A DNA stretch of 64,000 nucleotides from Candidatus Beckwithbacteria bacterium (GTDB lineage Bacteria; Patescibacteriota; Microgenomatia; UBA1400; CG1-02-47-37): contig JAPLVF010000011.1 in assembly GCA_026397255.1 (NCBI GenBank), positions 7,589 through 71,588 of the forward strand, in the 5' to 3' direction. How positions within the stretch are numbered: the first letter of the stretch is position 1; each line of letters starts with the position of its first letter. Of this stretch, positions 1-64,000 are shown piece by piece. A program made the translations under genes and the position numbers. The notes beneath the pieces were generated by a model. That model saw only the letters and a list, made by a program, of their open reading frames with translations. It searched no databases and was not told the origin of the DNA.

Positions 1-250
1 GGTATTGCCGACGGTGTTTGTGGGTTATAGCTTGATTGTTTTATTTTTAATTGTGTCGCCAACACCGCAGGGGATAGGAGTGGTGGAGGGGTTGGTCCCG
101 GTAATTTTAAGCTCGTTCGGGGTAGGAATTGAAACCGGCTTGTTGGCAATCCTTATTTTCAGGGCGATAAATTTATGGCTGCCGCTTTTGGCGGGTTTTG
201 TGAGTTTGAATTATTTGGCAATAGGAGTAAAATCTCAGTTAAAGGAGTAA
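1..250 (+). CDS. C-terminal fragment of a UPF0104/LPG-synthase-TM (flippase-like) family membrane protein; 5' end lies outside the window
   Basis: Hydrophobic C-terminus 'TPQGIGVVEGLVPVILSSFGVGIETGLLAILIFRAINLWLP' resembles the conserved PGGlGvrE...R tail of UPF0104 proteins; the ORF is open to the window start. Confidence 0.4.
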   Translation, partial: VLPTVFVGYSLIVLFLIVSPTPQGIGVVEGLVPVILSSFGVGIETGLLAILIFRAINLWLPLLAGFVSLNYLAIGVKSQLKE

Positions 251-252
251 TT

Positions 253-447
253 ATGGTTGGACCAGATGTGGCAAAAAATTTACCAAAATATGATGAAGAT
301 GGATTGCCAGTGCAGCCGGGGCATAGGGTAATTCCAGGATCACCAGAATTTAATGATTTAGTTGATGCCGTGGGAGGTGGGGAAAAACAAATTAAAGGAG
401 AAGCGGTAACGCCACCGGCAACACCGGTTGCGGCAGGCGGGGAATAA
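253..447 (+). CDS. small hypothetical protein (~64 aa)
   Basis: ATG at 253 sits 7 nt after AGGAG; no recognisable domain; the longer ORF-track start at 175 overlaps the upstream gene. Confidence 0.3.
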   Translation: MVGPDVAKNLPKYDEDGLPVQPGHRVIPGSPEFNDLVDAVGGGEKQIKGEAVTPPATPVAAGGE

Positions 448-476
448 AATTAGGCCCGGGTGGTAAAATAGGAGAT

Positions 477-2228
477 ATGGATCAGATTGAGGAAGTGCGG
501 CGGAAGACGGATATTGTAGCTTTGATTTCCGGTTATATCACTTTAAAAAAGGCCGGGAGGAATTTTAAGGCACTGTGCCCGTTTCATGAGGAAAAAACAC
601 CCAGCTTTATGGTGTCGCAAGAGCGGCAGATTTGGAAGTGTTTCGGCTGTCAAAAGGGCGGGGATGTTTTTAAATTTATCATGGAAAAAGAGGGGATGGA
701 GTTTGGGGAAACACTGCGGTTTTTAGCCGATAAAGCCGGAATCGAGCTTAAAGATTTCCGGCCAAGCCAGGACCAGAAAATCAAAGAACGGTTATTGGAG
801 ATTAATCATTTAGCCAGCGAGTTTTACCACTATCTACTAGTCGAGCATAAATTGGGTAAAAAAGCGCTTCAATACATACTAAAAAGAGGGATACGAAAAG
901 ATTCTATCCGACTGTTTAAATTAGGTTATGCACCGAATGAATGGCAGGGTTTAATTAATTATTTAACTAAGAAAAAGAACTATAAATTAGAAGAAATCGA
1001 GCAAGCGGGCTTGGGTATTCAAAGCGATAAGGGAAGAGTTTATGACCGGTTTAGAGGTAGAGTGATGTTTCCTTTGTTTGATATGAGGGGAAGAGTCTTG
1101 GGGTTTAGCGGAAGAGTGATGGAGGGAGAAGTTAAAGAAGCCAAATATATTAATTCACCGGAGACACTTTTATACCACAAATCAGCCATGCTTTACGGCC
1201 TGGAAACGACTAAAGAGGAGATTAAAAAAGATAACCGGGCAATTGTGGTGGAGGGGGAACTGGACATGATTTCCTCTTATCAGGCCGGGGTGAAAAATGC
1301 GGTGGCGATCAAGGGTTCGGCTTTAACGATAGAACAAATAGGGCTTTTGAAAAGATTTTGCGAAAACTTGAGCCTGGCTTTGGACAGTGACGCGGCCGGT
1401 GACGCGGCGGCGAGGCGGGGGATAGAATTAGCCGAAAATAGCGGTTTATCCTTGCGGGTAATCCGGGTTAAATACGGCAAAGACCCGGATGAGTGCGCTC
1501 AAAAAGATGTAGGGTTATGGAAAGATTCGGTCAAAGAGGCGGTGCCAATTTATGAATTTTATATTGATTCGGCAGTGAAAAGATTTGGCACCAAAACGAT
1601 TGAGGGGAAGAAGAAAATCAGCCAGGAATTGGCGGGGGTTTTAGCAAGGGTGAACAATCAAGTAATTAAGGCCCATTATGTTAAAAAATTAGCGGAAGTA
1701 TTAAATGTCAGCGAAGAAGCAGTGGAGGCGGAGGTAGAGAAAGGGGAGAAGGTAGTACAAGTAACAAAAGTAACAAAAGTAGAACAAATAAAAACCAGAC
1801 AAGAACGACTGGAAGAGTATTTATTGGCGTTAATATTGCAATCAGGTGAGTGGATGGACGAGTTGGTTAAAAAAGTCGAGCCAGAATGGCTGGCAGAGAC
1901 GGCGATTAAGAAAATATTCATAAAATTAAAGCAGTGGTTTAAGGCGGGTAAAAAATGGGAGATTAACAGCTTTGTCAAAAGCCTGGCGGAGGAGTTAGCA
2001 GGACAAACAGACGCGGCCTATTTATTGGATTTAGATAAAATCATTGACGATTCTGATAAAACGGAGGTGGAAGTAGATAAAGCGATAACGGCAATAAAAA
2101 AAGCGCAACTGAAAGAGAAACTAACCCTTTTGTCGGGCCAAATTAAGCAGGCCGAACAAGAAAAAGACAAGGAAAAAGTTAAAACTTTAGAAAAAGAGTT
2201 TAGGGAAATTGCCCGAGGACTGGTATAA
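477..2228 (+). CDS. dnaG: DNA primase DnaG
   Basis: CHC2 zinc finger '[34 protein letters not shown]'; TOPRIM motif '[26 protein letters not shown]'; AGGAG RBS; followed by rpoD (classic operon). Confidence 0.93.
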
Positions 2229-2239
2229 TTGGATTTAAG

Positions 2240-3331
2240 ATGAAACAGGCAAGAAAACCGGTTAATGTCGACAAGCTTTTAAAAAAGGCGAAAAAAGAGG
2301 GCTTTTTAACTCAAGAAGAGATTTTGGGTTATTTTACGGACGCGGAGTGGCGAGTGGAAGAATTGGATAAATTTTACGATCGTTTAGAGAAAATGAACGT
2401 GGACGTGTTTAATACAGGCGAGGAAGAGTTGAAAGAAGACGTGAAGGCGGTGACCGAACTGGAAAAAGAATTGGTGGTCTTAGGTAATTTGGAAAAAGTC
2501 GGCAATGCCGATCCGGTGCGGATGTATTTAAAAGAAATCGGCAGGATTAAATTATTAACCCGCGATCAGGAAATTGAGTTGGCCCAGGGGGTGGACAAGG
2601 GGAGCCATAAAGCTAAAGATGGATTGATTACTTCAAATTTGCGACTAGTGGTGTCGATTGCTAAAAAATACATCGGCCGGGGGATGAGCTTCTTAGACTT
2701 AATCCAGGAAGGGAATAAAGGATTAATCCGAGCGGTGGAAAAATATGACTGGACTAAGGGGTTTAAGTTTTCCACCTATGCCACCTGGTGGATTAGGCAG
2801 GCGATTACCCGGGCGATTGCCGATCAGGCGCGGACAATCAGGATTCCGGTGCACATGGTGGAAACGATTAATAAGTTGATTCGGGTATCCAGAAAGCTGA
2901 TGCAGGAACAGGGGCGGGAGCCGTCGCCGGAGGAGATTGCTTCAGAGATGGAAATTGAGCCGGCGAAAGTGCGGGAAATTATGAAAATTTCGCAGAAAAC
3001 GACTTCATTGGAGACGCCGATCGGGGACGAGGAAGATTCATATTTAGGCGATTTTATTCCGGATGAAACCCAGCCGTCGCCTTATGATGCGACCTCGATT
3101 AAGATGCTCAAGGAGAATGTTGATGAGGTATTAATGTCGTTATCGGATAGAGAGGCAAAGGTATTGAAGATGCGGTTTGGTTTAGACGACAGCAAGCGGT
3201 CGATGACTTTGGAAGAAGTGGGGCGGGAGTTTGGGGTGACAAGAGAGAGAATCAGGCAAATTGAGGCCAAGGCGTTAAGAAAGTTAAAACATCCGTCGCA
3301 GAGGAAGAAACTGCAGGATTATTTAGATTAA
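2240..3331 (+). CDS. rpoD: RNA polymerase sigma-70 factor RpoD
   Basis: Region 2 '[56 protein letters not shown]'; region 4 HTH '[26 protein letters not shown]'. Confidence 0.95.
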
Positions 3332-3573
3332 TGTCGGCCTTTGGCCGAGACGGTTTTCTTTTGAAAACAGCAAAGATAGATAATTTCCAGAAGGCCAAGA
3401 GTGTTGACAATTAACAAAACAATAAACCAGCCGCGTTGATTATTCCGGCCGGCTTTCCAGAGGGCTAAGCCTTTCCAAACCAGATGCCAGGCAAGCAGAG
3501 GAAATAACAACCAGGTGAAGAATGAGGGGAGAAAAGACTGATTGTAGAAAAATGGCGGGAAAATATAGTGCAT
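3328..3573 (-). CDS. small hydrophobic hypothetical protein (81 aa)
   Basis: ORF only; Trp-rich hydrophobic sequence; convergent with rpoD; no known motif. Confidence 0.25.
3334..3363 (+). terminator. putative rho-independent terminator after rpoD
   Basis: Stem TCGGCC / GGCCGA with TTT loop followed by GACGG TTTTCTTTTG; the stem-to-T-tract spacer is slightly long. Confidence 0.45.
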
Positions 3574-3638
3574 ATAATTTAGTTTAGCATAAAGCAGAAA
3601 TTTTGGTAAAATAAGGGGTTGATGTTCCGCTTTTTTAT

Positions 3639-3711
3639 TCCGCGGTAGCTCAATTGGCAGAGCGCCTCTCTGTTAAAGAGGATGTTACTGGTCCGAGTCC
3701 AGTCCGCGGAG
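3639..3711 (+). tRNA. tRNA-Asn (anticodon GTT)
   Basis: Hand-folded cloverleaf. Acceptor TCCGCGG/CCGCGGA. D-stem GCTC/GAGC. Anticodon stem CCTCT/AGAGG with loop CTGTTAA (anticodon GTT). T-stem ACTGG/CCAGT with loop TCCGAGT. Discriminator G; CCA not encoded. 73 nt. Confidence 0.85.
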
Positions 3712-5181
3712 CAAGGTAGTCGTTATTCTGACAGTCTTAGCCTCTATTAGACTTTGGAATAGCGGTGTATAGATTACTTTCGCAATCTTTTTATCCCTCA
3801 CTTCTATCCGCTCAAAGAACATTGATAAGTAATGGCGTTTAGCTTCAAAATTCGCATTAGCAAAAGTTTCTTTGATATTGTTTACCAGGTCAAGAATTGC
3901 GATAGTGGCATCAACATCAAACCCTCCCTGATTTTCGATAGTAGCCAACTCACTCTCTCGATTTTGTAAATCAATTGTTAGCTCACTATGCTTTCGTTTA
4001 AATGTTTCCCTGTCTACTATTTGGTCAACAAGGGCATCCTCAAGGACTTTACGTTTTGCCACAATTGCCTTGATTGCATTTTGGACGCCCTGAATTTCTG
4101 TTTCCTTTGTCTCCCTAGAACGATTTAGCAGTGCTTTGGCCTTATCAATTATTTGTTGAGTAAATTCTTTACTAAACTTTATTTTCCCCAGTTGTTCAAC
4201 TACTTGGGCCTCTAAACTCCCAAGAGGGGTGTAGTGATGACAGCCTCGTAAAGCATTGCCATGATAATAAGCAGATTTTTTGGTTCTATTCCAATCGCCG
4301 CACAAACGAGTATTGTCTTTCTGACAGAAAGCAAAACCATTTAAAAGCCACTGATATTTGCGTCTGCGACAGGCATTTTGATTATGTAGGGTAGATATTC
4401 TTTTGCAGGTATCAAATATTTCAGGAGTTGTGAGTGGTTTGTGATTGCCTTTAATAATTTCTCCGTTATACCGAAACATTCCAAGATAAAAAGGATTTTT
4501 TAAAAGGCTGTATAACACACTTCTGTATACTCGCTTATTATTCTTAGAACGCAAGCCTTTCTCAAACATAAGGTCAACTAAAGTATCGACAGGATAATTA
4601 CCAGTTGAATACAGTCGGAACATTTCGGTTATAAATGGTCCCTTTATTAGATCAATTTTAACCACCTTGTGAGGTTTTTCTTCTGTGCCCAAGTTCACAT
4701 TAAGATAACCTAATGGCGCCCAACCCGGGAAATCACCTAGTTCGCACTTCTTCTCTAAACTCTTTTTAACTTTCCTTCCAAGTAAACGACTATAAAAAGC
4801 ATTTGTACCCGCAAGAATAGTTTCAAAGAATTGCCCTTCGGGCGTATCGTTTAGTGGTTGATTGATAGCAATTAGCTGAGTGTTGCCTTTCCGTAGTTCA
4901 TTTTTAATAAAAAAGTGGTCAACTTCATTTCGGGCAATTCTATCGGTATCGACCACAAGTGCTGCATCAATTTTTTCTTCTTGGCATTGAATTATCATGT
5001 CTTCCAGTCCATCTCTTCCAACGGTCTTAGTGCCTGTCTTGCCCCCATCTTGATATACACCTACGACCTCATAACCTTTTTGTCTTGCCCATTTAATACA
5101 TGACTCTTTTTGAACTTCAGGCGATAAACCCTTCATCTGTTCCTCACTGCTGACCCTAGAATATATCACTGCTTTTTTCAT
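3685..5181 (-). CDS. large serine recombinase (phage-integrase type; resolvase catalytic domain + recombinase domain + zinc ribbon)
   Basis: N-terminal catalytic motif 'AVIYSRVSSEEQ' and 'DRIARN'; C-terminal Cys-rich region 'CGDWNRTKKSAYYHGNALRGCHHY'; coiled-coil tail; the last ~9 codons overlap the 3' end of tRNA-Asn. Confidence 0.85.
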   Translation of the reverse strand: MKKAVIYSRVSSEEQMKGLSPEVQKESCIKWARQKGYEVVGVYQDGGKTGTKTVGRDGLEDMIIQCQEEKIDAALVVDTDRIARNEVDHFFIKNELRKGNTQLIAINQPLNDTPEGQFFETILAGTNAFYSRLLGRKVKKSLEKKCELGDFPGWAPLGYLNVNLGTEEKPHKVVKIDLIKGPFITEMFRLYSTGNYPVDTLVDLMFEKGLRSKNNKRVYRSVLYSLLKNPFYLGMFRYNGEIIKGNHKPLTTPEIFDTCKRISTLHNQNACRRRKYQWLLNGFAFCQKDNTRLCGDWNRTKKSAYYHGNALRGCHHYTPLGSLEAQVVEQLGKIKFSKEFTQQIIDKAKALLNRSRETKETEIQGVQNAIKAIVAKRKVLEDALVDQIVDRETFKRKHSELTIDLQNRESELATIENQGGFDVDATIAILDLVNNIKETFANANFEAKRHYLSMFFERIEVRDKKIAKVIYTPLFQSLIEAKTVRITTTLLRGLDSDQ

Positions 5182-5459
5182 ACTTGTACCCCCTTTGGAT
5201 TGACTATAAATGCCTTAGCACAAATAATCTGTCTAATCCTTTTTATGACTGGATAGATACCAGGAATAAAACGATAGCCTAGCTCGGACAGCCTTACTTC
5301 AGCTATCCGAGTGGCTAACAATTCAAGATTTTTTTCTAGATTGTTTTTCATAGTTTTAATAAATAAACACCAATTTAACATCATCATTCTTAAACAAATT
5401 TTCAATATCAGAGAAACTCGCTGTATCTCTCGACAATCTATCGGGACCGGAGCAAACAA
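5178..5459 (-). CDS. hypothetical ORF overlapping the resolvase-like fragment; possibly part of a frameshifted gene
   Basis: ORF only; overlaps 5356-5459 in a different frame. Confidence 0.15.
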   Translation of the reverse strand: MFAPVPIDCREIQRVSLILKICLRMMMLNWCLFIKTMKNNLEKNLELLATRIAEVRLSELGYRFIPGIYPVIKRIRQIICAKAFIVNPKGVQV

Positions 5460-5700
5460 TAGATGTGATTTTTTTGTTTGCCGCTAATGTATACAGCATG
5501 TTTAATGCTGGTCGGTTAATATCTAATCCTGACTGTGCGGGGTCAAAGAGTACTCCTGAAAGTTCGATATTATTCTTTTTACAGTAATCCTTAATTAACT
5601 GTTCCTGCTTCTCAATTGTGTTAAAGACTGTATTTTTAACATCAACTGCGGTTCTTGCATAACCGATTGCAGTTTTTGTTTTTTTATTCATATTTATCAC
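5356..5700 (-). pseudogene. degenerate serine-recombinase catalytic-domain-like ORF (nucleophile Ser replaced)
   Basis: 'AIGYARTAVDVKN' aligns to the 'YxRVSTxxQ' motif with Ser->Ala at the nucleophile position; 'DRLSRD' conserved; only 114 aa and no DNA-binding domain. Confidence 0.35.
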
Positions 5701-5717
5701 CTCCTAACTAAATTTAG

Positions 5718-5768
5718 ACAACAAAAAAGACGTAGCTCTCGGCACGAAGGCCGTCTGAAACTACGTCT
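5718..5768 (-). terminator. rho-independent terminator on the minus strand, downstream of the 5864-6100 gene
   Basis: Compound hairpin AGACGTAG...(inner CGGC/GCCG)...CTACGTCT, followed on the minus strand by CTTTTTTGTTGTC. Confidence 0.5.
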
Positions 5769-5863
5769 AAAACTAAAAAACTTTTACTTAAAACTGTCAG
5801 TATTTTGAACTGATGTAATAACAGCATATATGTAAATAATCCCGATGTCAAGCCCTAATCTTA

Positions 5864-6100
5864 TTAATTATTTAATAATTTAGGGTTATTTTTATTAACT
5901 TTTTTATTATTTTTAACCTCAATTGCTACTGGTGCAGTATCAAGATTTTTCTGTTTTTTTATTTCGTGTCGTTTGGCTTTTCTTTTTGCCTGATATTTAG
6001 TCATTAGCGCTTTGCCTTTCTCAGACTGCATAAATCTTTTGCGGGCAGCAATTCCTTTTTCTGAGTGGGCGTATTTTTTTTGTGTTTCGGTCCATGACAT
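5864..6100 (-). CDS. small highly basic (K/R-rich) hypothetical protein
   Basis: 78-aa ORF; ~30% Lys/Arg; terminator downstream; no recognised domain. Confidence 0.35.
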   Translation of the reverse strand: MSWTETQKKYAHSEKGIAARKRFMQSEKGKALMTKYQAKRKAKRHEIKKQKNLDTAPVAIEVKNNKKVNKNNPKLLNN

Positions 6101-6324
6101 AGATATTCACCTCCTTTATTTATTAACTTTTAAATAATTATCACGACAAATTATCAATATGGCACGAGGGGTTTAGCGGTATTAACTGGGTAAAACGGGG
6201 GGTAGTATCTTTGGGGATTAAGAAGATAAGAACATGATTGTATGAGAGAGGAATGGTTCGGGTTATTTATTGATATCCGTCTTTATGAACTAACATATAT
6301 TGCCTCACAACCGAGGGAAAATAC

Positions 6325-6353
6325 TTGTAAAAAAGCGGTTATTTTTGTATGAT
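6325..6353 (+). promoter_or_regulatory. sigma-70-like promoter for the excisionase-like/helicase operon
   Basis: TTGTAA (-35), 17-nt spacer, TATGAT (-10) about 30 nt upstream of the ATG at 6382. Confidence 0.4.
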
Positions 6354-6381
6354 ATTGGTATCTATTAGTAGGAAAACGAAT

Positions 6382-6567
6382 ATGTCAGACATTCCAGAGT
6401 TAATAACTCTCAAAGAAGCCAGTAAAATATTAAAGGTACATCCAAACACACTTAGGTTGTGGGATAAAAATGGGATATTACCTGCGGTGCGTATTGGTGA
6501 GAAGAAAGTAAGAAGATATAGGAAAATAGATATAGAAAATTTTATTAAGAAAAATGAACGAAAATAA
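6382..6567 (+). CDS. excisionase/AlpA/MerR-type HTH DNA-binding protein
   Basis: 'ITLKEASKILKVHPNTLRLWDKNGILPAVRIGEKKVRRYRKIDIENFI' matches the excisionase-family HTH pattern; its stop overlaps the start of the 1531-aa gene. Confidence 0.6.
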   Translation: MSDIPELITLKEASKILKVHPNTLRLWDKNGILPAVRIGEKKVRRYRKIDIENFIKKNERK

Positions 6568-9500
6568 TATTCAAACTGATAACAGTGAGGACAATGTTAA
6601 GCTCTCTAAGAGCCTTACTTTTATTCGCGAAGTGGCTAAATATTTTATGGATTTCCTGGAAACAGACTTCCATAAAAGAAAAAATCCAAAACGAAGTGTT
6701 CAATTAAGGAGTGGAAATAATCTGCTTATTGGTTTAAACCTCAACAAGTATCCCACTTTTGCTAATCTGGTTTGGAAAGCGATTAACCACTCTTTCGATA
6801 AAAGTGTCTTAAATGGGATACCAAAAGGGGTTTATCGCACCAATATTCCTCAAAATCTCCTTGATTTAATAGAATTATCTCTCAATAAAATAACAAATAA
6901 GCAAATTGCTCAAATACTAGAGCAAGTCACAGAAGAGATTGAAAAATCATCTACTCTATATAAAAAAGAATATGATCAAGCCCTAAGTACCGCCCTTGAA
7001 GCAGCTTCAAAAATTATCCAAACAAATTTAGTCTTACCGTTTATTAGTTATTTAGAAAAGCCGCTAGAGAATTTGAATTTGGGAGATGAAGACAGCACTT
7101 ACTTAATGGAAGAGGAACTTACCTCTGTTCTCACCTCCTTGCTTGAAAATAAAATTTCAGAAGTAATTAAGCTTCTATTGGCAAAAGAAAAGGTTGATAT
7201 CTCCAAACAACTAAAGGATGTTTTTGACATCGATAACGCAAAAGCTAATATTTTGTCATTTTTTGAAAGTTTCCGTGTCGGAGATTTATTTGCGGAAGTA
7301 TATGAGATGGAGCGGAATCGTACCATTTTAGATAAACAGGAATTCTATCTTTATTTTTGCGATATTACTTTTGAAAAGGCAAAGTATCCAATTTTCTATA
7401 TTCCGTTTACTGTAGAAAAACAAAATGATCTATTAAATATAGAGTTTGATTCTCAAGTCTATATAAACAAGAAAGCACTTGAATACATTTCACAGCAATA
7501 TAATCAAGAAAAAGATAAAAAGGGAAATCTAAAAACCATTGCTGAAAGAATTATTTATCTAGCACAACATCAAAATGATTTCAGAGAATTAATAAGCGAA
7601 ATATTGAATGAGATTACTAACTTTTTTGAATTAGACAACAATATTAATATAGACAAAACAGATCCGCAGGTTGCAAAGAGTTTCCTTGTTAGGGCGTCTA
7701 ATTCATGCTACATAACCTTATTCGATAAATCTGATGAGGCGCTGGTAAACGATTACGAAGAAATTTTAAAGCTTCTTTCTTCCGAGGATAGTATTTTAGC
7801 TGGCGCTTTTAACAAGTTAATTGATGACTTTATTCAGAAAGACCCAAAAAGTTTCAATATAGAAATTCAAGAAGATTGGAATGATCAAGAAGTCCAGGAT
7901 AAACTTGTATTCCAAAGCCCAATTCCTTTAAATGAAGAGCAGCTTCAAATACTATCTGCTATAAAGCAAGATGATTGTAAATATATTATTGTGCAAGGTC
8001 CTCCTGGAACAGGTAAAAGCCATACAATAACCGCAGTTGTTTTCAACGCAATACTTAAAAACCAATCCGTTTTAGTTCTATCGGACAAGAAAGAGGCTCT
8101 TGATGTTGTCGAGGATAAGATAACGGAAACGATGAATAAAGTCAGGACTGATGATAATTTTCAAAACCCTGTTTTAAGATTGGGGAAAATAGGTAATGCT
8201 TATGCAAAGATACTAAGTCCAATATCAATTAAAGCTATTACAAATAATTTTCTTGCAGTAAAGAAAAATTATAAGGATTTAGAACAGAATATTGATAAAT
8301 CTCAAAAGTCATTAAAAGAGGACATAGAAGCCGAAATATTAACCTATAAGGATATCGACATAAAAGAGATTCACGAATACTTTGATCTTGAAAGCTACCA
8401 TACAAACAATGGCTTTCCGATTGATTTAGAAGAAGTAGTTAAACAGCAGGAGTCTGCGATAGATCTTGAAGAATTCCGGAAGATATTTTTAACACTGAAA
8501 GCTAAATTAGTAATTGATACTGATGAAAATGAAAAGACGCTAAAAATATTTGAATTATTGGATTTTTCTCTTGATGACTTTAAAGATACATCTGATTTTC
8601 AAAAATATTTACAGTTTTTGAACTCTCTTTCTTCCTCTATCACTAAACTGCGTGAAGTATATGGGGATAACTTAAATTCAATTCTAGAGTTCGAAAACTT
8701 CGATTCCTCTAGATTAAAAGTTCTAAATTCCTCAATACAAAAATATAAAGAGGAGAAAAACTGGCTATTCGGCTATCTATTCAAAAAAGATCAGATAGAG
8801 CGGCTAAATACTGAATTTAGAAAAAATTTTAAATATTCATCGTCAATTGAACCACAACAAAACTTAAAGAAGCTTGACGAAGCGGCAAACATTTATAATT
8901 ACGCAGATGAAATATTTAGCAAACTTGACAACAAATTTATTAGTAAACTGGACTACTTACACTTTTTTCATCAAGTCATAAAAGATGAAAGTGTTTTGTC
9001 ATTTTTAAATGACTTAATAGCTTTAAATGATGATATAAAATATCTCGGCTCCAATATAAATAAGTATCCACTTACGGCTAAAAAACTGAAAGTTAATCTT
9101 TCGTCGTTTAAAACTCTTACTGATAATAAGTTCACAAAAATATCAGATTTGGATTTTGATAAATTAATCAGGTATTTGAGTCTAAACCAAAAGATTGAAA
9201 AGGATTTTCAAGACATTCCTGCTCTTAACTACGACAGTCAAAAGAAGGATATTGAGAGCTTACTTACTGTGCAGATGACTCACGTCATGGACAACAGGCT
9301 CATTGGGTTTTGGACTCAACATCAGGCTACTGCGATTGCTTTAAAGAAAATAATTCAAAGCAAAATGAAGTTTCCTCAAAGTGAATTTCTAAAGCTTAAG
9401 GAGGCTTTCCCTTGCATTTTAGCTGGAATTAGAGATTATGCCGAGTACATCCCTCTCGAGCCAGAAATATTTGATCTAGTAATTATTGATGAGGCTTCAC

Positions 9501-11149
9501 AAGTAAGCGTTGCTCAGGCTTTTCCTGCTCTATTAAGAGCTAAAAAGGTATTAATCCTTGGAGACAAGAAACAATTTAGTAACGTTAAGACTGCCCAAGC
9601 TCGATCAGATGAAAATAGAAAATATTTAAGTCAATTAAAAGATTGTTTTGTTAAATGTATTTCTGATGAAGGTACAAAATTAGTAAAGCTCGAAAAATTT
9701 AACATTAAAACCTCTATTCTTGAGTTCTTTGAATTTATTAGCAACTACAACACGCAACTCTTAAAGTATTTTAGAGGCTACAAAGAGATTATTTCCTATT
9801 CGAATAAATATTTTTATCAGGACAGTCTTCAAGTAATGAAAATTCGAGGGAAGTCGATTGATGAAGTACTGAAATTTTCGTTTATCAAACATGATGGAAA
9901 AACGGAGTTGTTGCAAAATTCTAATGAATTGGAAGTCAAATATATTATTTCGGAATTGAAAAAACTAAAGGAATCAGGATCTAGCCAAAGCGTTGGTATT
10001 ATTACGCCTCATACTAACCAACAGAAATTATTAGTTGAAAAAATTAGCCAATTACCCGAAAAGGATTACTTTTACGATACTTTTAAATTAAAGATAATGA
10101 CTTTTGATACCTGCCAGGGTGAAGAGAGAGACATTATATTTTATTCAATGGTTGCGACTGAAGAAGACGATCATCTTTGGGGCGTGTTCATCAAAGATTT
10201 AAATGATGTTGATGTTGAAGAAGAAGGAAGAATAAAAGCCCAACGATTAAATGTTGGCTTAAGTCGTGCTAAAGAATGTATGCATTTTGTGCTAAGTAAA
10301 CCTATTGAAAACTATACCGGCTCAATAGGCGAGGCTTTGAGACACTATTATTTTGTCCTTAATGAAGCCAAAAAAGAGCATAGTGTTACCGAAGTTGATA
10401 AAAAATCCAAGATGGAGCCTGAAGTTATGAATTGGTTTTACCAGACGGATTTTTGGACAAAACATAAAGATAGTGTTGAGTTTATTCCCCAGTTTGAGCT
10501 TGGAAAATATTTGAAGCAACTTGATAGAACCTACAATCATCCAAAATATAAGGTAGATTTCTTACTTGTATATAAAGATGAAACACATAAAGAGCATAAG
10601 ATCGTAATGGAATATGATGGTTTTAAGGAGCACTTTAAGGATGTAGATGAGATAAATGAATATAACTATCAAGACTATTATTCTGAGTCAGATATTTATA
10701 GAGAAAAAGTATTAGAAAGTTACGGCTACAGATTTTTAAGAGTAAATAAATTTAACATTGGTAGTAACCCCATTGCCACTCTTAACGAGAGAATAACAAG
10801 TTTAGTTAAAAATGGTGCAGGGAAAAACAATGTTATTAGTCATATACACGAGACAGTAGAAAATTTAGAAAATGGTTCGATGAAGGAGTGTCCAAAATGT
10901 AAGGAGGTTAGAGAATACAAAGATTTTAGGGACCCCGATTTGACAACCGGATATGGACGATTTTGCATGCATTGTAAGGGTTATACGCTAGTTGATAAGC
11001 CCGTCGAAGAAGTTAATGACGTTGTAACTTCTGGTGATAAGAATTGTCCCAAGTGCGGTTCAAGTATGATTTTAAGAAATGGGAGATATGGCCGTTTTTA
11101 TGGATGTTCCCGTTTCCCTTATTGTAGAGGAACTAGACAATATATCTAA
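6554..11149 (+). CDS. 1531-aa multidomain protein: DUF4011-like N-terminus + SF1 (Upf1/AAA_11-AAA_12-type) helicase + DUF559/Vsr-like endonuclease + two topoisomerase-type C4 zinc ribbons (Hhe-like)
   Basis: Walker A 'VQGPPGTGKSHTITAVV'; motif II 'DLVIIDEASQV'; 'MTFDTCQGEERDIIFYSMV'; 'LNVGLSRAKECMHFV'. DUF559-like 'KVDFLLVYKDETHKEHKIVMEYDGFKEHF...YGYRFLRVNKF'. zf-C4_Topoisom-like 'CPKCGSSMILRNGRYGRFYGCSRFPYCRGT'. N-terminal 'YPIFYIPFTVEKQNDLLNIEFDSQVYINKKALEYI' resembles the DUF4011 core. Confidence 0.75.
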   Translation: MNENNIQTDNSEDNVKLSKSLTFIREVAKYFMDFLETDFHKRKNPKRSVQLRSGNNLLIGLNLNKYPTFANLVWKAINHSFDKSVLNGIPKGVYRTNIPQNLLDLIELSLNKITNKQIAQILEQVTEEIEKSSTLYKKEYDQALSTALEAASKIIQTNLVLPFISYLEKPLENLNLGDEDSTYLMEEELTSVLTSLLENKISEVIKLLLAKEKVDISKQLKDVFDIDNAKANILSFFESFRVGDLFAEVYEMERNRTILDKQEFYLYFCDITFEKAKYPIFYIPFTVEKQNDLLNIEFDSQVYINKKALEYISQQYNQEKDKKGNLKTIAERIIYLAQHQNDFRELISEILNEITNFFELDNNINIDKTDPQVAKSFLVRASNSCYITLFDKSDEALVNDYEEILKLLSSEDSILAGAFNKLIDDFIQKDPKSFNIEIQEDWNDQEVQDKLVFQSPIPLNEEQLQILSAIKQDDCKYIIVQGPPGTGKSHTITAVVFNAILKNQSVLVLSDKKEALDVVEDKITETMNKVRTDDNFQNPVLRLGKIGNAYAKILSPISIKAITNNFLAVKKNYKDLEQNIDKSQKSLKEDIEAEILTYKDIDIKEIHEYFDLESYHTNNGFPIDLEEVVKQQESAIDLEEFRKIFLTLKAKLVIDTDENEKTLKIFELLDFSLDDFKDTSDFQKYLQFLNSLSSSITKLREVYGDNLNSILEFENFDSSRLKVLNSSIQKYKEEKNWLFGYLFKKDQIERLNTEFRKNFKYSSSIEPQQNLKKLDEAANIYNYADEIFSKLDNKFISKLDYLHFFHQVIKDESVLSFLNDLIALNDDIKYLGSNINKYPLTAKKLKVNLSSFKTLTDNKFTKISDLDFDKLIRYLSLNQKIEKDFQDIPALNYDSQKKDIESLLTVQMTHVMDNRLIGFWTQHQATAIALKKIIQSKMKFPQSEFLKLKEAFPCILAGIRDYAEYIPLEPEIFDLVIIDEASQVSVAQAFPALLRAKKVLILGDKKQFSNVKTAQARSDENRKYLSQLKDCFVKCISDEGTKLVKLEKFNIKTSILEFFEFISNYNTQLLKYFRGYKEIISYSNKYFYQDSLQVMKIRGKSIDEVLKFSFIKHDGKTELLQNSNELEVKYIISELKKLKESGSSQSVGIITPHTNQQKLLVEKISQLPEKDYFYDTFKLKIMTFDTCQGEERDIIFYSMVATEEDDHLWGVFIKDLNDVDVEEEGRIKAQRLNVGLSRAKECMHFVLSKPIENYTGSIGEALRHYYFVLNEAKKEHSVTEVDKKSKMEPEVMNWFYQTDFWTKHKDSVEFIPQFELGKYLKQLDRTYNHPKYKVDFLLVYKDETHKEHKIVMEYDGFKEHFKDVDEINEYNYQDYYSESDIYREKVLESYGYRFLRVNKFNIGSNPIATLNERITSLVKNGAGKNNVISHIHETVENLENGSMKECPKCKEVREYKDFRDPDLTTGYGRFCMHCKGYTLVDKPVEEVNDVVTSGDKNCPKCGSSMILRNGRYGRFYGCSRFPYCRGTRQYI

Positions 11150-11157
11150 TTAAAAAT

Positions 11158-12408
11158 ATGAAAAAAATTAAAGTAACAATCCAGGACGAAAACACACTAA
11201 AACTATTAGAAGATGCCCAAAGGGGTGACATAATCGATCTCAAATCGATACACGAAACGGATATAGATAAAACTACAATTGATATCCTAATCAAATCAAT
11301 CAAAACTGATGAGTTTAATTCACAGCTAGAGGAAGCAAAACGCAATATCGAAAAAGAGAAGGGTCTTGAGGCTCAACTCAAAGAAAAAGACATTATTAAT
11401 AGAGCGAAAGAAGCGCTTGCAAAGAAAGATCAGGAGATTGTCAATTTAAACACTAAAGTCGAAAACATTGCCAAACAGGTTGAATCGGATGCAAAAATTG
11501 AAGCCTTAGAAGAGAAAAAGTCTTTGGAAGATGGTTATCAGCAAAAATTGACTGAAAAAGAAGCTGAAATTCAAGAGATTAAACATCAAAAAGAACTAAA
11601 TGAGCAAAAATACCAGGATCAACTCAAAGCGAGCGAAACTGCTTTAGTCTCTCTAAAAGAAATGCGGTCTAGAATGAGTACCAAAATGATTGGTGAATCA
11701 TTAGAGGTTCACTGTGAGAACGAGTTTAATAGGCTTCGCCCGTTTGCTTTTCCTAAGGCTCAATTCGGAAAAGATAATCAACTTTCAACTTCGGGGTCCA
11801 AAGGAGACTATATCTATCGAGAACTTGACGATGACGGTAATGAAATTTTAACCATTATGTTTGAGATGAAAAATGAGGAAGATGAAACATCTACTAAACA
11901 TAAAAATAAAGACTTTTTCAGGGAATTAGATAAAGATCGACGAGAAAAAAAATGTGAATATGCAGTACTTGTCAGCTTATTGGAAAAAGAAAACGAATAT
12001 TATGACGATATTGTTACAGTGCCTGAATATCCATGCATGTTTGCCATAAGGCCTCAACATTTTATTACAATAATTGGGTTTTTACGCCAAGGTAATTTGA
12101 AATCTCAAGAATTGCGACTGACTATTCAAAATCTTAAAAATCAAAACATCGATGTAACCAATTTTGAATCCAATATAAATGCATTTAAGGATGCTTTTGC
12201 TAGAAATTATAACTTAGCTGCTGATCAATTTAGTAAAGCAATTGAAGAAATCGATAAGACTATTGATCATCTCAATAAGGTTAAAGAAAATTTGCTCAAA
12301 TCAGACAATAACCTGAGATTAGCTAACAACAAAGCCACAGAACTTACAGTAAAAAGATTGACAGCTAACAGTCCAAGTGTTGCAAGGGCTTTTGCGGAAA
12401 AAGTCTAA
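11158..12408 (+). CDS. DUF2130-like coiled-coil protein with a C-terminal PD-(D/E)xK-like putative nuclease core
   Basis: Long E/K-rich coiled coil, then 'SKGDYIYRELDDDGNEILTIMFEMKNEED...EYAVLVSLLE' (D...ExK pattern); 9 nt after the helicase stop. Confidence 0.5.
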   Translation: MKKIKVTIQDENTLKLLEDAQRGDIIDLKSIHETDIDKTTIDILIKSIKTDEFNSQLEEAKRNIEKEKGLEAQLKEKDIINRAKEALAKKDQEIVNLNTKVENIAKQVESDAKIEALEEKKSLEDGYQQKLTEKEAEIQEIKHQKELNEQKYQDQLKASETALVSLKEMRSRMSTKMIGESLEVHCENEFNRLRPFAFPKAQFGKDNQLSTSGSKGDYIYRELDDDGNEILTIMFEMKNEEDETSTKHKNKDFFRELDKDRREKKCEYAVLVSLLEKENEYYDDIVTVPEYPCMFAIRPQHFITIIGFLRQGNLKSQELRLTIQNLKNQNIDVTNFESNINAFKDAFARNYNLAADQFSKAIEEIDKTIDHLNKVKENLLKSDNNLRLANNKATELTVKRLTANSPSVARAFAEKV

Positions 12409-12484
12409 ATATGGATTACTTTAATGTTTTAGCAACGAAGATTAAATGAAATTAAGCTTTTAGAGAAATGGTTATTGGAATTTT

Positions 12485-13030
12485 ATGAGAGTAGCTATAC
12501 TAGAAAAAATATCTCGAGAACTCAGTAGTGGAATTGATACCGAACCGAAGACTCTATATATACTTGCTGAGATTAGAAAGTACATTGACGGTTACGATGA
12601 AGCGGAAAAAGAAAATTATCCCAACCTATACTTCTATTGCGATTGGGTTTTACACATTCAAATGGATCGAACTCCAACAAAAACACTTTTAAACAGATTC
12701 GAATCCCTTTTTTCAGGTATTACCGATCTGAAAGAAATATCAAGACTTTTTAAAGAACGAGAAAGAAATTTCTACCTGTTAGTAGATTTAAAAGAAGAAC
12801 TACGAAATTTCCTAGTTAAAAACGGTTTATCATTGGATCTAATTGAAAATAATGGTAAATGGTTTAAGTTCAAAAAGCTGTTAACGGAAATACTCCTGGA
12901 TTGTCCATTGGTGAATACAGGAGGTAGAGTAGGCAGGTTCGCTTATGAAAAAGGAGACGATGCGCAAACAAGGTTCAGGATTAAAATAGATAGGCTTGGA
13001 TCCTTCAAAATTACTCTGAAAGAAAAATAG
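12485..13030 (+). CDS. hypothetical protein (181 aa), last gene of the island operon
   Basis: ORF only; same strand, 76 nt after the DUF2130-like gene; no known motif. Confidence 0.35.
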   Translation: MRVAILEKISRELSSGIDTEPKTLYILAEIRKYIDGYDEAEKENYPNLYFYCDWVLHIQMDRTPTKTLLNRFESLFSGITDLKEISRLFKERERNFYLLVDLKEELRNFLVKNGLSLDLIENNGKWFKFKKLLTEILLDCPLVNTGGRVGRFAYEKGDDAQTRFRIKIDRLGSFKITLKEK

Positions 13031-13222
13031 AAAGGCATTACATTTTTAACCTTCTCTGAAAGGCGGGGAAACTTTCGATTTCGTTACTCTGAACTTAACC
13101 TGTTGTCCTATTACCTTTTTATCTTCTTCGATTAATTCCCCTCTTGATACTTCTACTCTTAATGAAGCATAGAAGCCTAAAGCACGACCCCCAGTAGTTA
13201 TATTTGGGTTTCCATATTGCCA

Positions 13223-14299
13223 TTATTTAACAATAATTCCGTCAACTAAGAAGTTGTTATTTTCTGTTTCAAGGCTAAATCTTTCCATTGTGCGTGTTCG
13301 TTGTTTTATATACTTAGTTAATATCTTACTTTCCTTTATAAGGTATTTTTTAGTTTCAAAGACTCTTTTTGGTTCTATAAAATTACTCGATCGATATTCA
13401 ACAGGTACTTTATATCGCATTACAGGATGAATATATTCCCCACAAATATTAAAGAATTTCCTTGTTTCTTTTGTTCCAAGGGTTATTATGAGCTCGGTAT
13501 CGCGTGCTATTGTTGTTTTTGTATTAATATCGTATCTCTGTTTTAGGAAAGTTCTTAATATCTCAATGGAGGGCTCATTAAAGCAATTTGTACAGATTTT
13601 AATAGCTTTTCTGTCACCATCAACAAAAGATCCATCGTCTTGATACCAAATAGCTAGAACAAGGGGGGAAATATCTATGTCTTTGGGGACTTTATGTTTC
13701 TTTGTTCCTTGATAGAAATCAATATATCTTTGTCTAAACGTAGTGCTTAAAAATGTTTCTAGATATAAACCTCCCCGTTTGTGCTTTCCCATTGTTTTAA
13801 CTTTAAAATAACTAGATTTCCACAGTAAATAGTCGTCTTGTTCTTTACAATGGGTTTCCCTATATTGAAATTTTTCATTGCCTATTCTTCTTAAACATCC
13901 ATCACCAAGTAATCCACCTAAAATAATTTCTTTTTGGATATCGCTCGGTTGCCATTCTTTAATCAATAAAAGGATACTATCACCGACATTTATCTCTCCA
14001 ACTGTTTTATAACCATTTGGTGTTAATATTTGTTGTTCTGGAGTACAGGCGAATCTTGCTCTTCCATTTCCTTCGCACTTAGTTGAATAAAGTTGAATGA
14101 AATATTCTGCTTTACTATTATGAATCCAGTTTAATATCGGTTTTGGCTCAATACTGTTTGTATCTGTGTTTAACGTTAGTATATTCGCTTTAACCCTGTT
14201 ATTTACGAGATAACCAATCTTCTTTGTTGTTCTGTCTTCTAGAACGACTTTGGCATCATAGTGAAAATATGCGCATTTTTCATTATTTAGATTATTCAT
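13223..14299 (-). CDS. free-standing Hint-domain + LAGLIDADG homing endonuclease (intein-like, no exteins)
   Basis: N-terminal 'KCAYFHYDAKVVL' and 'FACTPEQQILTPNGYKTVGEINVGDSILL' (Hint blocks A/B-like); two LAGLIDADG-type motifs 'ILGGLLGDGCLRR' and 'LAIWYQDDGSF'; only 8 residues precede the Cys and the ORF ends ...DGIIVK*. Confidence 0.6.
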   Translation of the reverse strand: MNNLNNEKCAYFHYDAKVVLEDRTTKKIGYLVNNRVKANILTLNTDTNSIEPKPILNWIHNSKAEYFIQLYSTKCEGNGRARFACTPEQQILTPNGYKTVGEINVGDSILLLIKEWQPSDIQKEIILGGLLGDGCLRRIGNEKFQYRETHCKEQDDYLLWKSSYFKVKTMGKHKRGGLYLETFLSTTFRQRYIDFYQGTKKHKVPKDIDISPLVLAIWYQDDGSFVDGDRKAIKICTNCFNEPSIEILRTFLKQRYDINTKTTIARDTELIITLGTKETRKFFNICGEYIHPVMRYKVPVEYRSSNFIEPKRVFETKKYLIKESKILTKYIKQRTRTMERFSLETENNNFLVDGIIVK

Positions 14300-14758
14300 A
14301 TAGGAAACCGTAAAAATCGGTTCCCTATGAATGCCAATTCAGAGAGATACTAGAGAGGTTTTTAACCTCCTAAGCTATCCCATGGGTTTAGGATTATAGG
14401 TAGCGCATTTTGAAGAGAAGTAGTTTTAGAGGATATATTTATCCGGTTTTTACTTTACTTCTGCACAAAGCCGTAATTGATAACTACTTCCACGAGGGAT
14501 ACTGAAGCTGAAACTGTGTCTATTTACTTAATACTGGTACAGGTATTTTCCAAAATCTTCCATTGTTTGCCTCCACTACGGTATAATTAGTTTGCATTTT
14601 TAATAAGTCTTGTAATACTTGTAACTGAACCTTAACTCGTGCTAACGCTTCTCTAGGGAATAGCTGATACAGAACGTTCGGCGGGCTTTGGAGCCAACCA
14701 TTTTTAGCCTAAAACTTTTAACTTGCAAAAACATTATTTTTGGAGTAGATTGCGGCTA

Positions 14759-15775
14759 ATGAATGTAGAAAGTTTAGCAGAGGTAGCTCGAGGTCTCACG
14801 CCTGTGGGTAAGGGAATTTTAGCTGCTGATGAAAGTTCCGGTACAATAGAGAAAAGATTTAATACCATTGGGGTGATTTCTACAGAAGAAAATAGACGAG
14901 CGTATAGAGAATTACTGTTTACTGCGCCAGGAATGGAGCGGTATATAAGCGGCGTCATTCTGTTTGACGAAACAATAAAACAAAGTACACGCGGGGGTGT
15001 TTTATTTCCCGACCTTCTCACACAAAAAGGTGTCAAGCCTGGGATAAAAGTTGATCAGGGGCTTGAGCCCTTGGGAGAAAACGGCGAAAAGGTTACGAAA
15101 GGATTGGAAGGTCTTCCCGAAAGATTGGCAGAGTATGCGGCTCTGGGAGCTGTATTTACGAAATGGAGGGCAGTCATAAACATTGGAAATGGTGCACCCA
15201 CCGATGCCGCAATTGCCAGAAATGCTGAAGGATTGGCAAAATATGCAGCATTTTCTCAAGCAGCCGGATTGGTTCCAATCGTAGAGCCAGAGGTTCTCAT
15301 GGATGGTGACCATTCAATAAAGATGTGTCGGGAAGTTTCAATAGCTACTTTAACAAAGGTTTTTGCTTCGTTAAAAGATCACGATGTAGACCTTTCCGGT
15401 ATGCTCCTTAAACCAAGCATGGTTCTTCCCGGAAAGAATTCCCCCGATCAAGTTGATGACGAAGAAATTGCTAGACAAACAATAGAGGTGCTGTTGGCGA
15501 CCGTTCCCCGTTCGGTTCCCGGCATAGTTTTTTTATCAGGAGGACAAAATCCTCAAGAGGCAACAAGAAGATTAAACGCAATGAATAGAATGTTTAGGGA
15601 TAAAGTTCCTTGGCAGCTTAGCTTTTCTTATGGACGCGCTCTTCAGGAGCCGGTACTCCGGGCATGGGTGGGGAAGCCCGAGAACGTAATAGCCGCTCAA
15701 AAGGCTTTCATAAAGCGGGCGTGGTTAAACAGCTCTGCACGTTTCGGAATGTATAAACCCGGAATGGAGGGGTAG
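14759..15775 (+). CDS. class I fructose-bisphosphate aldolase, eukaryotic/Glycolytic-family type
   Basis: 'KGILAADESSGTIEKRF', 'IVPIVEPEVLMDGDH', Schiff-base Lys context 'MLLKPSMVLPG', 'LSFSYGRALQ'. Aligns end-to-end with animal/plant ALDOA-type enzymes. Start taken at MNVESL (14759); the ORF-track start at 14723 is probably too far upstream. Confidence 0.9.
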   Translation: MNVESLAEVARGLTPVGKGILAADESSGTIEKRFNTIGVISTEENRRAYRELLFTAPGMERYISGVILFDETIKQSTRGGVLFPDLLTQKGVKPGIKVDQGLEPLGENGEKVTKGLEGLPERLAEYAALGAVFTKWRAVINIGNGAPTDAAIARNAEGLAKYAAFSQAAGLVPIVEPEVLMDGDHSIKMCREVSIATLTKVFASLKDHDVDLSGMLLKPSMVLPGKNSPDQVDDEEIARQTIEVLLATVPRSVPGIVFLSGGQNPQEATRRLNAMNRMFRDKVPWQLSFSYGRALQEPVLRAWVGKPENVIAAQKAFIKRAWLNSSARFGMYKPGMEG

Positions 15776-15874
15776 TGTTGATTAACACAATTAAAATTCG
15801 TGTTAGTTCATGGCGGGGGAGCTGAGGCTAATTTTGTGCACCACGCGGTTTAGGTGTTATGCTAGAATGAAATC

Positions 15875-16054
15875 ATGAAAAGATACCCCCTTAGTCTGTA
15901 TGTAACTGGCGTTATTATCGTTCTCGCAATTATTAATTTTATTGTGTGGTTGTGGTTTATTGGTAGAGGGATGAGCATAGGTATCTTTTCCGCTGGTTTC
16001 TTGATAGGGATGTTAGCAATGTATATAGCTGTACATTTTTATCGGTGGAAGTAG
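15875..16054 (+). CDS. small membrane protein (59 aa), hypothetical
   Basis: ATG at 15875; two hydrophobic helices 'LYVTGVIIVLAIINFIVWLWFIG...IFSAGFLIGMLAMYIAV'; below the ORF-track cutoff. Confidence 0.25.
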   Translation: MKRYPLSLYVTGVIIVLAIINFIVWLWFIGRGMSIGIFSAGFLIGMLAMYIAVHFYRWK

Positions 16055-16479
16055 ACCCTATTCATACGTGGCTGGGCGTTGGCTTAGGTAGAAGATAGAA
16101 CCATTTGACCTGACGACTTCTTAATTTCTTCCCATTTACTCTTAACTGACTCCATTTGAACAGTATCCTGTAAAGCTAATAATATCCTATCCAAGGCTGC
16201 TATAATTATTTCAGAACTGAGGAGTTATTAATGAAGATTATTTTTCGCACGCAGTTTGTTTTACTCCAATTCCTAAAAGAACTTGTTGGGGATTTTGGGG
16301 ATTGGCAAATAAAGCAACGTGGTAAGTATTGGCATTGGTAATTACGGTCACGGTATCGTTTGGTTTTTGGTTCGCCAGAGCATGAGTTAATTCGTCTTTA
16401 TTTCCAACACAATTTGTAGTCCGCACAATTTTTCTTTAGTAGGCTTGAGAAAGGAATTCACATACTAATTATATGCAGA

Positions 16480-16644
16480 CTAACTAAAAAACTTCCAGAC
16501 GATGATAATTCCTATGATGGCGCCAACGCCGCTGAAAAAAATTGAGGAAAAGGAAATTAAATTTGTTCCCCAGAGAGCCGGTAGGTAAGCGCCGATTATC
16601 GATCCGATAAAGGCCGCTAGGTAATAAAGAGTTTTTGTAGACAC
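16480..16644 (-). CDS. possible GlsB/YeaQ/YmgE (transglycosylase-associated) family small membrane protein, GTG start
   Basis: GGAGG 12 nt upstream of GTG on the minus strand; product 'VSTKTLYYLAAFIGSIIGAYLPALWGTNLISFSSIFFSGVGAIIGIIIVWKFFS'; two Gly-rich TM helices. Confidence 0.25.
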   Translation of the reverse strand: MSTKTLYYLAAFIGSIIGAYLPALWGTNLISFSSIFFSGVGAIIGIIIVWKFFS

Positions 16645-16678
16645 AGCTAATTTTATACCTCCAGGTGTATAGTAAGAT

Positions 16679-17023
16679 ATGTTGATTTTAATCTTGTTTT
16701 TGATTGTTGGGTCGATTCTTGTCTATATCTCAAAATTTAATTTCATGTTAGTTTCAGTTAATTTAGGGTTGTATGTTTTTAAGGATGTTTCCCTCTTTTA
16801 TGTAATGGTTGGTTCGTTGCTGACGGGTTTGGTTCTATCTTATTTGGTTTATTTTGTCCACACGATTTCTAACTCTTTTAAATTTCGGGGTAAAGATAAG
16901 GAAATTAAGAAAGAAAAGGATGAAGTGCTGGAGTTAACCAAACGAGTGCACCAGTTGGAGTTGGAAAACGAAAAACTAAAACATAAGTCAAATTCTGAAC
17001 CAGACGACAGAAACGCTTTGTGA
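16679..17023 (+). CDS. membrane protein with C-terminal coiled coil (LapA/DUF1049-like)
   Basis: Two N-terminal TM helices, then 'KDKEIKKEKDEVLELTKRVHQLELENEKLKHK'. Confidence 0.35.
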   Translation: MLILILFLIVGSILVYISKFNFMLVSVNLGLYVFKDVSLFYVMVGSLLTGLVLSYLVYFVHTISNSFKFRGKDKEIKKEKDEVLELTKRVHQLELENEKLKHKSNSEPDDRNAL

Positions 17024-17493
17024 AAAATCTCTTAGCCAAAATCTATAAAATTTTACATCTTTCTAAGGGATTGCAATTATTTGTCATGCGTTTTTTTCAA
17101 GATAAATTTCTAGTTGGGGTGACAGGAATTATTTTTAATGACAAAAATGAAGTACTGCTTTTCAAGCATACTTATCGATCGCATGCCTGGAGTTTACCGG
17201 GTGGCTACTTAAAGAGCGGGGAGCATCCGTGCGAAGCCCTGGAAAGAGAAATTAAAGAGGAGTCGGGACTGGTCGTCAGCGTGGATGAATCGCTGAAAAC
17301 CCGGACCGATCGGGAGAGCGCCCGTCTGGATATGTGCTACATCGGTGTTTTAATTGGCGGCGATTTTAAACCAACTCACGAAGTATCTGAATATGGTTGG
17401 TTTACCCAAGACAAACTGCCTTTGCTTCGAAAAAATCAGGTGTTTTTGATTGATGAAGCGCTGAAACAGCGGAAACTATCGAATTCTACTTAG
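17020..17493 (+). CDS. NUDIX hydrolase
   Basis: Nudix box 'GGYLKSGEHPCEALEREIKEESGL' (GX5EX7REUXEEXGU); GTG start overlapping the upstream stop. Confidence 0.8.
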   Translation: MKNLLAKIYKILHLSKGLQLFVMRFFQDKFLVGVTGIIFNDKNEVLLFKHTYRSHAWSLPGGYLKSGEHPCEALEREIKEESGLVVSVDESLKTRTDRESARLDMCYIGVLIGGDFKPTHEVSEYGWFTQDKLPLLRKNQVFLIDEALKQRKLSNST

Positions 17494-18412
17494 AAGCGCG
17501 AAAGATAAGCGTCATCGAGAGGATTACTTTTTGACCTGCCAATTCATACGGAGCCAATCTTCCCTCCGCGTTCGGCATTTCCGTCTCTGGGATTTTTTCA
17601 ATATAACCGCCCAAGTTTTGTACCCCAACAGATCCTTGATCACCCGAACCAATAGAATCAATAATTAATGCCCCCCTTTCATTACCTGCGCTAATGATGA
17701 AAAAGTGTGGCTGGTCGTGCGCCCAGGCCCGTAGGAGCAAAACTCCACTCTTACTAAGGGTAGTTACAAAATAGTTGGGCCAGTCAGACTCGTGGGCAGC
17801 CGAGCTGCAATGATCATCACAATAAGGTATCAAAGGACGTGTTGATATTGACAAACCGTTTTCTTGGCCAAGATAATCAATTGCCGACCAAAGTTGATAA
17901 TCGCTCATGGGGCCATCTGCTTGTATAGGCGGCATTTTTTCTTTAAGTTTATTGTAGACATTAGCTATGGTAATGTCAGGAACCTTACCAGTCTCGAAAT
18001 AGGTAAACATTTTTAATATAGTGGCAATAACTGCCTCACCACATCTGACACTACGGTTTTCAGTACCGACAATTCCTTCATACTGGGTATCGTCAAATTG
18101 GGACGTAAGAATGACTCTTCCGCTTGAATCTAGCGGTTTTGTAAAAAAGTCGGGATTGGCTAATAAAGATTTGCGTTTTTCCTCAGTTAGAGGTTCCCAG
18201 CTTTTTGTTGGTTCTTGGGTGGTTGCAGCTTCAGTCGCAATTGAGATTGATGTTGGTGTATCAAAAGGAGCGAAGGTTGGGGTTTCGATTGTCAAAGTCG
18301 GAAAAGTGTTTGTTGGAGTTGCCTCAGGTGTGGTGGGCGAGGCCTTACATCCAGTCTGGCTGGCAATAAGGGCAAGCACGCTAAGAGTATTTATCAAAGA
18401 AAGTTCTTTCAT
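17486..18412 (-). CDS. secreted lipoprotein with a TP-rich linker and a C39/papain-like cysteine peptidase-like domain
   Basis: Signal peptide plus lipobox 'ASQTGC'; 'TPTTPEATPTNTFPTLTIETPT' linker; 'VRCGEAVIATILKMF' resembles the C39 'CGxAxxxxL' catalytic Cys block; downstream His in 'WAHDQPHFFIISAG'. Confidence 0.35.
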   Translation of the reverse strand: MKELSLINTLSVLALIASQTGCKASPTTPEATPTNTFPTLTIETPTFAPFDTPTSISIATEAATTQEPTKSWEPLTEEKRKSLLANPDFFTKPLDSSGRVILTSQFDDTQYEGIVGTENRSVRCGEAVIATILKMFTYFETGKVPDITIANVYNKLKEKMPPIQADGPMSDYQLWSAIDYLGQENGLSISTRPLIPYCDDHCSSAAHESDWPNYFVTTLSKSGVLLLRAWAHDQPHFFIISAGNERGALIIDSIGSGDQGSVGVQNLGGYIEKIPETEMPNAEGRLAPYELAGQKVILSMTLIFRASK

Positions 18413-18686
18413 GCAGCTGATTATACTCTACATTATAGGATTAATTTATACTATCGTTGGTGCTTTACAAGTAGTATAACTAGTTGTAGTGTATGAAGTA
18501 TGACAACTAAGCAGAGAATAACTCTATTTATTAATCCGGCGATTGTTAAACAGGCTCGGGCTCAGGCGGTCGTTGAGGAATTAACTTTGACTAATCTTGT
18601 AGAAAAAGCCCTGACTAACTACTTACCAACGCAAACAGTAATTAAGAAAGCTGAAATTAATAAAAATTAAAGAAAGTGAGAGAGAT

Positions 18687-19088
18687 ATGTTACAACAACA
18701 AACACAGACAGGAGAAGAAGCCCAGGTTAAGACAGGGTCTCCCCAAAAAGCCTACCAAACAAAAAAGGCAATTTTTCGTACCTATCAAGTCATTTGGTAC
18801 ATTCTAGGGGTAATTGAGGTGGTTCTGGCATTTAGAGTTCTGTTTAAACTTCTTGGGGCAAGCACCCAGAGCGGATTTACCAGTTTCATCTATGCAATCA
18901 GCAGCCCCTTAGCTTTGCCGTTTGCGGGAATATTAGGGAAAACAGGAGTTTCAGGAATGATCCTGGAATGGTCAACGCTAATTGCTATGGCAGTTTATGC
19001 CGTGATTGCTTATGGAATTGTGGCGCTTTTTCAACTAGTTAAGCCCACGAATCAAGAGGAAGTAGAAGAAACAGTTGATAATCAATAA
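18687..19088 (+). CDS. YGGT-family membrane protein
   Basis: 'FRVLFKLL...SFIYAISSPLALPFAGILGKTGVSGMILEWSTLIAMAVYAVI' fits the YGGT pattern F/Y..iT.P...P.R.......D.S. Confidence 0.45.
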   Translation: MLQQQTQTGEEAQVKTGSPQKAYQTKKAIFRTYQVIWYILGVIEVVLAFRVLFKLLGASTQSGFTSFIYAISSPLALPFAGILGKTGVSGMILEWSTLIAMAVYAVIAYGIVALFQLVKPTNQEEVEETVDNQ

Positions 19089-19110
19089 AAATACAGGAGG
19101 TGAGAAGAAT

Positions 19111-19314
19111 ATGACAACCATTATAAATACGCCTCCGGCTACTAAAGAGTCGGGAGGAAATATGGGAATGATCATTGGGTTGATTGTTCTGATTGTTGTG
19201 GTCTATCTGTTTTTTATGTTCGGACTGCCGGCGATTAGACGCGTGCAAGTCGGAGCGCCGCAGATTAATATACCGAGCAAAATAGACGTAAATATTAATC
19301 AGCCGAATCAATAA
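19111..19314 (+). CDS. small membrane protein (67 aa), hypothetical
   Basis: AGGAGGTG RBS; single TM 'GMIIGLIVLIVVVYLFFMFGL'. Confidence 0.35.
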   Translation: MTTIINTPPATKESGGNMGMIIGLIVLIVVVYLFFMFGLPAIRRVQVGAPQINIPSKIDVNINQPNQ

Positions 19315-19341
19315 ATTCTATAAAGAGAGGAAGTGAGAGAT

Positions 19342-19479
19342 ATGGGGTTATTAGATTTCATCATTATATTGTTAGTGATTTCCTGGTTGGGAGGATTTTC
19401 TCTCAAGATTGGCGGCGGGCTAATTCATTTACTGTTGGTGATTGCCGTAATTATTCTGATTGTCCGTCTTTTAGGGTAA
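19342..19479 (+). CDS. lmo0937-family small membrane protein (45 aa)
   Basis: 'MGLLDFIIILLVISWLGGFSLKIGGGLIHLLLVIAVIILIVRLLG' carries the WLLGF...GGGLIHLLLVIA signature of the lmo0937 family; absent from the ORF track (below size cutoff). Confidence 0.6.
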   Translation: MGLLDFIIILLVISWLGGFSLKIGGGLIHLLLVIAVIILIVRLLG

Positions 19480-19496
19480 AAAGGAGGTGAAAAAAT

Positions 19497-19640
19497 ATGA
19501 GTCTATCTTTTACAAATTTAAGCCCTTTGGCTTCATTGGTATTCGGGATATTAATTCTGATGTTTCCGAAATTTCTTAATTATTTAATAGCGGTTTACCT
19601 GATTATTATTGGAATTATCGGATTAGGATTAATAAAATGA
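19497..19640 (+). CDS. DUF3096-family small membrane protein (47 aa)
   Basis: AGGAGGTG RBS at 19484; 'MSLSFTNLSPLASLVFGILILMFPKFLNYLIAVYLIIIGIIGLGLIK'; absent from the ORF track. Confidence 0.5.
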   Translation: MSLSFTNLSPLASLVFGILILMFPKFLNYLIAVYLIIIGIIGLGLIK

Positions 19641-19969
19641 TAGCGGGAAAGCTTTATACGCAGCAGGAAGTAGATGTTTTGTTGGAGAAAAGAGAAGAGA
19701 AGCAAGAGGGGCAGGTGGTAAATAAACAAAAAAGACTGAATAGCAAGGCGGTGGAAAATTTGGTTAAAAAATCCAATCGGATATTGGTAAGCATCTCTTC
19801 TCATGCATTTCCTTTGGATATTTTTCCCGACACCATTAATATTGAAGAGGGAAGAATTATCGAGGGGTTAAGGATTTTTGAAAATAAACAAATAGACACT
19901 TTTAACTACACCAAGAAAGAACTGATCGCTAAGCTGGAAGAGTTAAGTACGACAAGAATAGTGACGTAA
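19637..19969 (+). CDS. hypothetical protein (110 aa)
   Basis: ORF; ATGA overlap with the upstream gene; no recognised motif. Confidence 0.35.
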   Translation: MIAGKLYTQQEVDVLLEKREEKQEGQVVNKQKRLNSKAVENLVKKSNRILVSISSHAFPLDIFPDTINIEEGRIIEGLRIFENKQIDTFNYTKKELIAKLEELSTTRIVT

Positions 19970-19972
19970 ATC

Positions 19973-20365
19973 TTGACTGTTGGGGTTAGATTAGGAATAC
20001 TGATAGTAATGATGGAAAGCTTTGGATATGCATTGAAAGGGATTGTTCAGGGATTTAAAGGGCGGAATTTTAAAATTCAACTGGGAGTGACAATGGTGGT
20101 GCTGGCGGCTTCGATTGGGCTGAAGATTTCGACAATTGAGTGGTTGGTAGTTTTATTGTTGATAGGAATGGTTTTAACAGCGGAATTATTTAATAGCAGT
20201 ATTGAAGAATTGGCTAATATTGTCCGCGATAGCAATAAATTTGGTCAGGGAGCGACCAAGTTGGTGCGGGACTTGGCGGCAGGAGCAGTATTAGTAATGG
20301 CACTGACAGCGGCAGTGGTGGGTTTAATAATATTTTTGCCTAAGATATTGATGTTGTTTCGATAA
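19973..20365 (+). CDS. dgkA: diacylglycerol kinase / undecaprenol kinase (DgkA family)
   Basis: Three TM helices and DgkA signature 'TAELFNSSIEELANIVRD' (E..NTAIE..D). Confidence 0.7.
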   Translation: MTVGVRLGILIVMMESFGYALKGIVQGFKGRNFKIQLGVTMVVLAASIGLKISTIEWLVVLLLIGMVLTAELFNSSIEELANIVRDSNKFGQGATKLVRDLAAGAVLVMALTAAVVGLIIFLPKILMLFR

Positions 20366-21105
20366 AGCCAAATTAGGCCGGTTAACCACAAAATCATAAA
20401 AATACCAAATCCTTGCCAGACCAATTTTTTATTAAATGATTGATGCTCTTGACGAAAAAATCTTCTTTTGTATTCGATGTAGGCGATGGTTATGGTTAGC
20501 CAAGCCGTGCTGGTAGAGAGGCCGGCCAGAACATCGGTGGACCAATGGACGCCTAAATAGATCCGGGAGAAGGCTAACAGTAAGATAAAAATTGAACCTA
20601 AAATTAGAATACTGATTTTTTCCCATTTTTTTTGAAAATGCCTGACCCAAAAGTAAGTGAGCAGGCCGTAAAAGACAACGGCAAAATAACTGTGGCCGCT
20701 GGGAAAAGCAAACCCATGTTCGACAATTAAGGCGTTTTCCACCGGCGGCCGGGGGCGGGCAGTGAGAAGTTTTGTCAGCTCGACTAAAATCCAAGCGCTA
20801 GTGTTGCTGATTAACATGGTTAATAAGTAACGTCTTTTTTTGGCGGCCAAGAGAAGAAGAGAGGCCAGCAGGGTACCCCAGAGGAGCATTTGCCAGTTAG
20901 CGGTGAGACTGATTAAAAGCATGAGTTTATTTAAGATGGGTGTTCTTAAATGTTGGATAAATAAATTGATGGGTTGGTCAAAAAGAATTAAACCGTCTTT
21001 ATCGATAAAATTATCGGCTAACTTGATGGTAGTTAATAGCGCGGTCGCGAATAAACCGGCTAACAGTAACCATGATTCGCTCCGTTTAATTTTTATCCAA
21101 AACAT
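20245..21105 (-). CDS. PAP2-family lipid phosphatase (BcrC/PgpB-like)
   Basis: PAP2 motifs 'KLLTARPRPP', 'PSGHS', 'SRIYLGVHWSTDVLAG'; multiple TM helices; its 3' end overlaps the dgkA 3' end. Confidence 0.8.
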   Translation of the reverse strand: MFWIKIKRSESWLLLAGLFATALLTTIKLADNFIDKDGLILFDQPINLFIQHLRTPILNKLMLLISLTANWQMLLWGTLLASLLLLAAKKRRYLLTMLISNTSAWILVELTKLLTARPRPPVENALIVEHGFAFPSGHSYFAVVFYGLLTYFWVRHFQKKWEKISILILGSIFILLLAFSRIYLGVHWSTDVLAGLSTSTAWLTITIAYIEYKRRFFRQEHQSFNKKLVWQGFGIFMILWLTGLIWLYRNNINILGKNIIKPTTAAVSAITNTAPAAKSRTNLVAP

Positions 21106-21173
21106 AAGTAATTATAGTATAAAACGAATGACTCTCGACTTGCATAAATAGAGGGCGATGTTTAAGATAAGGA

Positions 21174-21806
21174 ATGAAGCAAAAAGGCTTAATTTTATTG
21201 TTAATTTTGAGCGGGTTAACATTTTCAGGCTGTAGTTCAAAAATATCAACAAAAGTTAGCAATAGTCCGGTGGCCATTGCTGAAAAGGTGGGAAAGTGTC
21301 AGCCGGGAGAGGTGAGTTTGGAGAATTACGGCGACAAAGGAAAAAGATTAAGCAATTGTTTTGTGGAATATCCGGGCGAGCCGACGCGGCAGGACAAGAG
21401 TTACTACGTAGTGGAAGATATTTGCGGCCAGTTTGCCAAAGAGTTTGTGGAAAATGCCTTAGGAAGAACTATTGTAAGAATTGAGCCGGAAAAAATCAGC
21501 GGACTGTACAATTGCTCTTATTATTTGGACGACAAGGAATACGTGATGTTGGTATTGGATTATTTAACGATTGCTAATCAGAAAATCGGCCAGGAAGCAA
21601 TGGGAAGAACAACCAAAGAAGAACCGCGAATTCCGATGCGCAACATGGTGGTGTATCAGGAAAACGGGGTGGTTAATACGATTTACCTGGTGTTAGGAGA
21701 TGAAAAATTTATCAGCATTGAGCGGTCTTCCGGCAGTAATTTAAGCACGGAAGAACTGATTAATTTTGCCAGCAAGATTGCCGAAGGGATAAAAAATTAC
21801 AAGTAA
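21174..21806 (+). CDS. lipoprotein, hypothetical
   Basis: Signal peptide plus lipobox 'LTFSGCSS'; no known domain. Confidence 0.45.
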   Translation: MKQKGLILLLILSGLTFSGCSSKISTKVSNSPVAIAEKVGKCQPGEVSLENYGDKGKRLSNCFVEYPGEPTRQDKSYYVVEDICGQFAKEFVENALGRTIVRIEPEKISGLYNCSYYLDDKEYVMLVLDYLTIANQKIGQEAMGRTTKEEPRIPMRNMVVYQENGVVNTIYLVLGDEKFISIERSSGSNLSTEELINFASKIAEGIKNYK

Positions 21807-21815
21807 AGGAGGGAC

Positions 21816-22382
21816 ATGCAGACAAATTCTTTAACCCAGCAAAATTTATTGAGGGCTTTCACGGGCGAGTCGCAGGCGAGAAATAAGTATACAGTTTTTG
21901 CCAAGATGGCCAGAAAAGAGAATTTGGAATGGGTGGCTCGAGTATTTGAGGAAACAGCGGAAAACGAACGAGTCCACGCCGAAGAATTATTTGAGCAGAT
22001 TAAGGGGGAAGTAAAGGCGCAGGCAGAATTAGAAATAAAGGCTTATAGTCAAACGATTGATAATTTGAAAGTGGCGGCAGCGGGAGAAAAATTTGAATGG
22101 ACAAAGATGTATCCGGATTTTGAAAAACAGGCGATTAGCGATAAAGAGCCGGAGTCGATTAGGCTGTTCGGCAGCTTAAAAAAAGTGGAAGAAAAACACG
22201 AAGAAAGATACATCATTATTGCTCATAAACTAGACAGCAAAACTTTGTATGACAGCGACGCGGAACTGGAGTGGAAGTGTGTTAATTGCGGCTATATCTA
22301 TAAAGGCAAGCGGCCGCCGGAAAAATGCCCGGTCTGCCAGAAACCATTTAGTTGGTACATGCCATTAGGGTTGGTAAGATAA
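21816..22382 (+). CDS. rbr: rubrerythrin
   Basis: Ferritin-like diiron helices (E..H motifs) plus C-terminal rubredoxin-like 'CVNCGYIYKG...CPVCQ'. Confidence 0.8.
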   Translation: MQTNSLTQQNLLRAFTGESQARNKYTVFAKMARKENLEWVARVFEETAENERVHAEELFEQIKGEVKAQAELEIKAYSQTIDNLKVAAAGEKFEWTKMYPDFEKQAISDKEPESIRLFGSLKKVEEKHEERYIIIAHKLDSKTLYDSDAELEWKCVNCGYIYKGKRPPEKCPVCQKPFSWYMPLGLVR

Positions 22383-23099
22383 AGCGGCACCTAAGGCGGT
22401 AGCGTAAGCGGCATCAGGAAAGAAAAGCGGCTGGAGTTGAAAAAGGGCGCAAACTTGGCGTAAATAATTTTGAATTAACTTATTGGTGGCTAAGCGGCCG
22501 ACAAAGACGAGATTGTTTTCCTGAGTGGATTTGGCGGCCAAACAACTGGTCATAGCGATAGTTTCACTAACTAAGCAGATAATCCCGGCGGCTATGTCTT
22601 CTTTTTTGGTGGACTTTAATTTGCCGAAATTAGCGGCGGTGGCCTCAGGGGGCAATAAGCCGATACCATGGTTGAGAATATCACCAACGGTTAAATTAAC
22701 CTGAGTTTTATCTCCGGTTTGAGCGAGTTTAAACACGATTTCCGGCTGATCGGTTTTTAGGATAAGTTTGGCTAAGCCTATCAGGGTGCCGCCGCCAATG
22801 CCGGTGCCGCCGAGGTGGACAGACGGTTGGTTGGTTTTAGCCAAGGAAACACTGGTGCCGGTGCCGCAGCTGACTACAACAGCTTGGGTGAGCGAGGCAA
22901 GAAATAAGGCTCCCTGACAAACGCAGTCAAGTTCGTTTTTGTCCTGAGCGACAACTTTTTGATCAAAAGAAGGGAGAGAATCAAGCCAAGAGGAAGAAAA
23001 TTCCGAACGAGAAACGGATTGGTTAAAGACAATTTTTTTGTTATCAATAATAACGGCATCAACAAAGGAAGCACCACGATCCAAACCGAGAATTTTCAT
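22365..23099 (-). CDS. ASKHA-fold kinase-like protein (possibly a type II pantothenate kinase/fumble-like or BadF-type ATPase)
   Basis: 'MKILGLDRGASFVDAV' (phosphate-1-like), 'SCGTGTSV', 'GGTGIGGGTLIGL'; C-terminal 'ATALGAAL'. Confidence 0.35.
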   Translation of the reverse strand: MKILGLDRGASFVDAVIIDNKKIVFNQSVSRSEFSSSWLDSLPSFDQKVVAQDKNELDCVCQGALFLASLTQAVVVSCGTGTSVSLAKTNQPSVHLGGTGIGGGTLIGLAKLILKTDQPEIVFKLAQTGDKTQVNLTVGDILNHGIGLLPPEATAANFGKLKSTKKEDIAAGIICLVSETIAMTSCLAAKSTQENNLVFVGRLATNKLIQNYLRQVCALFQLQPLFFPDAAYATALGAALSYQP

Positions 23100-23131
23100 A
23101 AGTTAATATTATATAGTATACTTTCTAAAGT

Positions 23132-23389
23132 ATGACTAAACTTAAAGTAGTTAATATCAAGTGCGGCGGCTGTGAGAACAGCATTAAGAGGATACTGGGA
23201 AAGCAGGGTTTGACTGAAATTAAAGTCAGTCCGGAAACTCAAACTGTTGAATTTAATGGCGATGAAGTCGTGGCCCGAAAAATCTTGACCGGTATGGGTT
23301 ATCCGGCCGCGGACAGTCCGGAAGCTAAGAGTTTGTTGAAAAAAGCCCAGTCTTATGTTTCCTGCTTGATCGGCAGGATTAAAAAATAA
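23132..23389 (+). CDS. heavy-metal-associated (HMA) domain protein, CopZ-like
   Basis: 'IKCGGCENSIKRIL' = M/x-C-x-x-C metal-binding motif in a ~70-aa ferredoxin-like fold. Confidence 0.6.
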   Translation: MTKLKVVNIKCGGCENSIKRILGKQGLTEIKVSPETQTVEFNGDEVVARKILTGMGYPAADSPEAKSLLKKAQSYVSCLIGRIKK

Positions 23390-23413
23390 CACAATCGATT
23401 AAAATAGCCGGTT

Positions 23414-24235
23414 ATGAAGCGGTTAGGACTTAGTTTAATTATATTATTGGTTTTCATAGGAGTGGGAGTAATGATTTCACGGCCAAAACCAGTTCAACCC
23501 GTGGGGGTCATTAGTCCCAGCCCAAGCCCCAGCTTGAGTCCTAGTCCCAGCCCTAGCCCGTTGAGTTTTAGTGAAATGAATCAGCTTTATGGTCCGTGCG
23601 CGTGGGCGCCGAGCCTGATGTATCATCATATTGCCAAAGAAGCGGCAAATTTGACGGTGACCACGGAATGGTTCAGAAAACAGATGGAGTATTTAAGAGA
23701 CCATGGTTATACGGTAATCGGAGCGGGAGAGTTAGTGGCTTGGTTTGACCAAGGACAAGGATTAGGGAAGAAAGCGGTTTTGTTGACTTTTGATGATGCC
23801 TATGAGGACTTTTTTAGCGAGGCGTATCCAATTTTAAAAGAATTTGGTTTTAAAGCGACTGTGTTTGTGCCGACCGGTTTAGTCAATAATCCGGGTTATT
23901 TGTCTTGGGACCAGATTCGAGAGATGAGCCAGTCAGGGCTCGTGACTTTTGGTAACCACACTTGGTCGCACAATAATTTAGGGGGGAATAGGGAGACCGT
24001 GAATAACGAGATTGGTTTGGCAGATACACAACTGACAGAACACGGTTTAAATTCACCGAAACTTTTGGCCTATCCTTACGGATCGGCTTGGGGGTTGGCA
24101 GAAACAGTGGCCGGGGAAAAAGGCTATTTGTTGGGTTTTACGACCCAACCCGGTTCGATTTTATGTAAAAAAATGAGATTAGAGTTACCGCGGACAAGAA
24201 TCGGGAATGCTTCACTGGCGGCTTACGGTTTTTAA
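23414..24235 (+). CDS. polysaccharide deacetylase (NodB homology domain), membrane-anchored with a P/S-rich linker
   Basis: 'VLLTFDDAYEDF', 'FKATVFVPTG', 'FGNHTWSH'; N-terminal TM; 'SPSPSPSLSPSPSPSP' linker. Confidence 0.8.
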   Translation: MKRLGLSLIILLVFIGVGVMISRPKPVQPVGVISPSPSPSLSPSPSPSPLSFSEMNQLYGPCAWAPSLMYHHIAKEAANLTVTTEWFRKQMEYLRDHGYTVIGAGELVAWFDQGQGLGKKAVLLTFDDAYEDFFSEAYPILKEFGFKATVFVPTGLVNNPGYLSWDQIREMSQSGLVTFGNHTWSHNNLGGNRETVNNEIGLADTQLTEHGLNSPKLLAYPYGSAWGLAETVAGEKGYLLGFTTQPGSILCKKMRLELPRTRIGNASLAAYGF

Positions 24236-24736
24236 GGTAAAAATAAAAAATTCAGTATTTTTATCCTGCCAGGCGGTCGGAGACAGGCCGGCTTTGAGGC
24301 AGAGTTGGGTGACAAATTCTTTTGGTTCGGGTAATTCTTTCCAGACTTGAGGTAAAAACAGGGCTCGCTTGCCGGACTGTTCAATTACTAGCCCCGGTTT
24401 ATCTTTGGAAAGAAAACTTAACAGGCTGGCAGTAGATTTAGGGTGATAGGGTTTTAGGGGTGTTAGCACCGAAACTTCTAGCGTCAGGCGGGGCAGTTCG
24501 TCTTGAGTAACTGGGTTAAACCGCCAGTCAGCAGTTGCCGCTTCAATGGCATTCCGGATGATATTTTTCTCCAGCGGTTCAAAGGCTTCCGGCGTGCCAA
24601 TACAACCTCTTAGCCTACCGTTGATATAAAGTGTCACAAAGCAGGCGCCGACTGGTTTTTTTGGTTTAATTTCCAACACCTGTTCGGTTTTGAGGTAATG
24701 GCTGATGGCGCGGAAAGCCAATTCTTCGTTATTCAT
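24212..24736 (-). CDS. AMMECR1-domain protein (AmmeMemoRadiSam system protein A)
   Basis: 'GACFVTLYINGRLRGCIGT' AMMECR1 signature; start placed at MNNEEL just downstream of the Memo stop (the ORF track extends to 24841). Confidence 0.8.
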   Translation of the reverse strand: MNNEELAFRAISHYLKTEQVLEIKPKKPVGACFVTLYINGRLRGCIGTPEAFEPLEKNIIRNAIEAATADWRFNPVTQDELPRLTLEVSVLTPLKPYHPKSTASLLSFLSKDKPGLVIEQSGKRALFLPQVWKELPEPKEFVTQLCLKAGLSPTAWQDKNTEFFIFTLKTVSRQ

Positions 24737-25487
24737 AAAAACCAAGACTAGCATAACCGACAACCTGAGATTTGTCACCGGAAGCTGAAGCGGAAGTATC
24801 ATAGCAAAGCAGCTGGGGGAGCCAATGTTTGGTTTTAGCAATACCTAAGAGGATTTGAATGGCCGTAGTGCCGCAAGCGACATTATCATGGTCAGCAAAG
24901 TACCCGGAATTTAATTTTAAAATGGCATCAATTGTGGTTTGGTCGGTTTTATTGGCAACTGTTTCCGGTAAATAATGAGAGAGGTCAGAAGAAACTAAAA
25001 AAATCGAATCAGGGTAAGCTTTAATCAGATAATCGGCCGTTTCTTGATGGCTTAGCTCACCGGTTAAAAAAGCCGTAAAAGAAAATTCCGGCAAGCAAAA
25101 TTGTAGAAAGGGTAGTTGGACTTCCAGACAGTGTTCCAGCTGATGCGGCTGGTTGTTTAAAAAATCCTTGGCAGGAAGATGGGCGATTTTCCCTAGTGGT
25201 GTTTGCCAGAACTTGTCAGTAGAGCCGGCTAAACCGGAAAAATAACCATGATGCGATGGGCCAAGTAAAACAAAATGCTGGTTTTTAGTGGGCTTTAATT
25301 GTTTAAAGCCCCAGGCGGCAGTTGGGCCGGAATAAATATAGCCGGCGTGGGGCAGGATCAGGGCTTTAGGGTTTAGGGCAATAGGGCGAGAGTGAGAAAA
25401 ATAATTTTTCAAAAGTGTTTTTAGCCCGAGAGGATTATCGGGATAGAAACTGCCGGCGACAGCCGCTTGTCTAGTGCCAGACGCCAT
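24729..25487 (-). CDS. Memo-like protein (AmmeMemoRadiSam system protein B)
   Basis: 'GSFYP', 'LILPHAGYIYSG', 'VLLGPSHH', 'HSLEVQLPFL'-type motifs of the MEMO1/extradiol-dioxygenase-like family. Confidence 0.8.
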   Translation of the reverse strand: MASGTRQAAVAGSFYPDNPLGLKTLLKNYFSHSRPIALNPKALILPHAGYIYSGPTAAWGFKQLKPTKNQHFVLLGPSHHGYFSGLAGSTDKFWQTPLGKIAHLPAKDFLNNQPHQLEHCLEVQLPFLQFCLPEFSFTAFLTGELSHQETADYLIKAYPDSIFLVSSDLSHYLPETVANKTDQTTIDAILKLNSGYFADHDNVACGTTAIQILLGIAKTKHWLPQLLCYDTSASASGDKSQVVGYASLGFYE

Positions 25488-26487
25488 AAATTTTATAGCC
25501 GCAGTTACTACAGCGGCCGGTTTTGGTATTTAAATTCTCGATTTGACCGACATAATGGCTGCGGGAGATCAGCAGGATTTGACAGTGGGGGCAGATCGTC
25601 GAGGAGTGTTTCGGGTCAAAAACATTGCCGATGTAGATATAATGCAAACCGGACTTTTTACCAATCTGACAAGCTTTGATTAAAGTGGAATGAGGCGTGA
25701 CTGGAATATCAGTCATTTTATAGTCCGGGTGGAAAGCGGAAAGGTGCCAGGGAATATCCGGAGAGATCTGATATAAAAATTTAGCAATTTGGGTTAACTC
25801 TTTGACAGAATCGTTATGGTTGGGAATGATCAAGGTGGTAATTTCGGTGGCAATGCCGGACTGGAAAAAGCGCTTAATATTGGCCTTTACCGGTTCGATT
25901 TTAGCCTTACAAATCGTTTGGTAAAACTTAGCGGAAAAACTTTTTAAGTCAATATTAATGGCGTCCAAATATGGTTTTAAATAATTAAACGTTTCGACAG
26001 ACTCAAAACCATTGGAAACATAGACGTTTTTCAAGCCTTTCTTTTTGGCTAAAACAGCGGTGTCATGAGCAAATTCCACAAAAATCGCCGGTTCATTGTA
26101 AGTGTAGGCAATACCGGAAGCGTGTTGGGATAAGGCCAGGTCCACCAGTTCTTCAGGAGTAATTTTAGTGGTATTGATTTTCAGACCGGTTTTGTTTCCC
26201 TGGCTTTGCTCCCAGTTTTGGCAAAAAGTGCAAGCAAAGTTGCAGCCGACCGTGCCGAAAGAAAGGAGGTTAGAGCCGGGTAAGAAATGATAGAGCGGTT
26301 TTTTCTCAACCGGATCGAGCGCCGGGCCGACGATTTGACCGTAAACCAAAGAATAAAGCCGGCCGTTTTTATTTAAGCGGGTGGCGCAGACGCCTAAGTT
26401 CCCAGGAGCGATGCGGCAATACCAAGAACAAGCCTGGCATTGGACGACTCCACCACTCAGTTTTTTAAATACTTTTGCTGCTTTCAC
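25471..26487 (-). CDS. AmmeMemoRadiSam system radical SAM enzyme
   Basis: Radical SAM 'CNFACTFCQNW' (CxxxCxxC); N-terminal Cys cluster 'CQACSWYCRIAPGNLGVC'; C-terminal 'CPHCQ...CSNCG'. Confidence 0.8.
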   Translation of the reverse strand: MKAAKVFKKLSGGVVQCQACSWYCRIAPGNLGVCATRLNKNGRLYSLVYGQIVGPALDPVEKKPLYHFLPGSNLLSFGTVGCNFACTFCQNWEQSQGNKTGLKINTTKITPEELVDLALSQHASGIAYTYNEPAIFVEFAHDTAVLAKKKGLKNVYVSNGFESVETFNYLKPYLDAINIDLKSFSAKFYQTICKAKIEPVKANIKRFFQSGIATEITTLIIPNHNDSVKELTQIAKFLYQISPDIPWHLSAFHPDYKMTDIPVTPHSTLIKACQIGKKSGLHYIYIGNVFDPKHSSTICPHCQILLISRSHYVGQIENLNTKTGRCSNCGYKIYGVWH

Positions 26488-27497
26488 ATTTTTTCAAAAA
26501 TTTCATTTTTTTTGACAAAGCTTTGGAGTAAATCATAAACCCGGCCGAATTCTTTTTGAGAAACATTTTGTTTGACTGCTTCTAATTTGATAGTAATTTG
26601 ATCCGGGCTTAAGTCATAACTGTACCAGCCTTCTTGAGTGTAGAGTTTTTTGGGAGGGTAAAGGAATTGATTGCTGGCTAACTTCTTGTCGACGGGGAAG
26701 CGGGGATAATGGACTAGGTAGGTAAAAATTTGCGGCCGGAGGGAATTTTCATTGAGAACTTTTTCAAGAAATAAATAAGCAGCATGGTGGTCAGGGTGAA
26801 TGTCTCTAGGATGGGGGGCAATAATGACAGTAGGATTAAAAGATTGAATAATTTCATTCAGATCGTTGACAACATTGGTGCCGGTATAAAGCTGCCCGGA
26901 TTTATATGTGCCGCTGTATGGATTGTAAGTAAATTCCGTGCCCTTAGAAGCATAGGGATTGGAAGGGTCATAATATTTATTAAACATCGGAGTTAGGCCT
27001 TGGTCAGGGTAGCCTAAAAAAATAAGATTATCAGCGGTTAAACCTAAAACGGCCGTGGCCGCCTTGGCTTCAGACATTCTTTGCTCGCCCAGACTGACAA
27101 ATTCATTGGGGCTGAGTTTAAGATTTCTATTTTCTTTAATGACAGCGCTGAGACTATTGTCGCCGTTAGTCAGATAAACAATCTTAATAGCGGCACCGGT
27201 TTTAAGGGCATGGTTAATAATTCCGGCAGAACTGATAACTTCATCGTCGACATGGGGTGCCAGGATCAAAATCCGGTCATGGTTGGTTAGATCGGGAAAT
27301 CGGGCTAACTGGCCTTTAGATAAGAAAAAGCTAAGTAGGGCGCCAAACCCAAAAAACCAAAATCCCCAGATAATAAAGACAATAATAATTAGGCGTCGGT
27401 GGCGATGGTTAATTTTTTTTAGCCAACGGAAAAAGCTGGACATAATGAATTTTATCACGGTATAATTCAAAAATGATAAAACTTTTTGAACCGACAA
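26484..27497 (-). CDS. PIG-L/LmbE-family N-acetylglucosaminyl deacetylase, membrane-anchored
   Basis: 'ILILAPHVDDEVISSAG' (PIG-L HxDDE motif), 'HPDH'; N-terminal TM helix. Confidence 0.75.
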   Translation of the reverse strand: MSVQKVLSFLNYTVIKFIMSSFFRWLKKINHRHRRLIIIVFIIWGFWFFGFGALLSFFLSKGQLARFPDLTNHDRILILAPHVDDEVISSAGIINHALKTGAAIKIVYLTNGDNSLSAVIKENRNLKLSPNEFVSLGEQRMSEAKAATAVLGLTADNLIFLGYPDQGLTPMFNKYYDPSNPYASKGTEFTYNPYSGTYKSGQLYTGTNVVNDLNEIIQSFNPTVIIAPHPRDIHPDHHAAYLFLEKVLNENSLRPQIFTYLVHYPRFPVDKKLASNQFLYPPKKLYTQEGWYSYDLSPDQITIKLEAVKQNVSQKEFGRVYDLLQSFVKKNEIFEKM

Positions 27498-28078
27498 AGG
27501 ATTTGGAGATAGAAGAGGACATATTCAAGACAGAAATTAAAGGATTATGGTATATTGCCAGAAAGCAATTCAGCGATGAAAGAGGTTTTTTTACAGAAGT
27601 AGCCCAGACTTATAAATTGGAAAAAGTATTAGGGCGGCAGTTTGTGGTAAAACAGATTAATCATTCCCGGTCAATAACCAATGTGGTAAGGGGAATGCAT
27701 GCCGAAGATTGGAAAAAAGTGATTACGGTAACGAATGGTGCGGCTTTCTGCGCCTTGGCCGATGTCCGGCCAGAGTCCGCCACTTTCGGTAAAGTGGTTA
27801 ACTTTAAATTAGGGTTCGGAGAGGAATTTTTAACCGGATCATTGCTGGTGGAAGAAGAAATTGCCAATTCTTTTTGCGTGTTAAAGGGGCCGGTGGATTA
27901 TGTTTATTGCGTTGACCGGCTTTACGGTCAGCGGGATCCAAAAGGGGATGTGGCGATTTCTTTGTTTGATCCGGACTTAAAGATTGAGTGGCCGATTAAA
28001 AGAGAAGAGATGATTTTAAGCCAGAGAGATAAGAACTCAATTACTTTGCGGCAAAGGTTTCCGGAGAAGTTTAAGTGA
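27473..28078 (+). CDS. dTDP-4-dehydrorhamnose 3,5-epimerase-like cupin (RmlC family)
   Basis: 'FSDERGFFTEV', 'QINHSRSITNVVRGMHAE' fit the RmlC pattern D.RG.F.E...S.S..GvlRGLH. Confidence 0.7.
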   Translation: MIKLFEPTKDLEIEEDIFKTEIKGLWYIARKQFSDERGFFTEVAQTYKLEKVLGRQFVVKQINHSRSITNVVRGMHAEDWKKVITVTNGAAFCALADVRPESATFGKVVNFKLGFGEEFLTGSLLVEEEIANSFCVLKGPVDYVYCVDRLYGQRDPKGDVAISLFDPDLKIEWPIKREEMILSQRDKNSITLRQRFPEKFK

Positions 28079-28438
28079 GATAATAAAGAGCGTCAGCATA
28101 ACCAATTGGCAGGCAAGACAGACGGGGCAGAGGACATTTTCCATAAATATTTCCAAATAAGTTAGGCGCAGGCAAAAAAGCATGCCAAACGTGCTCATAA
28201 ACAAGTGAAGTTTGAGCAACTTCATTAAAGAGGCGTAGAGAATTAAAATATAGCCGATTAGGCCGACTAAAGAGACGGGAATGCCGAAAAGAGTCGCCAG
28301 GTTGCCTTTAGTGACGGCCTCACAATTAACGGTTTGACTGATGTTGCAGAGACCGGAAGGGATGACTGCCAGATAGTTGTAAAATAAATAGCTGGCTAAC
28401 AGAATGCCAATGAGGCAAAGAATAACGGAAAGTTTCAT
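28037..28438 (-). CDS. vitamin K epoxide reductase (VKOR) family membrane protein
   Basis: Four TM helices; loop cysteines 'CNISQTVNC'; active-site 'CPVC' in a TM helix; start placed at MKLSVILCL (the ORF track extends to 28519). Confidence 0.6.
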   Translation of the reverse strand: MKLSVILCLIGILLASYLFYNYLAVIPSGLCNISQTVNCEAVTKGNLATLFGIPVSLVGLIGYILILYASLMKLLKLHLFMSTFGMLFCLRLTYLEIFMENVLCPVCLACQLVMLTLFIISLKLLRKPLPQSN

Positions 28439-28554
28439 AACTTTATTATTATAAATATTTATTGTACAATCAAGACGTAAGTTTTCGCAGGTGTCTTTTG
28501 GTTGCCAGTCGGTTGCCAAGGGATTCTGCTTTTGAGGGGTGGTGAGATAAGTAA

Positions 28555-28827
28555 ATGAAGTTATACGTAGGCAATCTAGATTACACCGTTACTGGCGATG
28601 CGTTAGCGCAGTTGTTTGGTGAGTGTGGTCAAGTAATTCAAGCAGTAGTAATTTCTGACAGAAATACAGGCCGTTCAAAAGGTTTTGGTTTCGTAGAAAT
28701 GGCTGACGAGGATGCAAAAAAAGCCATGCAAAAATTTAACGAATTTGACTTTCAAGGTAGAAAGTTAAGAGTTAATGAAGCTAGGCCGTTGCAGCCAAGA
28801 CAAGATTTTCGACCCAGAAATCACTAA
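28555..28827 (+). CDS. RRM-type RNA-binding protein
   Basis: RNP-2 'LYVGNL' and RNP-1 'KGFGFVEM'. Confidence 0.85.
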   Translation: MKLYVGNLDYTVTGDALAQLFGECGQVIQAVVISDRNTGRSKGFGFVEMADEDAKKAMQKFNEFDFQGRKLRVNEARPLQPRQDFRPRNH

Positions 28828-28840
28828 TAGTTAATAAAGA

Positions 28841-29230
28841 ATGACTCCAAGTAAGTCAACTTTTTGGTTAACATTGGGAATGTTTTTACTGGTGTTAATA
28901 CCGGTGATAATTTGGGGCTTGGTTAGCACCAAATCAGCGGTTAAACCAGGACAATACGACAATTTGGCTAAATGCTTGACCCAGTCGGGTGCCAAAATGT
29001 TTGGCGCTTATTGGTGTACGCATTGCCAAAATCAAAAACGAAGCTTTGGGGATTCTTTCCAGTATATTAAGTACGTGGAATGTGCTTTAGCGGTAGGAAA
29101 TGAGCCAGCCCAAGAATGTAAAGACGCCGGGATTAAGGTATATCCGACGTGGATTTTTGGCAACGGCGAGAGAGTGGAGGGGGAAATGAGTGTTGAACAA
29201 TTGATGCAAAAAAGCAGTTGCCAAATTTAA
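28841..29230 (+). CDS. membrane-anchored thioredoxin-like protein (CxxC)
   Basis: N-terminal TM; 'YWCTHCQNQK' CxxC motif; a second Cys pair 'ECALAVGNEPAQEC'; located near the VKOR gene. Confidence 0.55.
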   Translation: MTPSKSTFWLTLGMFLLVLIPVIIWGLVSTKSAVKPGQYDNLAKCLTQSGAKMFGAYWCTHCQNQKRSFGDSFQYIKYVECALAVGNEPAQECKDAGIKVYPTWIFGNGERVEGEMSVEQLMQKSSCQI

Positions 29231-29246
29231 GGAGGTGAGATAAGTA

Positions 29247-29720
29247 ATGAAAAAGCTATTATTTCTCGGGTTAGCGGCGTTATTATTAACAGGCTGTCTA
29301 CAAAAAAAGACAGCCGTAACTACCCCTGAAGAAAAACCCAGTAAAGTGGAAGAATTTACCGGTAACTTACTAAAGGCGATGGGGTCAGGTCTGCCAATAA
29401 AGTGTGATTGGCAGAAAGATACCAGTCAAGCGACGGCTTATATTAAAGGCAAACAGATGTTCATTGAAACGACCCACGCGGAGAGAACAGGATACATTAT
29501 TCTGAAAGATAATTGTTTTTGGACTTGGAATAAAGGAGAACCGACAGGAATGAAACTTTGTTCTGAACCGGCCGCGTCAGATGAAAATAAATTCCAGGGA
29601 ATTGATTGGAGCCAGGAATACAACTGTGGCCCGGCAATATTTGGTGATGATAAATTTGTGCCGCCGAATGAAATTAAGTTTACTGACCTGGGAGAGATGA
29701 TGAAAGGGGCTGGGCAATGA
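29247..29720 (+). CDS. lipoprotein, hypothetical
   Basis: AGGAGGTG RBS; signal peptide plus lipobox 'LLTGCLQ'. Confidence 0.45.
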   Translation: MKKLLFLGLAALLLTGCLQKKTAVTTPEEKPSKVEEFTGNLLKAMGSGLPIKCDWQKDTSQATAYIKGKQMFIETTHAERTGYIILKDNCFWTWNKGEPTGMKLCSEPAASDENKFQGIDWSQEYNCGPAIFGDDKFVPPNEIKFTDLGEMMKGAGQ

Positions 29721-30550
29721 GCGTCGGGCTGTTTCAGACAAAAGAATATGGCGAAATTTTCGCCAAGAATTTTTGTGATCCAAAAAATATTATTGATGGG
29801 ATTTGGGAAATTTATGAGGATAAATTGGTTTTGTTGGGGATGAAGCCGGTGTTACCCCACTTCGCCGAGGCTTCGCGGGGCGAGGGTGGTCAGGAAGTAA
29901 CTGATTATGCGAAAACGGATATTAAACAGTTACCGACGGGGTATAAAAAAATTCAGTTGGATTATGTGAGGGAGGATAGTGAAACATACACCCACTTCGC
30001 TAAAAGCTTCGCTAGGGTCACGAAGCAGGAGGTTTCTCCCTATATTGAGTTACCGAGTTCTTGGGAAGAGTATTTGGGCGGATTGGAAAGAAAATATCGA
30101 AAAGAATTAAAGAGAAAATTTAAACGCCTAGGGGAAACAGAATATCAGGTGGTGACCGAGAAAAATATAGATGAATTTGTCCGGTTGCACCGTTTGTCTG
30201 ATCCGGCGAAAAATAAGTTTATGAGTGAGCCAATGGCAAAGTTTTTTAAAGATGTGGTTGAGGCAAAAATTCCGGGTTGGAAGGTGTCTTTAAACTTTTT
30301 AAAGATAGAAGATAAATATGCCGCCGGAATAATGAGCTTTGAGAATCAAGACGAGTGGTGGTTGTATAACTCCGGTTATGGCCCGGAATTTAGTTTTTAC
30401 AGTGTGGGGTTATTGTTAAAAGCCCTGAGTATTAAACAGGCGATTGAGGCGGGTAAGAAAAAATATGATTTTTTGCGCGGCAGCGAGCGGTATAAATACG
30501 AGTTGGGAGGGAAAAATTTACAGTTATACAAGATAGAAATAGAGCTTTAG
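29717..30550 (+). CDS. GNAT-fold acyltransferase, CelD/BioF2-like (Acetyltransf_6)
   Basis: C-terminal 'WWLYNSGYGPEFSFYSVGLLLKALSIKQAIEAGKKKYDFLRGSERYKYELGG' is typical of this family. Confidence 0.4.
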   Translation: MSVGLFQTKEYGEIFAKNFCDPKNIIDGIWEIYEDKLVLLGMKPVLPHFAEASRGEGGQEVTDYAKTDIKQLPTGYKKIQLDYVREDSETYTHFAKSFARVTKQEVSPYIELPSSWEEYLGGLERKYRKELKRKFKRLGETEYQVVTEKNIDEFVRLHRLSDPAKNKFMSEPMAKFFKDVVEAKIPGWKVSLNFLKIEDKYAAGIMSFENQDEWWLYNSGYGPEFSFYSVGLLLKALSIKQAIEAGKKKYDFLRGSERYKYELGGKNLQLYKIEIEL

Positions 30551-31278
30551 AGCTTGGTAATTTCGGCAATGATGGCCTGGTGGTCGGAAAGTCCGGTTTG
30601 GAGATAAATATTTTTAACCAGGTATTGGGGACTAGAAAACAGGCCATCAACCACTAATTGGAGCGGGCCGGCCTGGTGGAGTTGGGGATCAATAGTCGTG
30701 GTGATATTGAGGGGAAGACTATCATGATATAAAGAGGCCAGGGTGGTCCAAGTTTTTTGGCCGCGGGGGGCGTTAAAGTCACCACAAAGCACAAATTCGG
30801 GAATAGTTTTAAGAATGTCTAGAAGTTTTTGCAGTGGTTTTGCCTGAATTTGGTCGGCGGTTTCCGGTTTGGCCCAAGTAAAATGAGCGTTGGCAACAGT
30901 AAACGATTGGTGGTTTTTGGTAACAGTGGTCCAAAGCAGGGCGCGTCCGGAAGAGCCGGGGCCGGTATAAGTCAGAAGGGGCTTGGCTTGGCCGAAATAA
31001 TATTGATGCTGGGTGTTGGTTAGGGATAAACGGGAGAGAATTGCCATGCCCCAGACTTCTTTTTGCAGGTTACCGGAGTGATAATTTTCTTGTTCGCTAA
31101 GATACCAGAGGGGGACAAAGGCGGCTTTGAGGCTAAGCGCTGTTTCCAGATACGCGACGTCTTTTTGGAAAACTTCTTGAAGACAAACAATGTCCGCTTC
31201 GGCCTTTTTTAAAAAGGGGATAACCAGTTGAAAGTGTTTTCTGGCCTCGATATTTAAAGAGATAAGTTTAAGAGACAT
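30547..31278 (-). CDS. endonuclease/exonuclease/phosphatase (EEP) family protein
   Basis: 'LISLNIEARKHF...ADIVCLQEV', 'GDFNAP', 'SDHQAI' EEP motifs. Confidence 0.75.
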   Translation of the reverse strand: MSLKLISLNIEARKHFQLVIPFLKKAEADIVCLQEVFQKDVAYLETALSLKAAFVPLWYLSEQENYHSGNLQKEVWGMAILSRLSLTNTQHQYYFGQAKPLLTYTGPGSSGRALLWTTVTKNHQSFTVANAHFTWAKPETADQIQAKPLQKLLDILKTIPEFVLCGDFNAPRGQKTWTTLASLYHDSLPLNITTTIDPQLHQAGPLQLVVDGLFSSPQYLVKNIYLQTGLSDHQAIIAEITKL

Positions 31279-31334
31279 AGATAAATTATACTATGATATA
31301 ATTCGTCTTATCCTGCCAGAAAGCAGGATTTTTT

Positions 31335-32915
31335 ATGGCAATATCGGAACATCTCAGAGAAAAAGCGGAACATGTCTTGGGAGAAAGTTTAACAGACAGA
31401 TTAGTTTTGCCGGTGCAGATTATGCCGGAAAGATCCGGTGATCCGTTGGGGGAAGCTCTACCAAGTGGTTTACCGGCAGTTTTGGTATTTAGTGAAGCGG
31501 CAAAAAGAGAATATGAAAACGGTAACTTTAAGAATTTGCGCTTGGGTTATAAACGTATATTGAGTGAATTAAGAGGAGATAATAAGGGGAAGCTTGGATT
31601 TTTTGTGGAGGTGGGAGACTCGGATTGTTTGGCCATTGGCGAAGTTGATAAAGAGGGAGTAAAAATTAATCTTAAAGAAGGAGGATTTGTAAAATTTGAT
31701 CCAGAGAAACAAAAGTTAGGATTGAAAATTATTACCGGAAGAGAGGCAAGAAACACGATTAATGATTTTTGGGCAGAGCGGTTTATGATTAATCTTGAGG
31801 GTGAAGCTGTTCAGTCGATAGATCCAAGAATAGAAAAACTACAGGAAGAGATTGGTTTAGTGGATAGGACGCGAGAGAATATTAATAGGGTTTTTGAAAG
31901 AGAATGGATGAGTCCAAATTATGGTTCAGCCAGATTGTGGGGAATAAAGACCGAGGTGGATGGGGAAACAGTAGAATTACCAGTGTTGGTGATGACTGAG
32001 TCAGGGAAGCAGATTAGTCAGCAGTTGCGGCCAAAGATTCTAGTGGAGGAGGCGGGTCAAATTACAACTTTGGATATAGAAATTATTCCCGGTAAAAGAG
32101 GGCAAGTGAGGGCGAGGAAGGATGGGGATGAGGTTGATTTATTTGATAATTTAGGCACCAATTTTTTATCCGCCAGTGATATAGCTAACAATAAACTGGC
32201 AAACATGAGAGATACGGAAAGACTTAGAGCGGTTGGAATTTTTGTTTCAGAAAGATTTGGCAGTTTGCGCACGGCATTGCTTCAAGTCAATTTAGAAAAA
32301 CAAACACTGAGGGTGTTTGATGAGAAAGGGTGGCTAAAAGACGCGGCAAAATTAAAGGAGCAAATACAGATGATTGAGGCTGAAGCAGAGAAAAATAAAG
32401 CCAGGATAGTTGATTTAGATAATGAGGAGACATTGAAGACAGCAGCGTGGCTAGAGAATGGAGACCTTAATTTATTTGATTATCTGGATAGAAGGCTGGG
32501 AGGAGGTTGGGGAGAAAGGGTAAAAGATGGAGTTGTTGGGGAAAAGCGGTCGGCATTTTGGGAAAATAAAGATAATCAGGCGGTAGTGAAGGGAATTGCC
32601 TGGAAGGCGGGATATTTTTATAAAAACTCATTGCATAATTACAGTTATGGTTCAGTGATGTCAACGCAAGACGAGGGTAAAATTGTGACAACGCACATGA
32701 GGGTAGATATTAAAGGTGTCTCGAGTCGGGGATTGACTGAGGATAGATTGGAGTCAGCGGGGAATAAGGAAGACGGGGTAGATGTAGAAATATATGTGCT
32801 TCTGGATAAAACAATTAAAGTGCATGTTGGCAATCAGGCTAAAGATTTGAAACAGCCAGAAGAAAAACAGTTTTGGCTGAAGGTGTTGGCGGGAATGAAA
32901 ATAGATCATTCCTGA
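31335..32915 (+). CDS. large hypothetical protein (526 aa), no recognisable domain
   Basis: ORF with consistent coding composition; charged, probably soluble. Confidence 0.4.
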   Translation: MAISEHLREKAEHVLGESLTDRLVLPVQIMPERSGDPLGEALPSGLPAVLVFSEAAKREYENGNFKNLRLGYKRILSELRGDNKGKLGFFVEVGDSDCLAIGEVDKEGVKINLKEGGFVKFDPEKQKLGLKIITGREARNTINDFWAERFMINLEGEAVQSIDPRIEKLQEEIGLVDRTRENINRVFEREWMSPNYGSARLWGIKTEVDGETVELPVLVMTESGKQISQQLRPKILVEEAGQITTLDIEIIPGKRGQVRARKDGDEVDLFDNLGTNFLSASDIANNKLANMRDTERLRAVGIFVSERFGSLRTALLQVNLEKQTLRVFDEKGWLKDAAKLKEQIQMIEAEAEKNKARIVDLDNEETLKTAAWLENGDLNLFDYLDRRLGGGWGERVKDGVVGEKRSAFWENKDNQAVVKGIAWKAGYFYKNSLHNYSYGSVMSTQDEGKIVTTHMRVDIKGVSSRGLTEDRLESAGNKEDGVDVEIYVLLDKTIKVHVGNQAKDLKQPEEKQFWLKVLAGMKIDHS

Positions 32916-33170
32916 GTATTTTTAGTGAACGGAATTCAGTTATTAACTTGATATGACAATAATTATTCCCAAGGTGCGTCGCCGTAGATAATGACTTTTG
33001 TGCCGGGGTTTTCACTAGAAGCGAGGAGACTGGTTTTATCCCGCAGTTCAGGATTAGCCCAATAATAAAACAGGGCGACTTCTTCGGTTTTCATAGAGAC
33101 ATTGGGAAAGTAATAAGCTGAGGTTTGACCTAAAACCGCATTTATATTATATAATGAAAAAACATAAAGT

Positions 33171-33674
33171 ATGAAAACAGTGGCTCTAACTTTACAAAGA
33201 TATTTAGCCTTAAGGTTAAACTTGGTGATTTATTTGGCAGGATTTTTAATTCCCCTTATTTTTACTCATCCGCAGGTGGTAACCGGAACAATTGTTAATG
33301 CTTTAATTTTTACGGTGGCGGATAGATTAAGCAAAAAAGCCCTGTGGCCGATTTTGATCCTGCCCAGTTTGGGGGCGGTCAGCCGGGGACTGCTGTTTGG
33401 GCCGCAGACATTTTTCCTGATTTACTTTCTGCCGTTTATTTGGCTGGGGAATTATGTTCAAGTGACAGTGTTTGGTTTAACGAAAGGACAAAGCTATGGT
33501 TTGAGAATAGGCGGAGCGGCAGTAGCTAAATATATCGTGCTAGTGGGTATTGCCAATATTTATTTTAGGTTGAATATTGTGCCGCAATTGTTCGTGATGT
33601 CGATGGGGGCAATTCAATTAATAACTGCCTGTTTAGGAGGGTTGGTAGCAAAATGTCTGAAGTCGATCGCTTAA
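33171..33674 (+). CDS. polytopic membrane protein, possibly an ECF-transporter S-component-like protein
   Basis: Five or six predicted TM helices in ~165 aa; its stop overlaps the start of the downstream hydrogenase-like gene. Confidence 0.3.
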   Translation: MKTVALTLQRYLALRLNLVIYLAGFLIPLIFTHPQVVTGTIVNALIFTVADRLSKKALWPILILPSLGAVSRGLLFGPQTFFLIYFLPFIWLGNYVQVTVFGLTKGQSYGLRIGGAAVAKYIVLVGIANIYFRLNIVPQLFVMSMGAIQLITACLGGLVAKCLKSIA

Positions 33675-34444
33675 TTCAAGCCTTAACTGAGAAAAAGAAG
33701 TTGGTGGCAATGATGGCCCCGTCTTTTCCGATTGTTTTTGCTTACCCGGGTATTATTGCCAGTTTAAAAAAGTTAGGATTTAGCTATTTTATTGAGGTGT
33801 CGGTCGGAGCCAAAAAAACTAACGAAGAATTACTGGAACTAATGAGAAAAAATCCGGAAGGACGGTATATTACCAGTCCCTGTCCGACGATCGTCCGGAT
33901 GGTCAGGAAGCAAATGCCTCAGTATGCTAAATACTTTACGACTGGAGTGGATTCGCCGATGGTGGCGACGGCTAAGATTGCGGCGGAAAAGTTTCCAGGC
34001 TGCCAACCGGTCTTTATCGGGCCGTGTATTGTGAAAAAATTGGAAGCGGTGGAAGACCATCCGGAACTGAATATTTTAGTGATTACGTACGAAGAGCTAA
34101 GGCAGGTTTTTGACCATTTTAAGATAAATATTCAAGAGAAAGGCGGGGAAAACGACAGATTTGATCTGGCAGAGACAGGTTTAACCAGAATTTATCCGGT
34201 GGATGGGGGGTTGTCCCACAGCAGCGGGGTGATGCAAAAATTTTCCGGGGGGGAAGTTAAGGTGGTGTCGGGGTGGGAAAATTGCCAGCAGGCAATTAAA
34301 GATTTTAATACAGATCCTAAGCTCAGGTTGCTGGATATTTTGTTTTGCGAAGGCGGATGCATCGGCGGGCCGGGGATAAAGAGCAGTTTAACGATAGAGG
34401 AGCGGATGAAGAAAATTCTGGATTATTACGCGAAAAATGCTTAA
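33653..34444 (+). CDS. minimal [FeFe]-hydrogenase H-cluster-domain-like protein (Fe_hyd_lg_C-like)
   Basis: Aligns with the H-domain: 'VAMMAPSFPIVF', 'LKKLGFSYFIEVSVGA', 'TSPCP' (L1, one Cys), 'FIGPCIVKKLEA' (L2), 'FCEGGCIGGPG' (L3). Confidence 0.55.
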   Translation: MSEVDRLIQALTEKKKLVAMMAPSFPIVFAYPGIIASLKKLGFSYFIEVSVGAKKTNEELLELMRKNPEGRYITSPCPTIVRMVRKQMPQYAKYFTTGVDSPMVATAKIAAEKFPGCQPVFIGPCIVKKLEAVEDHPELNILVITYEELRQVFDHFKINIQEKGGENDRFDLAETGLTRIYPVDGGLSHSSGVMQKFSGGEVKVVSGWENCQQAIKDFNTDPKLRLLDILFCEGGCIGGPGIKSSLTIEERMKKILDYYAKNA

Positions 34445-34453
34445 GATAGGTTA

Positions 34454-35134
34454 ATGGTGAATTTACAGCCGATTTTAAATAACAAGGGAAAAATTATCAT
34501 TGCGGCGTTGGACCATAGGGAGTCATTAAAAAAACTTTTACCGGAACCAGAAATGGCGGGGTTTAAAAAAAGACTGACAGAATTATTATTACCGGAGGTA
34601 TCGGCAATTTTACTGGATCCGGAGTATGGCCAAGAAGCAGCCAAATTAGTGACCAACAAGGCACTAATTTATAATTTGGAAGAATCGGGAAAATGTAAGG
34701 AAAAATTAAGTTTGCACCCGAATTGGGGAGTAAAACAGGCAAAAGCAGCCGGGGCGGTGGGGGCAAAATTGTTGTGGTATTATCGCGTGGAGGAGAAAGA
34801 AGCAGTGAAAAAAATCGGGGAAGAATGTAAAAAAGAGGAAATGATTTTTTTACTGGAGGTGATGGATTGTCCCGAGGCGGAGTTAGAAGGGCTTGGGGCG
34901 GATATTTTAAAGTTAAAGTTTCCGGGGGCAAAAGTGAAAACGCCATGGGTGTTACTCTCGCTTGGAGTAGGGTTTGAAGAGTACAAAGAACAGGTAAAAA
35001 TTAGCTGCCAAAACGGGGCGCGCGGAATTGCGGTCGGGCGGGCGCTGTGGCAGGATCAGGTGAATAACTTGAACGAAAAAATAATCAAATCCAGAATTAA
35101 ACAGTTGGTGGAAATTGTTAACGGTTATGAATAA
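34454..35134 (+). CDS. DeoC/LacD-family class I aldolase (tagatose/fructose-bisphosphate aldolase-like)
   Basis: 'GKIIIAALDHRESLKKLL' resembles the LacD 'ALAIDQRGSL' block; (beta/alpha)8-sized. Confidence 0.55.
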   Translation: MVNLQPILNNKGKIIIAALDHRESLKKLLPEPEMAGFKKRLTELLLPEVSAILLDPEYGQEAAKLVTNKALIYNLEESGKCKEKLSLHPNWGVKQAKAAGAVGAKLLWYYRVEEKEAVKKIGEECKKEEMIFLLEVMDCPEAELEGLGADILKLKFPGAKVKTPWVLLSLGVGFEEYKEQVKISCQNGARGIAVGRALWQDQVNNLNEKIIKSRIKQLVEIVNGYE

Positions 35135-36152
35135 AAAGACGATCAGAGACATTGATTTAAGAGGGAAAAAGATTTTATTGCGGGTGGATTACAATGTGGC
35201 TTTGGAGAATGGGCAAGTGGCAGATGAGTTAAGAATCAGTCAAACAATTCCGACAATTGAGTATTTATTAAAACAAGACTGTCGGATAATTTTAATGTCA
35301 CACTTAGGACGACCGGAAGGAAAAGTGATACCGGAATTATCTTTAAAGCCAGTAGTTGAATGTTTGGCCAAATTCCTGCAAAAAGAAGTAAGCTTTGGAG
35401 AGCCGAAAGGTAAAATTAGTTTGTTGGAAAACCTGCGGTTTAACCCGGGGGAAGAAGCAAACACTGCAGATTTTAGCCGCCAGTTGGCAAATTTAGGAGA
35501 AGTGTTTGTTAATGATGCTTTTGGGGTTTGCCATCGGGCGCAGGCGTCAACGGTGGGAGTGACAAAATTTTTACCGGCGGTGGCGGGGTTATTACTGGAG
35601 CAAGAAGTGGACATTATCATTAAAGCAATGGAGAAGCCTCAAAGACCGTTAGTGGTAATCGTCGGCGGGGCTAAACTGGAGACAAAAATAGGGTTGATTA
35701 AGAAATTACTGATAAAAGCAGATCAGTTGTTAGTCGGCGGGGCGGTAGCTAATAAACTAATGGAAGATGTTGATAGTCAGCTGGCAAACGGAGAGAAAAT
35801 GAGGTTGCCGGTTGACGGAGTTTGGGAAGAAAAGATAATGAGGGATATTGGACCAAAGACGCGAGAGTTGTTTGGAGAAATAATCGGCCGGGCCAAGACA
35901 ATTATTTGGAATGGGCCGATGGGAATGTTTGAAAAACCTAAATTTTCCCAAGGCACGGAGTTTATTTATCAGTCAATTAAAAAGAATCGACAGGCCTTAT
36001 CGATTGTGGGTGGAGGGGACACGTTGGCGGCGTTAAATAAAAATAAAGATTATGTCAAAAGTTTTACTCATGTTTCGACCGGCGGCGGAGCGATGTTGGA
36101 ATTGATTGAAAAGGGGAGCTTGCCGGGGATTGATGTCTTGATGGACAAGTAG
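35127..36152 (+). CDS. pgk: phosphoglycerate kinase (short form)
   Basis: 'KKILLRVDYNV', 'RISQTIPTIEYLL', 'ILMSHLGRPEG', 'GGGDTLAAL', 'STGGGAMLE'. Confidence 0.85.
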   Translation: MNKKTIRDIDLRGKKILLRVDYNVALENGQVADELRISQTIPTIEYLLKQDCRIILMSHLGRPEGKVIPELSLKPVVECLAKFLQKEVSFGEPKGKISLLENLRFNPGEEANTADFSRQLANLGEVFVNDAFGVCHRAQASTVGVTKFLPAVAGLLLEQEVDIIIKAMEKPQRPLVVIVGGAKLETKIGLIKKLLIKADQLLVGGAVANKLMEDVDSQLANGEKMRLPVDGVWEEKIMRDIGPKTRELFGEIIGRAKTIIWNGPMGMFEKPKFSQGTEFIYQSIKKNRQALSIVGGGDTLAALNKNKDYVKSFTHVSTGGGAMLELIEKGSLPGIDVLMDK

Positions 36153-36191
36153 TTTTGTGGTAAACTCCGACTATATTAGGAGGAGTACTAC

Positions 36192-36569
36192 ATGCTTAAA
36201 ATTTCCAGAGAGGTGGATTTAGGGTTGCTGTTAATGGCGGAACTTTACGAAAAAAAGTCGTTAAGTTTGTCGGAGTGGGCGAAAGAGAAGAAGCTGCCAT
36301 ATAGGTTTTTAAGCAAGATTGCGGTGAAGCTAAAAAAAGCGGGGTTAATTAAAAGCCGAGAGGGAAGAGAGGGCGGCTATTGGTTGAATAAAAAAGTCAA
36401 AGTGGGAGAGATTTTTAAGGCAATTGAAGGAAAAAAGGGAGTGGTGGCGTGTCTGCAGGGGCAGACATGCGCGGCGGCCAAGTTTTGCCATCAGCGAAAA
36501 GTGCTGGTGAAATTAAATCAAGTTTTGGAAAAACAGTTAAATCAGATGAATTTGGAAGAGTTATGTTAA
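36192..36569 (+). CDS. Rrf2-family transcriptional regulator (IscR/SufR-like)
   Basis: N-terminal wHTH 'KISREVDLGLLLMAELYEK...LSLSEWAKEKKLPYRFLSKIAVKLKKAGLIKSREGREGGYWL'; directly upstream of the suf genes. Confidence 0.8.
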   Translation: MLKISREVDLGLLLMAELYEKKSLSLSEWAKEKKLPYRFLSKIAVKLKKAGLIKSREGREGGYWLNKKVKVGEIFKAIEGKKGVVACLQGQTCAAAKFCHQRKVLVKLNQVLEKQLNQMNLEELC

Positions 36570-37231
36570 AAGTGCAAAATTTAAAAGTAAAAGTGCAAAA
36601 TAAATTAATTCTAGACGGGATTAATTTGCAAATTGAGCGGGGAGAAATTGTCGCTTTAATGGGGCCGAACGGCAGTGGGAAAAGTAGTTTGGCGAACGCC
36701 ATAATGGGAAACCCGAGCTATCAGTTAGTGAGCGGACAAGCCTCACTTGACGGGGAAAATTTATTGAATTTGGGCCCGGATAAACGGGCAAAAATAGGCT
36801 TATTTTTGGCGTGGCAGAATCCGATCGGCATCAGGGGGGTGACGGTGGGGCAGATAGTAAGAAAGCCAAGAAAAGAGTTGTTGTTAGCGGCGAAAGATTT
36901 AAAAATTAAGCCGGAGTTTTTAGAAAGAGAGATTAATGTGGGTTTTTCCGGCGGAGAAAAGAAAAAGCTGGAAATTTTACAACTGATAATGTTGAAGCCA
37001 AAGTATGCGATTTTGGACGAGATTGATTCGGGGTTGGATATTGACGCCTTAAAATTACTAGGGGAAATTAAACAGAAAAAATTAGGAATTTTGCTGATTA
37101 CACATTACACCAGAATTTTTAAATACTTAAAACCGGATAGGGTTTTAGTAATGAAAGAGGGAAGAATTGTTAAAAGCGGCGGAAAAGAGCTGATAAAAAT
37201 TATTGAGAAAGACGGTTATGGTAATTTTTGA
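36566..37231 (+). CDS. sufC: Fe-S cluster assembly ATPase SufC
   Basis: Walker A 'LMGPNGSGKSSL'; ABC signature 'GFSGGEKKK'; Walker B 'AILDEIDSGLD'; start overlaps the Rrf2 stop. Confidence 0.9.
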   Translation, partial: LKVQNLKVKVQNKLILDGINLQIERGEIVALMGPNGSGKSSLANAIMGNPSYQLVSGQASLDGENLLNLGPDKRAKIGLFLAWQNPIGIRGVTVGQIVRKPRKELLLAAKDLKIKPEFLEREINVGFSGGEKKKLEILQLIMLKPKYAILDEIDSGLDIDALKLLGEIKQKKLGILLITHYTRIFKYLKPDRVLVMKEGRIVKSGGKELIKIIEKDGYGNF

Positions 37232-37283
37232 CTCGGTAAAGATAAATTATCGTGCTCACGCGTGCCCGAAGGGCAACATGATT

Positions 37284-37314
37284 GCGCGCGAAATTTACAT
37301 TACCTGCGTCAAAT
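37284..37314 (+). repeat. conserved ~31-nt intergenic motif, copy A (sufC-sufB spacer)
   Basis: GCGCGCGAAATTTACATTACCTGCGTCAAAT; ~85% identical to copy B at 39839-39871; ends 9 nt before the sufB ATG. Confidence 0.5.
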
Positions 37315-37323
37315 TATATTAAT

Positions 37324-38640
37324 ATGACTATTCTTGACCAAAATTTAATTAAGAAAATTTCCAAGCAAAAAAAAGAGCCTGGGTGGATGTTGGAGTTAAG
37401 ATTGAAAGCTTTAAAAAGTTTCCAAGAAAAACCAATGCCTAATTGGGGGGTAGATTTAAGCGGTTTAGACTTTGAGAAAATTAATTATTTTAGCGAGCCG
37501 GAAGATTCACCGAAAAGAAGTTGGAATCAGGTGCCGAGAGAAACCAAGGATGTGTTTGAAAAATTAGGGGTTCCAGAACAAGAGAGAAAGATTTTGGCCG
37601 GAGTGGGAGCGCAATGGAATAGCACAATAATTTATCAGAAATTAAAGGAAAAACTGGAGAACCAGGGAGTGATTTTTTGCCCGATGGAAGAGGCGGTGAA
37701 GCGGTGGCCGGATTTGGTCAAGCAGTATTTTATGACGAAAGCGGTGACAATAAATAATAATAAATTCAGCAGTTTAAACGGGGCAATTTGGTCTGGCGGG
37801 GTATTTGTTTATGTGCCGGAAGGGGTAGTAATCAAAGAACCATTGCAAGGGTTCTTCTGGCTGAACTTAAGGGCGGGAGGGCAGTTTGAGCACACGATTA
37901 TTGTGGCTGAAGAAAAGAGCAGAAGTGAGTTTATTGAAGGTTGTAGTGCGCCGGTTTACCAGCAGGATTCTCTGCATAGCGGGGTAGTGGAAATATTTGT
38001 GGGGAAAAGGGCCAGAGTCAAATTTTCCACGATTCAGAACTGGAGTAAAAATGTTTATAATTTAGGCACGAAAAGAGCGATGGTAGCCGAAGATGGGGTG
38101 ATGGAATGGGTGTCGGTTAGTTTGGGCAGTCAGGCGACCATGGTCTATCCGGCGAGTATTTTAATTGGCGACGGGGCGAAGACGAGTCAGTTATCTTTAA
38201 GTTTGGCAGGAAAGGGGCAGGAGATGGATACGGGTGGGAAAGCGATCCATATCGGCAAGAAGACCACTTCCAATATTGTGTCGAAATCGATCAGTAAAGA
38301 CGGTGGGAAAGCGAGTTACCGAGGGTTGGTAAAAATATTACCAGGGGCGAAAAGGGCAAAAAGCAGTGTTAATTGCGAATCATTGTTATTGGACAACAAA
38401 AGCCAGGCTAAAACTTATCCAAGCATGGAAATTTTAGAAGACGACGTGACGGCATTGCACGAAGCCAAAACAGGGAAGATTGCTGAGGAGGAACTGTTTT
38501 ATTTAATGAGCCGGGGATTGTCAGAACAAGAGGCAACCAGTTTAATTATTAATGGTTTTATTGAACCGGTAGTCAAAAATTTGCCTTTGGAGTATGCTGT
38601 GGAAATAAATAGATTGATCGATCTTTATGCTGAACATTAA
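37324..38640 (+). CDS. sufB: Fe-S cluster assembly scaffold SufB/SufD family protein
   Basis: SufB/D beta-helix C-terminal region 'GKAIHIGKKTTSNIVSKSIS', 'LSEQEATSLIINGF'. Confidence 0.8.
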   Translation: MTILDQNLIKKISKQKKEPGWMLELRLKALKSFQEKPMPNWGVDLSGLDFEKINYFSEPEDSPKRSWNQVPRETKDVFEKLGVPEQERKILAGVGAQWNSTIIYQKLKEKLENQGVIFCPMEEAVKRWPDLVKQYFMTKAVTINNNKFSSLNGAIWSGGVFVYVPEGVVIKEPLQGFFWLNLRAGGQFEHTIIVAEEKSRSEFIEGCSAPVYQQDSLHSGVVEIFVGKRARVKFSTIQNWSKNVYNLGTKRAMVAEDGVMEWVSVSLGSQATMVYPASILIGDGAKTSQLSLSLAGKGQEMDTGGKAIHIGKKTTSNIVSKSISKDGGKASYRGLVKILPGAKRAKSSVNCESLLLDNKSQAKTYPSMEILEDDVTALHEAKTGKIAEEELFYLMSRGLSEQEATSLIINGFIEPVVKNLPLEYAVEINRLIDLYAEH

Positions 38641-39838
38641 GCAGATAAAACAAGATTTTCCGATTTTAAAACGTAAAGTTAACGGTAAGCGTTTGGTGTA
38701 TTTGGACAACGCGGCGACGTCGCAGAGACCGCTTCAAGTAATTAAAGCGATGCGGGATTTTGATTTGAAACACAATGCCAATGTGCATCGGGGTTTACAC
38801 ATTTTGTCAGAAGAGGCGAGTGAATTGTATGAAAAATCCCGGGAAGCAGTGGCGAAGTTCGTGGGGGCAAATTCAGACGAAATTATTTTTGTGAGAAATA
38901 CGACTGAAGGAATTAATTTAGTGGCTAAAGCATGGACTGGGAAAAATATTGATAAAGACGGAGAGATTTTAGCAACGGTGATGGAGCATCACAGCAATAT
39001 TTTGCCGTGGATGCAACTGGGGTTAACGGTAAGGTTTGTGGATGTGACTGATGAAGGGGTTTTGGATATGGAAGATTTTAAGAAGAAGTTAACAAAAAAA
39101 ACTAAGTTGATATCAGTAGGGCACATGTCCAATATGACAGGAACAATTAATCCGGTGGCAGAAATTGTCAGGATGGCCAGAAAAGTGAAAGCCCGGGTGT
39201 TAATTGACGGAGCGCAAAGCGTGCAGCATGTAGGGATTGATGTGAAAAAAATCAATTGTGACTGGTTAGCTTTTTCAGGACACAAAATGTTGGGGCCGAT
39301 GGGAATTGGCGCCTTGTATATTAAAAAAGAACGGCAGGAGGAAATGGGTGTATTTTTAACCGGTGGCGGGATGATCTCTGAAGTTTATATTGACAAACCG
39401 GCGGTGTGGGCGAGGGGGGTGGAAAAATGGGAAGCAGGGACGCCGAACGTGGAGGGAGCAGTGGGTTTGGCGGCGGCCTGCGAATATCATAATCAGCTGG
39501 GGTTGAAAAATATTAGAGAGCACGAGAAAGCATTAACGGCCTATGCTTTGAAAGAATTAGCTAGATTTAAAGAAATTAAAATTTACGGACCCAAAAACGT
39601 GAACATCCGCGGCGGGGTACTGAGCTTTAGTTTTAAAGGGGTGCACGCACATGACGTGGCGCAGGTTTTGGACAGTGAAGGAGTGGCGGTCAGGTCCGGC
39701 CACCACTGCACGATGCCGTTACACCAGCGGTTTGGGTTGGTGGCGTCGACTAGAGCCAGTTTTTATATTTATAATGACAAAAAAGACATAGATGCGTTAA
39801 TTAAGGCATTAGAAAAAGTAAGGAAAGTATTCAAATGA
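38627..39838 (+). CDS. sufS: cysteine desulfurase SufS (class V aminotransferase)
   Basis: 'YLDNAATSQRP', PLP-Lys 'FSGHKMLGPMGIG', active-site Cys 'RSGHHCTMP'. Confidence 0.9.
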   Translation: MLNIKQIKQDFPILKRKVNGKRLVYLDNAATSQRPLQVIKAMRDFDLKHNANVHRGLHILSEEASELYEKSREAVAKFVGANSDEIIFVRNTTEGINLVAKAWTGKNIDKDGEILATVMEHHSNILPWMQLGLTVRFVDVTDEGVLDMEDFKKKLTKKTKLISVGHMSNMTGTINPVAEIVRMARKVKARVLIDGAQSVQHVGIDVKKINCDWLAFSGHKMLGPMGIGALYIKKERQEEMGVFLTGGGMISEVYIDKPAVWARGVEKWEAGTPNVEGAVGLAAACEYHNQLGLKNIREHEKALTAYALKELARFKEIKIYGPKNVNIRGGVLSFSFKGVHAHDVAQVLDSEGVAVRSGHHCTMPLHQRFGLVASTRASFYIYNDKKDIDALIKALEKVRKVFK

Positions 39839-39871
39839 TCGCGCGAAAAATTTGTATTGCCTGCGTCAAAT
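39839..39871 (+). repeat. conserved intergenic motif, copy B (sufS-sufU spacer)
   Basis: TCGCGCGAAAAATTTGTATTGCCTGCGTCAAAT; ends 7 nt before the sufU ATG. Confidence 0.5.
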
Positions 39872-39878
39872 AAGTTTT

Positions 39879-40235
39879 ATGGATATATATCGAGAAGAAA
39901 TACTGGACCATTATAAAAATCCGAGAAATTTTGGTCCGGTTGATGAGTTTAAGATAAAAGCGATGGATCGGAATGCCAGCTGTGGGGATGTGATTGAGAT
40001 AGGATTAATGATTAAAGATAAAAGAATAACGAACATTCAATTTAAAGGCGAAGGTTGCGCGATTGCCATGGCGGCAACCAGCATGCTGACGGAAATGGTG
40101 AAAGGGAAAACAGTGGTTCAAGTAAAAAAATTAACCGATCAGGACATGATTAAAAAATTAGGCATAAATGTTAGTTTAGGGAGGAAAAAATGCGCCACAC
40201 TCGGACTAGTGGTATTACAAAAACTACTAATTTAG
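39879..40235 (+). CDS. sufU: SufU/IscU-like Fe-S scaffold (NifU N-terminal domain)
   Basis: 'NASCGDVIEI', 'FKGEGCAIAMA', 'LGRKKCATL' conserved Cys ligands. Confidence 0.8.
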   Translation: MDIYREEILDHYKNPRNFGPVDEFKIKAMDRNASCGDVIEIGLMIKDKRITNIQFKGEGCAIAMAATSMLTEMVKGKTVVQVKKLTDQDMIKKLGINVSLGRKKCATLGLVVLQKLLI

Positions 40236-40435
40236 GTGAGTTAACAGGGGCTTATCCGGAGTTGACAGAAGTATTGATGGATGATTACGGTTTACATTGT
40301 GTTGGCTGTATGGCGGCGGCGTTTGAAACTTTGGAAGAGGGGGCGAGGGCGCACGGGTTTGATAATAAAGAGGTAGAGAAAATGGTGAAAAAATTAAACG
40401 AGATAATTAAGAAGAAGCGCCGAGACGGAAATTAA
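40190..40435 (+). CDS. DUF1858-domain protein (ScdA N-terminal-like small redox domain)
   Basis: 'AYPELTEVLMDDYGLHCVGCMAAAFETLEEGARAHGFD' matches the DUF1858 pattern; the start is uncertain because it overlaps the sufU end. Confidence 0.5.
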   Translation: MRHTRTSGITKTTNLGELTGAYPELTEVLMDDYGLHCVGCMAAAFETLEEGARAHGFDNKEVEKMVKKLNEIIKKKRRDGN

Positions 40436-40504
40436 TGATAGAGGCAAGCTTAACCATGTCTGTTATAATGCCACTATCAATTTATTAAAAAATAAAGGAG
40501 TTAT

Positions 40505-41044
40505 ATGTCTAAAGATAAAAAAGCAGTAATAGTGATAGATATGTTGGAGGATTTTGTTTTTGGCAGTTTGGCCAATAAAAGAGCAGAAGTAATTATTAAC
40601 CCCATAAAAAAGTTATTAGCTTATGCCAGGAAGAAACATTGGTTAGTGGTTTATGCGAATGATGCTCATTTGCCTGGAGATCCAGAAGAAAAAGTTTGGG
40701 GAATGCATGCTTTAGCGGGGACGTCGGGAGCTCAAGTCATTAAGATGCTGAAACCACAAAAGGGCGATGTGATTTTACCAAAAAGAACTTACAGCTCTTT
40801 TTATGAAACAGGGTTGGATTTGTCATTGAGACAAAATGGGGTGACAACAGTCATTATTACAGGTCAACATACGCATATTTGCGTGCGGCATACCAGCGCC
40901 GACGCTTTTGCGAGAAATTACGATATTATTATTCCGCGTGATTGCGTTGAGTCATTTACTCAAGAGGATCAAGAAAAAGGCTTGGAATACCTAAAGATGT
41001 GTTACAAAGCGAAAATAGTGAAAGCTAAAGATTTAATTAAATAG
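40505..41044 (+). CDS. isochorismatase-family cysteine hydrolase, nicotinamidase (PncA)-like
   Basis: 'AVIVIDMLEDF', 'NDAHLPGD', 'VIITGQHTHICVRHTSADA' (catalytic Cys context); adjacent to pncB and nadE. Confidence 0.65.
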   Translation: MSKDKKAVIVIDMLEDFVFGSLANKRAEVIINPIKKLLAYARKKHWLVVYANDAHLPGDPEEKVWGMHALAGTSGAQVIKMLKPQKGDVILPKRTYSSFYETGLDLSLRQNGVTTVIITGQHTHICVRHTSADAFARNYDIIIPRDCVESFTQEDQEKGLEYLKMCYKAKIVKAKDLIK

Positions 41045-42071
41045 GCCAGGGTTTTAATCTGGGGTTGGGTGAATATTTTCTGCCGGTTTTGGCCAAATTT
41101 TTGCCGTTTAAACGAACAGCATCGGCGGTAAAATCAATTTTGCCGGAAAAAATTGAACTGCCAACAGCGTAAATATCAACAGGAGTTTTAGTTAATTCAA
41201 ACTGTTTGATTTTTTCCGGATTAAAGCCGCCGGAAACGATGATTTTTACCCAATTATAGCCGTTATTGTCTAAAGCCTGCCTGACTTTTTTGACCAGCAG
41301 AGGATTAACGCCGGTTTGTTGTGGAGTAGAAATATCAGCAATATTTTCGGCAGTGTCGAGACGGACCCCCCAAAGTTTTTTACCCAATTTTTTAGCTGAT
41401 TCGAGGGCTCCTTTAACGCAATTATTATTAAAGTCAATCAGGCTAATAGTATTAATTTCAGGAAAATATTGATTAAATTTGATGGCGGTTTTGGCGGTGT
41501 CACCATGATAAGCAACAATTAAGGCATGGGGAATGGTTCCGACAGGTTTTTGATTAATTAAGGAGGCAGCGGCGGGAGTGCTGACTCCACTGGCGCCACC
41601 GATAAGGGCGGCATAACCATCACCCTCCTGATTAAGAAAATAATCAAAGCGGGGGGCGAAGTAGAGAACAGGTTTGCCGTTAGCGGCCACAACAGCATTA
41701 TGGATATTGGTAGCAATCAGGCTGCGGCGGGCGAAAATACCTAAATAGACAGTTTCCAGATGAGCAAAATAAGAATAGTCCCCCTCAATAGTTAACACGG
41801 TTTCCCATGAGGAGATTTGATGACCGTCTTTTAATGCATGAATTTTTAACTGAGAAATAGAATCAATTGTTTGTCGAAAGAGTTGTTTAGTTTCTTCAAT
41901 GCCACAAAGAGTTATGTTTTTTTGTTTTTGAAAAACCTGCAAAGTAAGGATTGGGTGGTAATTGTCGTCGATTAAAATCTTTCTGGCACGGTTAAAATAT
42001 ACGTCACTATAGTCGCCACGCCGGATTTTAGCAGTCGGGAAATAAAACTTAATCATGAGGTTATAATACAA
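41037..42071 (-). CDS. pncB: nicotinate phosphoribosyltransferase-family protein
   Basis: 'VGTIPHALIVAY' (GTxAHS-like motif), 'GVRLDT' (RxDSGD-like), C-terminal barrel. Confidence 0.55.
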   Translation of the reverse strand: MYYNLMIKFYFPTAKIRRGDYSDVYFNRARKILIDDNYHPILTLQVFQKQKNITLCGIEETKQLFRQTIDSISQLKIHALKDGHQISSWETVLTIEGDYSYFAHLETVYLGIFARRSLIATNIHNAVVAANGKPVLYFAPRFDYFLNQEGDGYAALIGGASGVSTPAAASLINQKPVGTIPHALIVAYHGDTAKTAIKFNQYFPEINTISLIDFNNNCVKGALESAKKLGKKLWGVRLDTAENIADISTPQQTGVNPLLVKKVRQALDNNGYNWVKIIVSGGFNPEKIKQFELTKTPVDIYAVGSSIFSGKIDFTADAVRLNGKNLAKTGRKYSPNPRLKPWPI

Positions 42072-42074
42072 TAT

Positions 42075-42797
42075 ATGTCTACTATGTCAGCAGGGAATAA
42101 AGAAATTGAGTTTATTAAAGCTATTTTTGAAAAAGAAAAAAAATCAAAAGCCGTGGTGGCAGTGTCCGGTGGGATTGATTCCAGCGTGGTGTTGGTGCTG
42201 ATGGTGAAAGCCTTGGGAGCGGAAAATGTTTATGCGATGCAATTACCTTATAAAAACCAGTCAGTAGAGAATTCTAGCTTAATTATCGATTGGGTGAAAA
42301 TTTCAGCAGAAAACAGAGTTAAAATAAACATTGCCAAAATCGTGGATGGATTCGGGGTAAAAGACAAAGTGAGGTTGGGAAATATTATGGCACGGGTGAG
42401 AATGATATATACTTTTGACCAGGCGAAAAAACTAAAAGCCTTAGTGGTGGGGACGGAGAATAAGTCGGAAAAACTTTTAGGTTACTATACCCGTTATGGC
42501 GACGAGGCCTCAGACATTGAGCCGATTATTCATTTGTACAAAACCCAAGTTTGCCAACTGGCGAAAGAATTAAAAATTCCGGAAAAAATTATTAAGCAGG
42601 CGCCGAGCGCAGGTTTGTGGCAAGGGCAAACTGATGAGGGCGATTTGGGTTTTAGCTATGAAGAAGTAGAAGGATATTTTAAAAACAAAAAACCAAATAA
42701 AAAAATTGAGAAATGGCTAAAAAAGGTGGAATTTAAGAAAAGAGCGCCATATAATCTTGGAGATGATGATATAATATTGACCGATTATGCTAAATAA
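42075..42797 (+). CDS. nadE: NH3-dependent NAD+ synthetase NadE
   Basis: PP-loop 'AVSGGIDSSVV'; 'YTRYGDEASDIEP'. Confidence 0.85.
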   Translation: MSTMSAGNKEIEFIKAIFEKEKKSKAVVAVSGGIDSSVVLVLMVKALGAENVYAMQLPYKNQSVENSSLIIDWVKISAENRVKINIAKIVDGFGVKDKVRLGNIMARVRMIYTFDQAKKLKALVVGTENKSEKLLGYYTRYGDEASDIEPIIHLYKTQVCQLAKELKIPEKIIKQAPSAGLWQGQTDEGDLGFSYEEVEGYFKNKKPNKKIEKWLKKVEFKKRAPYNLGDDDIILTDYAK

Positions 42798-43374
42798 GGA
42801 ATTAATTAGTTCTGCAGAAGGTCGGCTTGAGCAATACAAAGCGGACCATAGCTTTAGAGTAATGTATTTAGCGCGAGAAATATTCCGATTAGAGGCAATT
42901 AATGCTCCAGAGGAAATTCATCAAGAGCCAGCTTTTTTTATTGAGGTGCTAGATTGGGCAGGAGCATTACATGATACAGAAATGAAAGAGTTAAATGATT
43001 TTACTCACGGGCAGAAAGCGGCGGAGAAGGTTGATCAGATTATTGGCGATAAGCTTAGTGAAAAAGGTAGAAATCTCGTTAAGCTTTTATGCAATTGTCA
43101 CTGGGTTGATGATAATGAAATTTATGGATTAAATCCTACAGAAGCTTGGTTATTAAAGGTATTTAAAGATGCAGATAATTTGGATGGAGTGAGATTTAGC
43201 AAAAATGGGATTTTAGACGAAAGTCGTTTTAGGCTTAGATTTCAAAGTTCGAGAGAATTAATCGGTAAGGCAGGCGAACTTTGGGGAAAAACGCACCAAA
43301 TATTTGAAACACAGTATCAGGCGTTTAATGAAGTAAGCAAAGCGGCGGTTGAAATAGGTTTGATAATTCAGTAA
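42787..43374 (+). CDS. hypothetical protein, possibly a degenerate HD-domain phosphohydrolase
   Basis: Spaced 'H...HD...D' residues ('HSFRV', 'GALHDTE', 'DADNLD'); weak. Confidence 0.3.
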   Translation: MLNKELISSAEGRLEQYKADHSFRVMYLAREIFRLEAINAPEEIHQEPAFFIEVLDWAGALHDTEMKELNDFTHGQKAAEKVDQIIGDKLSEKGRNLVKLLCNCHWVDDNEIYGLNPTEAWLLKVFKDADNLDGVRFSKNGILDESRFRLRFQSSRELIGKAGELWGKTHQIFETQYQAFNEVSKAAVEIGLIIQ

Positions 43375-43379
43375 TAATA

Positions 43380-44081
43380 GTGTTCATGGTGACTCCGCAG
43401 CAATATACAGCTAAATTAAGCGAAAAGACACAATTAAATAAAAACTATTGTTTATTTCAACTGGAGTTAATTAAACCCAACACAATTAATTTTCAGGCCG
43501 GCCAGTATCTTTCTTTAGAAATTGGCGGCGGAGAGAAACGGGCCTATTCAATTGTTTCGACACCGACAAAAAATTACGGAGTGGATTTGTGCGTGGATTT
43601 ATCGCCCCAAGGGAAGGGGACAACCTATTTAAAAAATTTACAGCCAGGAGATGAGGTAAAATTTTTAGGGCCGCTGGGTAGATTTATTGTTGGCAGAGAG
43701 AAGAAGTTGTTGTTCGTGGCGACCGGCTGTGGGATTTCGCCAATACGGAGCATGGTATTTGATTTATTGGAAGACAAAAAAGATAAACGGGAAATTTGGC
43801 TGTTGTGGGGACTAAGGTATGTGGAAGATATGTTTTGGGAAGAAAAATTCCGGCAGATTGACGAGTATTATCCTAATTTTCATTACCGGTTAGTTTTATC
43901 TAAGCCGCCGGAAAAATGGCCGGTGGAAAGCGGGCACGTGACTGATGAGATTAAGAATTTAGATTTAAACAATGATTGGGGGGCGTATTTGTGCGGAAAC
44001 CAAACAATGATTGCAGAAGTTAAACAAATGTTGCAAGATAAGGGAGTACCAGAAGTCAATATTCATTTTGAAAAATTCTAA
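43380..44081 (+). CDS. FNR-like FAD/NAD(P)-binding oxidoreductase (ferredoxin reductase / PyrK-like)
   Basis: FAD-binding 'RAYSIVS' (RxYS); NAD-binding 'LLFVATGCGISPIRSMV'. Confidence 0.7.
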   Translation: MFMVTPQQYTAKLSEKTQLNKNYCLFQLELIKPNTINFQAGQYLSLEIGGGEKRAYSIVSTPTKNYGVDLCVDLSPQGKGTTYLKNLQPGDEVKFLGPLGRFIVGREKKLLFVATGCGISPIRSMVFDLLEDKKDKREIWLLWGLRYVEDMFWEEKFRQIDEYYPNFHYRLVLSKPPEKWPVESGHVTDEIKNLDLNNDWGAYLCGNQTMIAEVKQMLQDKGVPEVNIHFEKF

Positions 44082-44108
44082 GGAGGATTCCGCCACAGGC
44101 GGATAAAT

Positions 44109-44336
44109 ATGGCGAAATATAAGATTAAAATTATTAAAGATAAGTGTATCAGCGCGGCGGCGTGTGTGGGAATCGCCCCTAAAGTTTATCAATTGGATGA
44201 GAATAATATTGTTTATGTGGCGGACGAAAACGGGGATACGGCAGAGAATATTTTATTAGGCGCACAAAGTTGTCCGACGAACGCGATTGAAATTTACGAC
44301 GCGGAAACAAACGAAAAGGTGTGGCCCAAGGACTAG
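44109..44336 (+). CDS. small single-cluster ferredoxin
   Basis: 'CISAAACVGIAP...CPTNAIEI' Cys spacing; 75 aa; immediately downstream of the FNR-like gene. Confidence 0.6.
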   Translation: MAKYKIKIIKDKCISAAACVGIAPKVYQLDENNIVYVADENGDTAENILLGAQSCPTNAIEIYDAETNEKVWPKD

Positions 44337-44423
44337 CTTATAATATTCTTGAGGTGCGCCTCTTGACATCAGGGGAATAACTGTCTAGGCTTAGGTCAGA
44401 TATAGAGAGGGGGTGAGGTATAA

Positions 44424-44621
44424 ATGGCTTATTCTTATAAGAATAAAAAAGGTGTAACTTATTACTTACACTTTAAAGATGTTAATCTTCGCGGCGGGAA
44501 AAAGCAGAGAATTTACTTCTTTGCCCGTGACGTGAGAAGCGGATCTTTAGATGCAGTTCCGTCCGGATATGCAGTGATGGAAACTCAGAGAACCGGAATG
44601 CCGGTTTTGAAGAAAGCTTAA
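44424..44621 (+). CDS. small hypothetical protein (65 aa)
   Basis: ORF followed by a strong terminator. Confidence 0.3.
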   Translation: MAYSYKNKKGVTYYLHFKDVNLRGGKKQRIYFFARDVRSGSLDAVPSGYAVMETQRTGMPVLKKA

Positions 44622-44641
44622 TTTTTTAAAGCGAAAATATA

Positions 44642-44671
44642 CCCCGCTGCTCGCGAGCAGCGGGGTTTCTT
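44642..44671. terminator. rho-independent terminator (potentially bidirectional)
   Basis: Perfect hairpin CCCCGCTGCTCGCGAGCAGCGGGG followed by TTTCTT; A-rich on the other side. Confidence 0.7.
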
Positions 44672-45386
44672 ATGACCGAATGTTAGGAAAGATTTTTTTT
44701 GAGGGTTTATTAAGAAAAGCAAAGGAGAGGAAAATAGGTAAACCGTATTTGAGATAACGGTTGATGCCATAACGCAGACGGCGATCGCTGGTTTTAACTT
44801 CTAATTCATGGAGATAACCGATTTTGCCGACGCGGCTAACTCGTCGGGCTAACTCCATGTCTTCGAAAGAGAAGAATTTAGAGTCAAAGCCGCCGACAGT
44901 GGTAAAGACCTTTTTTTTGATAGCAAAATTAGCCCCACCGAAAGAAAAATAGCCAGTGATCATTTTATTGAGCATTTCGCCTAAGGGAAAGATTAAAAAG
45001 GGGATGAGTCGATATTTTGATTTGTGATGAAAACGATAGATGCCAACTAGGGCAGCGAGATCTGGTTGGGAACTAAAAGCGTTATTAATGTTATCGAGCC
45101 AGTCAGAAGGAGCAATTGAGTCGGCGTCGATAAAGGCTAAAATTTGGCCACGGGCGACCTTAGCGCCGGCGTTACGGGCCCGGCCCGGCCCGGCCTTAGT
45201 TTCGCTAACAACACGAATATTAAATTTTTTAGCGATGGCGGCCGTGGAGTCAGTCGAGTTGTTGTCGACAACAATAATTTCGTAGGGGTGACGGTAATCT
45301 TGATTTTTCAGGGAGGTTAGGCAAAGACCGATAGATTTAGCTTCATTATAGGCAGGGACGATGACGGAAATTTTAGGTATTGGCAT
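44670..45386 (-). CDS. family 2 glycosyltransferase (Dpm1/GtrB-like)
   Basis: 'ISVIVPAYNEAKSIG', 'VVDNNSTDST', 'FIDADS'. Start placed at MPIPKISV, which removes the overlap with the divergent gene. Confidence 0.75.
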   Translation of the reverse strand: MPIPKISVIVPAYNEAKSIGLCLTSLKNQDYRHPYEIIVVDNNSTDSTAAIAKKFNIRVVSETKAGPGRARNAGAKVARGQILAFIDADSIAPSDWLDNINNAFSSQPDLAALVGIYRFHHKSKYRLIPFLIFPLGEMLNKMITGYFSFGGANFAIKKKVFTTVGGFDSKFFSFEDMELARRVSRVGKIGYLHELEVKTSDRRLRYGINRYLKYGLPIFLSFAFLNKPSKKIFPNIRS

Positions 45387-45432
45387 AGTTAGATAAGATA
45401 TTATAGTATAAGTTATAAGAAAGGGAGGGAGT

Positions 45433-45954
45433 ATGTTAAAAAAAATAATTTTAGGGTTATTGGCGGTTTTATTGATTGTCGGCGGAATAGCCGTAATCAA
45501 AAGAAATCGAAAAGTAGAAGAAAAAATCAGCCCGGAAATTACCTTGGAATCTTCCAAAATGATAACTGACCAAACTAAGCTTAAACCGGAAATGACGGAA
45601 GCAGAAAAACAGGCAATAGAGAACGCGTTTAAAGAAAAAGGGGCGGAGATGACAATGCTTAGGGACGTTGAAGGTGGTCAGACTGTGGGGACGGCTTGGA
45701 GGCAATTTGATAAAAAATTTTATTTTAAGATTGAAGCGAGCCGGTTGCCAGCTCTAGAGAAAGGTTTTTATTATGAGGGTTGGTTAGTGGGTGAGAGTGG
45801 GTTTTTTTCAGTCGGACGGATGGATGCGGGAACAGGCAAGCTTTACTACATCAGTGATCAAGATAAGAGTCAGTTTAAAGGCGTAGTGGTGACTTGGGAA
45901 CCGGAGGACGGAAATCCGGTGCCGGATAAGCACATTTTGGAGGGAAATTTTTGA
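45433..45954 (+). CDS. membrane-anchored hypothetical protein (173 aa)
   Basis: GGGAGGGAG RBS; N-terminal TM; no known domain. Confidence 0.4.
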   Translation: MLKKIILGLLAVLLIVGGIAVIKRNRKVEEKISPEITLESSKMITDQTKLKPEMTEAEKQAIENAFKEKGAEMTMLRDVEGGQTVGTAWRQFDKKFYFKIEASRLPALEKGFYYEGWLVGESGFFSVGRMDAGTGKLYYISDQDKSQFKGVVVTWEPEDGNPVPDKHILEGNF

Positions 45955-46493
45955 TGATTAAAAATATTGCTTTTTTCGGCGCTTCGGAATTAAAGTCGGA
46001 AAGCAAATATTATCAGGATGCCTTTAAAATTGCCCAGGTTTTGGCAAAGAAGGGCTATACGATTGTCAATGGCGGCGGGCCGGGAATTATGAATGCGGCG
46101 ACCCAGGGAGCGATATCTGTCGGAGGAGAAACGTTGGCGATTACTTTTAATCCTCAGGATGCGCCGGGATTTGAAGGTCGGTATTTGGCAAACAAAGCGG
46201 ACAAGGAAATTAAAACTCATAATTACCCAGAAAGAATGTTTAAATTACTGGAGCATGCTGACTGTTTTATTATTTTTAAAGGCGGAACAGGAACGATTTC
46301 CGAGCTGGGAGCAGCTTGGGCTTTAGCCAAATTTTATTACCCCAACCATAAGCCGTTTATTTTATACGGCAGGTTTTGGCGGAAAATAATTAAAGTATTA
46401 AAAGAGGAAATGCTGATTTCGGCTCAAGCGATGAAGGTGTTTCAGTTTGCCGAAACAGAGACTCAAGTTTTAGAGGCACTGGAAAAATTATGA
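45951..46493 (+). CDS. LOG-family protein (TIGR00730 Rossmann-fold; cytokinin riboside 5'-monophosphate phosphoribohydrolase-like)
   Basis: 'IAFFGAS', 'GGGPGIMNAATQGA', 'FKGGTGTISELG' (PGGxGTxxE). Confidence 0.75.
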   Translation: MMIKNIAFFGASELKSESKYYQDAFKIAQVLAKKGYTIVNGGGPGIMNAATQGAISVGGETLAITFNPQDAPGFEGRYLANKADKEIKTHNYPERMFKLLEHADCFIIFKGGTGTISELGAAWALAKFYYPNHKPFILYGRFWRKIIKVLKEEMLISAQAMKVFQFAETETQVLEALEKL

Positions 46494-46939
46494 AGATTTA
46501 TCTTGGAGCAGACCATAGAGGGTTTAAATTAAAAGAAAAATTAAAAGGGTGGTTAAAAGATCAGAAAATTGAGTGTGAAGATTTAGGCAATACTCAATAT
46601 GAGATAGAAGATGATTTTCCGGATTTTGGTAAAAAAGTGGCCGAAAAAGTGCAAACAACAGGGGAAAAGGGAATTTTGCTTTGCGGGTCCGGCGGCATGG
46701 CGCTAGTGGCGAATAAATTTAAAGGGGTTTGGTCGGCAGAAGCCTATGATGTTGAGCGGGCAAAACATGCGAAAGAACACGACGGCGTCAATGTTTTATC
46801 AATTCCGGCAGATGTGGTGGATGAAAAAACAGCCTGTGAAATGGTAAGGGTTTGGCTGGAGACAGAAGTGGAACAAAAAGAGAAATATCAAAGAAGATTA
46901 GATAAAATAAAAGCAATAGAAGAAAGGAATTTTGTATGA
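46490..46939 (+). CDS. rpiB: ribose-5-phosphate isomerase B (RpiB/LacAB family)
   Basis: 'MKIYLGADHRGFKLKEKL', 'LLCGSGGMALVANK'. Confidence 0.85.
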   Translation: MKIYLGADHRGFKLKEKLKGWLKDQKIECEDLGNTQYEIEDDFPDFGKKVAEKVQTTGEKGILLCGSGGMALVANKFKGVWSAEAYDVERAKHAKEHDGVNVLSIPADVVDEKTACEMVRVWLETEVEQKEKYQRRLDKIKAIEERNFV

Positions 46940-47931
46940 TGCGGATTGCGATTAATGGGTTTGGGAGGATTGGCAGATTGGCTTTAAGGGCGGCATTAAT
47001 GAAGCATAAAAAAGAAATTGAAGTGGTAGCGATTAATACGTCCGGGAATATGGATACTAGCGGTTGGGCGCAGCTATTTGAGTATGACTCAACTTATCGA
47101 AAATATAAAGGAAAAGTGAGTTCTGATAAAAATAATTTAATTATTGATGGGATAACAATTCCGGTGTTGGCAGAACCAGACCCGAAAAAATTACCCTGGG
47201 GGAAATTAGGGGTAGATTTAGTGTTGGAGTGTACCGGTGAGTTTAGGCGGCCGGAACAAGCAGAAGAGCATTTGCAAGCTGGTGCTAAAAAAGTGTTGGT
47301 GTCAGCTCCGCCCAAAGGCGGCAGCTTACCGATTTATATCGTGGGGGTGAATGCAGATAAAAAAGGCGATGATAAGATTTTTTCCAATGCTTCATGTACC
47401 ACTAATAGTGTGGTGCCGGTGGCGCAGGTGATGTTAAAAGAGTTTGGGATAGTTAAAGCGGCAATGACAACGATTCACGCTTATACTTCTGACCAGAGGT
47501 TATTAGATAATTCCCATAAGGATTTAAGGCGAGCGAGAGCAGCGGGTGTCAACATTATTCCAACCTCCACGGGCGCAGCTGACGCGGTCAATGTGGTTTT
47601 ACCGGAACTTACGGGAATTTTCGACGGGATGGCGATTAGAGTACCCGTCGTAACCGGTTCGCTAACCGATTTTACTTTTTTAGTCAAAAGAAAGGTAACC
47701 AGAGAAGAGGTTAACCAGGCATTAGTTAAAGCGAGCCAGACGGAGCTAAAAAATATTTTAGGAGTAACCAATAAGCCAATTGTGTCTTCCGATGTGATTG
47801 GGTGTGAGTATTCCTCATTGGTGGATCTGGAAATGACGAAGGTAATTGACGGCGACTTGGTGAAGATTTTAGCCTGGTATGATAATGAGTGGGGTTATGT
47901 TTTAAGAATGTTAGAACTGATTCTTCAATGA
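46936..47931 (+). CDS. gap: glyceraldehyde-3-phosphate dehydrogenase
   Basis: 'IAINGFGRIGR', active site 'ASCTTNSVVP', 'WYDNEWGY'. Confidence 0.9.
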   Translation: MMRIAINGFGRIGRLALRAALMKHKKEIEVVAINTSGNMDTSGWAQLFEYDSTYRKYKGKVSSDKNNLIIDGITIPVLAEPDPKKLPWGKLGVDLVLECTGEFRRPEQAEEHLQAGAKKVLVSAPPKGGSLPIYIVGVNADKKGDDKIFSNASCTTNSVVPVAQVMLKEFGIVKAAMTTIHAYTSDQRLLDNSHKDLRRARAAGVNIIPTSTGAADAVNVVLPELTGIFDGMAIRVPVVTGSLTDFTFLVKRKVTREEVNQALVKASQTELKNILGVTNKPIVSSDVIGCEYSSLVDLEMTKVIDGDLVKILAWYDNEWGYVLRMLELILQ

Positions 47932-48578
47932 AACCGATAATTACACCAACATTTTTTATTAATAGCCTGTCTGTTTTGAAGGATAGGTTGGAGTTATATG
48001 AGGGAATAGAGGGGATAACCAGAATTCAGCTGGACCCGGCAGACGAATCGTTTACGGCCAACCCCACCTTAAGCGTGGAAACGATGGTGAAACAACCAAC
48101 AACTTTAAAAAGAGACGTTCACTTAATGGTGGAGGAGCCGATTGACTGGTTGGAAATTTGCCGGCAAGAAGGGGTGAATATGGTCATTGGCCACATCGAA
48201 AATATGAGCAGCCAGGAAGAGTTTATTAAGGAAGCCCGAAGGTTAAGTTTAAAAGTTGGTTTGGCCGTTGATCTGGAAACAGATTTTAATGAGCTGGAAT
48301 GGCTTGTCGCCAAAGAAGCGGACTTAATTTTAGTAATGACAGTACGGGCCGGGCAGGAACAGCAAAAATTTAGTGCGGCAGCCCTAGAGAGAGTTAAGCT
48401 TTTAAGAAAAAAAGGCTTTATTAAAGAGATTTGTGTTGACGGCGGAGTGAATGAAGTGACAATTAAAGACTGTGTCAGGGCCGGAGCTGATGTTTTAGCG
48501 ATTGGGAGTGCTTTGTGGAAAGCAGCCAATGTTAAGCAACAACTGGGGAAATTAATGGGGTTAGCTTATGAAATTTGA
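47928..48578 (+). CDS. ribulose-phosphate 3-epimerase-like TIM-barrel protein (divergent)
   Basis: 'ITRIQLDPADESFTANPTL' resembles the Rpe 'HvDvMDGhFVPN' block; 'ICVDGGVN' late barrel motif; ATGA overlap with gap. Confidence 0.45.
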   Translation: MKPIITPTFFINSLSVLKDRLELYEGIEGITRIQLDPADESFTANPTLSVETMVKQPTTLKRDVHLMVEEPIDWLEICRQEGVNMVIGHIENMSSQEEFIKEARRLSLKVGLAVDLETDFNELEWLVAKEADLILVMTVRAGQEQQKFSAAALERVKLLRKKGFIKEICVDGGVNEVTIKDCVRAGADVLAIGSALWKAANVKQQLGKLMGLAYEI

Positions 48579-49503
48579 CGTGGTGACATTCGGCAGCAGT
48601 TTTGTGGATGTTTATTTAACGGCCAAAGATTTTAAAGTGAGCGGGGGAAAGTTAGCCATGGAATATGGCGGAAAATTAGCAGTGGATAAAATGGTGATGA
48701 CGACCGGCGGGGGGGCAACCAATACGGCGGCGGGATTTGAAAGGTTGGGGCTGCAAACTGCCTGTGTGACCTGTTTAGGTAAAGACCATTGGGGCTTGTT
48801 TATCAGAAAAGAATTGAAGAAAGAAGGAGTGTCACAGTTATATATTCAACAAGTGAACGAGCCGACCAGCTACTCAACAATTTTAGTGGGGGAAGACGGC
48901 GGGAGAACGGTTTTGGTTTATCGGGGGGCGAGTAATTATTTATCCTGGCAGAAAGTGGAATGGGAACATCTTAATCCGGATTGGTTTTACGTCTCCAGCC
49001 TAGGAGGAGAATTTAATTTATTAACCAAGATTGTCCGGGCCGGGCAGGAAAAAAGAATTAAAGTGGCTTTAAATCCGGGAATGAGTGAGATTAACTCCCC
49101 GGAAAGATTAAAACAATTTTTGCCCCATGTGGAGGTGTTAATTCTAAATCTTGAAGAGGCGGCCAAATTAACCCAGCATGAGCCAGACAATAAAACAGAA
49201 ATTTTAAAAGATGTGGTTAAGCTGGGGGCAAGGTTGGTGGCGGTGACCGAAGGTAGAAAAGGGGCGACTTTACTGGAAGGGAAAAAGAAAGTGGTTTTAG
49301 AGGCAGTTAAAGCCAGGGTGGTGCAAGAAAGCGGGGCAGGGGATGCGTTTGGCTGCGGATTAGTGACAGGACTAATTAAATTTACCAGCTTAGAAAAAGC
49401 CCTGAAATTGGGATTAGCGAATGGGGCGTCAGTGGTGGAGCATTTCGGGCCAAAAGAGGGCCTGTTATTTGAGCCGGAAGTTGAGGAGTGGCTGAAGAAA
49501 TGA
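48568..49503 (+). CDS. PfkB-family carbohydrate kinase (ribokinase-like)
   Basis: 'TGGGATNTAAGFERLG' and 'ESGAGDAFGCGLV' PfkB signatures. Confidence 0.8.
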   Translation: MKFDVVTFGSSFVDVYLTAKDFKVSGGKLAMEYGGKLAVDKMVMTTGGGATNTAAGFERLGLQTACVTCLGKDHWGLFIRKELKKEGVSQLYIQQVNEPTSYSTILVGEDGGRTVLVYRGASNYLSWQKVEWEHLNPDWFYVSSLGGEFNLLTKIVRAGQEKRIKVALNPGMSEINSPERLKQFLPHVEVLILNLEEAAKLTQHEPDNKTEILKDVVKLGARLVAVTEGRKGATLLEGKKKVVLEAVKARVVQESGAGDAFGCGLVTGLIKFTSLEKALKLGLANGASVVEHFGPKEGLLFEPEVEEWLKK

Positions 49504-50546
49504 AAATTATGAGAAGACTTGACCAAGATTTAAGAGAGAAAGATTATAGTGGAGAAGGAGAAACGGAAATAAAGAAGCGGCGGCCGAGAAAGACGATTGG
49601 AGAGGAAGGGTCCAGAAAACAGACTTTAATTGTGTTGGCAATTACGATTGGGTTGGGCCTGTTTTTTTATTTACCCACTCAGTTTAAATTGATTAAATTT
49701 AATTGGCTGCCAAAACTTAATTTCGGCGGGAGTGAAGTAATCACGATTGAAAAAACAAAAACGGAGAGCAGCCCTCCGGCAGAAATAAAGACTATTAAGA
49801 CCACCAAAGAGGAAACCTTAAATTTAATTAAAAATTTATTGGCAGATAAAGCGGGGGATTGGGCAATTTACGCCGAAGATGTAAAGAAAAAGGAAAATAT
49901 AAAGATTAATCAAGACGAGGTAATGGAGGCGGCGTCGGTAATTAAACTGCCGGTTTTGACAGCGTATTACAAGGCGGTGGATGAGAAAAAAATTGATCCG
50001 GCCAAGATTTATTCAATGCAAGACAGGGATCGATTAATCTATGGGACCGGGAGTCTACAGGGGCAGCCGACAGGAGCAGAATTTAGTTATCAGCAAATAG
50101 CCGATTTAGTCGGGAAAGAAAGCGATAATATGGGGGCGCAGTTATTAATTAATTTTTTAGGGGGGGCAGGGGTAGTCCAGAAAACAGTTAACGGCTGGGG
50201 TTTACAAAATACCTTAATTAATGATGATAAATCAACGGTAAAAGACATGGCTAATTTATGGGGACAAATCTATGCGGGTAAATTATTAAAAGCAGCATCA
50301 AAACAAAAATTACTGGAGAGCTTAACTGATACAATTTTGGAAACCAGAATTACCGCCGGGGTGCCTGGGGGGATAAAAGTCCGCCATAAATTCGGGAGCG
50401 AAATCGGAACGGTGAACGATTGCGGAGTGGTGGAGGCTACCAATCCTTATGTGATTTGTATTTTTTCTAATAACGCGAATGACGGTGAGGCCGAAACATT
50501 AATGCCGCAAATTTCGCAGGCGGTGTGGAAGTGGTTGGGTAAGTAG
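49488..50546 (+). CDS. class A beta-lactamase-like serine hydrolase, membrane-anchored
   Basis: 'ASVIKLP' (SxxK), 'ESDNMG' (SDN), 'KFGSEIG' (KTG-like); N-terminal TM. Confidence 0.55.
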   Translation: MAEEMKIMRRLDQDLREKDYSGEGETEIKKRRPRKTIGEEGSRKQTLIVLAITIGLGLFFYLPTQFKLIKFNWLPKLNFGGSEVITIEKTKTESSPPAEIKTIKTTKEETLNLIKNLLADKAGDWAIYAEDVKKKENIKINQDEVMEAASVIKLPVLTAYYKAVDEKKIDPAKIYSMQDRDRLIYGTGSLQGQPTGAEFSYQQIADLVGKESDNMGAQLLINFLGGAGVVQKTVNGWGLQNTLINDDKSTVKDMANLWGQIYAGKLLKAASKQKLLESLTDTILETRITAGVPGGIKVRHKFGSEIGTVNDCGVVEATNPYVICIFSNNANDGEAETLMPQISQAVWKWLGK

Positions 50547-50548
50547 GG

Positions 50549-52870
50549 TTAGCGTTGGGTGGAGGCGCCGGTTAAGAGTTTGTCACGTTCTTCCTGGTCT
50601 TTTTTGGCTTTTTCTTCCAAGATGATTTTGATTTGGTCGGGAGAACAGGCTTGCTTTGGCTCGGTGCCGGGAATAAAGTATTCGGTTTTGGTCGGACAAC
50701 CCTCACAGGTTAACTGGCCGGTAATGGTACAAATATTAGCCTTAATTAAATTAGCCGGAGGGGTAAATTGGTGAGCCGGTTGGTTTTGTAAGATGGCGGT
50801 GAAGATTTTATTCCAGATAGGCGAGGCGCCGGTAATGCCGGAGGCGACTTGACTCATCGGGGTGTTATCGTTGTTGCCGACCCAGGTGGCGACTAAATAA
50901 TTAGTAGTATAACCAATCGTCCAGTTGTCCCGTTTATCGTTGGTGGTGCCGGTTTTGACGGCGACTTGTTGGCCGGGAACGTTTAAGTAAGACCGTAGGC
51001 CAAAGGCTTGAGCGCGAGCGAAGGGATCAGCCAGAATATCCGTTAAAATATAGGCGGTAAGAGAGTTCAAGACAGGTTCGGGATTACAGGTTAAATGTTT
51101 AGTGGTAGCCTCTGCCTGCGGCATAATTTTAGGAAAATCCTGACAGTCAAAATCCTGTAAAATTTTACCTTTAGCATCAGTAATTTTAAGAATTGGGTGG
51201 AGATTAACTTTTAAGCCTTGATTAGCTAACGTCCCGTAAACAACGGCCATATCGACCATTTTGATCTCGGCGCCGCCAAGAGTGAGGGAGAGGCCGTAAC
51301 GTTCCGGTTGGTTCCAAGTGGTAATGCCCATTTTTTTACCCTCTTCAATCATTTTGTCAACACCGTAGCTGGCTAAAACTTTGACAGCCGGAACATTAAC
51401 CGAATTTGCCAGAGCATAACGCAGGGTGATCGGACCATGAAAGGTGCCGTCATAATTTATCGGCGAATAAGGTTGGGTACCGGGGATGTTGTAAGTTACC
51501 GGCGTGTCCTGAATGATAGAAGCGGCCGTATAGCCGTGTTCGAGGGCATAAGCATAATTAACGGGTTTAATGGAAGAACCGGGTTGGCGTAAAGCCGTAG
51601 TTAAGTTGACTTGGCCGTCGTGGTCGAAATCAAAGTAATTCCGGGAACCGATCATAGCGAGAATTTCGCCGGTTTGCGGATTGGTGACCAGAGCAGCGCC
51701 ATTAGTAATGTGAAAAGGGGAAAGGCTGTCAATTTCTTGGGTGAGGATGCTTTGAGCTTTTTCCTGAAGGGTTAAGTCTAAGGAAGTGGTGACGGAGAGA
51801 CCGCCTTGTTCGACCATAGATTCACCGTACTCACTGACTAGTAAATCTTTAATATACATCACAAAGTGCGGGGCTTTGATATTTGAATATTGCGGGGCGA
51901 GTTTAATTTTTTCTGCTTTAGCCAGTTCGGCTTCCTGGGGAGCAATCATTTTTTCTTCAACCATGCGGTTTAAAACTTCGTGTTGGCGGTAAATAGCAAG
52001 ATAAGGGTTAGAGCCAAAGGGAGAGTAAGTGGTGGGGGCGGCGGGAAGTCCGGCCAAAAGGGCGGCTTCGGCTAAATCAACGTCTTTAATCGATTGGCCA
52101 AAATAGGTTTGAGCGGCTTGTTCGGCGCCGTAAGCAGTGCCGCCGTAGCTGACTTGGTTAAAGTACATTTCCAAGATTTCGTCTTTGGAAAAGATAACCT
52201 CGGTTTCAATGGTTAAAATTAACTCTTTAAGTTTGCGGGTTAAGGTCCGTTCCGGAGTTAAGAGGGCGTTTTTAACCAACTGTTGAGTGATTGTCGAACC
52301 ACCCTGGAGTTGGCGATTGAAAATAATTTGTTCCAAGGAACGTAAAATACCGGTCCAGGAAACACCTTTGTGAGTGTAAAAATGACTGTCTTCGATGGCT
52401 AAAGTTGCCTGTTTAAAGTGTTGAGGAATATCGCTTAAGGGGATAAGAGTGCGGTTTTGATCTTTGTAAAAAGTAAACAAGAGTTGGCCATTACGGTCAT
52501 AGATTTTGGTGGAGATGGCCGGCGGATGATTAATTAAATCAGTCGGGTTAGGAAGACCTTTTAAGACGAACCAGTAGAACAAACCAGAAAGTATAAACAA
52601 AAAAATAACAACCGGAATTTTTTTAAATTTAAGCTTGATTTTGAGTGTTTTAAGACGGGGTAATTTGGGATGGGGTAATTTACGATAGGGTATTTTAATT
52701 CGGGGGAGGTTGATTGTAGGTAATTTGACTGTAATTTTTAGAGATTTTAAGAAGCGGAAAGTCGATTTATAGGCGGAAATAAAAATTACAACCGATTGAA
52801 AAATCAGCTTAATCAGCCAAAAAATTGAACGATAGGTGAATCGCCCGATAATCTCCAAAACTTTGAACAT
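50549..52870 (-). CDS. class A (bifunctional) penicillin-binding protein, PBP1A family, copy 1
   Basis: GT51 'EDSHFYTHKGV', 'GGSTITQQ'; TPase 'GSSIKPVNY', 'SVN', 'KTGTTND'. Confidence 0.9.
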   Translation of the reverse strand: MFKVLEIIGRFTYRSIFWLIKLIFQSVVIFISAYKSTFRFLKSLKITVKLPTINLPRIKIPYRKLPHPKLPRLKTLKIKLKFKKIPVVIFLFILSGLFYWFVLKGLPNPTDLINHPPAISTKIYDRNGQLLFTFYKDQNRTLIPLSDIPQHFKQATLAIEDSHFYTHKGVSWTGILRSLEQIIFNRQLQGGSTITQQLVKNALLTPERTLTRKLKELILTIETEVIFSKDEILEMYFNQVSYGGTAYGAEQAAQTYFGQSIKDVDLAEAALLAGLPAAPTTYSPFGSNPYLAIYRQHEVLNRMVEEKMIAPQEAELAKAEKIKLAPQYSNIKAPHFVMYIKDLLVSEYGESMVEQGGLSVTTSLDLTLQEKAQSILTQEIDSLSPFHITNGAALVTNPQTGEILAMIGSRNYFDFDHDGQVNLTTALRQPGSSIKPVNYAYALEHGYTAASIIQDTPVTYNIPGTQPYSPINYDGTFHGPITLRYALANSVNVPAVKVLASYGVDKMIEEGKKMGITTWNQPERYGLSLTLGGAEIKMVDMAVVYGTLANQGLKVNLHPILKITDAKGKILQDFDCQDFPKIMPQAEATTKHLTCNPEPVLNSLTAYILTDILADPFARAQAFGLRSYLNVPGQQVAVKTGTTNDKRDNWTIGYTTNYLVATWVGNNDNTPMSQVASGITGASPIWNKIFTAILQNQPAHQFTPPANLIKANICTITGQLTCEGCPTKTEYFIPGTEPKQACSPDQIKIILEEKAKKDQEERDKLLTGASTQR

Positions 52871-52910
52871 GGGGCGTATTATACCCTATAAGAAAAGAAA
52901 ATGGGAGGGG

Positions 52911-55175
52911 TTATTTTACACTAATATTGTAGGCGGGTTCGATGATATTGCCTTTGTCGTCCAGGGGCCTGGGGCAATCAAGGCAGTAGTTTGGCTGAAC
53001 AGGGTCGGAAAGCATAAAGTGTTCCTGCATTTCTAAATTCTCTCCGCCAGTGGGCGGATTACCAGGGAGAGGAGGTAGGTTGGTAGTTTTATCAATCCAG
53101 ACAGATTGTTTTAGTTCCGGTTCAAGATCCGGTTCGTGGCCTTTGATAAAATATTCGAAGCGGGTGGCGTCGCAGGGATGGTCGGGATTAGGCTTAAAGC
53201 CGGAGAGACTGCAGATTTCCAGGCCGACCACGTTTTCCGGTTTTTTAGGCCATTCATCAGGTTTGTCTTTAAGGGTGTAGGTCATAATTTGGTGCCAGAT
53301 AGGGGCGGCGCCGGAGACGCCGGAAACAAGATAGGAAGACATGGGGGTGTTATTGTTGTTGCCGACCCAGCTAGCGACTAAATAAGAAGGGGTGTAGCCA
53401 ATGGTCCAGTTGTCGCGCAAATCATCGGTGGTGCCGGTTTTAACGGAAACGGCGTGGTTGGGAACCACTAATTGGGAGGACCCGCCAAAGGACTGACTGC
53501 GGGCATTATTATCCAAAAGGATGTGGGAAATTAAATAAGTCACTTCCGGGGGCAAAACCTTCGTGCCAACCGGAAGCTCGGTGTTTAAATCAATTTGTTC
53601 CAAGATTTTTCCCTGATAAGTGACCACCTTAAGAATTGGGGTAAGATTAACTTTCAGGCCTTGGTTGGCAAAAACACCAAAGGCGATAGCCATATCCACC
53701 ATTTTGACTTCGCCGCCGCCTAAAGTTAAAGATAAACCGTAACGGGAGGGGTCGGTAAAAGTGGTAATACCCATTGCCGAAGCCGTGGCGATCATGGAGT
53801 CAACGGAGTTGGCGGCGAGCATTTTGACCGCCGGAATATTAAATGAATTACCTAAGGCAAAGCGCATCTGGACGGGGCCGTGAAATTTGCCATCATAGTT
53901 TTTTGGACAATAGGGCGGTTGGCCGGGAACTAAAAAACAAACAGGTACATCGAGAAACAGGGTGGAAGGGGTATAACCTTTTAAAAGGCCGACGCTATAG
54001 TTAATCGGCTTGATGGAAGAACCAGGTTGGCGCTGGCGGGTAGTGACATTAACATTGCCGTCAATTGAGTCGTCAAAATAATCTTTAGAACCAATCATGG
54101 CGAGGATTTCACCGGTGCGGGGAATGGTAATTAAAGCGGCACCATTACTGACATTGGCATTTTTCAACTTGGCGACTTCGCTGGCCACTGCGCTTTCGGC
54201 GTATTCCTGAAGACTTAGGTCCAAAGAGGTGGTAACCCTTAAGCCGCCTTTTTCGACCAGGGTTTCACCGTATTTATCGACTAAAAGTTCTTTAATATAA
54301 AGAGAGAAATGAGGAGCCTTAAGGTTGTTTTTGGGCGGGGCAAAGACAAGTTTTTGATTAACGGCTTCGGCATATTGTGACTTAATAATATATTTATCCT
54401 GAAGCAGACGATCTAAAACTTGATGTTGACGGTTGATGGCCAACTCCGGGTTGGCGCCGAAAGGAGAGAAGCGGGTAGGGGCCTGAGGCAAGCCGGCCAA
54501 AAGAGCGGCTTCGGCCAGAGTCAGGTTTTTGGCAGATTTGGCAAAGTAAGTTTCACTGGCCTGTTCAATGCCATAAGCGGTGCCGCCGTAGGGAACATTA
54601 TTTAAATACATTTCCAAAATTTGATTTTTCCGATAGCGGACCTCGGTGGCCCAGGTTAGGATCGCTTCACGGATTTTACGGGTAATTGTCCGTTCCGGAG
54701 TAAGAAGGGAAGTTTTAACCAATTGCTGGGTAATGGTGGAACCGCCCTGAAGATTTTGTTTAAAAACCGTATTTAAAAAGGCGCGGGTGAGACCTTCCCA
54801 GGCAAAGCCGTGGTGGTGGTAAAAATTTTTATCTTCAATGGCGATGGTGGCTTGAGCAATATAGGGTGGCAGATCTGTTAGTTTAATCGGAGTGCGATTC
54901 TGTTCGGCATAAATTTCGTATAAGAGTTGGCCGTTTCTATCTAAAATTTTAGTGGAAACAGGAAATTGATCAGAGCCGAGTTTGTTGGGATTGGGCAGGT
55001 CTTTAAAGATCTTTATAAATCCATAACCGATTAACAGCAGGCTAAAAATAAAGACAAATTTTTTTACTTTGTTTTTTAGTTTCTTCTTTACTTTCTTCTT
55101 TCGCAAACCGATTAGAAATTTGCTAAAAATAAAGACAAATTTTTTTACTTTGTTTTTTAGTTTCTTCTTTCGCAT
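52911..55175 (-). CDS. class A penicillin-binding protein, PBP1A family, copy 2 (N-terminal tandem duplication)
   Basis: GT51 'EDKNFYHHHGF', 'GGSTITQQ'; TPase 'GSSIKPINY', 'SFN', 'KTGTTDD'. Confidence 0.9.
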   Translation of the reverse strand: MRKKKLKNKVKKFVFIFSKFLIGLRKKKVKKKLKNKVKKFVFIFSLLLIGYGFIKIFKDLPNPNKLGSDQFPVSTKILDRNGQLLYEIYAEQNRTPIKLTDLPPYIAQATIAIEDKNFYHHHGFAWEGLTRAFLNTVFKQNLQGGSTITQQLVKTSLLTPERTITRKIREAILTWATEVRYRKNQILEMYLNNVPYGGTAYGIEQASETYFAKSAKNLTLAEAALLAGLPQAPTRFSPFGANPELAINRQHQVLDRLLQDKYIIKSQYAEAVNQKLVFAPPKNNLKAPHFSLYIKELLVDKYGETLVEKGGLRVTTSLDLSLQEYAESAVASEVAKLKNANVSNGAALITIPRTGEILAMIGSKDYFDDSIDGNVNVTTRQRQPGSSIKPINYSVGLLKGYTPSTLFLDVPVCFLVPGQPPYCPKNYDGKFHGPVQMRFALGNSFNIPAVKMLAANSVDSMIATASAMGITTFTDPSRYGLSLTLGGGEVKMVDMAIAFGVFANQGLKVNLTPILKVVTYQGKILEQIDLNTELPVGTKVLPPEVTYLISHILLDNNARSQSFGGSSQLVVPNHAVSVKTGTTDDLRDNWTIGYTPSYLVASWVGNNNNTPMSSYLVSGVSGAAPIWHQIMTYTLKDKPDEWPKKPENVVGLEICSLSGFKPNPDHPCDATRFEYFIKGHEPDLEPELKQSVWIDKTTNLPPLPGNPPTGGENLEMQEHFMLSDPVQPNYCLDCPRPLDDKGNIIEPAYNISVK
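55041..55175. repeat. in-frame 81-bp tandem direct duplication at the 5' end of the PBP copy-2 gene
   Basis: Unit GCTAAAAATAAAGACAAATTTTTTTACTTTGTTTTTTAGTTTCTTCTTT... occurs at 55041 and again at 55122; this encodes a duplicated 'KKKLKNKVKKFVFIFS' peptide. Confidence 0.8.
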
Positions 55176-55201
55176 AAAGATATTATATAATAGGAAACTA
55201 A

Positions 55202-55783
55202 ATGAAATTTAAAAATGTGACCATTTCCGGCCGGGTGTGTACGGGTACCAGCACTTTAAGCCAGTTATTGACGGAAAAAATCGGCTGGCGGCATTGGAAC
55301 GCCGGCCAATTTTTCAGGGACTATTGCCGGGAAAACAATTTATCTTTAGAAAACGCCTCTGATAGGTCGGATGATTTAGCCAGAAAAGTGGATTTAGAGA
55401 TGAGGCAAAATTTACAAACAAAACAAAAGCAGATTATGGAGGCTTGGTTGTCCGGGTTTGTCGCTCAAGGAGTGGAAGGGGTGCTAAAAGTTTTACTGGT
55501 GTGTGATGACAGTTTGCGAATTGACAGATTGGTTAATCGTGACGGCATGACGGTGGAGAAAGCAAAGGTAAGAATCAAACAAAGAGAGCAGGAAAATGCC
55601 AAAAAATGGACACGGGTTTATCAGAAAGAGTGGCGGCTGTGGTTGCCACAAGATAAGCAAAAGTTAAAGACACCAGAAGGGTTTTTTGATTTTTGGCACC
55701 CGGCTTTGTATGATTTGGTAATTGATACTTATTCCAACAGTAAAGAAGAAACATTAAAAAAAGTAATGGAGGCCTTATGTTGA
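55202..55783 (+). CDS. cytidylate-kinase-like P-loop NTPase family protein
   Basis: Degenerate P-loop 'ISGRVCTGTSTLSQLL'; size and layout of the Cytidylate_kin2/AAA_18 family. Confidence 0.4.
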   Translation: MKFKNVTISGRVCTGTSTLSQLLTEKIGWRHWNAGQFFRDYCRENNLSLENASDRSDDLARKVDLEMRQNLQTKQKQIMEAWLSGFVAQGVEGVLKVLLVCDDSLRIDRLVNRDGMTVEKAKVRIKQREQENAKKWTRVYQKEWRLWLPQDKQKLKTPEGFFDFWHPALYDLVIDTYSNSKEETLKKVMEALC

Positions 55784-56526
55784 AGAAACTTTTAGTGGGT
55801 TTGGTTTTAATATTTGCGTTAGCGGCGCCGACCAGCGCTGCCAGTGATTATTACCTGCCTTATCCGGGAGCCTTGCCAGACCATCCGCTATATTGGTTAA
55901 AAATGGTACGGGATCGGATTCAGTTATTGTTAACCACCAATACTTTAGCAAAAGCGGAAAAACTGCTGTTATATGCAGATAAGCGCTTGGGTGCAGGTTG
56001 GGCATTAGTGGAAGGTAATAAGCAAGCCTTGGGTATGACAACTTTAACCAAGGCAGAAAAATATTTATATCAGGCGGTGGCACTCGGGGAAAACTCCGGC
56101 CTAAAAGAAACCTTAAAAAAGGCAGTACAAAAACATGAAGAGGTGTTGACGATTGTTAAGGATAAAGTTTCAGATGAGTTTAAAAACAGCCTGCAGGAAA
56201 TGATTACCAGAGATAAAAATTATGAGGCGGGATTGGGGATCGCGACAGAAGTGAAGACGAAGATAGATTTCGGGGATAACCAAGTAGTGACAGCAACTGT
56301 GTCGGCCAGTACAGCCTTGGAGGCTTTGGAAAATGCCAGTAGTGGGGTGAAAGTAAAAGACTATGATTGGGGAAAATTGGTGGAAGAAGTGACCACAAAG
56401 AAAAATACACCCCAAAAAGCCTGGATTTATTTTGTCAACGGTGAGGCAGGCAAAGTGGCAGCGGATAAACAGGAGGTGAAAGCCGGCGACATAGTGGAGT
56501 GGCGTTATGAAAAACCTATTTATTAG
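55777..56526 (+). CDS. secreted protein with a C-terminal DUF4430 (transcobalamin-like beta-grasp) domain
   Basis: Signal peptide; C-terminal 'ALEALENASSGVKVKDYDWGKLVEEV...KAWIYFVNGEAGKVAADKQEVKAGDIVEWRYEKP' fits the DUF4430 consensus (WmYkVNG...GDeI.w.Y). Confidence 0.6.
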   Translation: MLKKLLVGLVLIFALAAPTSAASDYYLPYPGALPDHPLYWLKMVRDRIQLLLTTNTLAKAEKLLLYADKRLGAGWALVEGNKQALGMTTLTKAEKYLYQAVALGENSGLKETLKKAVQKHEEVLTIVKDKVSDEFKNSLQEMITRDKNYEAGLGIATEVKTKIDFGDNQVVTATVSASTALEALENASSGVKVKDYDWGKLVEEVTTKKNTPQKAWIYFVNGEAGKVAADKQEVKAGDIVEWRYEKPIY

Positions 56527-57019
56527 TTTAATTTTGATTTCCTTGGCGATAGGGGAAAGGTTGTGGTTTGATTTGGGACCAAATGTGGAATTGATAATGA
56601 CGACTTCGGTATTAGCCTCAATTTATTTAGGCAGACGTTGGGGGGTAGTGGTGGCTTTGTTAAGTTTAATGATTTCGGACTTAGTCATCGGCAACACGAT
56701 GATTATGATTTTTACCTGGAGCGCGTTTAGCCTAATTGCTTTTGGTGGGAGATGGTTAAAAAATAAAGCTTTCCTTTTTGGCGCCGGTTACGGTTTGGCC
56801 GGGGCGCTGTTTTTTTACTTTTATACCAATTTTGGGGTGTGGTTGATCGGTGGGTTATATCCACATACTTTATTTGGATTAATTGATTGCTATGTGATGG
56901 GCTTGCCGTTTTTGAAACTACAGGCAGTCAGCAGTATGGTATTTTTAGGCGGAACATTAGGAATAATAAATTTATTAAACTTAAGATTTTGGGTAAGCCG
57001 GTGCCCACGCTCTGCGTAA
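56507..57019 (+). CDS. polytopic membrane protein, ECF-transporter S-component-like
   Basis: About 5 TM helices in 170 aa; start overlaps the DUF4430 gene stop (translational coupling). Confidence 0.35.
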   Translation: MKNLFISLILISLAIGERLWFDLGPNVELIMTTSVLASIYLGRRWGVVVALLSLMISDLVIGNTMIMIFTWSAFSLIAFGGRWLKNKAFLFGAGYGLAGALFFYFYTNFGVWLIGGLYPHTLFGLIDCYVMGLPFLKLQAVSSMVFLGGTLGIINLLNLRFWVSRCPRSA

Positions 57020-57126
57020 AGCTACGCGGGGCAAGGAATTCCGGCGCTGTGCCGCAACTGTAATTCGTTTTAAGCGATAAGCCAGAAAACCAAAGCTTGA
57101 GATAGGCTCCCGAGCAGGAGGGGTTA

Positions 57127-58884
57127 ATGGCAGAACACAGTTTTGATTGGCAAGTAGCAGGCATAGCGATTAGTAAGGCATTTGATCAGTCTTTTGGTCA
57201 GGGTGTAAATCAGATTGGTAACGAAATTAAGAATGTATTTGCCAAAACTCAAGAAATGGTCAAGCCGCAGGAGTCTTATTTTAAAACTCCATTGGAGATA
57301 AGAGATAATAAGATATATTGGCAAGATTACGAACAATCAATTAGCCACTCATTGTTACGTAATGCGGCATTATTGCGATTAAATGGGGCGTCAAAAGAAG
57401 AAATTGAGAAAGCAAAAGCGGAGTGGAAAATGTGGAATCGTTTGGAAGAGAAAATATTAGGCCTAGAGAAAGGGCAGGTGGTTCAGTTTTTGGCCTTAAG
57501 AGGAATTGATCCAGAGCTGGGAGTTGCCTTGCAACAAATTAAAAGAGAGGAAAATGAGTTGGTTTTGGAGTCGCAATTAATGCCATTTAGTCAAATTGAT
57601 CAAATAGAAAATTTTAGGGAATTATTGGGAGAGAAAGGGGAAGATGTTAGTTTTGTGTCGGAAAGTGCAGATGTTGATCCAATGGTTGGTTGGGCTGTTC
57701 AAGGCGTGGCAATAGATTTTCAGCAAGATTTACCTGAATTAATTAGCGAAGCGTATCAATCGGTCCAACCAGAATTCTTGTCGACACAGCCAAGGCCGTT
57801 TTGGTCGTTTTCGGAGATAATACCGATTGTGGTAAAGCCGGAAATCCAGTTTGACGAAACAGCCACAACTTTAATCGAGCAGTCAATCGAACAGGAAAAC
57901 GCGATTCCGGTTACCAGCGCAACCAGTTTCTGGTTTAAGTTAGCGGCCGCGTCAGGAGTACCAAACATTATCGAGACACCGATGCCTGAATTTGTGACGA
58001 CTAACACAATTTTAAAGTCCGACACTGAAATGCTTTCAGATAGATTGCCAATAGCAATGATTAGTTGGCAATCGGATTTAGAAAAGGCAAGTGCAGAGAG
58101 GGAGGTGAAACAAGAAGAGGATGTTGTTTATCGACAAGAGCAGATGAGAAGCCCAGCGATTAAGCGGCAAGAATTAAGCAGAAAAACACAGTCAATGGAA
58201 ATAATTAGGCCCGTGGAAATAGAAAAAACGGAAGCTGTTCCGAGGGTGCCGGTAGAACCACTACCGGCCGCCGCAGTTACTATTTTTGAATCACAACATA
58301 TAGTTTCGCCAATTTTGATAGAAATTTCAAAAGTAATTCCAGAGCTGATTCAGTCCAAGCAACAATCAAGAAGAGTGTCCTCGGAGATCACGGACTCATT
58401 CCAGACATTCCGTTCCGGAACGGAATGTCTTGGAATGATAAAAGAAGGAGTGGTAGAAAGAAAGGCGAAACAAGAACAGACAGAGAGAGTAGTAGTTGAG
58501 CGGGGAGGAATTAAGCCTACAGGGATAATCCCTGCCTCGCCGGCAGGCAGGCTTGAAGGGCGAACAGAAAAAAGGCCAAAAATAGTCAATTCAAGGACAG
58601 TCCCTGAAGTGACTTCCGTAGAAAAGGTAGTTTATCAGGTAAAACCAAAGAAACAAGAAGTTCCGGTTTATCAAATTCCGTGGCCGAATTGGATGCCACT
58701 CAAAGACATTCCGGAGTGGGTTTGGCGGCCGGTGGCGGCAGGCCCGGACGAAATAATTGACTGGTCGTGGTTTTTGGTAACAGTGTTTTATGCATTATTG
58801 AACACAAAAGCATTACTAAAAGTAAGAGTAAATGAAAATTTTTCTTTAAATCAGGGGAGTGGTTTGGAGTTCTTGAGGAGATAA
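57127..58884 (+). CDS. large acidic hypothetical protein (585 aa) with a C-terminal hydrophobic segment
   Basis: ORF only; E/Q-rich; 'IDWSWFLVTVFYALL' possible TM near the C-terminus. Confidence 0.4.
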   Translation: MAEHSFDWQVAGIAISKAFDQSFGQGVNQIGNEIKNVFAKTQEMVKPQESYFKTPLEIRDNKIYWQDYEQSISHSLLRNAALLRLNGASKEEIEKAKAEWKMWNRLEEKILGLEKGQVVQFLALRGIDPELGVALQQIKREENELVLESQLMPFSQIDQIENFRELLGEKGEDVSFVSESADVDPMVGWAVQGVAIDFQQDLPELISEAYQSVQPEFLSTQPRPFWSFSEIIPIVVKPEIQFDETATTLIEQSIEQENAIPVTSATSFWFKLAAASGVPNIIETPMPEFVTTNTILKSDTEMLSDRLPIAMISWQSDLEKASAEREVKQEEDVVYRQEQMRSPAIKRQELSRKTQSMEIIRPVEIEKTEAVPRVPVEPLPAAAVTIFESQHIVSPILIEISKVIPELIQSKQQSRRVSSEITDSFQTFRSGTECLGMIKEGVVERKAKQEQTERVVVERGGIKPTGIIPASPAGRLEGRTEKRPKIVNSRTVPEVTSVEKVVYQVKPKKQEVPVYQIPWPNWMPLKDIPEWVWRPVAAGPDEIIDWSWFLVTVFYALLNTKALLKVRVNENFSLNQGSGLEFLRR

Positions 58885-58955
58885 TAGGCTGATATAGTCT
58901 GACGCAGATATTGGTAGTTGACGGTACTATGGCTGGGGGGATACTGTTTATTTTG

Positions 58956-58971
58956 ACACTGTCGGTAGTGT
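58956..58971 (+). promoter_or_regulatory. candidate NrdR box upstream of nrdR
   Basis: 16-bp imperfect palindrome ACACTGTCGGTAGTGT (ACAC...GTGT ends, as in the NrdR-box consensus), 35 nt upstream of the nrdR ATG. Confidence 0.3.
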
Positions 58972-59005
58972 TCTTTTTTTCACAGCCGCCGGAGGCGAGC
59001 CAAAT

Positions 59006-59452
59006 ATGAAATGCCCATTTTGTAATCAGCCTCAGTCTTCCGTCCTGGAATCACGGGATAGCGAGGATAATCAAGTAACCCGCCGGAGACGCGAGTGCGA
59101 AACCTGTCATAAACGGTTTACTACCTACGAAAGAGTAGAGGGTCCGCAGTTGGTGGTGATTAAAAAAGACAGAAGCCGGGAGAATTTTGATCGGGAGAAA
59201 ATCAGACGGGGAATTAGCCGCGCCTGCGAAAAGCGATCAGTGAGCACAGATTTATTAGAAGAGATTATCGACAATGTGGAAAAAGAAATGTTAAAGAAAA
59301 AAGGCAATGAGATTTCCAGCCGACTGATTGGTAATGCCGTGTTAAAACAATTGAAAAAAATTGACAAAGTGGCCTATGTCAGATTTGCCAGTGTGTATCT
59401 GGATTTTGACGATATTGAAGATTTTACATCTTTAGTTAAGGAAATTAAATGA
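59006..59452 (+). CDS. nrdR: transcriptional repressor NrdR
   Basis: Zinc ribbon 'CPFCN...CETCHKRFTTYERVE' plus ATP-cone; 4-bp overlap with the downstream nrdJ. Confidence 0.9.
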   Translation: MKCPFCNQPQSSVLESRDSEDNQVTRRRRECETCHKRFTTYERVEGPQLVVIKKDRSRENFDREKIRRGISRACEKRSVSTDLLEEIIDNVEKEMLKKKGNEISSRLIGNAVLKQLKKIDKVAYVRFASVYLDFDDIEDFTSLVKEIK

Positions 59453-61317
59453 AAAAATTAAAATTATCAGATAACGCTTTAACGGTGTTAACCAAGCGAG
59501 ATTATTTGAAACGGGATAAAGACGGAAGGATTACAGAGACTCCGGAACAAATGTTTAGGCGGGTGGCTAAGGCGATTGCAGGAAAAGATAAAGAATGGGA
59601 GGAAAGATTTTTCCAAGCAATGGCTAATTTGGAGTTTTTACCGAACTCGCCGACATTGATGCACGCGGGGACGAAGTTTAACCAGCTGTCGGCTTGTTTT
59701 GTGCTGCCGCTTCAAGATAGTCTGGAAAGCATTTTTAAAACCATGGAACACACAGCGACGATTGCCCGCACCGGCGGCGGAGTGGGGATTCCTTTGTCAA
59801 ACTTGAGGCCAAGAGGGTCAAAGGTCAGGTCAACTGGCGGGATTACTTCCGGGCCGATTTCCTTTTTACAATTGTTTAACCAAGTAGCCAACGTAATTAA
59901 TGAAGGTTCCAGCCGGCGGGTGGCTCTCATGGCGGTCATGAATGTGCAACATCCGGATATCATGGACTTTGTTTTTGCCAAAGGAACGGAAGATGAGATT
60001 ACCAATTTTAATATTTCGGTCGGGGCAACCGATGCTTTCATGAAGGCGGCAGTTAACAACAAAGATTATGAGTTAAGGATGCCGAAAACCGAAGAGGTAG
60101 TGAAGAAAATTTCGGCCAGACGGATTTTAGACATGATTACTTTCCAAGCCTGGAAAACGGCCGATCCGGGCATGGTTTTCTTAGACAGAATGAATGCGAA
60201 AAGTCCGGTGAACCATTTGGGCGAGATTCAGACAACCAATCCTTGCGGTGAGCAGCCACTACTGCCTTATGAAAGCTGTAATTTGGGCTCGATTAATTTA
60301 TCTAAATGCCTAAAAGAATCGGCCAAAGGCCGACACGAAGTGAATTGGCAGAAATTAGAAAAATTAATCAGGTTAGGGGTGAGATTTTTAGATGACGTGA
60401 TTGATGTTTGTACTTATCCGATTGAAGAAATTGAGCTGATGAGCCGGCGGACGAGGAAAATCGGTTTGGGAGTGATGGGGTTTGCGGACGCCTTGACGCT
60501 TTTAAATATTGCTTATGCTTCCAATGAAGGATTGAAAACGGCCGAGAGATTGTCGAAGTTTATTCACGACACGGCAGTGAGCGAGTCCAAATTCTTAGCC
60601 AAAGAAAGAGGGTCCTTTCCGGCATTTAAGGGTAGTGCCTGGGAAAAACAAGGGTTTAGCGGGATGCGCAATTCGACGGTCAACACGGTGGCGCCGACCG
60701 GAACAATTTCGATTATTGCTGATTGTTCCAGCGGGATCGAGCCGTTGTTTGCTTTGTCATATGTGCGGAAAAATATTTTAGATGTGAATAATACCGAGTT
60801 GGTGGAAACGAATAAGTTGTTTGAGAAAGCAGCCAAGCAAAAGAAATTTTATTCGGCAAAATTAATGCGGCAAATCAGCGAGACCGGCGGAATTGATGGC
60901 TTAAAGGGTGTACCAGGGCAGTTTAAAGATTTATTTAAGGTCAGCCATGAGATTGATTGGTCCTGGCACGTGAAGATGCAGGCGGCCTGGCAGAAATATA
61001 TTGACGCGGCGGTTTCTAAAACAATTAACATGTCTTCGAGTGCGACGCCGGATGATGTGCGGGAAGCCTATATTTTGGCTTATGAGACTGGCTGTAAAGG
61101 GATTACAGTTTACCGTGATGGCAGTAAAAGCCGGCAGGTGTTGAATGTAGGAATAACTAAGAGTGCCACTCAGCAGATTATTGATGATAACCGGAAATGG
61201 GTGGGGAATGGACACCGAGAGGAAGAATTGTGCCCGGAATGCGGCGGTGAGTTAACGTTTAAAGAAGGTTGTGCGACTTGTTTAGCTTGCGGCTATTCAA
61301 GATGCACAGTGTCATGA
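59449..61317 (+). CDS. nrdJ: class II (adenosylcobalamin-dependent) ribonucleotide reductase NrdJ, paralog 1
   Basis: 'LSACFVLPLQDSLESIF', radical-Cys block 'NPCGEQPLLPYESCNLGSINLS', 'VYRDGS', C-terminal Zn ribbon 'CPECGGELTFKEGCATCLACGYSRC'. Confidence 0.85.
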   Translation: MKKLKLSDNALTVLTKRDYLKRDKDGRITETPEQMFRRVAKAIAGKDKEWEERFFQAMANLEFLPNSPTLMHAGTKFNQLSACFVLPLQDSLESIFKTMEHTATIARTGGGVGIPLSNLRPRGSKVRSTGGITSGPISFLQLFNQVANVINEGSSRRVALMAVMNVQHPDIMDFVFAKGTEDEITNFNISVGATDAFMKAAVNNKDYELRMPKTEEVVKKISARRILDMITFQAWKTADPGMVFLDRMNAKSPVNHLGEIQTTNPCGEQPLLPYESCNLGSINLSKCLKESAKGRHEVNWQKLEKLIRLGVRFLDDVIDVCTYPIEEIELMSRRTRKIGLGVMGFADALTLLNIAYASNEGLKTAERLSKFIHDTAVSESKFLAKERGSFPAFKGSAWEKQGFSGMRNSTVNTVAPTGTISIIADCSSGIEPLFALSYVRKNILDVNNTELVETNKLFEKAAKQKKFYSAKLMRQISETGGIDGLKGVPGQFKDLFKVSHEIDWSWHVKMQAAWQKYIDAAVSKTINMSSSATPDDVREAYILAYETGCKGITVYRDGSKSRQVLNVGITKSATQQIIDDNRKWVGNGHREEELCPECGGELTFKEGCATCLACGYSRCTVS

Positions 61318-63056
61318 AAATAATCGAACCGAAACAATCAGCGATGGCGTTAGAGATTACCAGAAAGCGTTATTTGATGACTGATCGGAAGGGTAGACCG
61401 ATTGAGACGACCGGAGAAATGTTGTGGCGGGTGGCCCAGCATATGGCCAAATTTGAGGAAGATAGAAAAATTGCAGAAGCATTTTATGAGCGAATGGTAG
61501 AGAAAAAATTTGTGTGTTCAGGCAAGGCGATGTTTGAGGCCGGCAACCCGGGCGGTACCGGCCAGCTGGCGGCCTGTTTTGTACTGCCGATTGAAGATTC
61601 AATTGACTCAATTTTTAAAACTTTGGGCGAGGCGGCGGTGATCCATAAAAATAACGGGGGAACAGGATTTAACTTTAGCAAAATACGGCCGCACGGCGAC
61701 AAGGTAAAAAATGTGCCGGGAGCGGCATCCGGGCCAGTGGATTTTATTAAAGCGTTTTCGGCGGCTTTATCCAAGATTTTACAGGGAGCAAAACGGCAGG
61801 GGGCCAATATTGCGATTTTGAATGCCGACCATCCGGATATTGAAGAGTTTATCAAAATGAAGATTGAAGACGGGACAATTAAAAATTTCAACGTCTCGGT
61901 GGGGGCGACGGACGGGTTTATGAAAGCGGTTCTCAATAAAAAGCCGTGGCGGTTAATTAACCCGCGGACGAAAGAAGCAGTAAAAACAATCAGGGCAGAT
62001 AAATTATTTGAGTTAATCTGTCAACTGACATGGCAGACGGCCGATCCGGGAATGGCATTTTTAGACAGGATGGAGAGGGATAATCCGACGCCGACTTTAG
62101 GGAAAATTGAAGCAACCAACCCTTGTGGGGAAATTCCGTTACTAGCCTATGAAAGCTGTAATTTGGGCTCGATTAATTTATCAGAACACCTCAAAAATGG
62201 GGTGGTAGACTGGACAGAACTAAAAAAAACCGTGCATTTAGGAGTGAGGTTTTTGGATAACATGATTGAAGTAAATTACTATCCTTTGGAGGCGGTGGAA
62301 CGAATGGTTAAGGATGGAAACAGAAGAATCGGTTTAGGGGTAATGGGGTTTAGCCATTTGCTGTATAAATTAGGTATTGCTTATAACAGTGAGGCGGCGG
62401 TAAAGTTGGCCGAGAAAGTGGCTAAATTTATCCGACAGGAAGCGGATAAAGCCACGGAACAATTAGGGAAAGAAAGGGGTAATTTTGGCAATTACGATGT
62501 ATCAATTTATGCCGGAAGTGGAAAAAATAGAAGAAATTGCGCCACGACCATGATTGCCCCGACGGGAACAATTTCGATGTTTGCCGATTGTTCCAGCGGA
62601 GTTGAGCCGGTGTTTGCTTTAACCACCACCAGGAAGACTTTTTTTGAAGACAGTCGGAAAAACAGTTCGACTAAAGAAATGACAATGGTCGATCCGGCGT
62701 ACCAGGAGTATAAAAATAAATATGACAAAAATGTGTTTGTGACAGCGCACGAAATCGGTTGGCAATGGCATGTTAAAGTGCAGGCGGCCTGGCAAAAGTA
62801 TTTTGATAATTCTGTTTCCAAGACAATTAATTTCCCCAAAACCGCGACCGTGGACGAAGTAAAAAAAGCATATTTAACGGCTTGGAAGTTGGGCTGTAAA
62901 GGGATTACGGTTTACCGCGACGGCAGTAAGGACGATCAGGTGTTGAATAAGAGCGTTCCGCCAGCTGGCGGATGTCCGGAATGCGGGGAAGAGTTAGAAA
63001 TTAAAGAAGGCTGTCAGACATGTAGAAACTGCGGTTTTAGTAAGTGTAGTTTATGA
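61314..63056 (+). CDS. nrdJ: class II ribonucleotide reductase NrdJ, paralog 2
   Basis: 'LAACFVLPIEDSIDSIF', 'NPCGEIPLLAYESCNLGSINLS', 'CPECGEELEIKEGCQTCRNCGFSKC'; ATGA overlap with paralog 1. Confidence 0.85.
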   Translation: MKIIEPKQSAMALEITRKRYLMTDRKGRPIETTGEMLWRVAQHMAKFEEDRKIAEAFYERMVEKKFVCSGKAMFEAGNPGGTGQLAACFVLPIEDSIDSIFKTLGEAAVIHKNNGGTGFNFSKIRPHGDKVKNVPGAASGPVDFIKAFSAALSKILQGAKRQGANIAILNADHPDIEEFIKMKIEDGTIKNFNVSVGATDGFMKAVLNKKPWRLINPRTKEAVKTIRADKLFELICQLTWQTADPGMAFLDRMERDNPTPTLGKIEATNPCGEIPLLAYESCNLGSINLSEHLKNGVVDWTELKKTVHLGVRFLDNMIEVNYYPLEAVERMVKDGNRRIGLGVMGFSHLLYKLGIAYNSEAAVKLAEKVAKFIRQEADKATEQLGKERGNFGNYDVSIYAGSGKNRRNCATTMIAPTGTISMFADCSSGVEPVFALTTTRKTFFEDSRKNSSTKEMTMVDPAYQEYKNKYDKNVFVTAHEIGWQWHVKVQAAWQKYFDNSVSKTINFPKTATVDEVKKAYLTAWKLGCKGITVYRDGSKDDQVLNKSVPPAGGCPECGEELEIKEGCQTCRNCGFSKCSL

Positions 63057-64000
63057 CAGATTTAACTAAAATTAAAAAACGAGATGGGCGGATAGTGGCA
63101 TTTGAAGAGGCTAAGATTATTTTGGCTATTATGAAGGCTTTGAGTGCGATTGGAGAAGTACAAGGGGAGATAAAACGAAGAAATGAGGCGGAGAGACTAA
63201 CTAAAATTGTGATTACGATTGTGAAAAAAGGGATAAACGGGGAGATTCCGACAGTGGAACAGGTACAGGACGTGGTAGAGCAAGTGTTAATGGCGGCCGG
63301 CCATTACGAAGTGGCCAAGGCCTATATTCTTTACAGGGAAAAACACCAAAAAGTCAGAAAAGTTAAAGAAATTTTGGGAGTGAAAGACGATGTGGGCTTA
63401 AGCACGAATCAACTAAAGGTTTTGGAAAACCGATTTTTACGGCATGATGAGTCCGGGAAGGTAACGGAGACTCCAGGGCAGCTGTTCAGGCGAGTGGCGA
63501 AGTTTGTTGCCTCCGCCGACGCTAAAGCTGTGGCGGACAAGTGGGAAGAGAAATTTTATGAGGTAATTTCAAAGATGGAGTTTGTGCCGGCAGGATGTTA
63601 TTTTAGGGGCGCGGGAACAAAGTCGGCGATGCTGGCGAATTGTTTTGTGCTGCCGATTGAAGACAACATGGAGGCGATTTTTGACAGTGTTAAATATTTA
63701 GCCTTGGTCCAGCAAGCGGGTGGGGGAACGGGTTTTAATTTTTCCAAATTGCGGCCCAAAGGCGATTATGTTAAAAGTTCCGGTGGCTTTGCTACCGGGC
63801 CAGTGTCTTTCATGAAAGTATTTGATGCGGCGACCGGGCAGGTAATGCAGGGCGGTTACCGGATGGGGGCGAATATGGGAATTTTGAATGTTGACCACCC
63901 GGACATTATGGAATTTATTACCTGTAAAACAGAAGAAGGAGAGATTAGTAATTTTAATATTTCGGTTGGGGCGACGGACGGGTTTATGAAAGCGGTCAAG
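63053..64000 (+). CDS. nrdJ: class II ribonucleotide reductase NrdJ, paralog 3 (3' end outside the window)
   Basis: 'MANCFVLPIEDNMEAIF', 'DHPDIMEFI', 'ISNFNISVGATDGFMKAV'; ATGA overlap with paralog 2; open to the window end. Confidence 0.8.
   Translation, partial: MTDLTKIKKRDGRIVAFEEAKIILAIMKALSAIGEVQGEIKRRNEAERLTKIVITIVKKGINGEIPTVEQVQDVVEQVLMAAGHYEVAKAYILYREKHQKVRKVKEILGVKDDVGLSTNQLKVLENRFLRHDESGKVTETPGQLFRRVAKFVASADAKAVADKWEEKFYEVISKMEFVPAGCYFRGAGTKSAMLANCFVLPIEDNMEAIFDSVKYLALVQQAGGGTGFNFSKLRPKGDYVKSSGGFATGPVSFMKVFDAATGQVMQGGYRMGANMGILNVDHPDIMEFITCKTEEGEISNFNISVGATDGFMKAVK

Follow-up and report, generated by a model that had tools for sequence, protein, structure and literature searches.

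In the SCCmec/SCC elements, Ccr serine recombinases direct insertion into the rlmH/orfX 3' end, leaving that gene functional, and tandem accretion at this one site yields arrays with recombinase-less remnants; their repeated integration-site sequences are direct repeats of about 15 bp, and the ccr genes are not known to extend across the attachment site. In the SSV1-type archaeal integrases the attachment site is situated inside the int ORF, and integration partitions the gene (PMC8371274). In the mycobacteriophage BPs and its relatives attP lies in a coding sequence, and integration alters the C-terminus of the encoded protein and hence its behaviour (PMC4557955). We analysed a stretch of 64,000 nucleotides from a Candidatus Beckwithbacteria bacterium (henceforth the window) with an island beside tRNA-Asn(GTT) (Table 1). 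We propose, at a probability of roughly three in four, that this island is an element inserted at the tRNA-Asn end by its own serine recombinase, that its attP lies within the recombinase gene, whose tail was orphaned upon insertion, and that the locus grew into an array by accretion. All the evidence for this model is comparative, and activity of the window copy is a prediction.

The recombinase is a large serine recombinase (serine integrase), having a catalytic domain (PF00239, residues 4-146) whose R-x-S motif holds the nucleophilic serine, a Recombinase domain (PF07508), and a zinc ribbon bearing a coiled coil, the latter seen in AlphaFold models as helices 338-385 and 391-434 inserted between the zinc-ribbon strands (PF13408 is detected in most homologues). 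The residues Y7, R9, V10, S11 and Q15 are invariant across 39 homologues; phmmer recovers the catalytic domain of the TP901-1 integrase (3bvp), and a Foldseek search with the model of a homologue retrieves full-length serine integrase structures (9dxd, 9rah, 9iu2, 4kis; E 2e-19 to 3e-17). We collected 182 homologues of this protein, mostly from Patescibacteria, with only four distant relatives in IMG/VR. The conserved protein body ends in ..N(W/L)L in every case, the W codon TGG being the complement of CCA. The recombinase stop codon (3685-3687) falls within the tRNA gene, with an overlap of 27 nt, so that the last 8-9 codons come from the acceptor and T arm of the tRNA, read as the reverse complement; the eight residues drawn from the tRNA antisense strand read L-R-G-L-D-S-D-Q-stop. 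An earlier note on this DNA had described this tRNA-encoded C-terminus, which the ORF together with the ARAGORN and Rfam tRNA calls confirms. Its further view that the DNA beyond the tRNA is AT-richer also holds: GC is 0.330 across 5182-14694 (1-kb windows 0.328 ± 0.012, maximum 0.356) versus 0.425 ± 0.025 (minimum 0.363) in the window outside the island, and the island is at a tetranucleotide L1 distance of 0.348 from the remainder of the window, with a maximum of 0.153 in 200 random 9.5-kb chunks. The note's reading of an integrative element with a large serine recombinase beside this tRNA gene is borne out.

The attL core comprises the discriminator G, the acceptor-stem bases just before it and the base just after it; read on the strand of the recombinase as GCTC, it holds the Leu codon CTC of the terminal ..N(W/L)L. 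The two ends of the island have only GAGC in common (GGAGC in this window), and their cores define an island of 10,982 bp (3713-14694). The right boundary had been placed at about 14.3 kb from the shift in composition, about 400 bp short of the end at 14,694 that is set by an orphan recombinase tail. A nucleotide comparison with a related locus (L051) agrees with this end, in that homology around fba begins at 14690 and a different tail (T2) occupies the identical junction where the window has its W tail, adjoining the conserved fba-side arm. The tRNA-Asn(GTT) sequence supplies the attachment site with its B arm. Joining the ends in silico rebuilds an attB that is a tRNA-Asn with an encoded CCA (..TCCGCGGAG-CCA-ACCATTTTTAGCC..) and an attP that falls inside the recombinase gene; the predicted excision junction is ..ACGACTACCTT-GCTC-CAAAGCCCGCC.. 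The dyad symmetry of the rebuilt attP is weak, with no consistent centre in seven reconstructed or natural attP sites, and a dyad-symmetry scan does not fix the exact crossover dinucleotide. Searches for an excised circle or an empty attB found none, one metagenome scan giving only a known contig and IMG/VR nothing real.

Table 1. Features of the island and its right flank (positions in the window).
Feature	Position	Strand	Basis or remark
tRNA-Asn(GTT)	3639..3711	+	ARAGORN 3639-3712; Rfam RF00005 3639-3711, 64.9 bits
Large serine recombinase, integrated form, 498 aa	3685..5181	-	Pfam Resolvase 8e-28, Recombinase 2e-9
attL core GAGC	3709..3712	.	4-nt block invariant in all aligned attL, attR and fused junctions
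Conserved 57-aa ORF	5178..5351	-	Stop overlaps recombinase start by 4 nt
Resolvase N-domain protein, 111 aa	5356..5691	-	Pfam Resolvase positions 1-99 of 145, E 2e-14
Lysine-rich 78-aa ORF, conserved core module	5864..6100	-	Beside recombinase in L054, L056, L059-L062
HTH_17/MerR-type (excisionase-like) gene	6349..6567	+	Pfam HTH_17 5e-11
SF1 helicase, 1531 aa, cargo	6554..11149	+	Pfam AAA_11, AAA_12, Zn_ribbon_Top1
DUF2130 protein, cargo	11158..12408	+	Pfam PF09903, 1.9e-75
181-aa ORF, cargo	12485..13030	+	ORF list
RecA fragment	13049..13222	-	Pfam PF00154 profile positions 196-250, E 5.6e-16
Hint + LAGLIDADG ORF	13223..14299	-	Pfam LAGLIDADG_2, Intein_splicing
Orphan W tail, 57 recombinase C-terminal codons as predicted for a reading across attP	14523..14693	-	Translation
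attR core GAGC	14691..14694	.	Right end of island; junction alignment
Class I fructose-bisphosphate aldolase (fba)	14759..15775	+	Pfam Glycolytic, 5e-129
Fossil T2 recombinase tail	16087..16224	-	T2 tail HMM, E 4.5e-17

The W tail begins exactly at the core GCTC on the recombinase strand and runs to a stop at 14520-14522, with no start codon ahead of Met-33. Orphan tails beginning at GCTC on the recombinase strand are found in nine loci, at the distal end of elements of 6.2-11 kb (homologues with the same core start are in L007, L010, L012, L017, L048/L054, L059, L061 and L065). Their pN/pS is 0.09-0.25 overall and 0.00-0.23 over codons 1-32, and the tail, although start-less, is under purifying selection. 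The W tail is also joined in frame to the end of a recombinase in four short ORFs (P0242, P0243, P0248, P0249); these are fragments, and a full-length recombinase carrying a W tail was not recovered. Tails of the T2, T3 or T4 type are borne by 23 of 120 homologues, and the T2 tail is predicted to form two helices (pLDDT 63-79). About three quarters of the family members in databases are without a tail; hence, it is not essential for every activity.

It is conceivable, if unlikely, that the exchange of tails is functionally meaningless, i.e., that the working C-terminus is ..N(W/L)L, that the tails are extended DNA sites or separate small genes, and that the tRNA overlap is a read-through to the next stop. 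Such a reading would suit the prevalence of tail-less copies, which have to allow excision all the same if the elements spread, the tRNA-encoded extensions, which vary in length and have no conservation of their own, the W-tail fold, which is not confidently predicted (pLDDT 37-51 in an AlphaFold model of the window recombinase with its tail), and the start codon that two orphan tails happen to possess (P0241, P0247). However, synonymous substitutions abound (pS up to 0.67) and non-synonymous ones are rare over the 57 codons, including the 32 without a possible start in the window; tail length, frame and stop position are kept at 44-50% identity, and T2 tails persist at only 35% identity of the recombinase body. 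Codon-wise conservation over 170 nt is beyond what a DNA site of some 25 bp could explain.

The association with tRNA-Asn recurs widely. In 18 of 44 homologous loci from GTDB, ARAGORN detects a tRNA-Asn on the opposite strand, overlapping the recombinase 3' end or within about 65 nt of it, and six further loci have an intron-containing tRNA-Asn missed by ARAGORN, such that at least 24 of the 44 abut this tRNA; the same association is seen in L054, L056, L059 and L060. These observations suggest that the recombinase belongs to a Patescibacteria-wide lineage dedicated to the tRNA-Asn target. The L056 recombinase is 95% identical in amino acid sequence to that of the window, with both flanks and cargo different, and homology between the two loci sets in with base 1 of the tRNA, which identifies the tRNA as host sequence on a different flank. 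One locus (L012) is a tandem array with two recombinases, of which the inner carries a fused tail and the outer lies on tRNA-Asn.

A conserved set of genes accompanies the recombinase. The 57-aa ORF, for which there are gene calls in L002, L054, L056, L057 and L059-L062 and which is 71% identical to the L054 copy, has neither a Pfam nor a PHROG match; it may be an accessory or directionality factor. The 111-aa protein, formerly taken for a degenerate second resolvase, does have a resolvase N-domain; it is rather a conserved gene common to L059-L062, whose product lacks the catalytic serine (YARTAV in place of YSRVSS, as read from the sequence). Divergent from these, and overlapping the start of the helicase gene, is the excisionase-type HTH gene that had been recognized before; in addition to its HTH_17 domain it matches PHROG 66 ("excisionase and transcriptional regulator"), and it is also conserved in L056 and L057.

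The constancy of a core module (HTH_17, 78-aa, 57-aa and recombinase genes) always beside tRNA-Asn, with variable cargo that is unrelated even between recombinases of 95% identity, might alternatively indicate that the recombinase is a resident, fixed platform akin to an integron integrase, itself immobile, and that the AT-rich DNA comprises captured recombinase-less cassettes. The arrays do hold short cassettes without recombinase genes, separated by orphan tails and recombinase-end remnants of about 20 nt. We regard this as quite improbable: across different flanks, the recombinases are 81% (L054) to 95% (L056) identical, well above RpoD (66%) and DnaG (43%) in the L054 comparison; the recombinase gene, at a GC content of 0.389, lies below the host value of 0.425; a tandem pair of recombinases occurs in L012; and the tail-fused recombinases displaced from the tRNA in L012, L017 and L057 show that new units arrive with an enzyme of their own.

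The variable region runs on past the island. Between attR of the window and a fossil attachment-site remnant (16,087-16,225) lies fba, which is 92.7% identical in nucleotide sequence to its counterpart in L048 and 91.2% to that in L051, the similarity being limited to the gene and at most 65 nt upstream, whereas the genome carrying L048/L054 and the window are only 66% identical in rpoD (nucleotides, and likewise 66% in amino acids) and 43% in DnaG (amino acids). We take fba to be shared horizontally. The fossil T2 tail has a mutated core (GAGT at 16222-16225) and is matched in tblastn by the tails of P0043, P0063 and L022; it is what remains of the attR of an older insertion.

tRNA-like arms were also observed deep within arrays, viz., at position 64 of L059, at position 1910 of L015 and possibly at 15796-15816 of the window; these are not accounted for by simple attP x attB exchange.

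A search for the tRNA 3' 24-mer found no second copy in the window at up to three mismatches, which fits a serine recombinase, and a direct-repeat search of the window returned nothing relevant. The earlier note had called this the classic tRNA-3'-end arrangement, with the element supplying the 3' part of the tRNA and a duplicate of that segment expected at attR. The island departs from that arrangement: the element gives at most the last 1-3 nt, a displaced tRNA fragment would not be expected, and that search found none. We give almost no credence to a crossover inside the tRNA with an element-borne replacement 3' segment and an attR repeat too diverged to detect, for although the recombinase end does come from the T arm and acceptor stem, and a weak tRNA-like arm (GTGTTAGTTCATGGCGGGGGAGC) lies at 15796-15816, 40 nt past fba, that motif occurs six times in the window with an acceptor sequence unlike that of the resident tRNA, only GGAGC is common to attL and attR, the conserved orphan tail starts exactly at the core in nine loci, the L056 homology starting at the first tRNA base makes the tRNA host sequence, and the enzyme is a serine rather than a tyrosine recombinase.

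As for the cargo, the 1531-aa helicase has a weak match to the MTES_1575-type nuclease and its Top1 zinc ribbon at the C-terminus; the PADLOC models PDC-S37, MkoA, MkoC and Hhe match it over the helicase core only (residues ~960-1250). The DUF2130 protein has no significant PADLOC match, and the 181-aa ORF no family match in Pfam, PADLOC or PHROG searches. The defence-like character previously ascribed to the cargo is plausible, its support being confined to these helicase-core matches. The homing endonuclease reported earlier is indeed a LAGLIDADG ORF, but it represents a decayed intein lodged in a recA fragment that has itself decayed: it retains an 8-aa N-extein, a stop replaces the C-terminal splice junction, and the RecA fragment follows in frame directly past that stop. 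This intein ORF and the W tail show the same synteny in L017 and L059-L064. A prophage was considered and rejected, given that PHROGs yield only excisionase/HTH, integrase and helicase matches and that the IMG/VR relatives of the recombinase are few and distant.

Returning to insertion by the element's own recombinase, we propose that strand exchange takes place within the 4-nt GAGC, which would leave the tRNA body intact and duplicate no tRNA fragment. In the excised circle the ORF would extend by 57 codons (LQSPPNVLYQLFPREALARVKVQLQVLQDLLKMQTNYTVVEANNGRFWKIPVPVLSK) to encode a 547-aa protein. As the recombinase gene spans the joining site of the element, insertion would remove the last 57 amino acids of the enzyme; the tail would be parted from the gene and left behind at the island's distal end, and the integrated gene would end instead with the eight residues from the tRNA antisense strand. 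Regarding the effect of this swap, we infer that the full-length protein might be made only from the circular form or from tandem junctions and might represent the integration-proficient or stable form, and that the integrated tail-less gene, converging on the tRNA gene, might be down-regulated or yield a product of changed directionality. Candidates for the excision factor are the HTH_17 protein and the 57-aa protein. Repeated insertion at the tRNA-proximal site would move older elements outward, and these would lose their recombinase genes, with short half-sites and orphan tails remaining; the resulting array would here take in the horizontally acquired fba and the fossil second tail at 16.1-16.2 kb.

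Among known systems, the phiC31, Bxb1, A118/LI and TP901-1 integrases have the same order of catalytic domain, recombinase domain and zinc ribbon with a coiled-coil insert. The elements of phage and ICE serine integrases resemble the island in their very short att core, the absence of long flanking repeats and the integrase gene at one end; unlike them, the island targets the 3' end of a tRNA gene, such elements have neither phage nor conjugation genes, and the family is nearly absent from IMG/VR. Islander-type tyrosine-integrase islands share with it the tRNA 3' end, the adjacent integrase, the atypical composition and the defence-like cargo, but differ in the recombinase family, and the island has a 4-5 nt core and no regenerated or displaced tRNA segment. 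With no tyrosine recombinase domain between 3.6 and 16.3 kb, where the recombinases are of the serine family only, and no displaced tRNA 3' fragment, we rejected this class. Integrons and ICE/CIME arrays are comparable in their ordered cassettes of one orientation, the recombination-site remnants between them, the adjacent recombinase gene, and recombinase-less units predicted to be able to move in trans. In contrast to integrons, the island has no IntI tyrosine recombinase, attC hairpins or common promoter; its recombinase is of the serine family, and its cassettes are separated by orphan coding tails and recombinase-end half-sites of about 20 nt rather than by attC hairpins, and an integron was accordingly rejected. 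With SCC the island has in common a serine recombinase acting at the 3' end of a housekeeping gene and tandem arrays with remnants, whereas the target gene and host phylum differ and the island recombinase gene spans the att site. This last feature recalls the SSV1-type integrases, with their att site within the integrase ORF; those, however, are tyrosine recombinases of archaeal viruses whose gene is split into two large parts, whereas here only the C-terminal tail is removed, and all the catalytic and DNA-binding domains stay in the gene. In its logic, i.e., integration altering a C-terminus, the island resembles the integration-dependent immunity of BPs; in BPs it is the repressor gene that is affected, with an integrase of the tyrosine type, whereas here the change falls on the gene of the serine integrase itself, with a consequence that we infer.

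The serine recombinase gene stops at 3685–3687, inside the tRNA-Asn(GTT) gene, so that the two genes overlap by 27 nt, exactly as given in the earlier note, and the tRNA acceptor and T arm, read in reverse complement, supply the final codons (L R G L D S D Q). The AT-richness of the island reported there also holds on quantification: GC is 0.330 over 5182–14694 (0.356 in the highest 1-kb window) against 0.425 +/- 0.025 in the window outside the island region, and the tetranucleotide distance of 5182–14694 from the remaining window is 0.348, with a maximum of 0.153 among 200 equal-sized random chunks. The right end, which had been set at ~14.3 kb, has to be moved. A direct-repeat attR can be ruled out, since the tRNA 3' segment lacks a second copy: the search for its 24-mer that the note proposed found none in the window with up to 3 mismatches. 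A general direct-repeat search gave nothing relevant, and the tRNA was the sole match in an Rfam scan of 3–17.5 kb. What marks the end, at 14,694, is an orphan recombinase C-terminus of 57 codons (W tail), open frame LQSPPNVLYQLFPREALARVKVQLQVLQDLLKMQTNYTVVEANNGRFWKIPVPVLSK, which is preceded by stops and lacks a start codon ahead of Met-33. It starts at GGAGC (14690–14694), the same five bases that close the tRNA in attL (3708–3712). Joining the island ends in silico yields an attB (...GTCCAGTCCGCGGAGCCAACCATTTTTAGCCTAAAAC...) in which tRNA-Asn ends in ..GGAG-CCA, with the encoded CCA restored, and an attP (...GTCAGAATAACGACTACCTTGCTCCAAAGCCCGCCGAACGTTCTG...) in which the recombinase frame continues directly into the 57-codon tail. 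Well supported, at a probability of roughly 0.75–0.9, are an island integrated by its own serine recombinase, with exchange at the GAGC end of tRNA-Asn, a right end at 14,694, and a recombinase gene that spans attP.

Coordinates of features in the window and in homologous loci (L handles) from database genomes
Feature	Locus	Position	Strand	Remarks
tRNA-Asn(GTT)	window	3639–3711/3712	+	ARAGORN, Rfam
Recombinase ORF, 498 aa	window	3685–5181	minus	Pfam Resolvase + Recombinase
Serine-less resolvase N-domain protein (YARTAV), 94–111 aa	window	5356–5691	minus	also L059 6336–6620, L060 5525–5860
HTH_17 gene	window	6349–6567		
Helicase gene, 1531 aa	window	6554–11149		
Decayed intein + RecA fragment	window	13049–14299	minus	Hint+LAGLIDADG; RecA Pfam positions 196–250, E 5.6e-16
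Last 72 nt of RecA fragment	window	13047–13118		L017 11649–11720
Orphan W tail	window	14693 down to 14523	minus	translation near composition boundary
Class I fba	window	14759–15775		between island attR and fossil T2 tail; copies in L048 9960–11021, L051 9939–11022
tRNA-Asn-like 3' arm + GAGC	window	15796–15822		L051 ~11100–11126
tRNA-Asn-like 3' arm + GAGC	L059	~40–90	minus	
tRNA-Asn-like 3' arm + GAGC	L015	~1880–1935	minus	
Fossil T2 tail	window	16087–16224		T2 HMM E 4.5e-17; core mutated to GAGT
Recombinase overlapping tRNA-Asn	L012	18071–19657		
Second recombinase, fused to T2 tail	L012	10001–11626		
tRNA-Asn(GTT) interrupted in anticodon loop	L019	11540–11754	minus	

The host is a MAG of Candidatus Beckwithbacteria, a name also borne by the NCBI protein to which its fba product is identical. 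Database homologues of the window recombinase number 182, from sources named mostly as Patescibacteria. Comparison of their C-termini shows a conserved body that always terminates in ..VR(I/V)xxN(W/L)L, the TGG codon of the W at its end being the complement of CCA, beyond which the sequences diverge into classes. Tails of the form P(G/R)xDSN(Q/L/H) are translations of the antisense tRNA T arm, and other homologues continue into conserved extensions of 40–55 residues (T2 in 14, T3 in 6, and T4 in 3 of the 120 listed). An AlphaFold model of a long-form homologue (P0011; mean pLDDT 84) shows the complete architecture of a serine integrase with its coiled coil, and Foldseek matches it to the full-length integrases 9dxd, phiC31 (9rah), Bxb1 (9iu2), and LI (4kis) with E-values down to 2e-19. 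Its T2 tail is predicted to form two helices (495–509 and 513–534, pLDDT 63–79); the tail of the window recombinase joined to the W tail is modeled at low confidence (pLDDT 37–51).

By tblastn and a tail HMM, the W tail was also recovered in L007, L010, L012, L017, L048/L054, L059, L061, and L065, always on the recombinase strand and, when on the same contig, 4–8 kb upstream of the recombinase gene. In all these homologues GCTC is the exact starting point, preceded by sequences that are mutually unrelated or stop-rich. The elements measure 10,982 bp in the window, 9.8 kb in L007, 7.6 kb in L022 (with a T2 tail), 6.4 kb in L059, and 6.2 kb in L054. GCTC (GAGC on the tRNA strand) is the sole sequence common to all attL, attR, and fused junctions, and a dyad-symmetry scan for the crossover dinucleotide did not narrow the crossover any further. 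Substitution patterns indicate that the W tail is evolving as coding sequence: pN/pS is 0.09–0.25 among the closer pairs, with pS reaching 0.67, and codons 1–32, untranslatable in the integrated state, are nevertheless the most constrained part (pN/pS 0.00–0.23). As sole protein query, the W tail retrieved 10 short ORFs and no full-length fusion; in 4 of the 10, recombinase-like C-termini (e.g., ..AKPTPILNALKTANMVRLRQVQL and ..ARLGILSHNWL) are fused to it in frame.

Scanning the GTDB species representatives with the recombinase profile gave 44 loci, in 18 of which ARAGORN places an oppositely oriented tRNA-Asn(GTT) that overlaps the mapped recombinase 3' end or lies no more than ~65 nt away from it. 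Six further loci (L003, L008, L019, L027, L033, L037) carry the tRNA-Asn 3' end in the corresponding position, with the 5' half found 240–615 nt further on in L003, L019, L033, and L037; what separates the two halves in L019 is a group I intron (Rfam RF00028, 69 bits). The same recombinase/tRNA-Asn arrangement is seen in L054, L056, L059, and L060. This serine recombinase lineage is thus dedicated to the tRNA-Asn 3' end. The Islander study of 2014 stated that serine integrases specifying a tRNA gene were not known (PMC4383910), and our literature searches found no description of the present arrangement, nor any account published since then of such a serine recombinase lineage; if correct, the present lineage would clearly exemplify such a specificity. 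Interrupted tRNA-Asn(GTT) genes, which escape ARAGORN, are split in the anticodon loop in L003, L019, L033, and L037, and probably also in L008 and L010; where the recombinase reads through into a long tail, such as ..DSNQQPSSYKNPSVTKRLGLSHH, that tail is probably encoded in part by the intron's antisense strand. Genes for tRNA-Ser and tRNA-Arg form a conserved cluster 5–10 kb from the tRNA-Asn site in L006, L008, L019, L021, L029, L030, L032, and L054, and thus the host-side neighborhood of the target is partly conserved across the phylum. The contigs of L003, L004, L009, L010, L013, L015, L016, and L022, which have the typical Patescibacteria arrangement of a recombinase on tRNA-Asn, are titled 'uncultured Gammaproteobacteria', 'Bathyarchaeia archaeon', 'Pedobacter sp.', or 'Pseudomonadales'; these MAG contigs have probably been given the wrong label or bin.

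Evidence for mobility comes from comparisons between loci. The recombinase of L056 shares 95% protein identity with that of the window, and DNA homology between the two is limited to the tRNA, the recombinase, and a 57-aa gene (86.9% nt); the chromosomal genes past the tRNA (FMN_bind, ApbE) and the cargo (EcoRI-type methylase, GmrSD_N, HNH) both differ. L054 retains the order dnaG-rpoD-tRNA-Asn-recombinase, at identities to the window of 43% for DnaG, 66% for RpoD, and 81% for the recombinase. In L051, a T2 tail stands exactly where the window has its W tail, beside the conserved fba-side arm ..AGGCTAAAAATGG(T/C)TG|GCTC, so that two distinct elements must have recombined at the same phosphodiester region. 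Metagenome and IMG/VR scans returned neither an excised circle nor an empty site: the metagenome scan for the fba-side junction or an empty attB (GAGCCARCCATTTTTAGCCT) brought back only the already known L052 contig, the 82 IMG/VR matches to the W-tail core 15-mer are all by chance (none is followed by the tail), and the recombinase profile drew only 4 distant relatives from IMG/VR. The contigs with long-form recombinases in which circular elements were sought (L057, L058) are both linear chromosomal contexts, and exact-protein look-ups for an island-free strain matched fba to the source contig only and gave no record for rpoD.

The island forms part of an accretion array. In L012, recombinases stand in tandem: one overlaps tRNA-Asn and a second, 8 kb further out, is fused to a T2 tail, with more orphan tails beyond; L048/L054 and L051 have series of orphan tails in a single orientation with small ORFs between them. 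Several orphan tails are preceded by ~20-nt remnants of a recombinase 3' end (e.g., GGTCAGATTAAGACAATTTG|GCTC in L017 and L054), which we read as putative retained half-sites. Entry of new elements at the tRNA-proximal attL would explain such arrays. The class I aldolase gene fba, outside attR, might be taken for a native host flank (the B' side), which is insufficient as the whole story: the window copy is 92.7% and 91.2% identical in nucleotides to those of L048 and L051, in contrast to ~66% nucleotide identity for rpoD and 43% amino acid identity for DnaG of the compared genomes. Moreover, the homology ends at the gene ends and the neighboring genes all differ among the three genomes, so that fba, although part of core glycolysis, seems to be passed horizontally between Patescibacteria at this locus within the system, either in cassette form or as cargo left behind when an element decayed. 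tRNA-Asn-like 3' arms with a GAGC core also occur inside arrays, away from any full tRNA (table); those of L059 and L015 are followed after the core by a ~20-nt stretch resembling the recombinase 3' end, and that of the window is weak, its motif being present 6 times in the window. The duplication of such arms deep in arrays is not accounted for by simple attP x attB exchange.

The recombinase is accompanied by a conserved core module comprising a divergent HTH_17/excisionase-like gene, bearing out the excisionase-type HTH gene noted earlier, a 78-aa lysine-rich ORF, and a 57-aa ORF with a stop that reaches 4 nt into the start of the recombinase gene. The sub-lineage of the window adds, just upstream of the 57-aa ORF and recombinase, a 111-aa resolvase N-domain protein. 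This protein, previously described as a degenerate second resolvase-like ORF, lacks the catalytic serine; it is conserved, with copies in L059 and L060, and is no random pseudogene. A regulatory or poisoning effect on the recombinase is conceivable. There is a 14-nt overlap between the HTH_17 gene and the start of the helicase gene, and the equivalents of the former in L056 and L057 lie directly upstream of, and in the same orientation as, restriction-modification cargo; the HTH_17 protein may control cargo, instead of or besides excision. The cargo consists of an SF1 helicase of 1531 aa that also has a nuclease-like part and a Top1 zinc ribbon (PADLOC models match the helicase core only), a DUF2130 protein, and a 181-aa protein; island relatives carry restriction-modification genes instead. 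The supposed homing endonuclease does have a Hint+LAGLIDADG ORF but is a decayed intein (8-aa N-extein; splice junction ..GIIV-HN replaced by ..GIIVK-stop) with a RecA fragment in frame behind it, so that the island carries the remains of a recA-like gene that contained an intein. Tail and intein are likewise paired in L017 and L059–L064. In L017, a sequence 90% identical to the final 72 nt of the RecA fragment lies 40 nt past the tail of its recombinase, which suggests a shuffling of end modules between elements.

For inserting large payloads into genomes, serine integrases are the principal tools, and it is normally a separate protein that determines their direction. Here, the full-length integrase would be encoded only in the excised circle or a tandem junction, and integration by itself would then switch the activity, stability, or directionality of the enzyme. 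A role of the tail exchange in regulation or directionality is a tentative proposal; if true, a natural lineage in which integration rewrites the enzyme's own coding sequence would couple enzyme form to integration state in a novel manner that lends itself to direct testing. Speculative, and on balance doubtful, is the broader idea that the tail swap is a built-in state sensor, with integration itself switching the enzyme, and that the tRNA-Asn site is an integron-like, serine-recombinase-driven platform for trade in defence genes, and even in genes of core metabolism such as fba, among Patescibacteria. To our knowledge, the mobile elements of Patescibacteria are poorly known and these bacteria are not genetically manipulable; for them the lineage offers a conserved, predictable landing site (the tRNA-Asn 3' end) with a cognate integrase set, and a visible record of past insertions, including the horizontal movement of a glycolytic gene. 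A serine-recombinase island as such is a known type of element; what is unusual here is the tRNA-gene target, and an att site inside the recombinase gene such that integration strips the enzyme of a conserved C-terminal tail.

Follow-up and report, generated by a model that had tools for sequence, protein, structure and literature searches.

The gene at positions 11158 to 12408 of the window, by which we mean the whole 64,000-nucleotide stretch of a Candidatus Beckwithbacteria contig that was analysed, lies directly behind a large helicase gene and encodes a protein of the DUF2130 family. The questions raised by this locus are whether the protein is a nuclease, whether it works as the dedicated partner of the helicase, as the original prediction proposed from the close linkage of the two genes, and, if it does not, what kind of gene it is. 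The open reading frame translates exactly as first quoted, into a 416-aa product, and the suggested DUF2130 likeness is confirmed by a Pfam search in which PF09903 (DUF2130; COG4487) matches with an E-value of 1.9e-75 and 253.9 bits, against a gathering cut-off of 26.7. The match covers residues 146-403, corresponding to positions 2-254 of the 255 in the profile, so that the protein agrees with its family in length class and over the whole HMM; it is also 100% identical to P0001, a "DUF2130 domain-containing protein" of a Candidatus Beckwithbacteria MAG. The family-invariant residues K176, G179, E180, L182, E183, K205, D206, G216 and D217 are all present, as are the invariant M234, F235, M237, N250, D260, R261, E267, R298 and P299, and the C-terminal motifs singled out early on as conserved-looking are among the best-conserved columns of 151 diverse relatives. 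The gene is a genuine DUF2130 gene, a fresh member of an already known, uncharacterised family; no function has been assigned to that family, so that membership gives the protein a name but no role. The gene and the parts of its product are as follows.

11158..12408, plus strand: DUF2130 gene, ATG start, 416 aa (open reading frame and translation, Pfam PF09903)
11158..11268, plus strand: N-terminal module, residues 1-37, a small β module with short strands within 5-27, modelled with low confidence
11269..11682, plus strand: charged helical rod, residues ~38-175 (model, composition)
11683..12054, plus strand: predicted PD-(D/E)xK nuclease core, residues ~176-299 (models, conservation, fold matches)
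12052..12405, plus strand: C-terminal part, residues ~299-416: a helical hairpin (helices 299-329 and 336-395, the same in the two models) and a tail

Steczkiewicz et al. 2012 (PMC3424549) counted DUF2130 among the members of the PD-(D/E)XK phosphodiesterase superfamily. In two AlphaFold models, of the full-length protein and of the domain alone (pLDDT 75 and 80), the core has the topology α-β-β-β-α-β, made up of helix 182-197, strands 201-206, 217-223 and 229-238, helix 247-263 and strand 268-273, followed by a further strand 294-297, with a core pLDDT mostly of 80-90. The candidate catalytic residues are E183 in helix 1, D217 at the start of β2, and E236 and K238 at the end of β3; in alignments of 77-151 diverse DUF2130 relatives (the set of 151 spans 38-72% identity), E183 and D217 never vary, and conservation of E236 and K238 is at least 95%. 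Together, E183, D217 and E236-x-K238 would constitute the metal-binding and catalytic set. The D...(E)xK spacing first read from 'DDDG...IMFEMK' stands in its second half, the ExK being E236-M-K238; its aspartate has to be moved to D217, part of an invariant 'KGD', because the 'DDDG' run (223-225) is a variable β2-β3 turn and is not conserved.

The domain was modelled alone because the rod dilutes fold searches with the full-length model. The PDB entry that it matches best is DNA-bound BstEII (E-value 2.1e-3, probability 1.00, 153 columns), and restriction-fold nucleases account for seven of its top ten structural matches; for the full-length model the top 15 matches are all restriction-fold nucleases, the best with an E-value of 0.05. 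No single match in the fold searches reaches an E-value of 0.001, and the similarity of the models to solved PD-(D/E)XK members is best described as weak for any one match and consistent overall. A PDB sequence search and a 77-sequence profile search returned nothing but coiled-coil noise. The core topology, the conserved set and the fold matches agree with the published superfamily assignment (PMC3424549), and the structure prediction and structural comparison originally suggested as a check gave a nuclease-like fold, upholding the proposed restriction-endonuclease fold. Judged by models and residue conservation, the window protein is very probably a restriction-endonuclease-fold DNA nuclease; we infer nuclease activity with DNA as the substrate, and the fold and conserved residues make Mg2+-dependent DNA cleavage the most likely reaction.

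The predicted layout of the whole protein would be a short N-terminal module, a charged rod of ~125 residues, the PD-(D/E)xK core and a C-terminal helical hairpin. The rod is modelled as one continuous helix over residues 51-175 (pLDDT 76-91); residues 38-175 contain 41% E/K/Q and no proline, and the spacing of their hydrophobic residues is no more heptad-like than in shuffled sequences. For that reason the coiled coil lacks proof, and a lone charged helix would fit equally well: of the ~170-residue E/K/Q-rich coiled coil described at the outset there remains an E/K/Q-rich helical rod, about 125-138 residues long and devoid of a heptad signal. Rod length is highly variable across the family, with the nuclease core starting anywhere from residue ~114 to ~385. 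The N-terminal module also varies. Whereas 'IKCPxCG' occupies this position in ~80% of the family, the window's clade lacks the 'CPxCG' motif and has a Cys-free variant, 'KVxIxDENTLxLLEDAxxGDxIDL'; a CxxC within the first 60 residues occurs in 0/120 proteins of the clade defined by at least 80% identity, compared with 121/150 and 119/120 in two wider family samples. Behind the core, the alignment of relatives shows conserved positions at D332, F336, I365, D366, L379, A389 and L401.

The gene belongs to a low-GC island flanked by rpoD and by a class I aldolase gene, with a GC content of 33.9% against 42.5% for the rest of the window.

3639..14400: low-GC integrative island, ~11 kb, carrying the helicase and DUF2130 genes; right boundary approximate
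3639-3712: tRNA-Asn (tRNA search)
3685-5181, minus strand: serine recombinase (Pfam / PHROG annotation)
5356-5700, minus strand: resolvase fragment (Pfam / PHROG annotation)
~6382-6567, plus strand: HTH_17/MerR-like ORF (Pfam / PHROG annotation)
6554..11149, plus strand: SF1 helicase, 1531 aa, with Pfam AAA_11/AAA_12, a weak REase-like patch and a C-terminal Top1-type zinc ribbon
12485-13030, plus strand: unknown ORF of 181 aa, downstream of DUF2130 in the island
13223-14299, minus strand: LAGLIDADG/intein-like ORF (Pfam / PHROG annotation)

At the two ends of the island no convincing att-like repeats, direct or inverted, turned up; serine recombinases do not need flanking repeats of this kind. 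No hsd, Res, GmrSD, OLD or TrlF homologue is encoded in the window. The helicase has partial, sub-threshold matches to Hhe, ProA, MkoA and PDC-S37, and its C-terminus, '...PYCRGTRQYI' followed by the stop codon, lies inside its own zinc ribbon. There is no hsdR relic in the window: the possibility that the last helicase codons represent an hsdR 3' end, comparable to one found at the related locus L001, was rejected, as 'NISN' and its stop lie in another frame.

Could helicase and nuclease nonetheless form a dedicated, co-evolving two-gene module? They share one island and one strand, and the spacer, which measures 8 nt from the helicase stop at 11149 instead of the 9 nt first given, holds no SD-like sequence, so that translation of the two genes may be coupled. 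A scan for promoters and terminators found fewer promoter-like sites than in shuffled sequence and no terminator between the two genes, an outcome of no diagnostic value. The short gap is itself uninformative, because such gaps are ordinary here: 24/39 same-strand adjacent pairs in the window are separated by no more than 10 nt, and the median gap is -4. When 90 DUF2130 loci were searched with the helicase by tblastn over a 10 kb range, only the window's own strain and locus L050 responded, the latter with a large SF1-type helicase of 23% identity upstream of DUF2130; the window's strain aside, this distant case is the only one among ~80 independent loci. The helicase is absent from the other 12 contexts of the window's own DUF2130 clade, and the immediate neighbours of DUF2130 fall into 160 Pfam families, each seen in at most 6/138 proteins. 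In the reverse direction, DUF2130 lies downstream in 0/62 evaluable loci of helicase relatives (56-88% identity) and in one (L161) is upstream and divergent; the closest relative, L093 (88% identity), has no DUF2130 within a 6 kb flank on each side. Co-occurrence with helicase genes in other genomes, offered as a check of the module when it was proposed, is thus essentially absent both ways, and closeness to the helicase is confined to the window's strain. The functional module thereby loses its support, and we regard a dedicated partnership as extremely improbable; the two proteins may still cooperate in this one strain, which the reverse test allows. The helicase and DUF2130 genes are both cargo of a low-GC island integrated at tRNA-Asn.

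The neighbours of DUF2130 elsewhere are more telling. Within the window's own clade (relatives at 80% identity or more, 13 genomic contexts), a Type I hsdR gene precedes DUF2130 at a gap of 10-17 nt in five contexts (L177, L179, L181, L182, L183), the five HsdRs being 88-93% identical to each other, and at L001 a 47-nt relic of an hsdR 3' end lies upstream. The HsdR-DUF2130 cassette is kept while the genes further upstream differ. At L034 the same HsdR lineage (80-82% identical) is accompanied by a DUF2130 that has the other type of N-terminus and is 45% identical. Further DUF2130 neighbours include a Type III Res, a Type ISP enzyme with Pif1 and Gabija, and GmrSD/HNH. In four of the 13 clade contexts no such gene takes this place, a restriction-type enzyme being missing from the flank examined at L003, L178 and L180 and present on the opposite strand only at L006. 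In the window's clade, then, DUF2130 usually stands directly behind hsdR or another restriction-type enzyme.

In a cross-phylum sample the neighbours are mostly housekeeping genes, and HsdR or Res occurs within 10 kb in 3/80 loci. Two further associations recur. In Proteobacteria, the gene of an OLD-family ATPase-nuclease is followed after 2 nt by DUF2130, a cassette found at 12 loci, present in E. coli and Citrobacter, and moving as a unit among two R-M islands, one of Type III and one of Type I, and a plasmid; in Firmicutes, a TrlF-like ATPase accompanies DUF2130 in four cases (Lactococcus plasmids and L028, L030 and L043). LexA-like genes are found near DUF2130 at L001, L006 and L176. Apart from a coiled-coil-level hit to PDC-M01B (E-value 0.0016), the window protein matches no PADLOC-DB v2, NCBIfam antiphage or PHROG model; enterobacterial DUF2130 proteins likewise match no antiphage-system model. 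The literature searched contains no functional study, nuclease activity or phage phenotype for any DUF2130 protein.

DUF2130 is a large family of about 2,000 clusters at 50% identity, thinly spread over genomes and replicons: it occurs in 3/5,426 complete E. coli genomes (always within a defence island), in 71/72,556 plasmids, in 22 of 2.9 million viral contigs and in 0/50,697 phage records. In some hosts the gene is 3-6 GC points below its flanks, a gap for which its K/E-rich composition could account. The window and related contigs share too few genes for the identity of DUF2130 to be set against that of others. The best explanation of this distribution is an accessory gene that moves in mobile and defence islands. 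Identity amounts to 45-50% across phyla and to at least 80% across many Patescibacteria clusters; such conservation is unusually high for a defence gene and counts against a defence reading.

We consider it fairly probable that the DUF2130 protein is a PD-(D/E)xK nuclease encoded by an accessory gene of mobile and defence islands, independent of any dedicated helicase partner and with a role in the restriction of foreign DNA; the window gene itself is probably a defence-island nuclease. The restriction role we infer from the hsdR and other restriction-type, OLD and TrlF neighbours, and the protein would act alone or as a second nuclease beside an adjacent ATP-driven enzyme. A very unlikely alternative, in our estimate, is an RmuC-like housekeeping factor of recombination or repair that happens to sit on an island. 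The very high conservation across phyla, the many loci with housekeeping neighbours, the LexA-like genes mentioned above and a similar architecture of helical N-terminus and PD-(D/E)xK domain would all suit such a factor. The foreign, low-GC island of the window would not, nor would the rarity of the gene in E. coli, where it is always in a defence island and where K-12 carries a separately annotated chromosomal rmuC. A sequence-level link to RmuC is also lacking: the Pfam RmuC model (PF02646) does not hit the window protein even at an E-value of 10, and hhalign of the DUF2130 profile against the single E. coli RmuC sequence gave a probability of 0.1% (E-value 0.48), its sole patch pairing DUF2130 'KGDYIFRE' with RmuC 'QPDVIVRL', a resemblance that counts, if anything, for the housekeeping reading. 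RmuC membership, implied in the original prediction, was rejected on these grounds, and an architectural analogy alone is retained.

More weight attaches to the idea of a modular nuclease that teams with, or is restrained by, whichever ATP-dependent DNA enzyme adjoins it, namely HsdR, OLD or TrlF according to phylum and the SF1 helicase here. One version, drawn by analogy, would make DUF2130 a back-up effector freed upon inhibition of the neighbouring restriction enzyme, as with PrrC and EcoprrI, a nuclease tied genetically and functionally to a Type I R-M enzyme (PMC2610378). Besides this precedent, the constancy of the HsdR-DUF2130 cassette amid varying upstream genes, the pairing of one HsdR lineage with two very different DUF2130 variants in the same position, the mobility of OLD and DUF2130 as a unit and the recurrence of TrlF with DUF2130 speak for it. 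Defence genes also share islands without interacting, and across phyla the majority of DUF2130 genes lack a neighbour of this kind, so that any partner must be facultative; we judge this alternative unlikely on the whole. What survives of the partnership idea as an observation is that DUF2130 repeatedly adjoins ATP-dependent enzymes of restriction or defence, namely HsdR, OLD and TrlF. Extended to its full scope, namely an unrecognised, partner-swapping nuclease module, co-inherited with HsdR in Patescibacteria, OLD in Proteobacteria and TrlF-like proteins in Firmicutes, recruited behind an SF1 helicase-nuclease in the window and coupled to an ATP-driven enzyme for which it is the second or back-up DNA nuclease, the proposal is a tentative one, which we would not yet call probable.

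Because the superfamily assignment dates from 2012 and the helicase partnership fails, the finding from which the analysis started matters little. Its useful outcome is a large family repeatedly attached to restriction-type enzymes; if the HsdR-DUF2130 or OLD-DUF2130 cassettes restrict phage or plasmid, the family gains a function and OLD nucleases possibly a new context class.

Among solved proteins, the best structural matches include the catalytic domains of the Type II and Type IV restriction endonucleases BstEII, BamHI, AspBHI, MspJI and BspD6I and the defence nuclease domains of Can2, Cap4 and DdmD. These share with DUF2130 the core, the helix-1 acid, the aspartate at the start of β2 and the ExK at the end of β3, at only 8-17% identity and a best E-value of 2e-3; the long N-terminal charged rod and the C-terminal hairpin are found in DUF2130 and in none of them. 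RmuC (E. coli b3832), listed with DUF2130 in the PD-(D/E)XK superfamily (PMC3424549), resembles it in placing a helical region N-terminal to a PD-(D/E)xK domain, with no detectable sequence or profile relationship. The published multi-gene OLD systems are Class 2 Gabija (GajA+GajB), the retron-linked Class 3 and Class 4 PARIS (PMC10568477, PMC6755086); in the OLD-DUF2130 cassette DUF2130 takes the place of the UvrD-like helicase, the retron or AriB, an arrangement that the review consulted does not describe and that would fall outside published Classes 1-4, and the window itself has no OLD gene. The accessory nucleases PrrC and RloC, whose genes are linked to Type I R-M loci (PMC2610378, PMC3458546), consist of an ABC ATPase joined to an anticodon RNase, whereas DUF2130 has no ATPase and a DNA-nuclease fold, Pfam finding DUF2130 only. 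A CxxC zinc hook is part of the long coiled coil of RloC, and in the majority of DUF2130 proteins one CxxC stands N-terminal to the rod. The window, having no hsd genes, does not share the linkage; yet, just as the PrrC and RloC genes lie inside or beside an hsd locus, so does DUF2130 in 5/13 contexts of the window's clade and at L034.

The window's DUF2130 gene (11158-12408, + strand) starts with ATG and has no rival ORF of at least 80 residues over it on either strand; its translation is the 416-residue protein quoted in the original prediction. Assignment to DUF2130 was borne out by Pfam (PF09903, E 1.9e-75), the match running over residues 146-403 and taking in positions 2-254 of the 255-position profile, and a 100% identical protein, annotated as 'DUF2130 domain-containing protein', occurs in a metagenome-assembled genome of Candidatus Beckwithbacteria (Patescibacteria). 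The structure was modelled with AlphaFold2 from a 58-sequence alignment (identities 46-94%), giving a mean pLDDT of 75 for the full-length model and 80 for residues 170-416 alone. The model comprises the following elements.

Residues 5-27: small beta module, low confidence
Residues 51-175: single unbroken helix
Residues 182-297: core, in the order helix 182-197, strands 201-206, 217-223 and 229-238, helix 247-263, strands 268-273 and 294-297
Residues 299-329 and 336-395: two long C-terminal helices

Residues 38-175 are 41% E/K/Q and free of proline, and the spacing of their hydrophobic residues has no 3.5-residue period beyond that of shuffled controls; hence our term charged helical rod in place of coiled coil, which is not proven. 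The coiled coil of ~170 residues originally predicted is thus retained as an E/K/Q-rich helix, with its length reduced to about 125-138 residues. Rod length is highly variable in the family, the core starting anywhere from residue ~114 to ~385. There are also two N-terminal variants: about 80% of DUF2130 proteins family-wide (P0121-P0390) begin with 'M..IKCPxCG..F', which places a single CxxC directly before the rod, and the window protein (residues 1-37) shares a Cys-free variant with its entire own clade, defined as proteins at least 80% identical to it. It is a speculation by analogy that two such CxxC motifs could hold one zinc between subunits, like the Rad50/RloC hook.

An alignment of 151 relatives from 50%-identity clusters (identity to the query 38-72%) shows the following polar residues to be invariant or nearly so: E180, E183, K205, D206, D217, E236, K238, N250, D260, R261, K264, E267 and E276. 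The window protein keeps the strongly conserved predicted catalytic set (E183, D217, E236 and K238) intact. E183 maps to the first helix of the modelled core, D217 to the start of strand beta-2 and E236-M-K238 to the end of beta-3, a predicted layout that is canonical for PD-(D/E)xK enzymes. The ExK half of the proposed D...ExK motif accordingly stands as E236-M-K238; 'DDDG' (223-225) falls in the variable beta2-beta3 turn and is not conserved, the predicted catalytic aspartate being that of the invariant 'KGD' (D217).

PDB sequence and profile searches returned only coiled-coil noise. Foldseek gave no significant match for the full model (best E 0.05), and its top 15 matches are all restriction-fold nucleases (DdmD, MspJI, Can2, SPARDA, AspBHI, MUS81, BamHI and PaqCI); for the domain-only model the best match is DNA-bound BstEII (E 2.1e-3, probability 1.00, 153 aligned columns), followed by AspBHI, BspD6I, Can2, BamHI and DdmD. 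Individually weak, these matches are jointly consistent with the core topology, the conserved residues and the published assignment of DUF2130, with function listed as 'unknown', to the PD-(D/E)XK superfamily (PMC3424549), and the predicted restriction-endonuclease fold is upheld. The supposed kinship with RmuC is not: the Pfam RmuC model does not match the window protein even at E 10, the DUF2130 profile, compared with E. coli RmuC by hhalign, reaches a probability of 0.1%, and the likeness is limited to general architecture.

The gene was originally proposed to form a functional module with the 1531-aa SF1 helicase gene upstream (6554-11149, +), on the strength of a tight 9-nt linkage. The spacer is 8 nt, holds no Shine-Dalgarno-like sequence and carries no information, since 24 of the 39 same-strand adjacent pairs in the window are no more than 10 nt apart (median gap -4). 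Co-occurrence was examined in both directions. The forward sample consisted of 90 DUF2130 loci with flanks of up to 10 kb, of which GTDB species representatives from many phyla contributed 80; tblastn with the window helicase hit only the strain's own loci (L009, L010) and one other (L050, 23% identity). No neighbour family adjoins DUF2130 in more than 9 of 82 loci, and the 138 immediate neighbours scanned matched 160 different Pfam families, none of them in more than 6 proteins. The reverse sample comprised 80 metagenomic loci with helicase relatives (56-88% identity), 62 of which were evaluable, in that the 3' end of the helicase gene is complete and is followed by 300 nt or more of sequence. 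DUF2130 lies downstream in 0/62; one of these loci (L161) has it upstream and divergent, and the closest helicase relative (L093, 88% identity) has none within the 6-kb flank on either side. A dedicated helicase-DUF2130 module is not supported, lack of co-occurrence being the very outcome that the original prediction named as refuting it, and nothing supports cooperation of the two in this one strain.

Both genes sit in a low-GC stretch of ~11 kb (~3.6-14.4 kb; GC 33.9% vs 42.5% in the remaining window), flanked by rpoD and a class I aldolase gene, with these further features.

3639-3712, +: tRNA-Asn, left edge of the island and the only tRNA in the window
3685-5181, -: serine recombinase, 498 aa (PHROG integrase, E 1e-78), its 3' end overlapping tRNA-Asn by 28 nt
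5356-5700, -: resolvase fragment
~6382-6567, +: small HTH_17/MerR-like ORF
12485-13030, +: 181-aa ORF directly 3' of DUF2130
13223-14299, -: free-standing 358-aa LAGLIDADG/intein-like ORF, right edge of the island

This tRNA was the sole family match in the Rfam scan, and no flanking repeat was found at the island edges. The 181-aa ORF has no match in Pfam, NCBIfam, PADLOC or PHROG and no homologue outside its own strain among ~180 related loci. In the 358-aa ORF, a LAGLIDADG_2 domain of the homing-endonuclease type (E 1.4e-22) is joined by weak Intein_splicing (E 4e-5) and intein_Nterm (E 3e-4) matches, and the protein resembles a homing endonuclease, intein-derived or intein-like, that lacks a host protein. 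Elsewhere, neither DUF2130 nor the helicase is accompanied by other genes of the island, except that distant serine recombinases occur around the helicase. The stretch is an integrative island with mosaic cargo.

A different neighbour recurs in the own clade, for which 13 independent contexts were surveyed. In five of them (L177, L179, L181, L182, L183) DUF2130 follows a Type I hsdR gene after 10-17 nt, the HsdR proteins being 88-93% identical to one another. The remaining contexts are as follows.

L001: GmrSD/HNH now upstream, with a 47-nt relic of the hsdR 3' end (87% identity, E 7e-10) directly before DUF2130
L176: Type III Res gene
L008: Type ISP with Pif1 upstream, bona fide Gabija downstream
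L006, L178, L180: small ORF of 76-96 aa
L003: ABC transporter
Window: SF1 helicase

Because L001 keeps this relic, the hsdR-DUF2130 order looks ancestral in the clade. In L034 (Yanofskybacteria), an HsdR of the same lineage (80-82% identity) is accompanied, in unchanged position, by a DUF2130 with only 45% identity and the other type of N-terminus; in the loci examined, this Patescibacteria HsdR lineage (80-93% identical) always has DUF2130 behind it. The window contains no hsd, Res, GmrSD, OLD or TrlF homologues. The most economical reading is that DUF2130, whose usual place in this clade is after hsdR, came to follow an unrelated SF1 helicase-nuclease in the window through island recombination. 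As a separate observation, a LexA-like repressor gene (LexA_DNA_bind + Peptidase_S24) lies no more than a few kb from DUF2130 in three of the clade's contexts (L001, 12484-13125; L006, 9020-9616; L176, 1292-1900), which could indicate SOS-type regulation or merely an element-borne repressor.

The helicase itself is highly conserved across the 80 metagenomic loci (L093-L172). Distant serine recombinases lie near it in 14 of the 80; its first ~450 residues match no family, and where Hhe, ProA, MkoA and PDC-S37 match, they do so only partially and with scores far short of the curated cut-offs. The helicase resembles a mobile defence candidate in its own right, made up of a single gene.

Outside the clade, a 626-aa OLD-family ATP-dependent nuclease is followed after 2 nt by DUF2130 in a two-gene cassette at 12 loci, recurring in Proteobacteria (including L092, 4761-8053; L174, 10118-13410; L175, 10118-13413; and L046, L073, L185, L186, L191, L194 and L202), in settings such as beside Type III R-M in E. 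coli H5, after Type I R-M in a tRNA-Gly island of E. coli ET245, and on a Citrobacter plasmid. A TrlF-family PHP/AAA-like ATPase adjoins DUF2130 on Lactococcus plasmids (L091, pCV56A, 6764-10634) and in L043, L028 and L030. In Photorhabdus, TrlF is paired with TrlG in a temperature-restriction locus (PMC7554251), and by analogy DUF2130 might fill the effector position beside TrlF. Adjacency to ATP-dependent restriction or defence enzymes is thus recurrent and lineage-specific; across the whole family the HsdR, OLD and TrlF links are minorities, HsdR or Res occurring within 10 kb in only 3/80 GTDB loci.

The gene is accessory and island-borne, being present in 3/5,426 complete E. coli genomes, 71/72,556 plasmids, 22 of 2.9 million viral contigs and 0/50,697 phage records. 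The own clade (P0002-P0120) forms more than 120 clusters at 90% identity in Beckwithbacteria, Collierbacteria and other Patescibacteria, whose proteins are 80-94% identical to the window protein in wholly different genomic contexts, reflecting either recent horizontal spread or unusually strong constraint.

We infer that the window protein has Mg2+-dependent nuclease activity on DNA and that DUF2130 probably contributes to restriction of foreign DNA, acting either alone or in concert with the enzyme encoded beside it. The exchanged DUF2130 in L034 and the mobility of the OLD-DUF2130 cassette speak for genuine coupling in the lineages concerned, and the many solitary loci show that DUF2130 can do without a partner. 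The view of DUF2130 as a nuclease module of restriction systems that swaps its partners is a tentative idea, which we consider rather unlikely.

In its original form the finding is not new: the protein is one more member of a family that is known, though uncharacterised, and that has been placed in its superfamily in print before; literature mentioning the family yielded no reported function, and PADLOC has no model for it. The most promising lead, though outside the window, is the OLD-DUF2130 arrangement, which corresponds to none of the OLD Classes 1-4 in PMC10568477. For the own clade, the nearest functional analogy comes from PrrC and RloC, nucleases linked to Type I R-M loci (PMC2610378), whose domains differ from those of DUF2130.

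Follow-up and report, generated by a model that had tools for sequence, protein, structure and literature searches.

The window analysed here, a 64,000-nucleotide stretch of a Candidatus Beckwithbacteria contig, contains an operon in which nrdR is followed by three genes for class II ribonucleotide reductases (RNRs). Comparison of these genes with their relatives makes it very probable that the operon is controlled by NrdR and encodes three active, non-redundant enzymes. The nrdR-J1-J2-J3 trio is, furthermore, a fixed trait of Microgenomates.

Organisation of the operon

The four genes are joined by ATGA stop/start overlaps at 59449, 61314 and 63053 (Table 1). ORF coordinates and Pfam and NCBIfam assignments agreed in this respect with an earlier note, made from the sequence alone, which had described nrdR and three chained NrdJ-type genes. 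The nrdR product scored 191.9 bits against NCBIfam TIGR00244 (cutoff 124.65), and the class II RNR domains PF00317 and PF02867 were found in all three nrdJ genes. The nrdJ-2 product was 100% identical to NCBI entry MCX6816678.1, from a Candidatus Beckwithbacteria MAG, while full-length copy 3 was represented by orthologs at 81% and 67% identity. Pairwise identities among nrdJ-1, nrdJ-2 and nrdJ-3 were 43%, 47% and 49%, bearing out the view that the first two paralogs are clearly diverged. The N-terminal ATP-cone of nrdJ-3 had escaped the earlier note; on J2, the presence of this domain varies among relatives.

Table 1. Features of the nrdR-nrdJ operon (positions within the window)
Feature	Position	Strand	Remarks
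Sigma-70-like promoter (putative)	58918-58945	+	-35 TTGACG (58918-58923), 16-nt spacer, -10 GATACT (58940-58945); consensus scan
NrdR box A (candidate), GTACTATGGCTGGGGG	58924-58939	.	between -35 and -10 hexamers; 7/12 consensus positions
NrdR box B (candidate), ACACTGTCGGTAGTGT	58956-58971	.	11 nt downstream of -10; exact ACACN8GTGT match; 11/12 consensus positions
nrdR	59006-59452	+	first operon gene; predicted repressor with zinc ribbon and ATP-cone; PF22811 (Zn_ribbon_NrdR), PF03477
nrdJ-1 (J1a type)	59449-61317	+	622 aa, without ATP-cone; Ribonuc_red_lgN, Ribonuc_red_lgC
nrdJ-1 Ser91 motif NSPTLMH	59644-59664		
nrdJ-1 loop 2 VINEGSSRRVA	59893-59925		
nrdJ-1 catalytic block	60238-60285		
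nrdJ-1 Cys-rich tail	61231-61305		putative redox
nrdJ-2 (J2 type)	61314-63056	+	580 aa counted from ATG at 61314; no ATP-cone here; Ribonuc_red_lgN, Ribonuc_red_lgC
nrdJ-2 SGKAMFE	61518-61538		in place of Ser91 motif
nrdJ-2 loop 2 KILQGAKRQGA	61773-61805		
nrdJ-2 catalytic block	62118-62165		
nrdJ-2 Cys-rich tail	62973-63047		
nrdJ-3 (J3 type)	63053-64000	+	window ends after 316 of ~730 aa; Ribonuc_red_lgN, Ribonuc_red_lgC
nrdJ-3 N-terminal ATP-cone	63068-63349		residues 6-99; only copy with one in the window
nrdJ-3 AGCYFRG	63590-63610		in place of Ser91 motif
nrdJ-3 bottom Cys motif ANCFVLP	63635-63655		
nrdJ-3 loop 2 VMQGGYRMGA	63842-63871		

The trio across Microgenomates

A profile scan of metagenomes provided a census of 79 loci, in which a slot-1 NrdJ lay upstream in 43/43 cases and J3 downstream in 51/51, and all three genes stood in order in each of the 32 loci with enough flank on both sides. 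Thus a triplicated set, described beforehand as unusual, is so for bacteria in general, whereas within Microgenomates it is the rule. Contigs of independent origin, belonging to Beckwithbacteria, Collierbacteria and other Patescibacteria/Microgenomates, showed the same gene order, and the J3 of one JGI contig was close to a Roizmanbacteria entry. A single-protein scan of genome contigs recovered three close loci together with four single-NrdJ loci of Woesearchaeota or other archaeal origin. Genes for Maf and cob(I)alamin adenosyltransferase usually follow the trio, and in many relatives gaps, or genes for NUDIX, MazG or NYN proteins, come between the members of the operon. Exact-sequence contig look-ups with J1, J2 and MCX6816678.1 (P0241) gave no match, the only contigs recovered being short Logan contigs with nrdR. 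Literature searches turned up no paper on the presence of more than one NrdJ in Patescibacteria, CPR or Microgenomates.

In a neighbour-joining tree of a limited sample, the paralogs fell into four separate clades, each with 100% bootstrap support, and two NrdJ types unrelated to each other can hold slot 1, J1a in the window and J1b elsewhere. By this sequence comparison the paralogs parted long ago into distinct clades, and their rates of evolution are similar. The lineage-specific triplication that phylogeny was to check is not a simple one: the trio is fixed in Microgenomates, its members belong to ancient clades, and its first slot varies in type.

Each copy retains the catalytic apparatus

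Against TIGR02504 (NrdJ_Z; cutoff 399.95), nrdJ-1 scored 681.5, nrdJ-2 602.5, the J3 orthologs 680.8 and 710, and J1b 621 and 608.6, and this model outscored the class I models; the window's own J3 fragment scored 231 because it is truncated. The best match of solved structure was the dimeric NrdJ of Thermotoga maritima (PDB 1XJE and related entries; E ~1e-110), with which the paralogs share C134, N320, C322, E324 and C333 (Tm numbering), the effector-site anchors D141 and R171, and the R207 latch. The five catalytic residues correspond to C83, N264, C266, E268 and C277 in nrdJ-1, to C88, N269, C271, E273 and C282 in nrdJ-2, and to C185, N367, C369, E371 and C380 in a J3 ortholog. As previously claimed, the bottom-face Cys was present in every copy (SACFVLP, AACFVLP and ANCFVLP), and both the NPCGE...C block and the C-terminal Cys tail were found in copies 1 and 2. 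Within its visible part the nrdJ-3 fragment holds the first catalytic Cys alone; NPCGE..C and the Cys-rich tail are kept in the J3 orthologs of loci L005 (10079-12265, 81% identical) and L007 (9129-11324). A copy devoid of catalytic cysteines, which would have pointed to a pseudo-enzyme, was thus not encountered, the full-length copy-3 orthologs included.

These residues are conserved family by family. C134, N320, C322, E324, C333 and R207, along with the redox tail, were conserved in each family over tens to more than 100 sequences, and D141 and R171 were retained in all three paralog families. In every family, all or most of the unique sequences contained the catalytic motif; in the first gene of locus L004 it takes the form NPCGE...NCC. 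The Cys-rich tail was found in 13/13, 27/27, 52/53 and 47/48 unique sequences of the four families; in J1, J2 and J3 orthologs it follows the pattern C-x2-C-x9-C-x2-C-x2-C-x4-C, for which a zinc-finger/redox role is putative. Ortholog identities were alike in all three slots, and therefore no copy appears to be under relaxed constraint.

The possibility that one or two copies are catalytically dead regulators or scaffolds must be set against this background. While the canonical Ser91 phosphate motif is gone in J2 and J3, and J1a has Glu for Q203, each family conserves the full catalytic set, R207 and the redox tail, and all exceed the curated NrdJ equivalog cutoff. Relatives in all three families, moreover, carry inteins at catalytic sites, a placement typical of essential active genes. 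None of the copies looks like a pseudo-enzyme; that reading is disfavoured by the sequences and is highly improbable.

Substrate-contacting motifs are specific to each clade

In solved RNR structures, the substrate phosphates are bound by Ser91 and Arg207 and the effector by Asp141, Arg171 and Lys158, while pyrimidine selection involves Gln294 (Ec)/Q203 (Tm) and the choice of ADP versus GDP involves Ser293 and Gly299 (Ec) (PMC4728125). K202 and Q203 project toward the substrate (PMC3267527). Each clade of the trio has its own near-invariant residues both at loop 2 (Tm K202/Q203/R208/G209) and at the Ser91 phosphate motif. At Tm positions 202-210, canonical NrdJ reads KQGGxRRGA, compared with NEGSSRRVA in J1a, LQGAKRQGA in J2 and MQGG[YF]RMGA in J3; the canonical Ser91 motif NSPTLMN corresponds to NSPTLMH in J1a, [SA]GKAMFE in J2 and AG[CG]Y[FL]R[GS] in J3. 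J1a thus keeps the Ser91 motif, but carries the Q203 to Glu change in loop 2. The canonical combination of N-S/T-P-T with K-Q-G-G-x-R-R-G-A, which is typical of the NrdJ family rather than strictly defining, was not found in the trio, R207 being retained in all. In a comparison set of other ATP-cone NrdJ, an NSPTLMN-type motif was present in 89/89 and a KQGG loop 2 in most.

The sequence does not reveal the substrate preference of each copy, and since effector-site anchors are kept in all, no copy appears obviously 'hard-wired'. Slot 1 is occupied by J1a or J1b with different substitutions, and this weakens a simple mapping from residue to role. Likewise, the change at position 202 may matter less than assumed, this position not being conserved in class I RNRs. 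Gly91 with a basic residue at 92 is common to J1b, J2 and the J3 of J1b-carrying genomes, and may reflect inheritance within the lineage instead of specialisation.

A conserved tandem of candidate NrdR boxes

The candidate NrdR box previously proposed ahead of nrdR was recovered as box B, and is supported by conservation of its position across relatives. Box A is degenerate in the Beckwithbacteria genome, while its aligned counterparts in relatives are good palindromes, e.g. GCACTACCGCTAGTGC in locus L006. The -35 block, TTGGTAGTTGAC, was invariant across five aligned nrdR upstream regions. Boxes A and B lie 32 bp apart, flank the -10 hexamer and overlap the promoter-like site, so that the nrdR promoter region has a predicted tandem with the spacing of ~31-32 bp sought. 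A spacing of 32 bp was found in 34/44 distinct nrdR upstream regions, as against 4% of shuffles. In contrast, a loose NrdR-box pattern was not enriched in the 64-kb window (10 matches versus 9.35 expected), and a tandem-box scan of the window found the nrdR site alone, yet about one pair per 64 kb is expected by chance. As these window-only counts are at chance level, it is the cross-genome conservation that carries the assignment of the boxes.

Cobalamin context

Use of adenosylcobalamin is predicted for the trio, and examination of the operon and its flanks revealed no NrdB-like gene. A cob(I)alamin adenosyltransferase gene adjoins the operon in 49 related loci, a non-homologous one of PduO type doing so in locus L097. 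Upstream within the window lie genes for a transcobalamin-like DUF4430 protein and a DUF6580 membrane protein; PDB sequence searches with both returned nothing meaningful, and an AlphaFold2 model of the DUF6580 protein computed without an alignment had a pLDDT of 54.5. The one Rfam hit was a tRNA at 3639-3711; near the locus, neither a cobalamin riboswitch nor any other RNA was detected. The organism apparently relies on B12 salvage.

A proposed division of labour and its alternatives

In all characterised RNRs known to us, one catalytic subunit balances the four dNTPs, effectors switching its specificity via loop 2, and we know of no description, for any RNR, of dNTP synthesis being naturally divided among enzymes. 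We propose that a single transcript would give rise to three distinct, individually active adenosylcobalamin-dependent RNRs, the overlapping stops and starts presumably leading to co-translation of the four proteins. NrdR, by sensing ATP/dATP, would repress the whole operon, nrdR included. The four ribonucleotides would be divided among the enzymes, each taking its own subset, or effectors would be mapped to substrates differently in each, possibly with a difference in phosphorylation level; in other organisms all these tasks fall to one enzyme. J3 would be the copy under ATP/dATP on/off control. The three enzymes are judged non-redundant because the clade-specific, near-invariant residues occupy positions that, in solved RNR structures, make contact with the base and phosphates of the substrate. 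For the same reason, subfunctionalisation fits best among the three ideas put forward in the earlier note; a hetero-oligomer stays in play, while a non-canonical regulator or pseudo-enzyme is disfavoured. The composite proposal, which joins an NrdR-controlled operon and three active enzymes to a divided or re-mapped substrate specificity and regulation, is in our judgement as apt to be right as wrong. That substrate partition is the reason for the trio is plausible, though the balance leans slightly against it. We suggest only tentatively that Microgenomates have given up the universal design, one RNR for all four substrates with allosterically controlled specificity, in favour of three co-expressed class II enzymes, with loop 2 and phosphate motifs re-tuned to each substrate subset and possibly to NTP versus NDP.

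Co-transcription and coupling are equally well compatible with a hetero-oligomer. In that case the paralogs would act together, as hetero-dimers or -oligomers, in a single composite RNR. The active site of a given paralog would be governed by the effector site and loop 2 of another, and the Cys-rich tails would serve to re-reduce the partner. The ATGA overlaps would favour stoichiometric co-production, the trio is strict in order and co-occurrence, and the J3 motifs co-vary with the type of the slot-1 enzyme. Further, the specificity site of class II enzymes is located at the dimer interface, and S. nassauensis NrdJd has been shown to pass electrons from the tail of one subunit to the active site of another (PMC5704485). 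However, despite deep divergence no copy has lost its catalytic residues, its effector anchors or its redox tail. The RNR heteromers that are known, yeast Rnr2/Rnr4 among them, have one degenerate partner. Tight coupling is also not universal, given the gaps and intervening genes in many relatives, and an obligate interface is harder to reconcile with a slot 1 that accepts NrdJ enzymes of unrelated types. A composite enzyme is thus rather unlikely.

The three copies could instead be equivalent isozymes differing in the conditions they suit, such as scavenged cobamide forms, reductants or dATP sensitivity. The ATP-cone, confined to J3 here and variable in J2 elsewhere, is consistent with this, as are the apparent dependence on B12 salvage, the adjoining adenosyltransferase in relatives and the upstream DUF4430 and DUF6580 proteins. 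Co-transcription, however, rules out separate transcriptional deployment, the clade-specific changes cluster at loop 2 and the Ser91 motif and not at obviously cofactor-related positions, and three redundant enzymes of 600-730 aa would hardly persist lineage-wide in a streamlined genome. We regard equivalent isozymes as improbable. Finally, although the tandem layout alone might suggest that a single gene had been misassembled or very recently duplicated, this was rejected as next to impossible, since the copies are only 43-49% identical, fall into separate, fully supported clades and recur in dozens of assemblies that are independent of each other and come from different samples; on sequence grounds they are neither misassembled nor recent copies.

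Comparison with known systems and significance

In contrast to the three paralogs here, which each differ at positions 91-96, 202, 203, 208 and 209, the lone enzyme of T. maritima shows the canonical motifs NSPTLFN and KQGSRRRGA. The Cys-rich tail, present in all three paralogs, is absent from the crystallised T. maritima chain, and one paralog here bears an ATP-cone. The nrdRJ operon of Streptomyces is also nrdR-first, with one nrdJ and tandem 16-bp palindromic boxes that overlap the promoter some three helical turns apart; the operon described here shares the gene order and tandem boxes, but has three nrdJ genes and a degenerate box A. Paralog retention in one genome is likewise known from class I RNRs of yeast and other eukaryotes (Rnr1/Rnr3, Rnr2/Rnr4), where some form heteromers, Rnr4 is degenerate and Rnr3 separately induced, whereas the present copies are class II, all apparently active, and co-transcribed. 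The tail of S. nassauensis NrdJd has six Cys in the pattern C-x2-C-x9-C-x2-C-x2-C-x5-C (Loderer et al. 2017, PMC5704485), a spacing near-identical to that found here, with x4 in place of x5 before the last Cys. Frankia and some Alphaproteobacteria have two NrdJd, with the Cys-rich domain on one copy only (PMC5704485), and offer a precedent for more than one NrdJ; here there are three, all tailed, in one operon and fixed in the lineage.

For annotators, 'three NrdJ' in such MAGs are real, and reflect neither contamination nor mis-assembly. The trio clarifies the nucleotide and B12 dependence of candidate-phyla bacteria, and offers, in a streamlined host-dependent lineage, a natural experiment in the encoding of RNR specificity. 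Substrate partitioning among the copies, or their assembly into mixed oligomers, would, if borne out, reveal a new mode of dNTP-pool control, together with rules relating loop 2 sequence to specificity.

Organisation of the nrdR-nrdJ operon

The earlier note had described nrdR followed by three class II (B12-dependent) ribonucleotide reductase (RNR) genes chained by ATGA overlaps, and this was borne out by the ORF listing, by Pfam and NCBIfam searches and by direct reading of the junctions, each of which is a start/stop overlap. The motifs it quoted were found where it had placed them and its domain content also stood, with the addition of an N-terminal ATP-cone in NrdJ-3 that had gone unmentioned. 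The copies are diverged rather than recent, as claimed for the first two, with pairwise identities of 43%, 47% and 49%. NrdJ-2 is identical along its full length to NCBI MCX6816678.1, from a Candidatus Beckwithbacteria MAG. Its start is ambiguous (61269-61317): the NCBI record uses an ATG at 61302, four codons upstream (584 aa), and an in-frame TTG also lies at 61269, while alignment with orthologs points to the ATG at 61314 or a start close by. Neither a clear Shine-Dalgarno sequence before NrdJ-2 and NrdJ-3 nor a convincing internal terminator between the operon genes was found, and from the ATGA overlaps we infer co-translation. In relatives the corresponding genes either overlap or lie 4-230 nt apart.

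Features of the operon and its surroundings (window coordinates)
Feature	Position	Strand	Description
Large serine recombinase	3685-5181	-	Resolvase and Recombinase domains
tRNA gene	3639-3711		only tRNA gene of the window
DUF5667+DUF4430 and DUF6580 genes	55777-57019		two overlapping genes
ORF	57127-58884		585 aa; no Pfam domain found
Sigma-70-like site	-35 at 58918; -10 ending 58945		TTGACG, 16-nt spacer, GATACT; upstream of nrdR
NrdR box A	58924-58939		degenerate; occupies the -35/-10 spacer
NrdR box B	58956-58971		11 nt downstream of the -10 hexamer; box of the earlier note
nrdR	59006-59452	+	zinc ribbon and ATP-cone (Pfam); TIGR00244 (NrdR), well over curated cutoff
NrdJ-1 (family J1a)	59449-61317	+	622 aa; RNR all-alpha and barrel domains (Pfam); TIGR02504 (NrdJ_Z), well over cutoff
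NrdJ-2 (family J2)	61314-63056	+	580 aa; RNR all-alpha and barrel domains (Pfam); TIGR02504, well over cutoff
NrdJ-3 (family J3)	63053 to window end	+	316 aa visible; RNR all-alpha and barrel domains and N-terminal ATP-cone (Pfam)

Conservation of the array in Microgenomates

Beckwithbacteria form part of the Microgenomates group of the Patescibacteria. The order nrdR, an NrdJ in the first position (slot 1), J2 and J3 was repeated in independent contigs from ENA and JGI (L003, L004), GTDB species representatives (L005, L006, L007), Collierbacteria (L012-L014) and other Patescibacteria (L015-L017, L097). The scan that retrieved L005-L007 also returned four Woesearchaeota/archaeal loci with a single NrdJ. 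Metagenome contigs were then scanned with a J2 profile and every NrdJ in the 79 loci was classed by tblastn. In this J2-seeded census, which is blind to relatives without J2, flanks of 2.5 kb or more were required: a slot-1 NrdJ was present in 43/43 loci that extend so far upstream of J2, J3 in 51/51 that do so downstream, and all three in 32/32 that do both. The array, whose lineage specificity had been raised as a point to check, is a fixed trait of the lineage.

The ENA contig L003 carries many frameshifts and stops across nrdR and all three nrdJ genes (5742-12000), and L004 one frameshift in J3 (10001-12257); because conserved sequence is picked up again in the reading frames, they have the look of errors in sequencing or assembly, not of pseudogenes. 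Outside the operon the window has the appearance of ordinary chromosome for such an organism, encoding DnaG, two class A PBPs, SufBD, GAPDH, RpiB and NAD synthase. The serine recombinase abutting the tRNA gene may mark the edge of an integrated element.

Apparent catalytic competence of the paralogs

The NrdJ sequences were aligned to Thermotoga maritima (Tm) NrdJ, with residue roles taken from the table of Zimanyi et al. 2016 (PMC4728125). Every family retains C134, N320, C322, E324 and C333, the R207 latch and the effector anchors D141 and R171 (Tm numbering). At the position of K158, J1a has R, J2 retains K and J3 has Q, which some canonical NrdJ also have. In full-length J3 orthologs, of 729-777 aa, the catalytic block and the tail are both retained, so that the loss of catalytic cysteines that the earlier note had considered was seen in no family. 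A C-terminal C-x2-C-x9-C-x2-C-x2-C-x4-C motif was present in all families (13/13, 27/27, 52/53 and 47/48 unique sequences), with almost exactly the spacing of the zinc-finger and redox-pair motif for which electron delivery has been shown in S. nassauensis NrdJd (PMC5704485). Scores for each of the four families exceed the TIGR02504 cutoff. All copies thus look CATALYTICALLY competent, which disfavours the idea that any are pseudo-enzymes.

Four NrdJ families occupy three slots

Clustering and a distance-based neighbour-joining tree (100 bootstrap replicates) resolved four families, J1a, J1b, J2 and J3, each with 100% bootstrap, and each genome carries J1a or J1b together with J2 and J3. J1b is the first copy in Collierbacteria, L004 and other lineages, and shares 33-38% identity with all else. 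J1a sits among 'canonical' NrdJ from other bacteria and DPANN archaea, and J1b has a weak affinity to J2 (79% bootstrap). The slot-1 enzyme of Beckwithbacteria-like lineages thus appears to have been exchanged for another type of NrdJ, with three copies kept. Ortholog identities for given genome pairs were alike in all slots (e.g. 84/80/81% and 74/72/67%), by which measure no copy is drifting.

J1b, the slot-1 enzyme of many Microgenomates, is a very divergent protein of 677-718 aa (L004 4468-6621, L012 2079-4109, L015 7788-9884), in which NPCGEQ.LGPYENCC replaces ...ESCNLGS, EGYGCEP replaces SSGIEP and, within the phosphate-binding helix, QPTGAIA replaces APTGTIS; it scores over the NrdJ equivalog cutoff despite this divergence. 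Insertions of ~1.1-1.5 kb split J1b, J2 or J3 genes in many relatives (L006 12397-13833; L021-L023, L043-L045, L061, L064, L065, L080, L084, L087, L094, L095), lying in J1b at the thiyl-radical Cys (~aa 279), in J2 near the NPCGE block (~aa 278-286) and in J3 at ~aa 213-225. Pfam intein/LAGLIDADG domains (PF14890, PF14528) were found in insertion-bearing database J2 orthologs and a few J3-search matches; the window's J1, J2 and visible part of J3 contain no such insertion.

Paralogs differ at substrate contacts

Canonical relatives share 264 conserved alignment columns, and in 76 of them one or more paralog families conserve a different residue. Among these 76 are two clusters at sites known to contact substrate, loop 2 and the Ser91 phosphate-binding motif.

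Motifs at two substrate-contact sites
Family	Loop 2 (Tm 202-210)	Ser91 motif
Canonical	KQGG[RK]RRGA	N[ST]PT[LI][MF]N
J1a	NEGSSRRVA	NSPTLMH
J1b	GQGGGRRSA	NGRT[ML]AN
J2	LQGAKRQGA	[SA]GKAM[FY]E
J3, genomes with J1a	MQGG[YF]RMGA	AG[CG]Y[FL]R[GS]
J3, genomes with J1b	MQGGKKRGA	AGRTLNN

In J1a (n=69 sequences) the conservation of loop 2 is 90% or more; the loop is also conserved in J2 (n=113), and the canonical form dominates among ATP-cone NrdJ matches to J3. The canonical Ser91 motif was present in 89/89 other ATP-cone NrdJ and in all outgroup clusters, and the J2 motif at this position in 113/113 J2 sequences. In T. maritima NrdJ the side chain of K202 points toward substrate with dTTP/GDP, and that of Q203 with dATP/CDP or UDP (PMC3267527). 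In E. coli, the loop 2 Gln serves pyrimidine selection, Ser293 and Gly299 (Tm 202 and 208) set ADP versus GDP preference, and the Arg equivalent to R207 is essential (PMC4728125). Thus the paralogs differ where the substrate base is read and the phosphates are held, while the chemistry is retained. The J3 motifs co-vary with the type of slot-1 enzyme, which fits functional interdependence, although shared phylogeny alone could produce it.

Probable regulation by NrdR

The candidate NrdR box of the earlier note, box B, pairs with the degenerate box A at 32 bp centre to centre. On the window sequence alone this pair does not exceed chance; the spacing, however, is conserved, the two best ACACTAnnnnTAGTGT matches lying exactly 32 bp apart in 34/44 distinct nrdR upstream regions of relatives, against 31-33 bp apart in just 88/2200 shuffled sequences. 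NrdR thus very probably represses its own operon, as it does in other nrdR-nrdJ operons.

Genes for B12 and nucleotide metabolism adjoin the array

Maf and a CobA-type cob(I)alamin adenosyltransferase lie downstream of the array in ~50 loci, the latter replaced in L097 by a non-homologous PduO-type enzyme; the adjoining adenosyltransferase supports assignment of the reductases as adenosylcobalamin enzymes. No cobalamin riboswitch was detected by Rfam.

Just upstream of the operon lie the DUF5667+DUF4430 gene and that for DUF6580, a small multi-helix membrane protein. Ten loci have the pair beside the three-NrdJ operon. In L097 (20210-21144) its position differs and it adjoins the PduO-type adenosyltransferase. 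B12 binders of the transcobalamin type have DUF4430 as their C-terminal domain (PMC4350170), and the two proteins are candidates for a cobalamin capture and uptake pair. PDB sequence searches with both gave no meaningful matches, and a single-sequence AF2 model of the DUF6580 protein was too poor for use. The 585-aa ORF between the DUF6580 gene and nrdR is kept only in close relatives (11 loci).

NUDIX, MazG-like or NYN genes sometimes lie between nrdJ paralogs (L004 6697-7176 and 9544-9963; L017 14340-15230; L012 5951-6586). With Maf, they make up a (d)NTP pyrophosphatase set tightly linked to the reductases, which might hint that RNR products are handled at the triphosphate level.

Discussion

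The three class II RNR genes behind the single NrdR-type operator are ancient and intact, lie together, and are fixed in a streamlined lineage. Only some copies carry an ATP-cone and the substrate-contact residues are near-invariant per clade, and the operon very probably encodes three active, non-redundant reductases. These would share out substrate range and regulation, with J3 as the ATP/dATP-gated copy.

That partition of substrates is the reason for three enzymes we propose tentatively, at somewhat less than even chances. Against it, effector sites are retained in all copies, the J1a and J1b substitutions differ despite a common slot, and Gly91 with a basic residue 92 may have been inherited by J1b, J2 and J3 instead of marking a specialisation. 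The co-variation of J3 with slot 1 would fit a hetero-oligomeric enzyme or other interdependence, though we regard a hetero-oligomer as unlikely, and isozymes specific to condition, cofactor or reductant as slightly less likely still. Pseudo-enzymes are very improbable given the retained residues and Cys-rich tail, and an artefact is practically discounted by the recurrence of the array in independent contigs.

The enzyme family, repressor, boxes and Cys-rich tail are all already known. Some Frankia and Alphaproteobacteria have two NrdJd, only one of which has the Cys-rich domain (PMC5704485), in contrast to the three NrdJ here, where all families have the tail. In the openly searchable literature we found no paper on multiple NrdJ in Patescibacteria, CPR or Microgenomates, and a large RNR phylogeny preprint mentions neither paralogs nor CPR.
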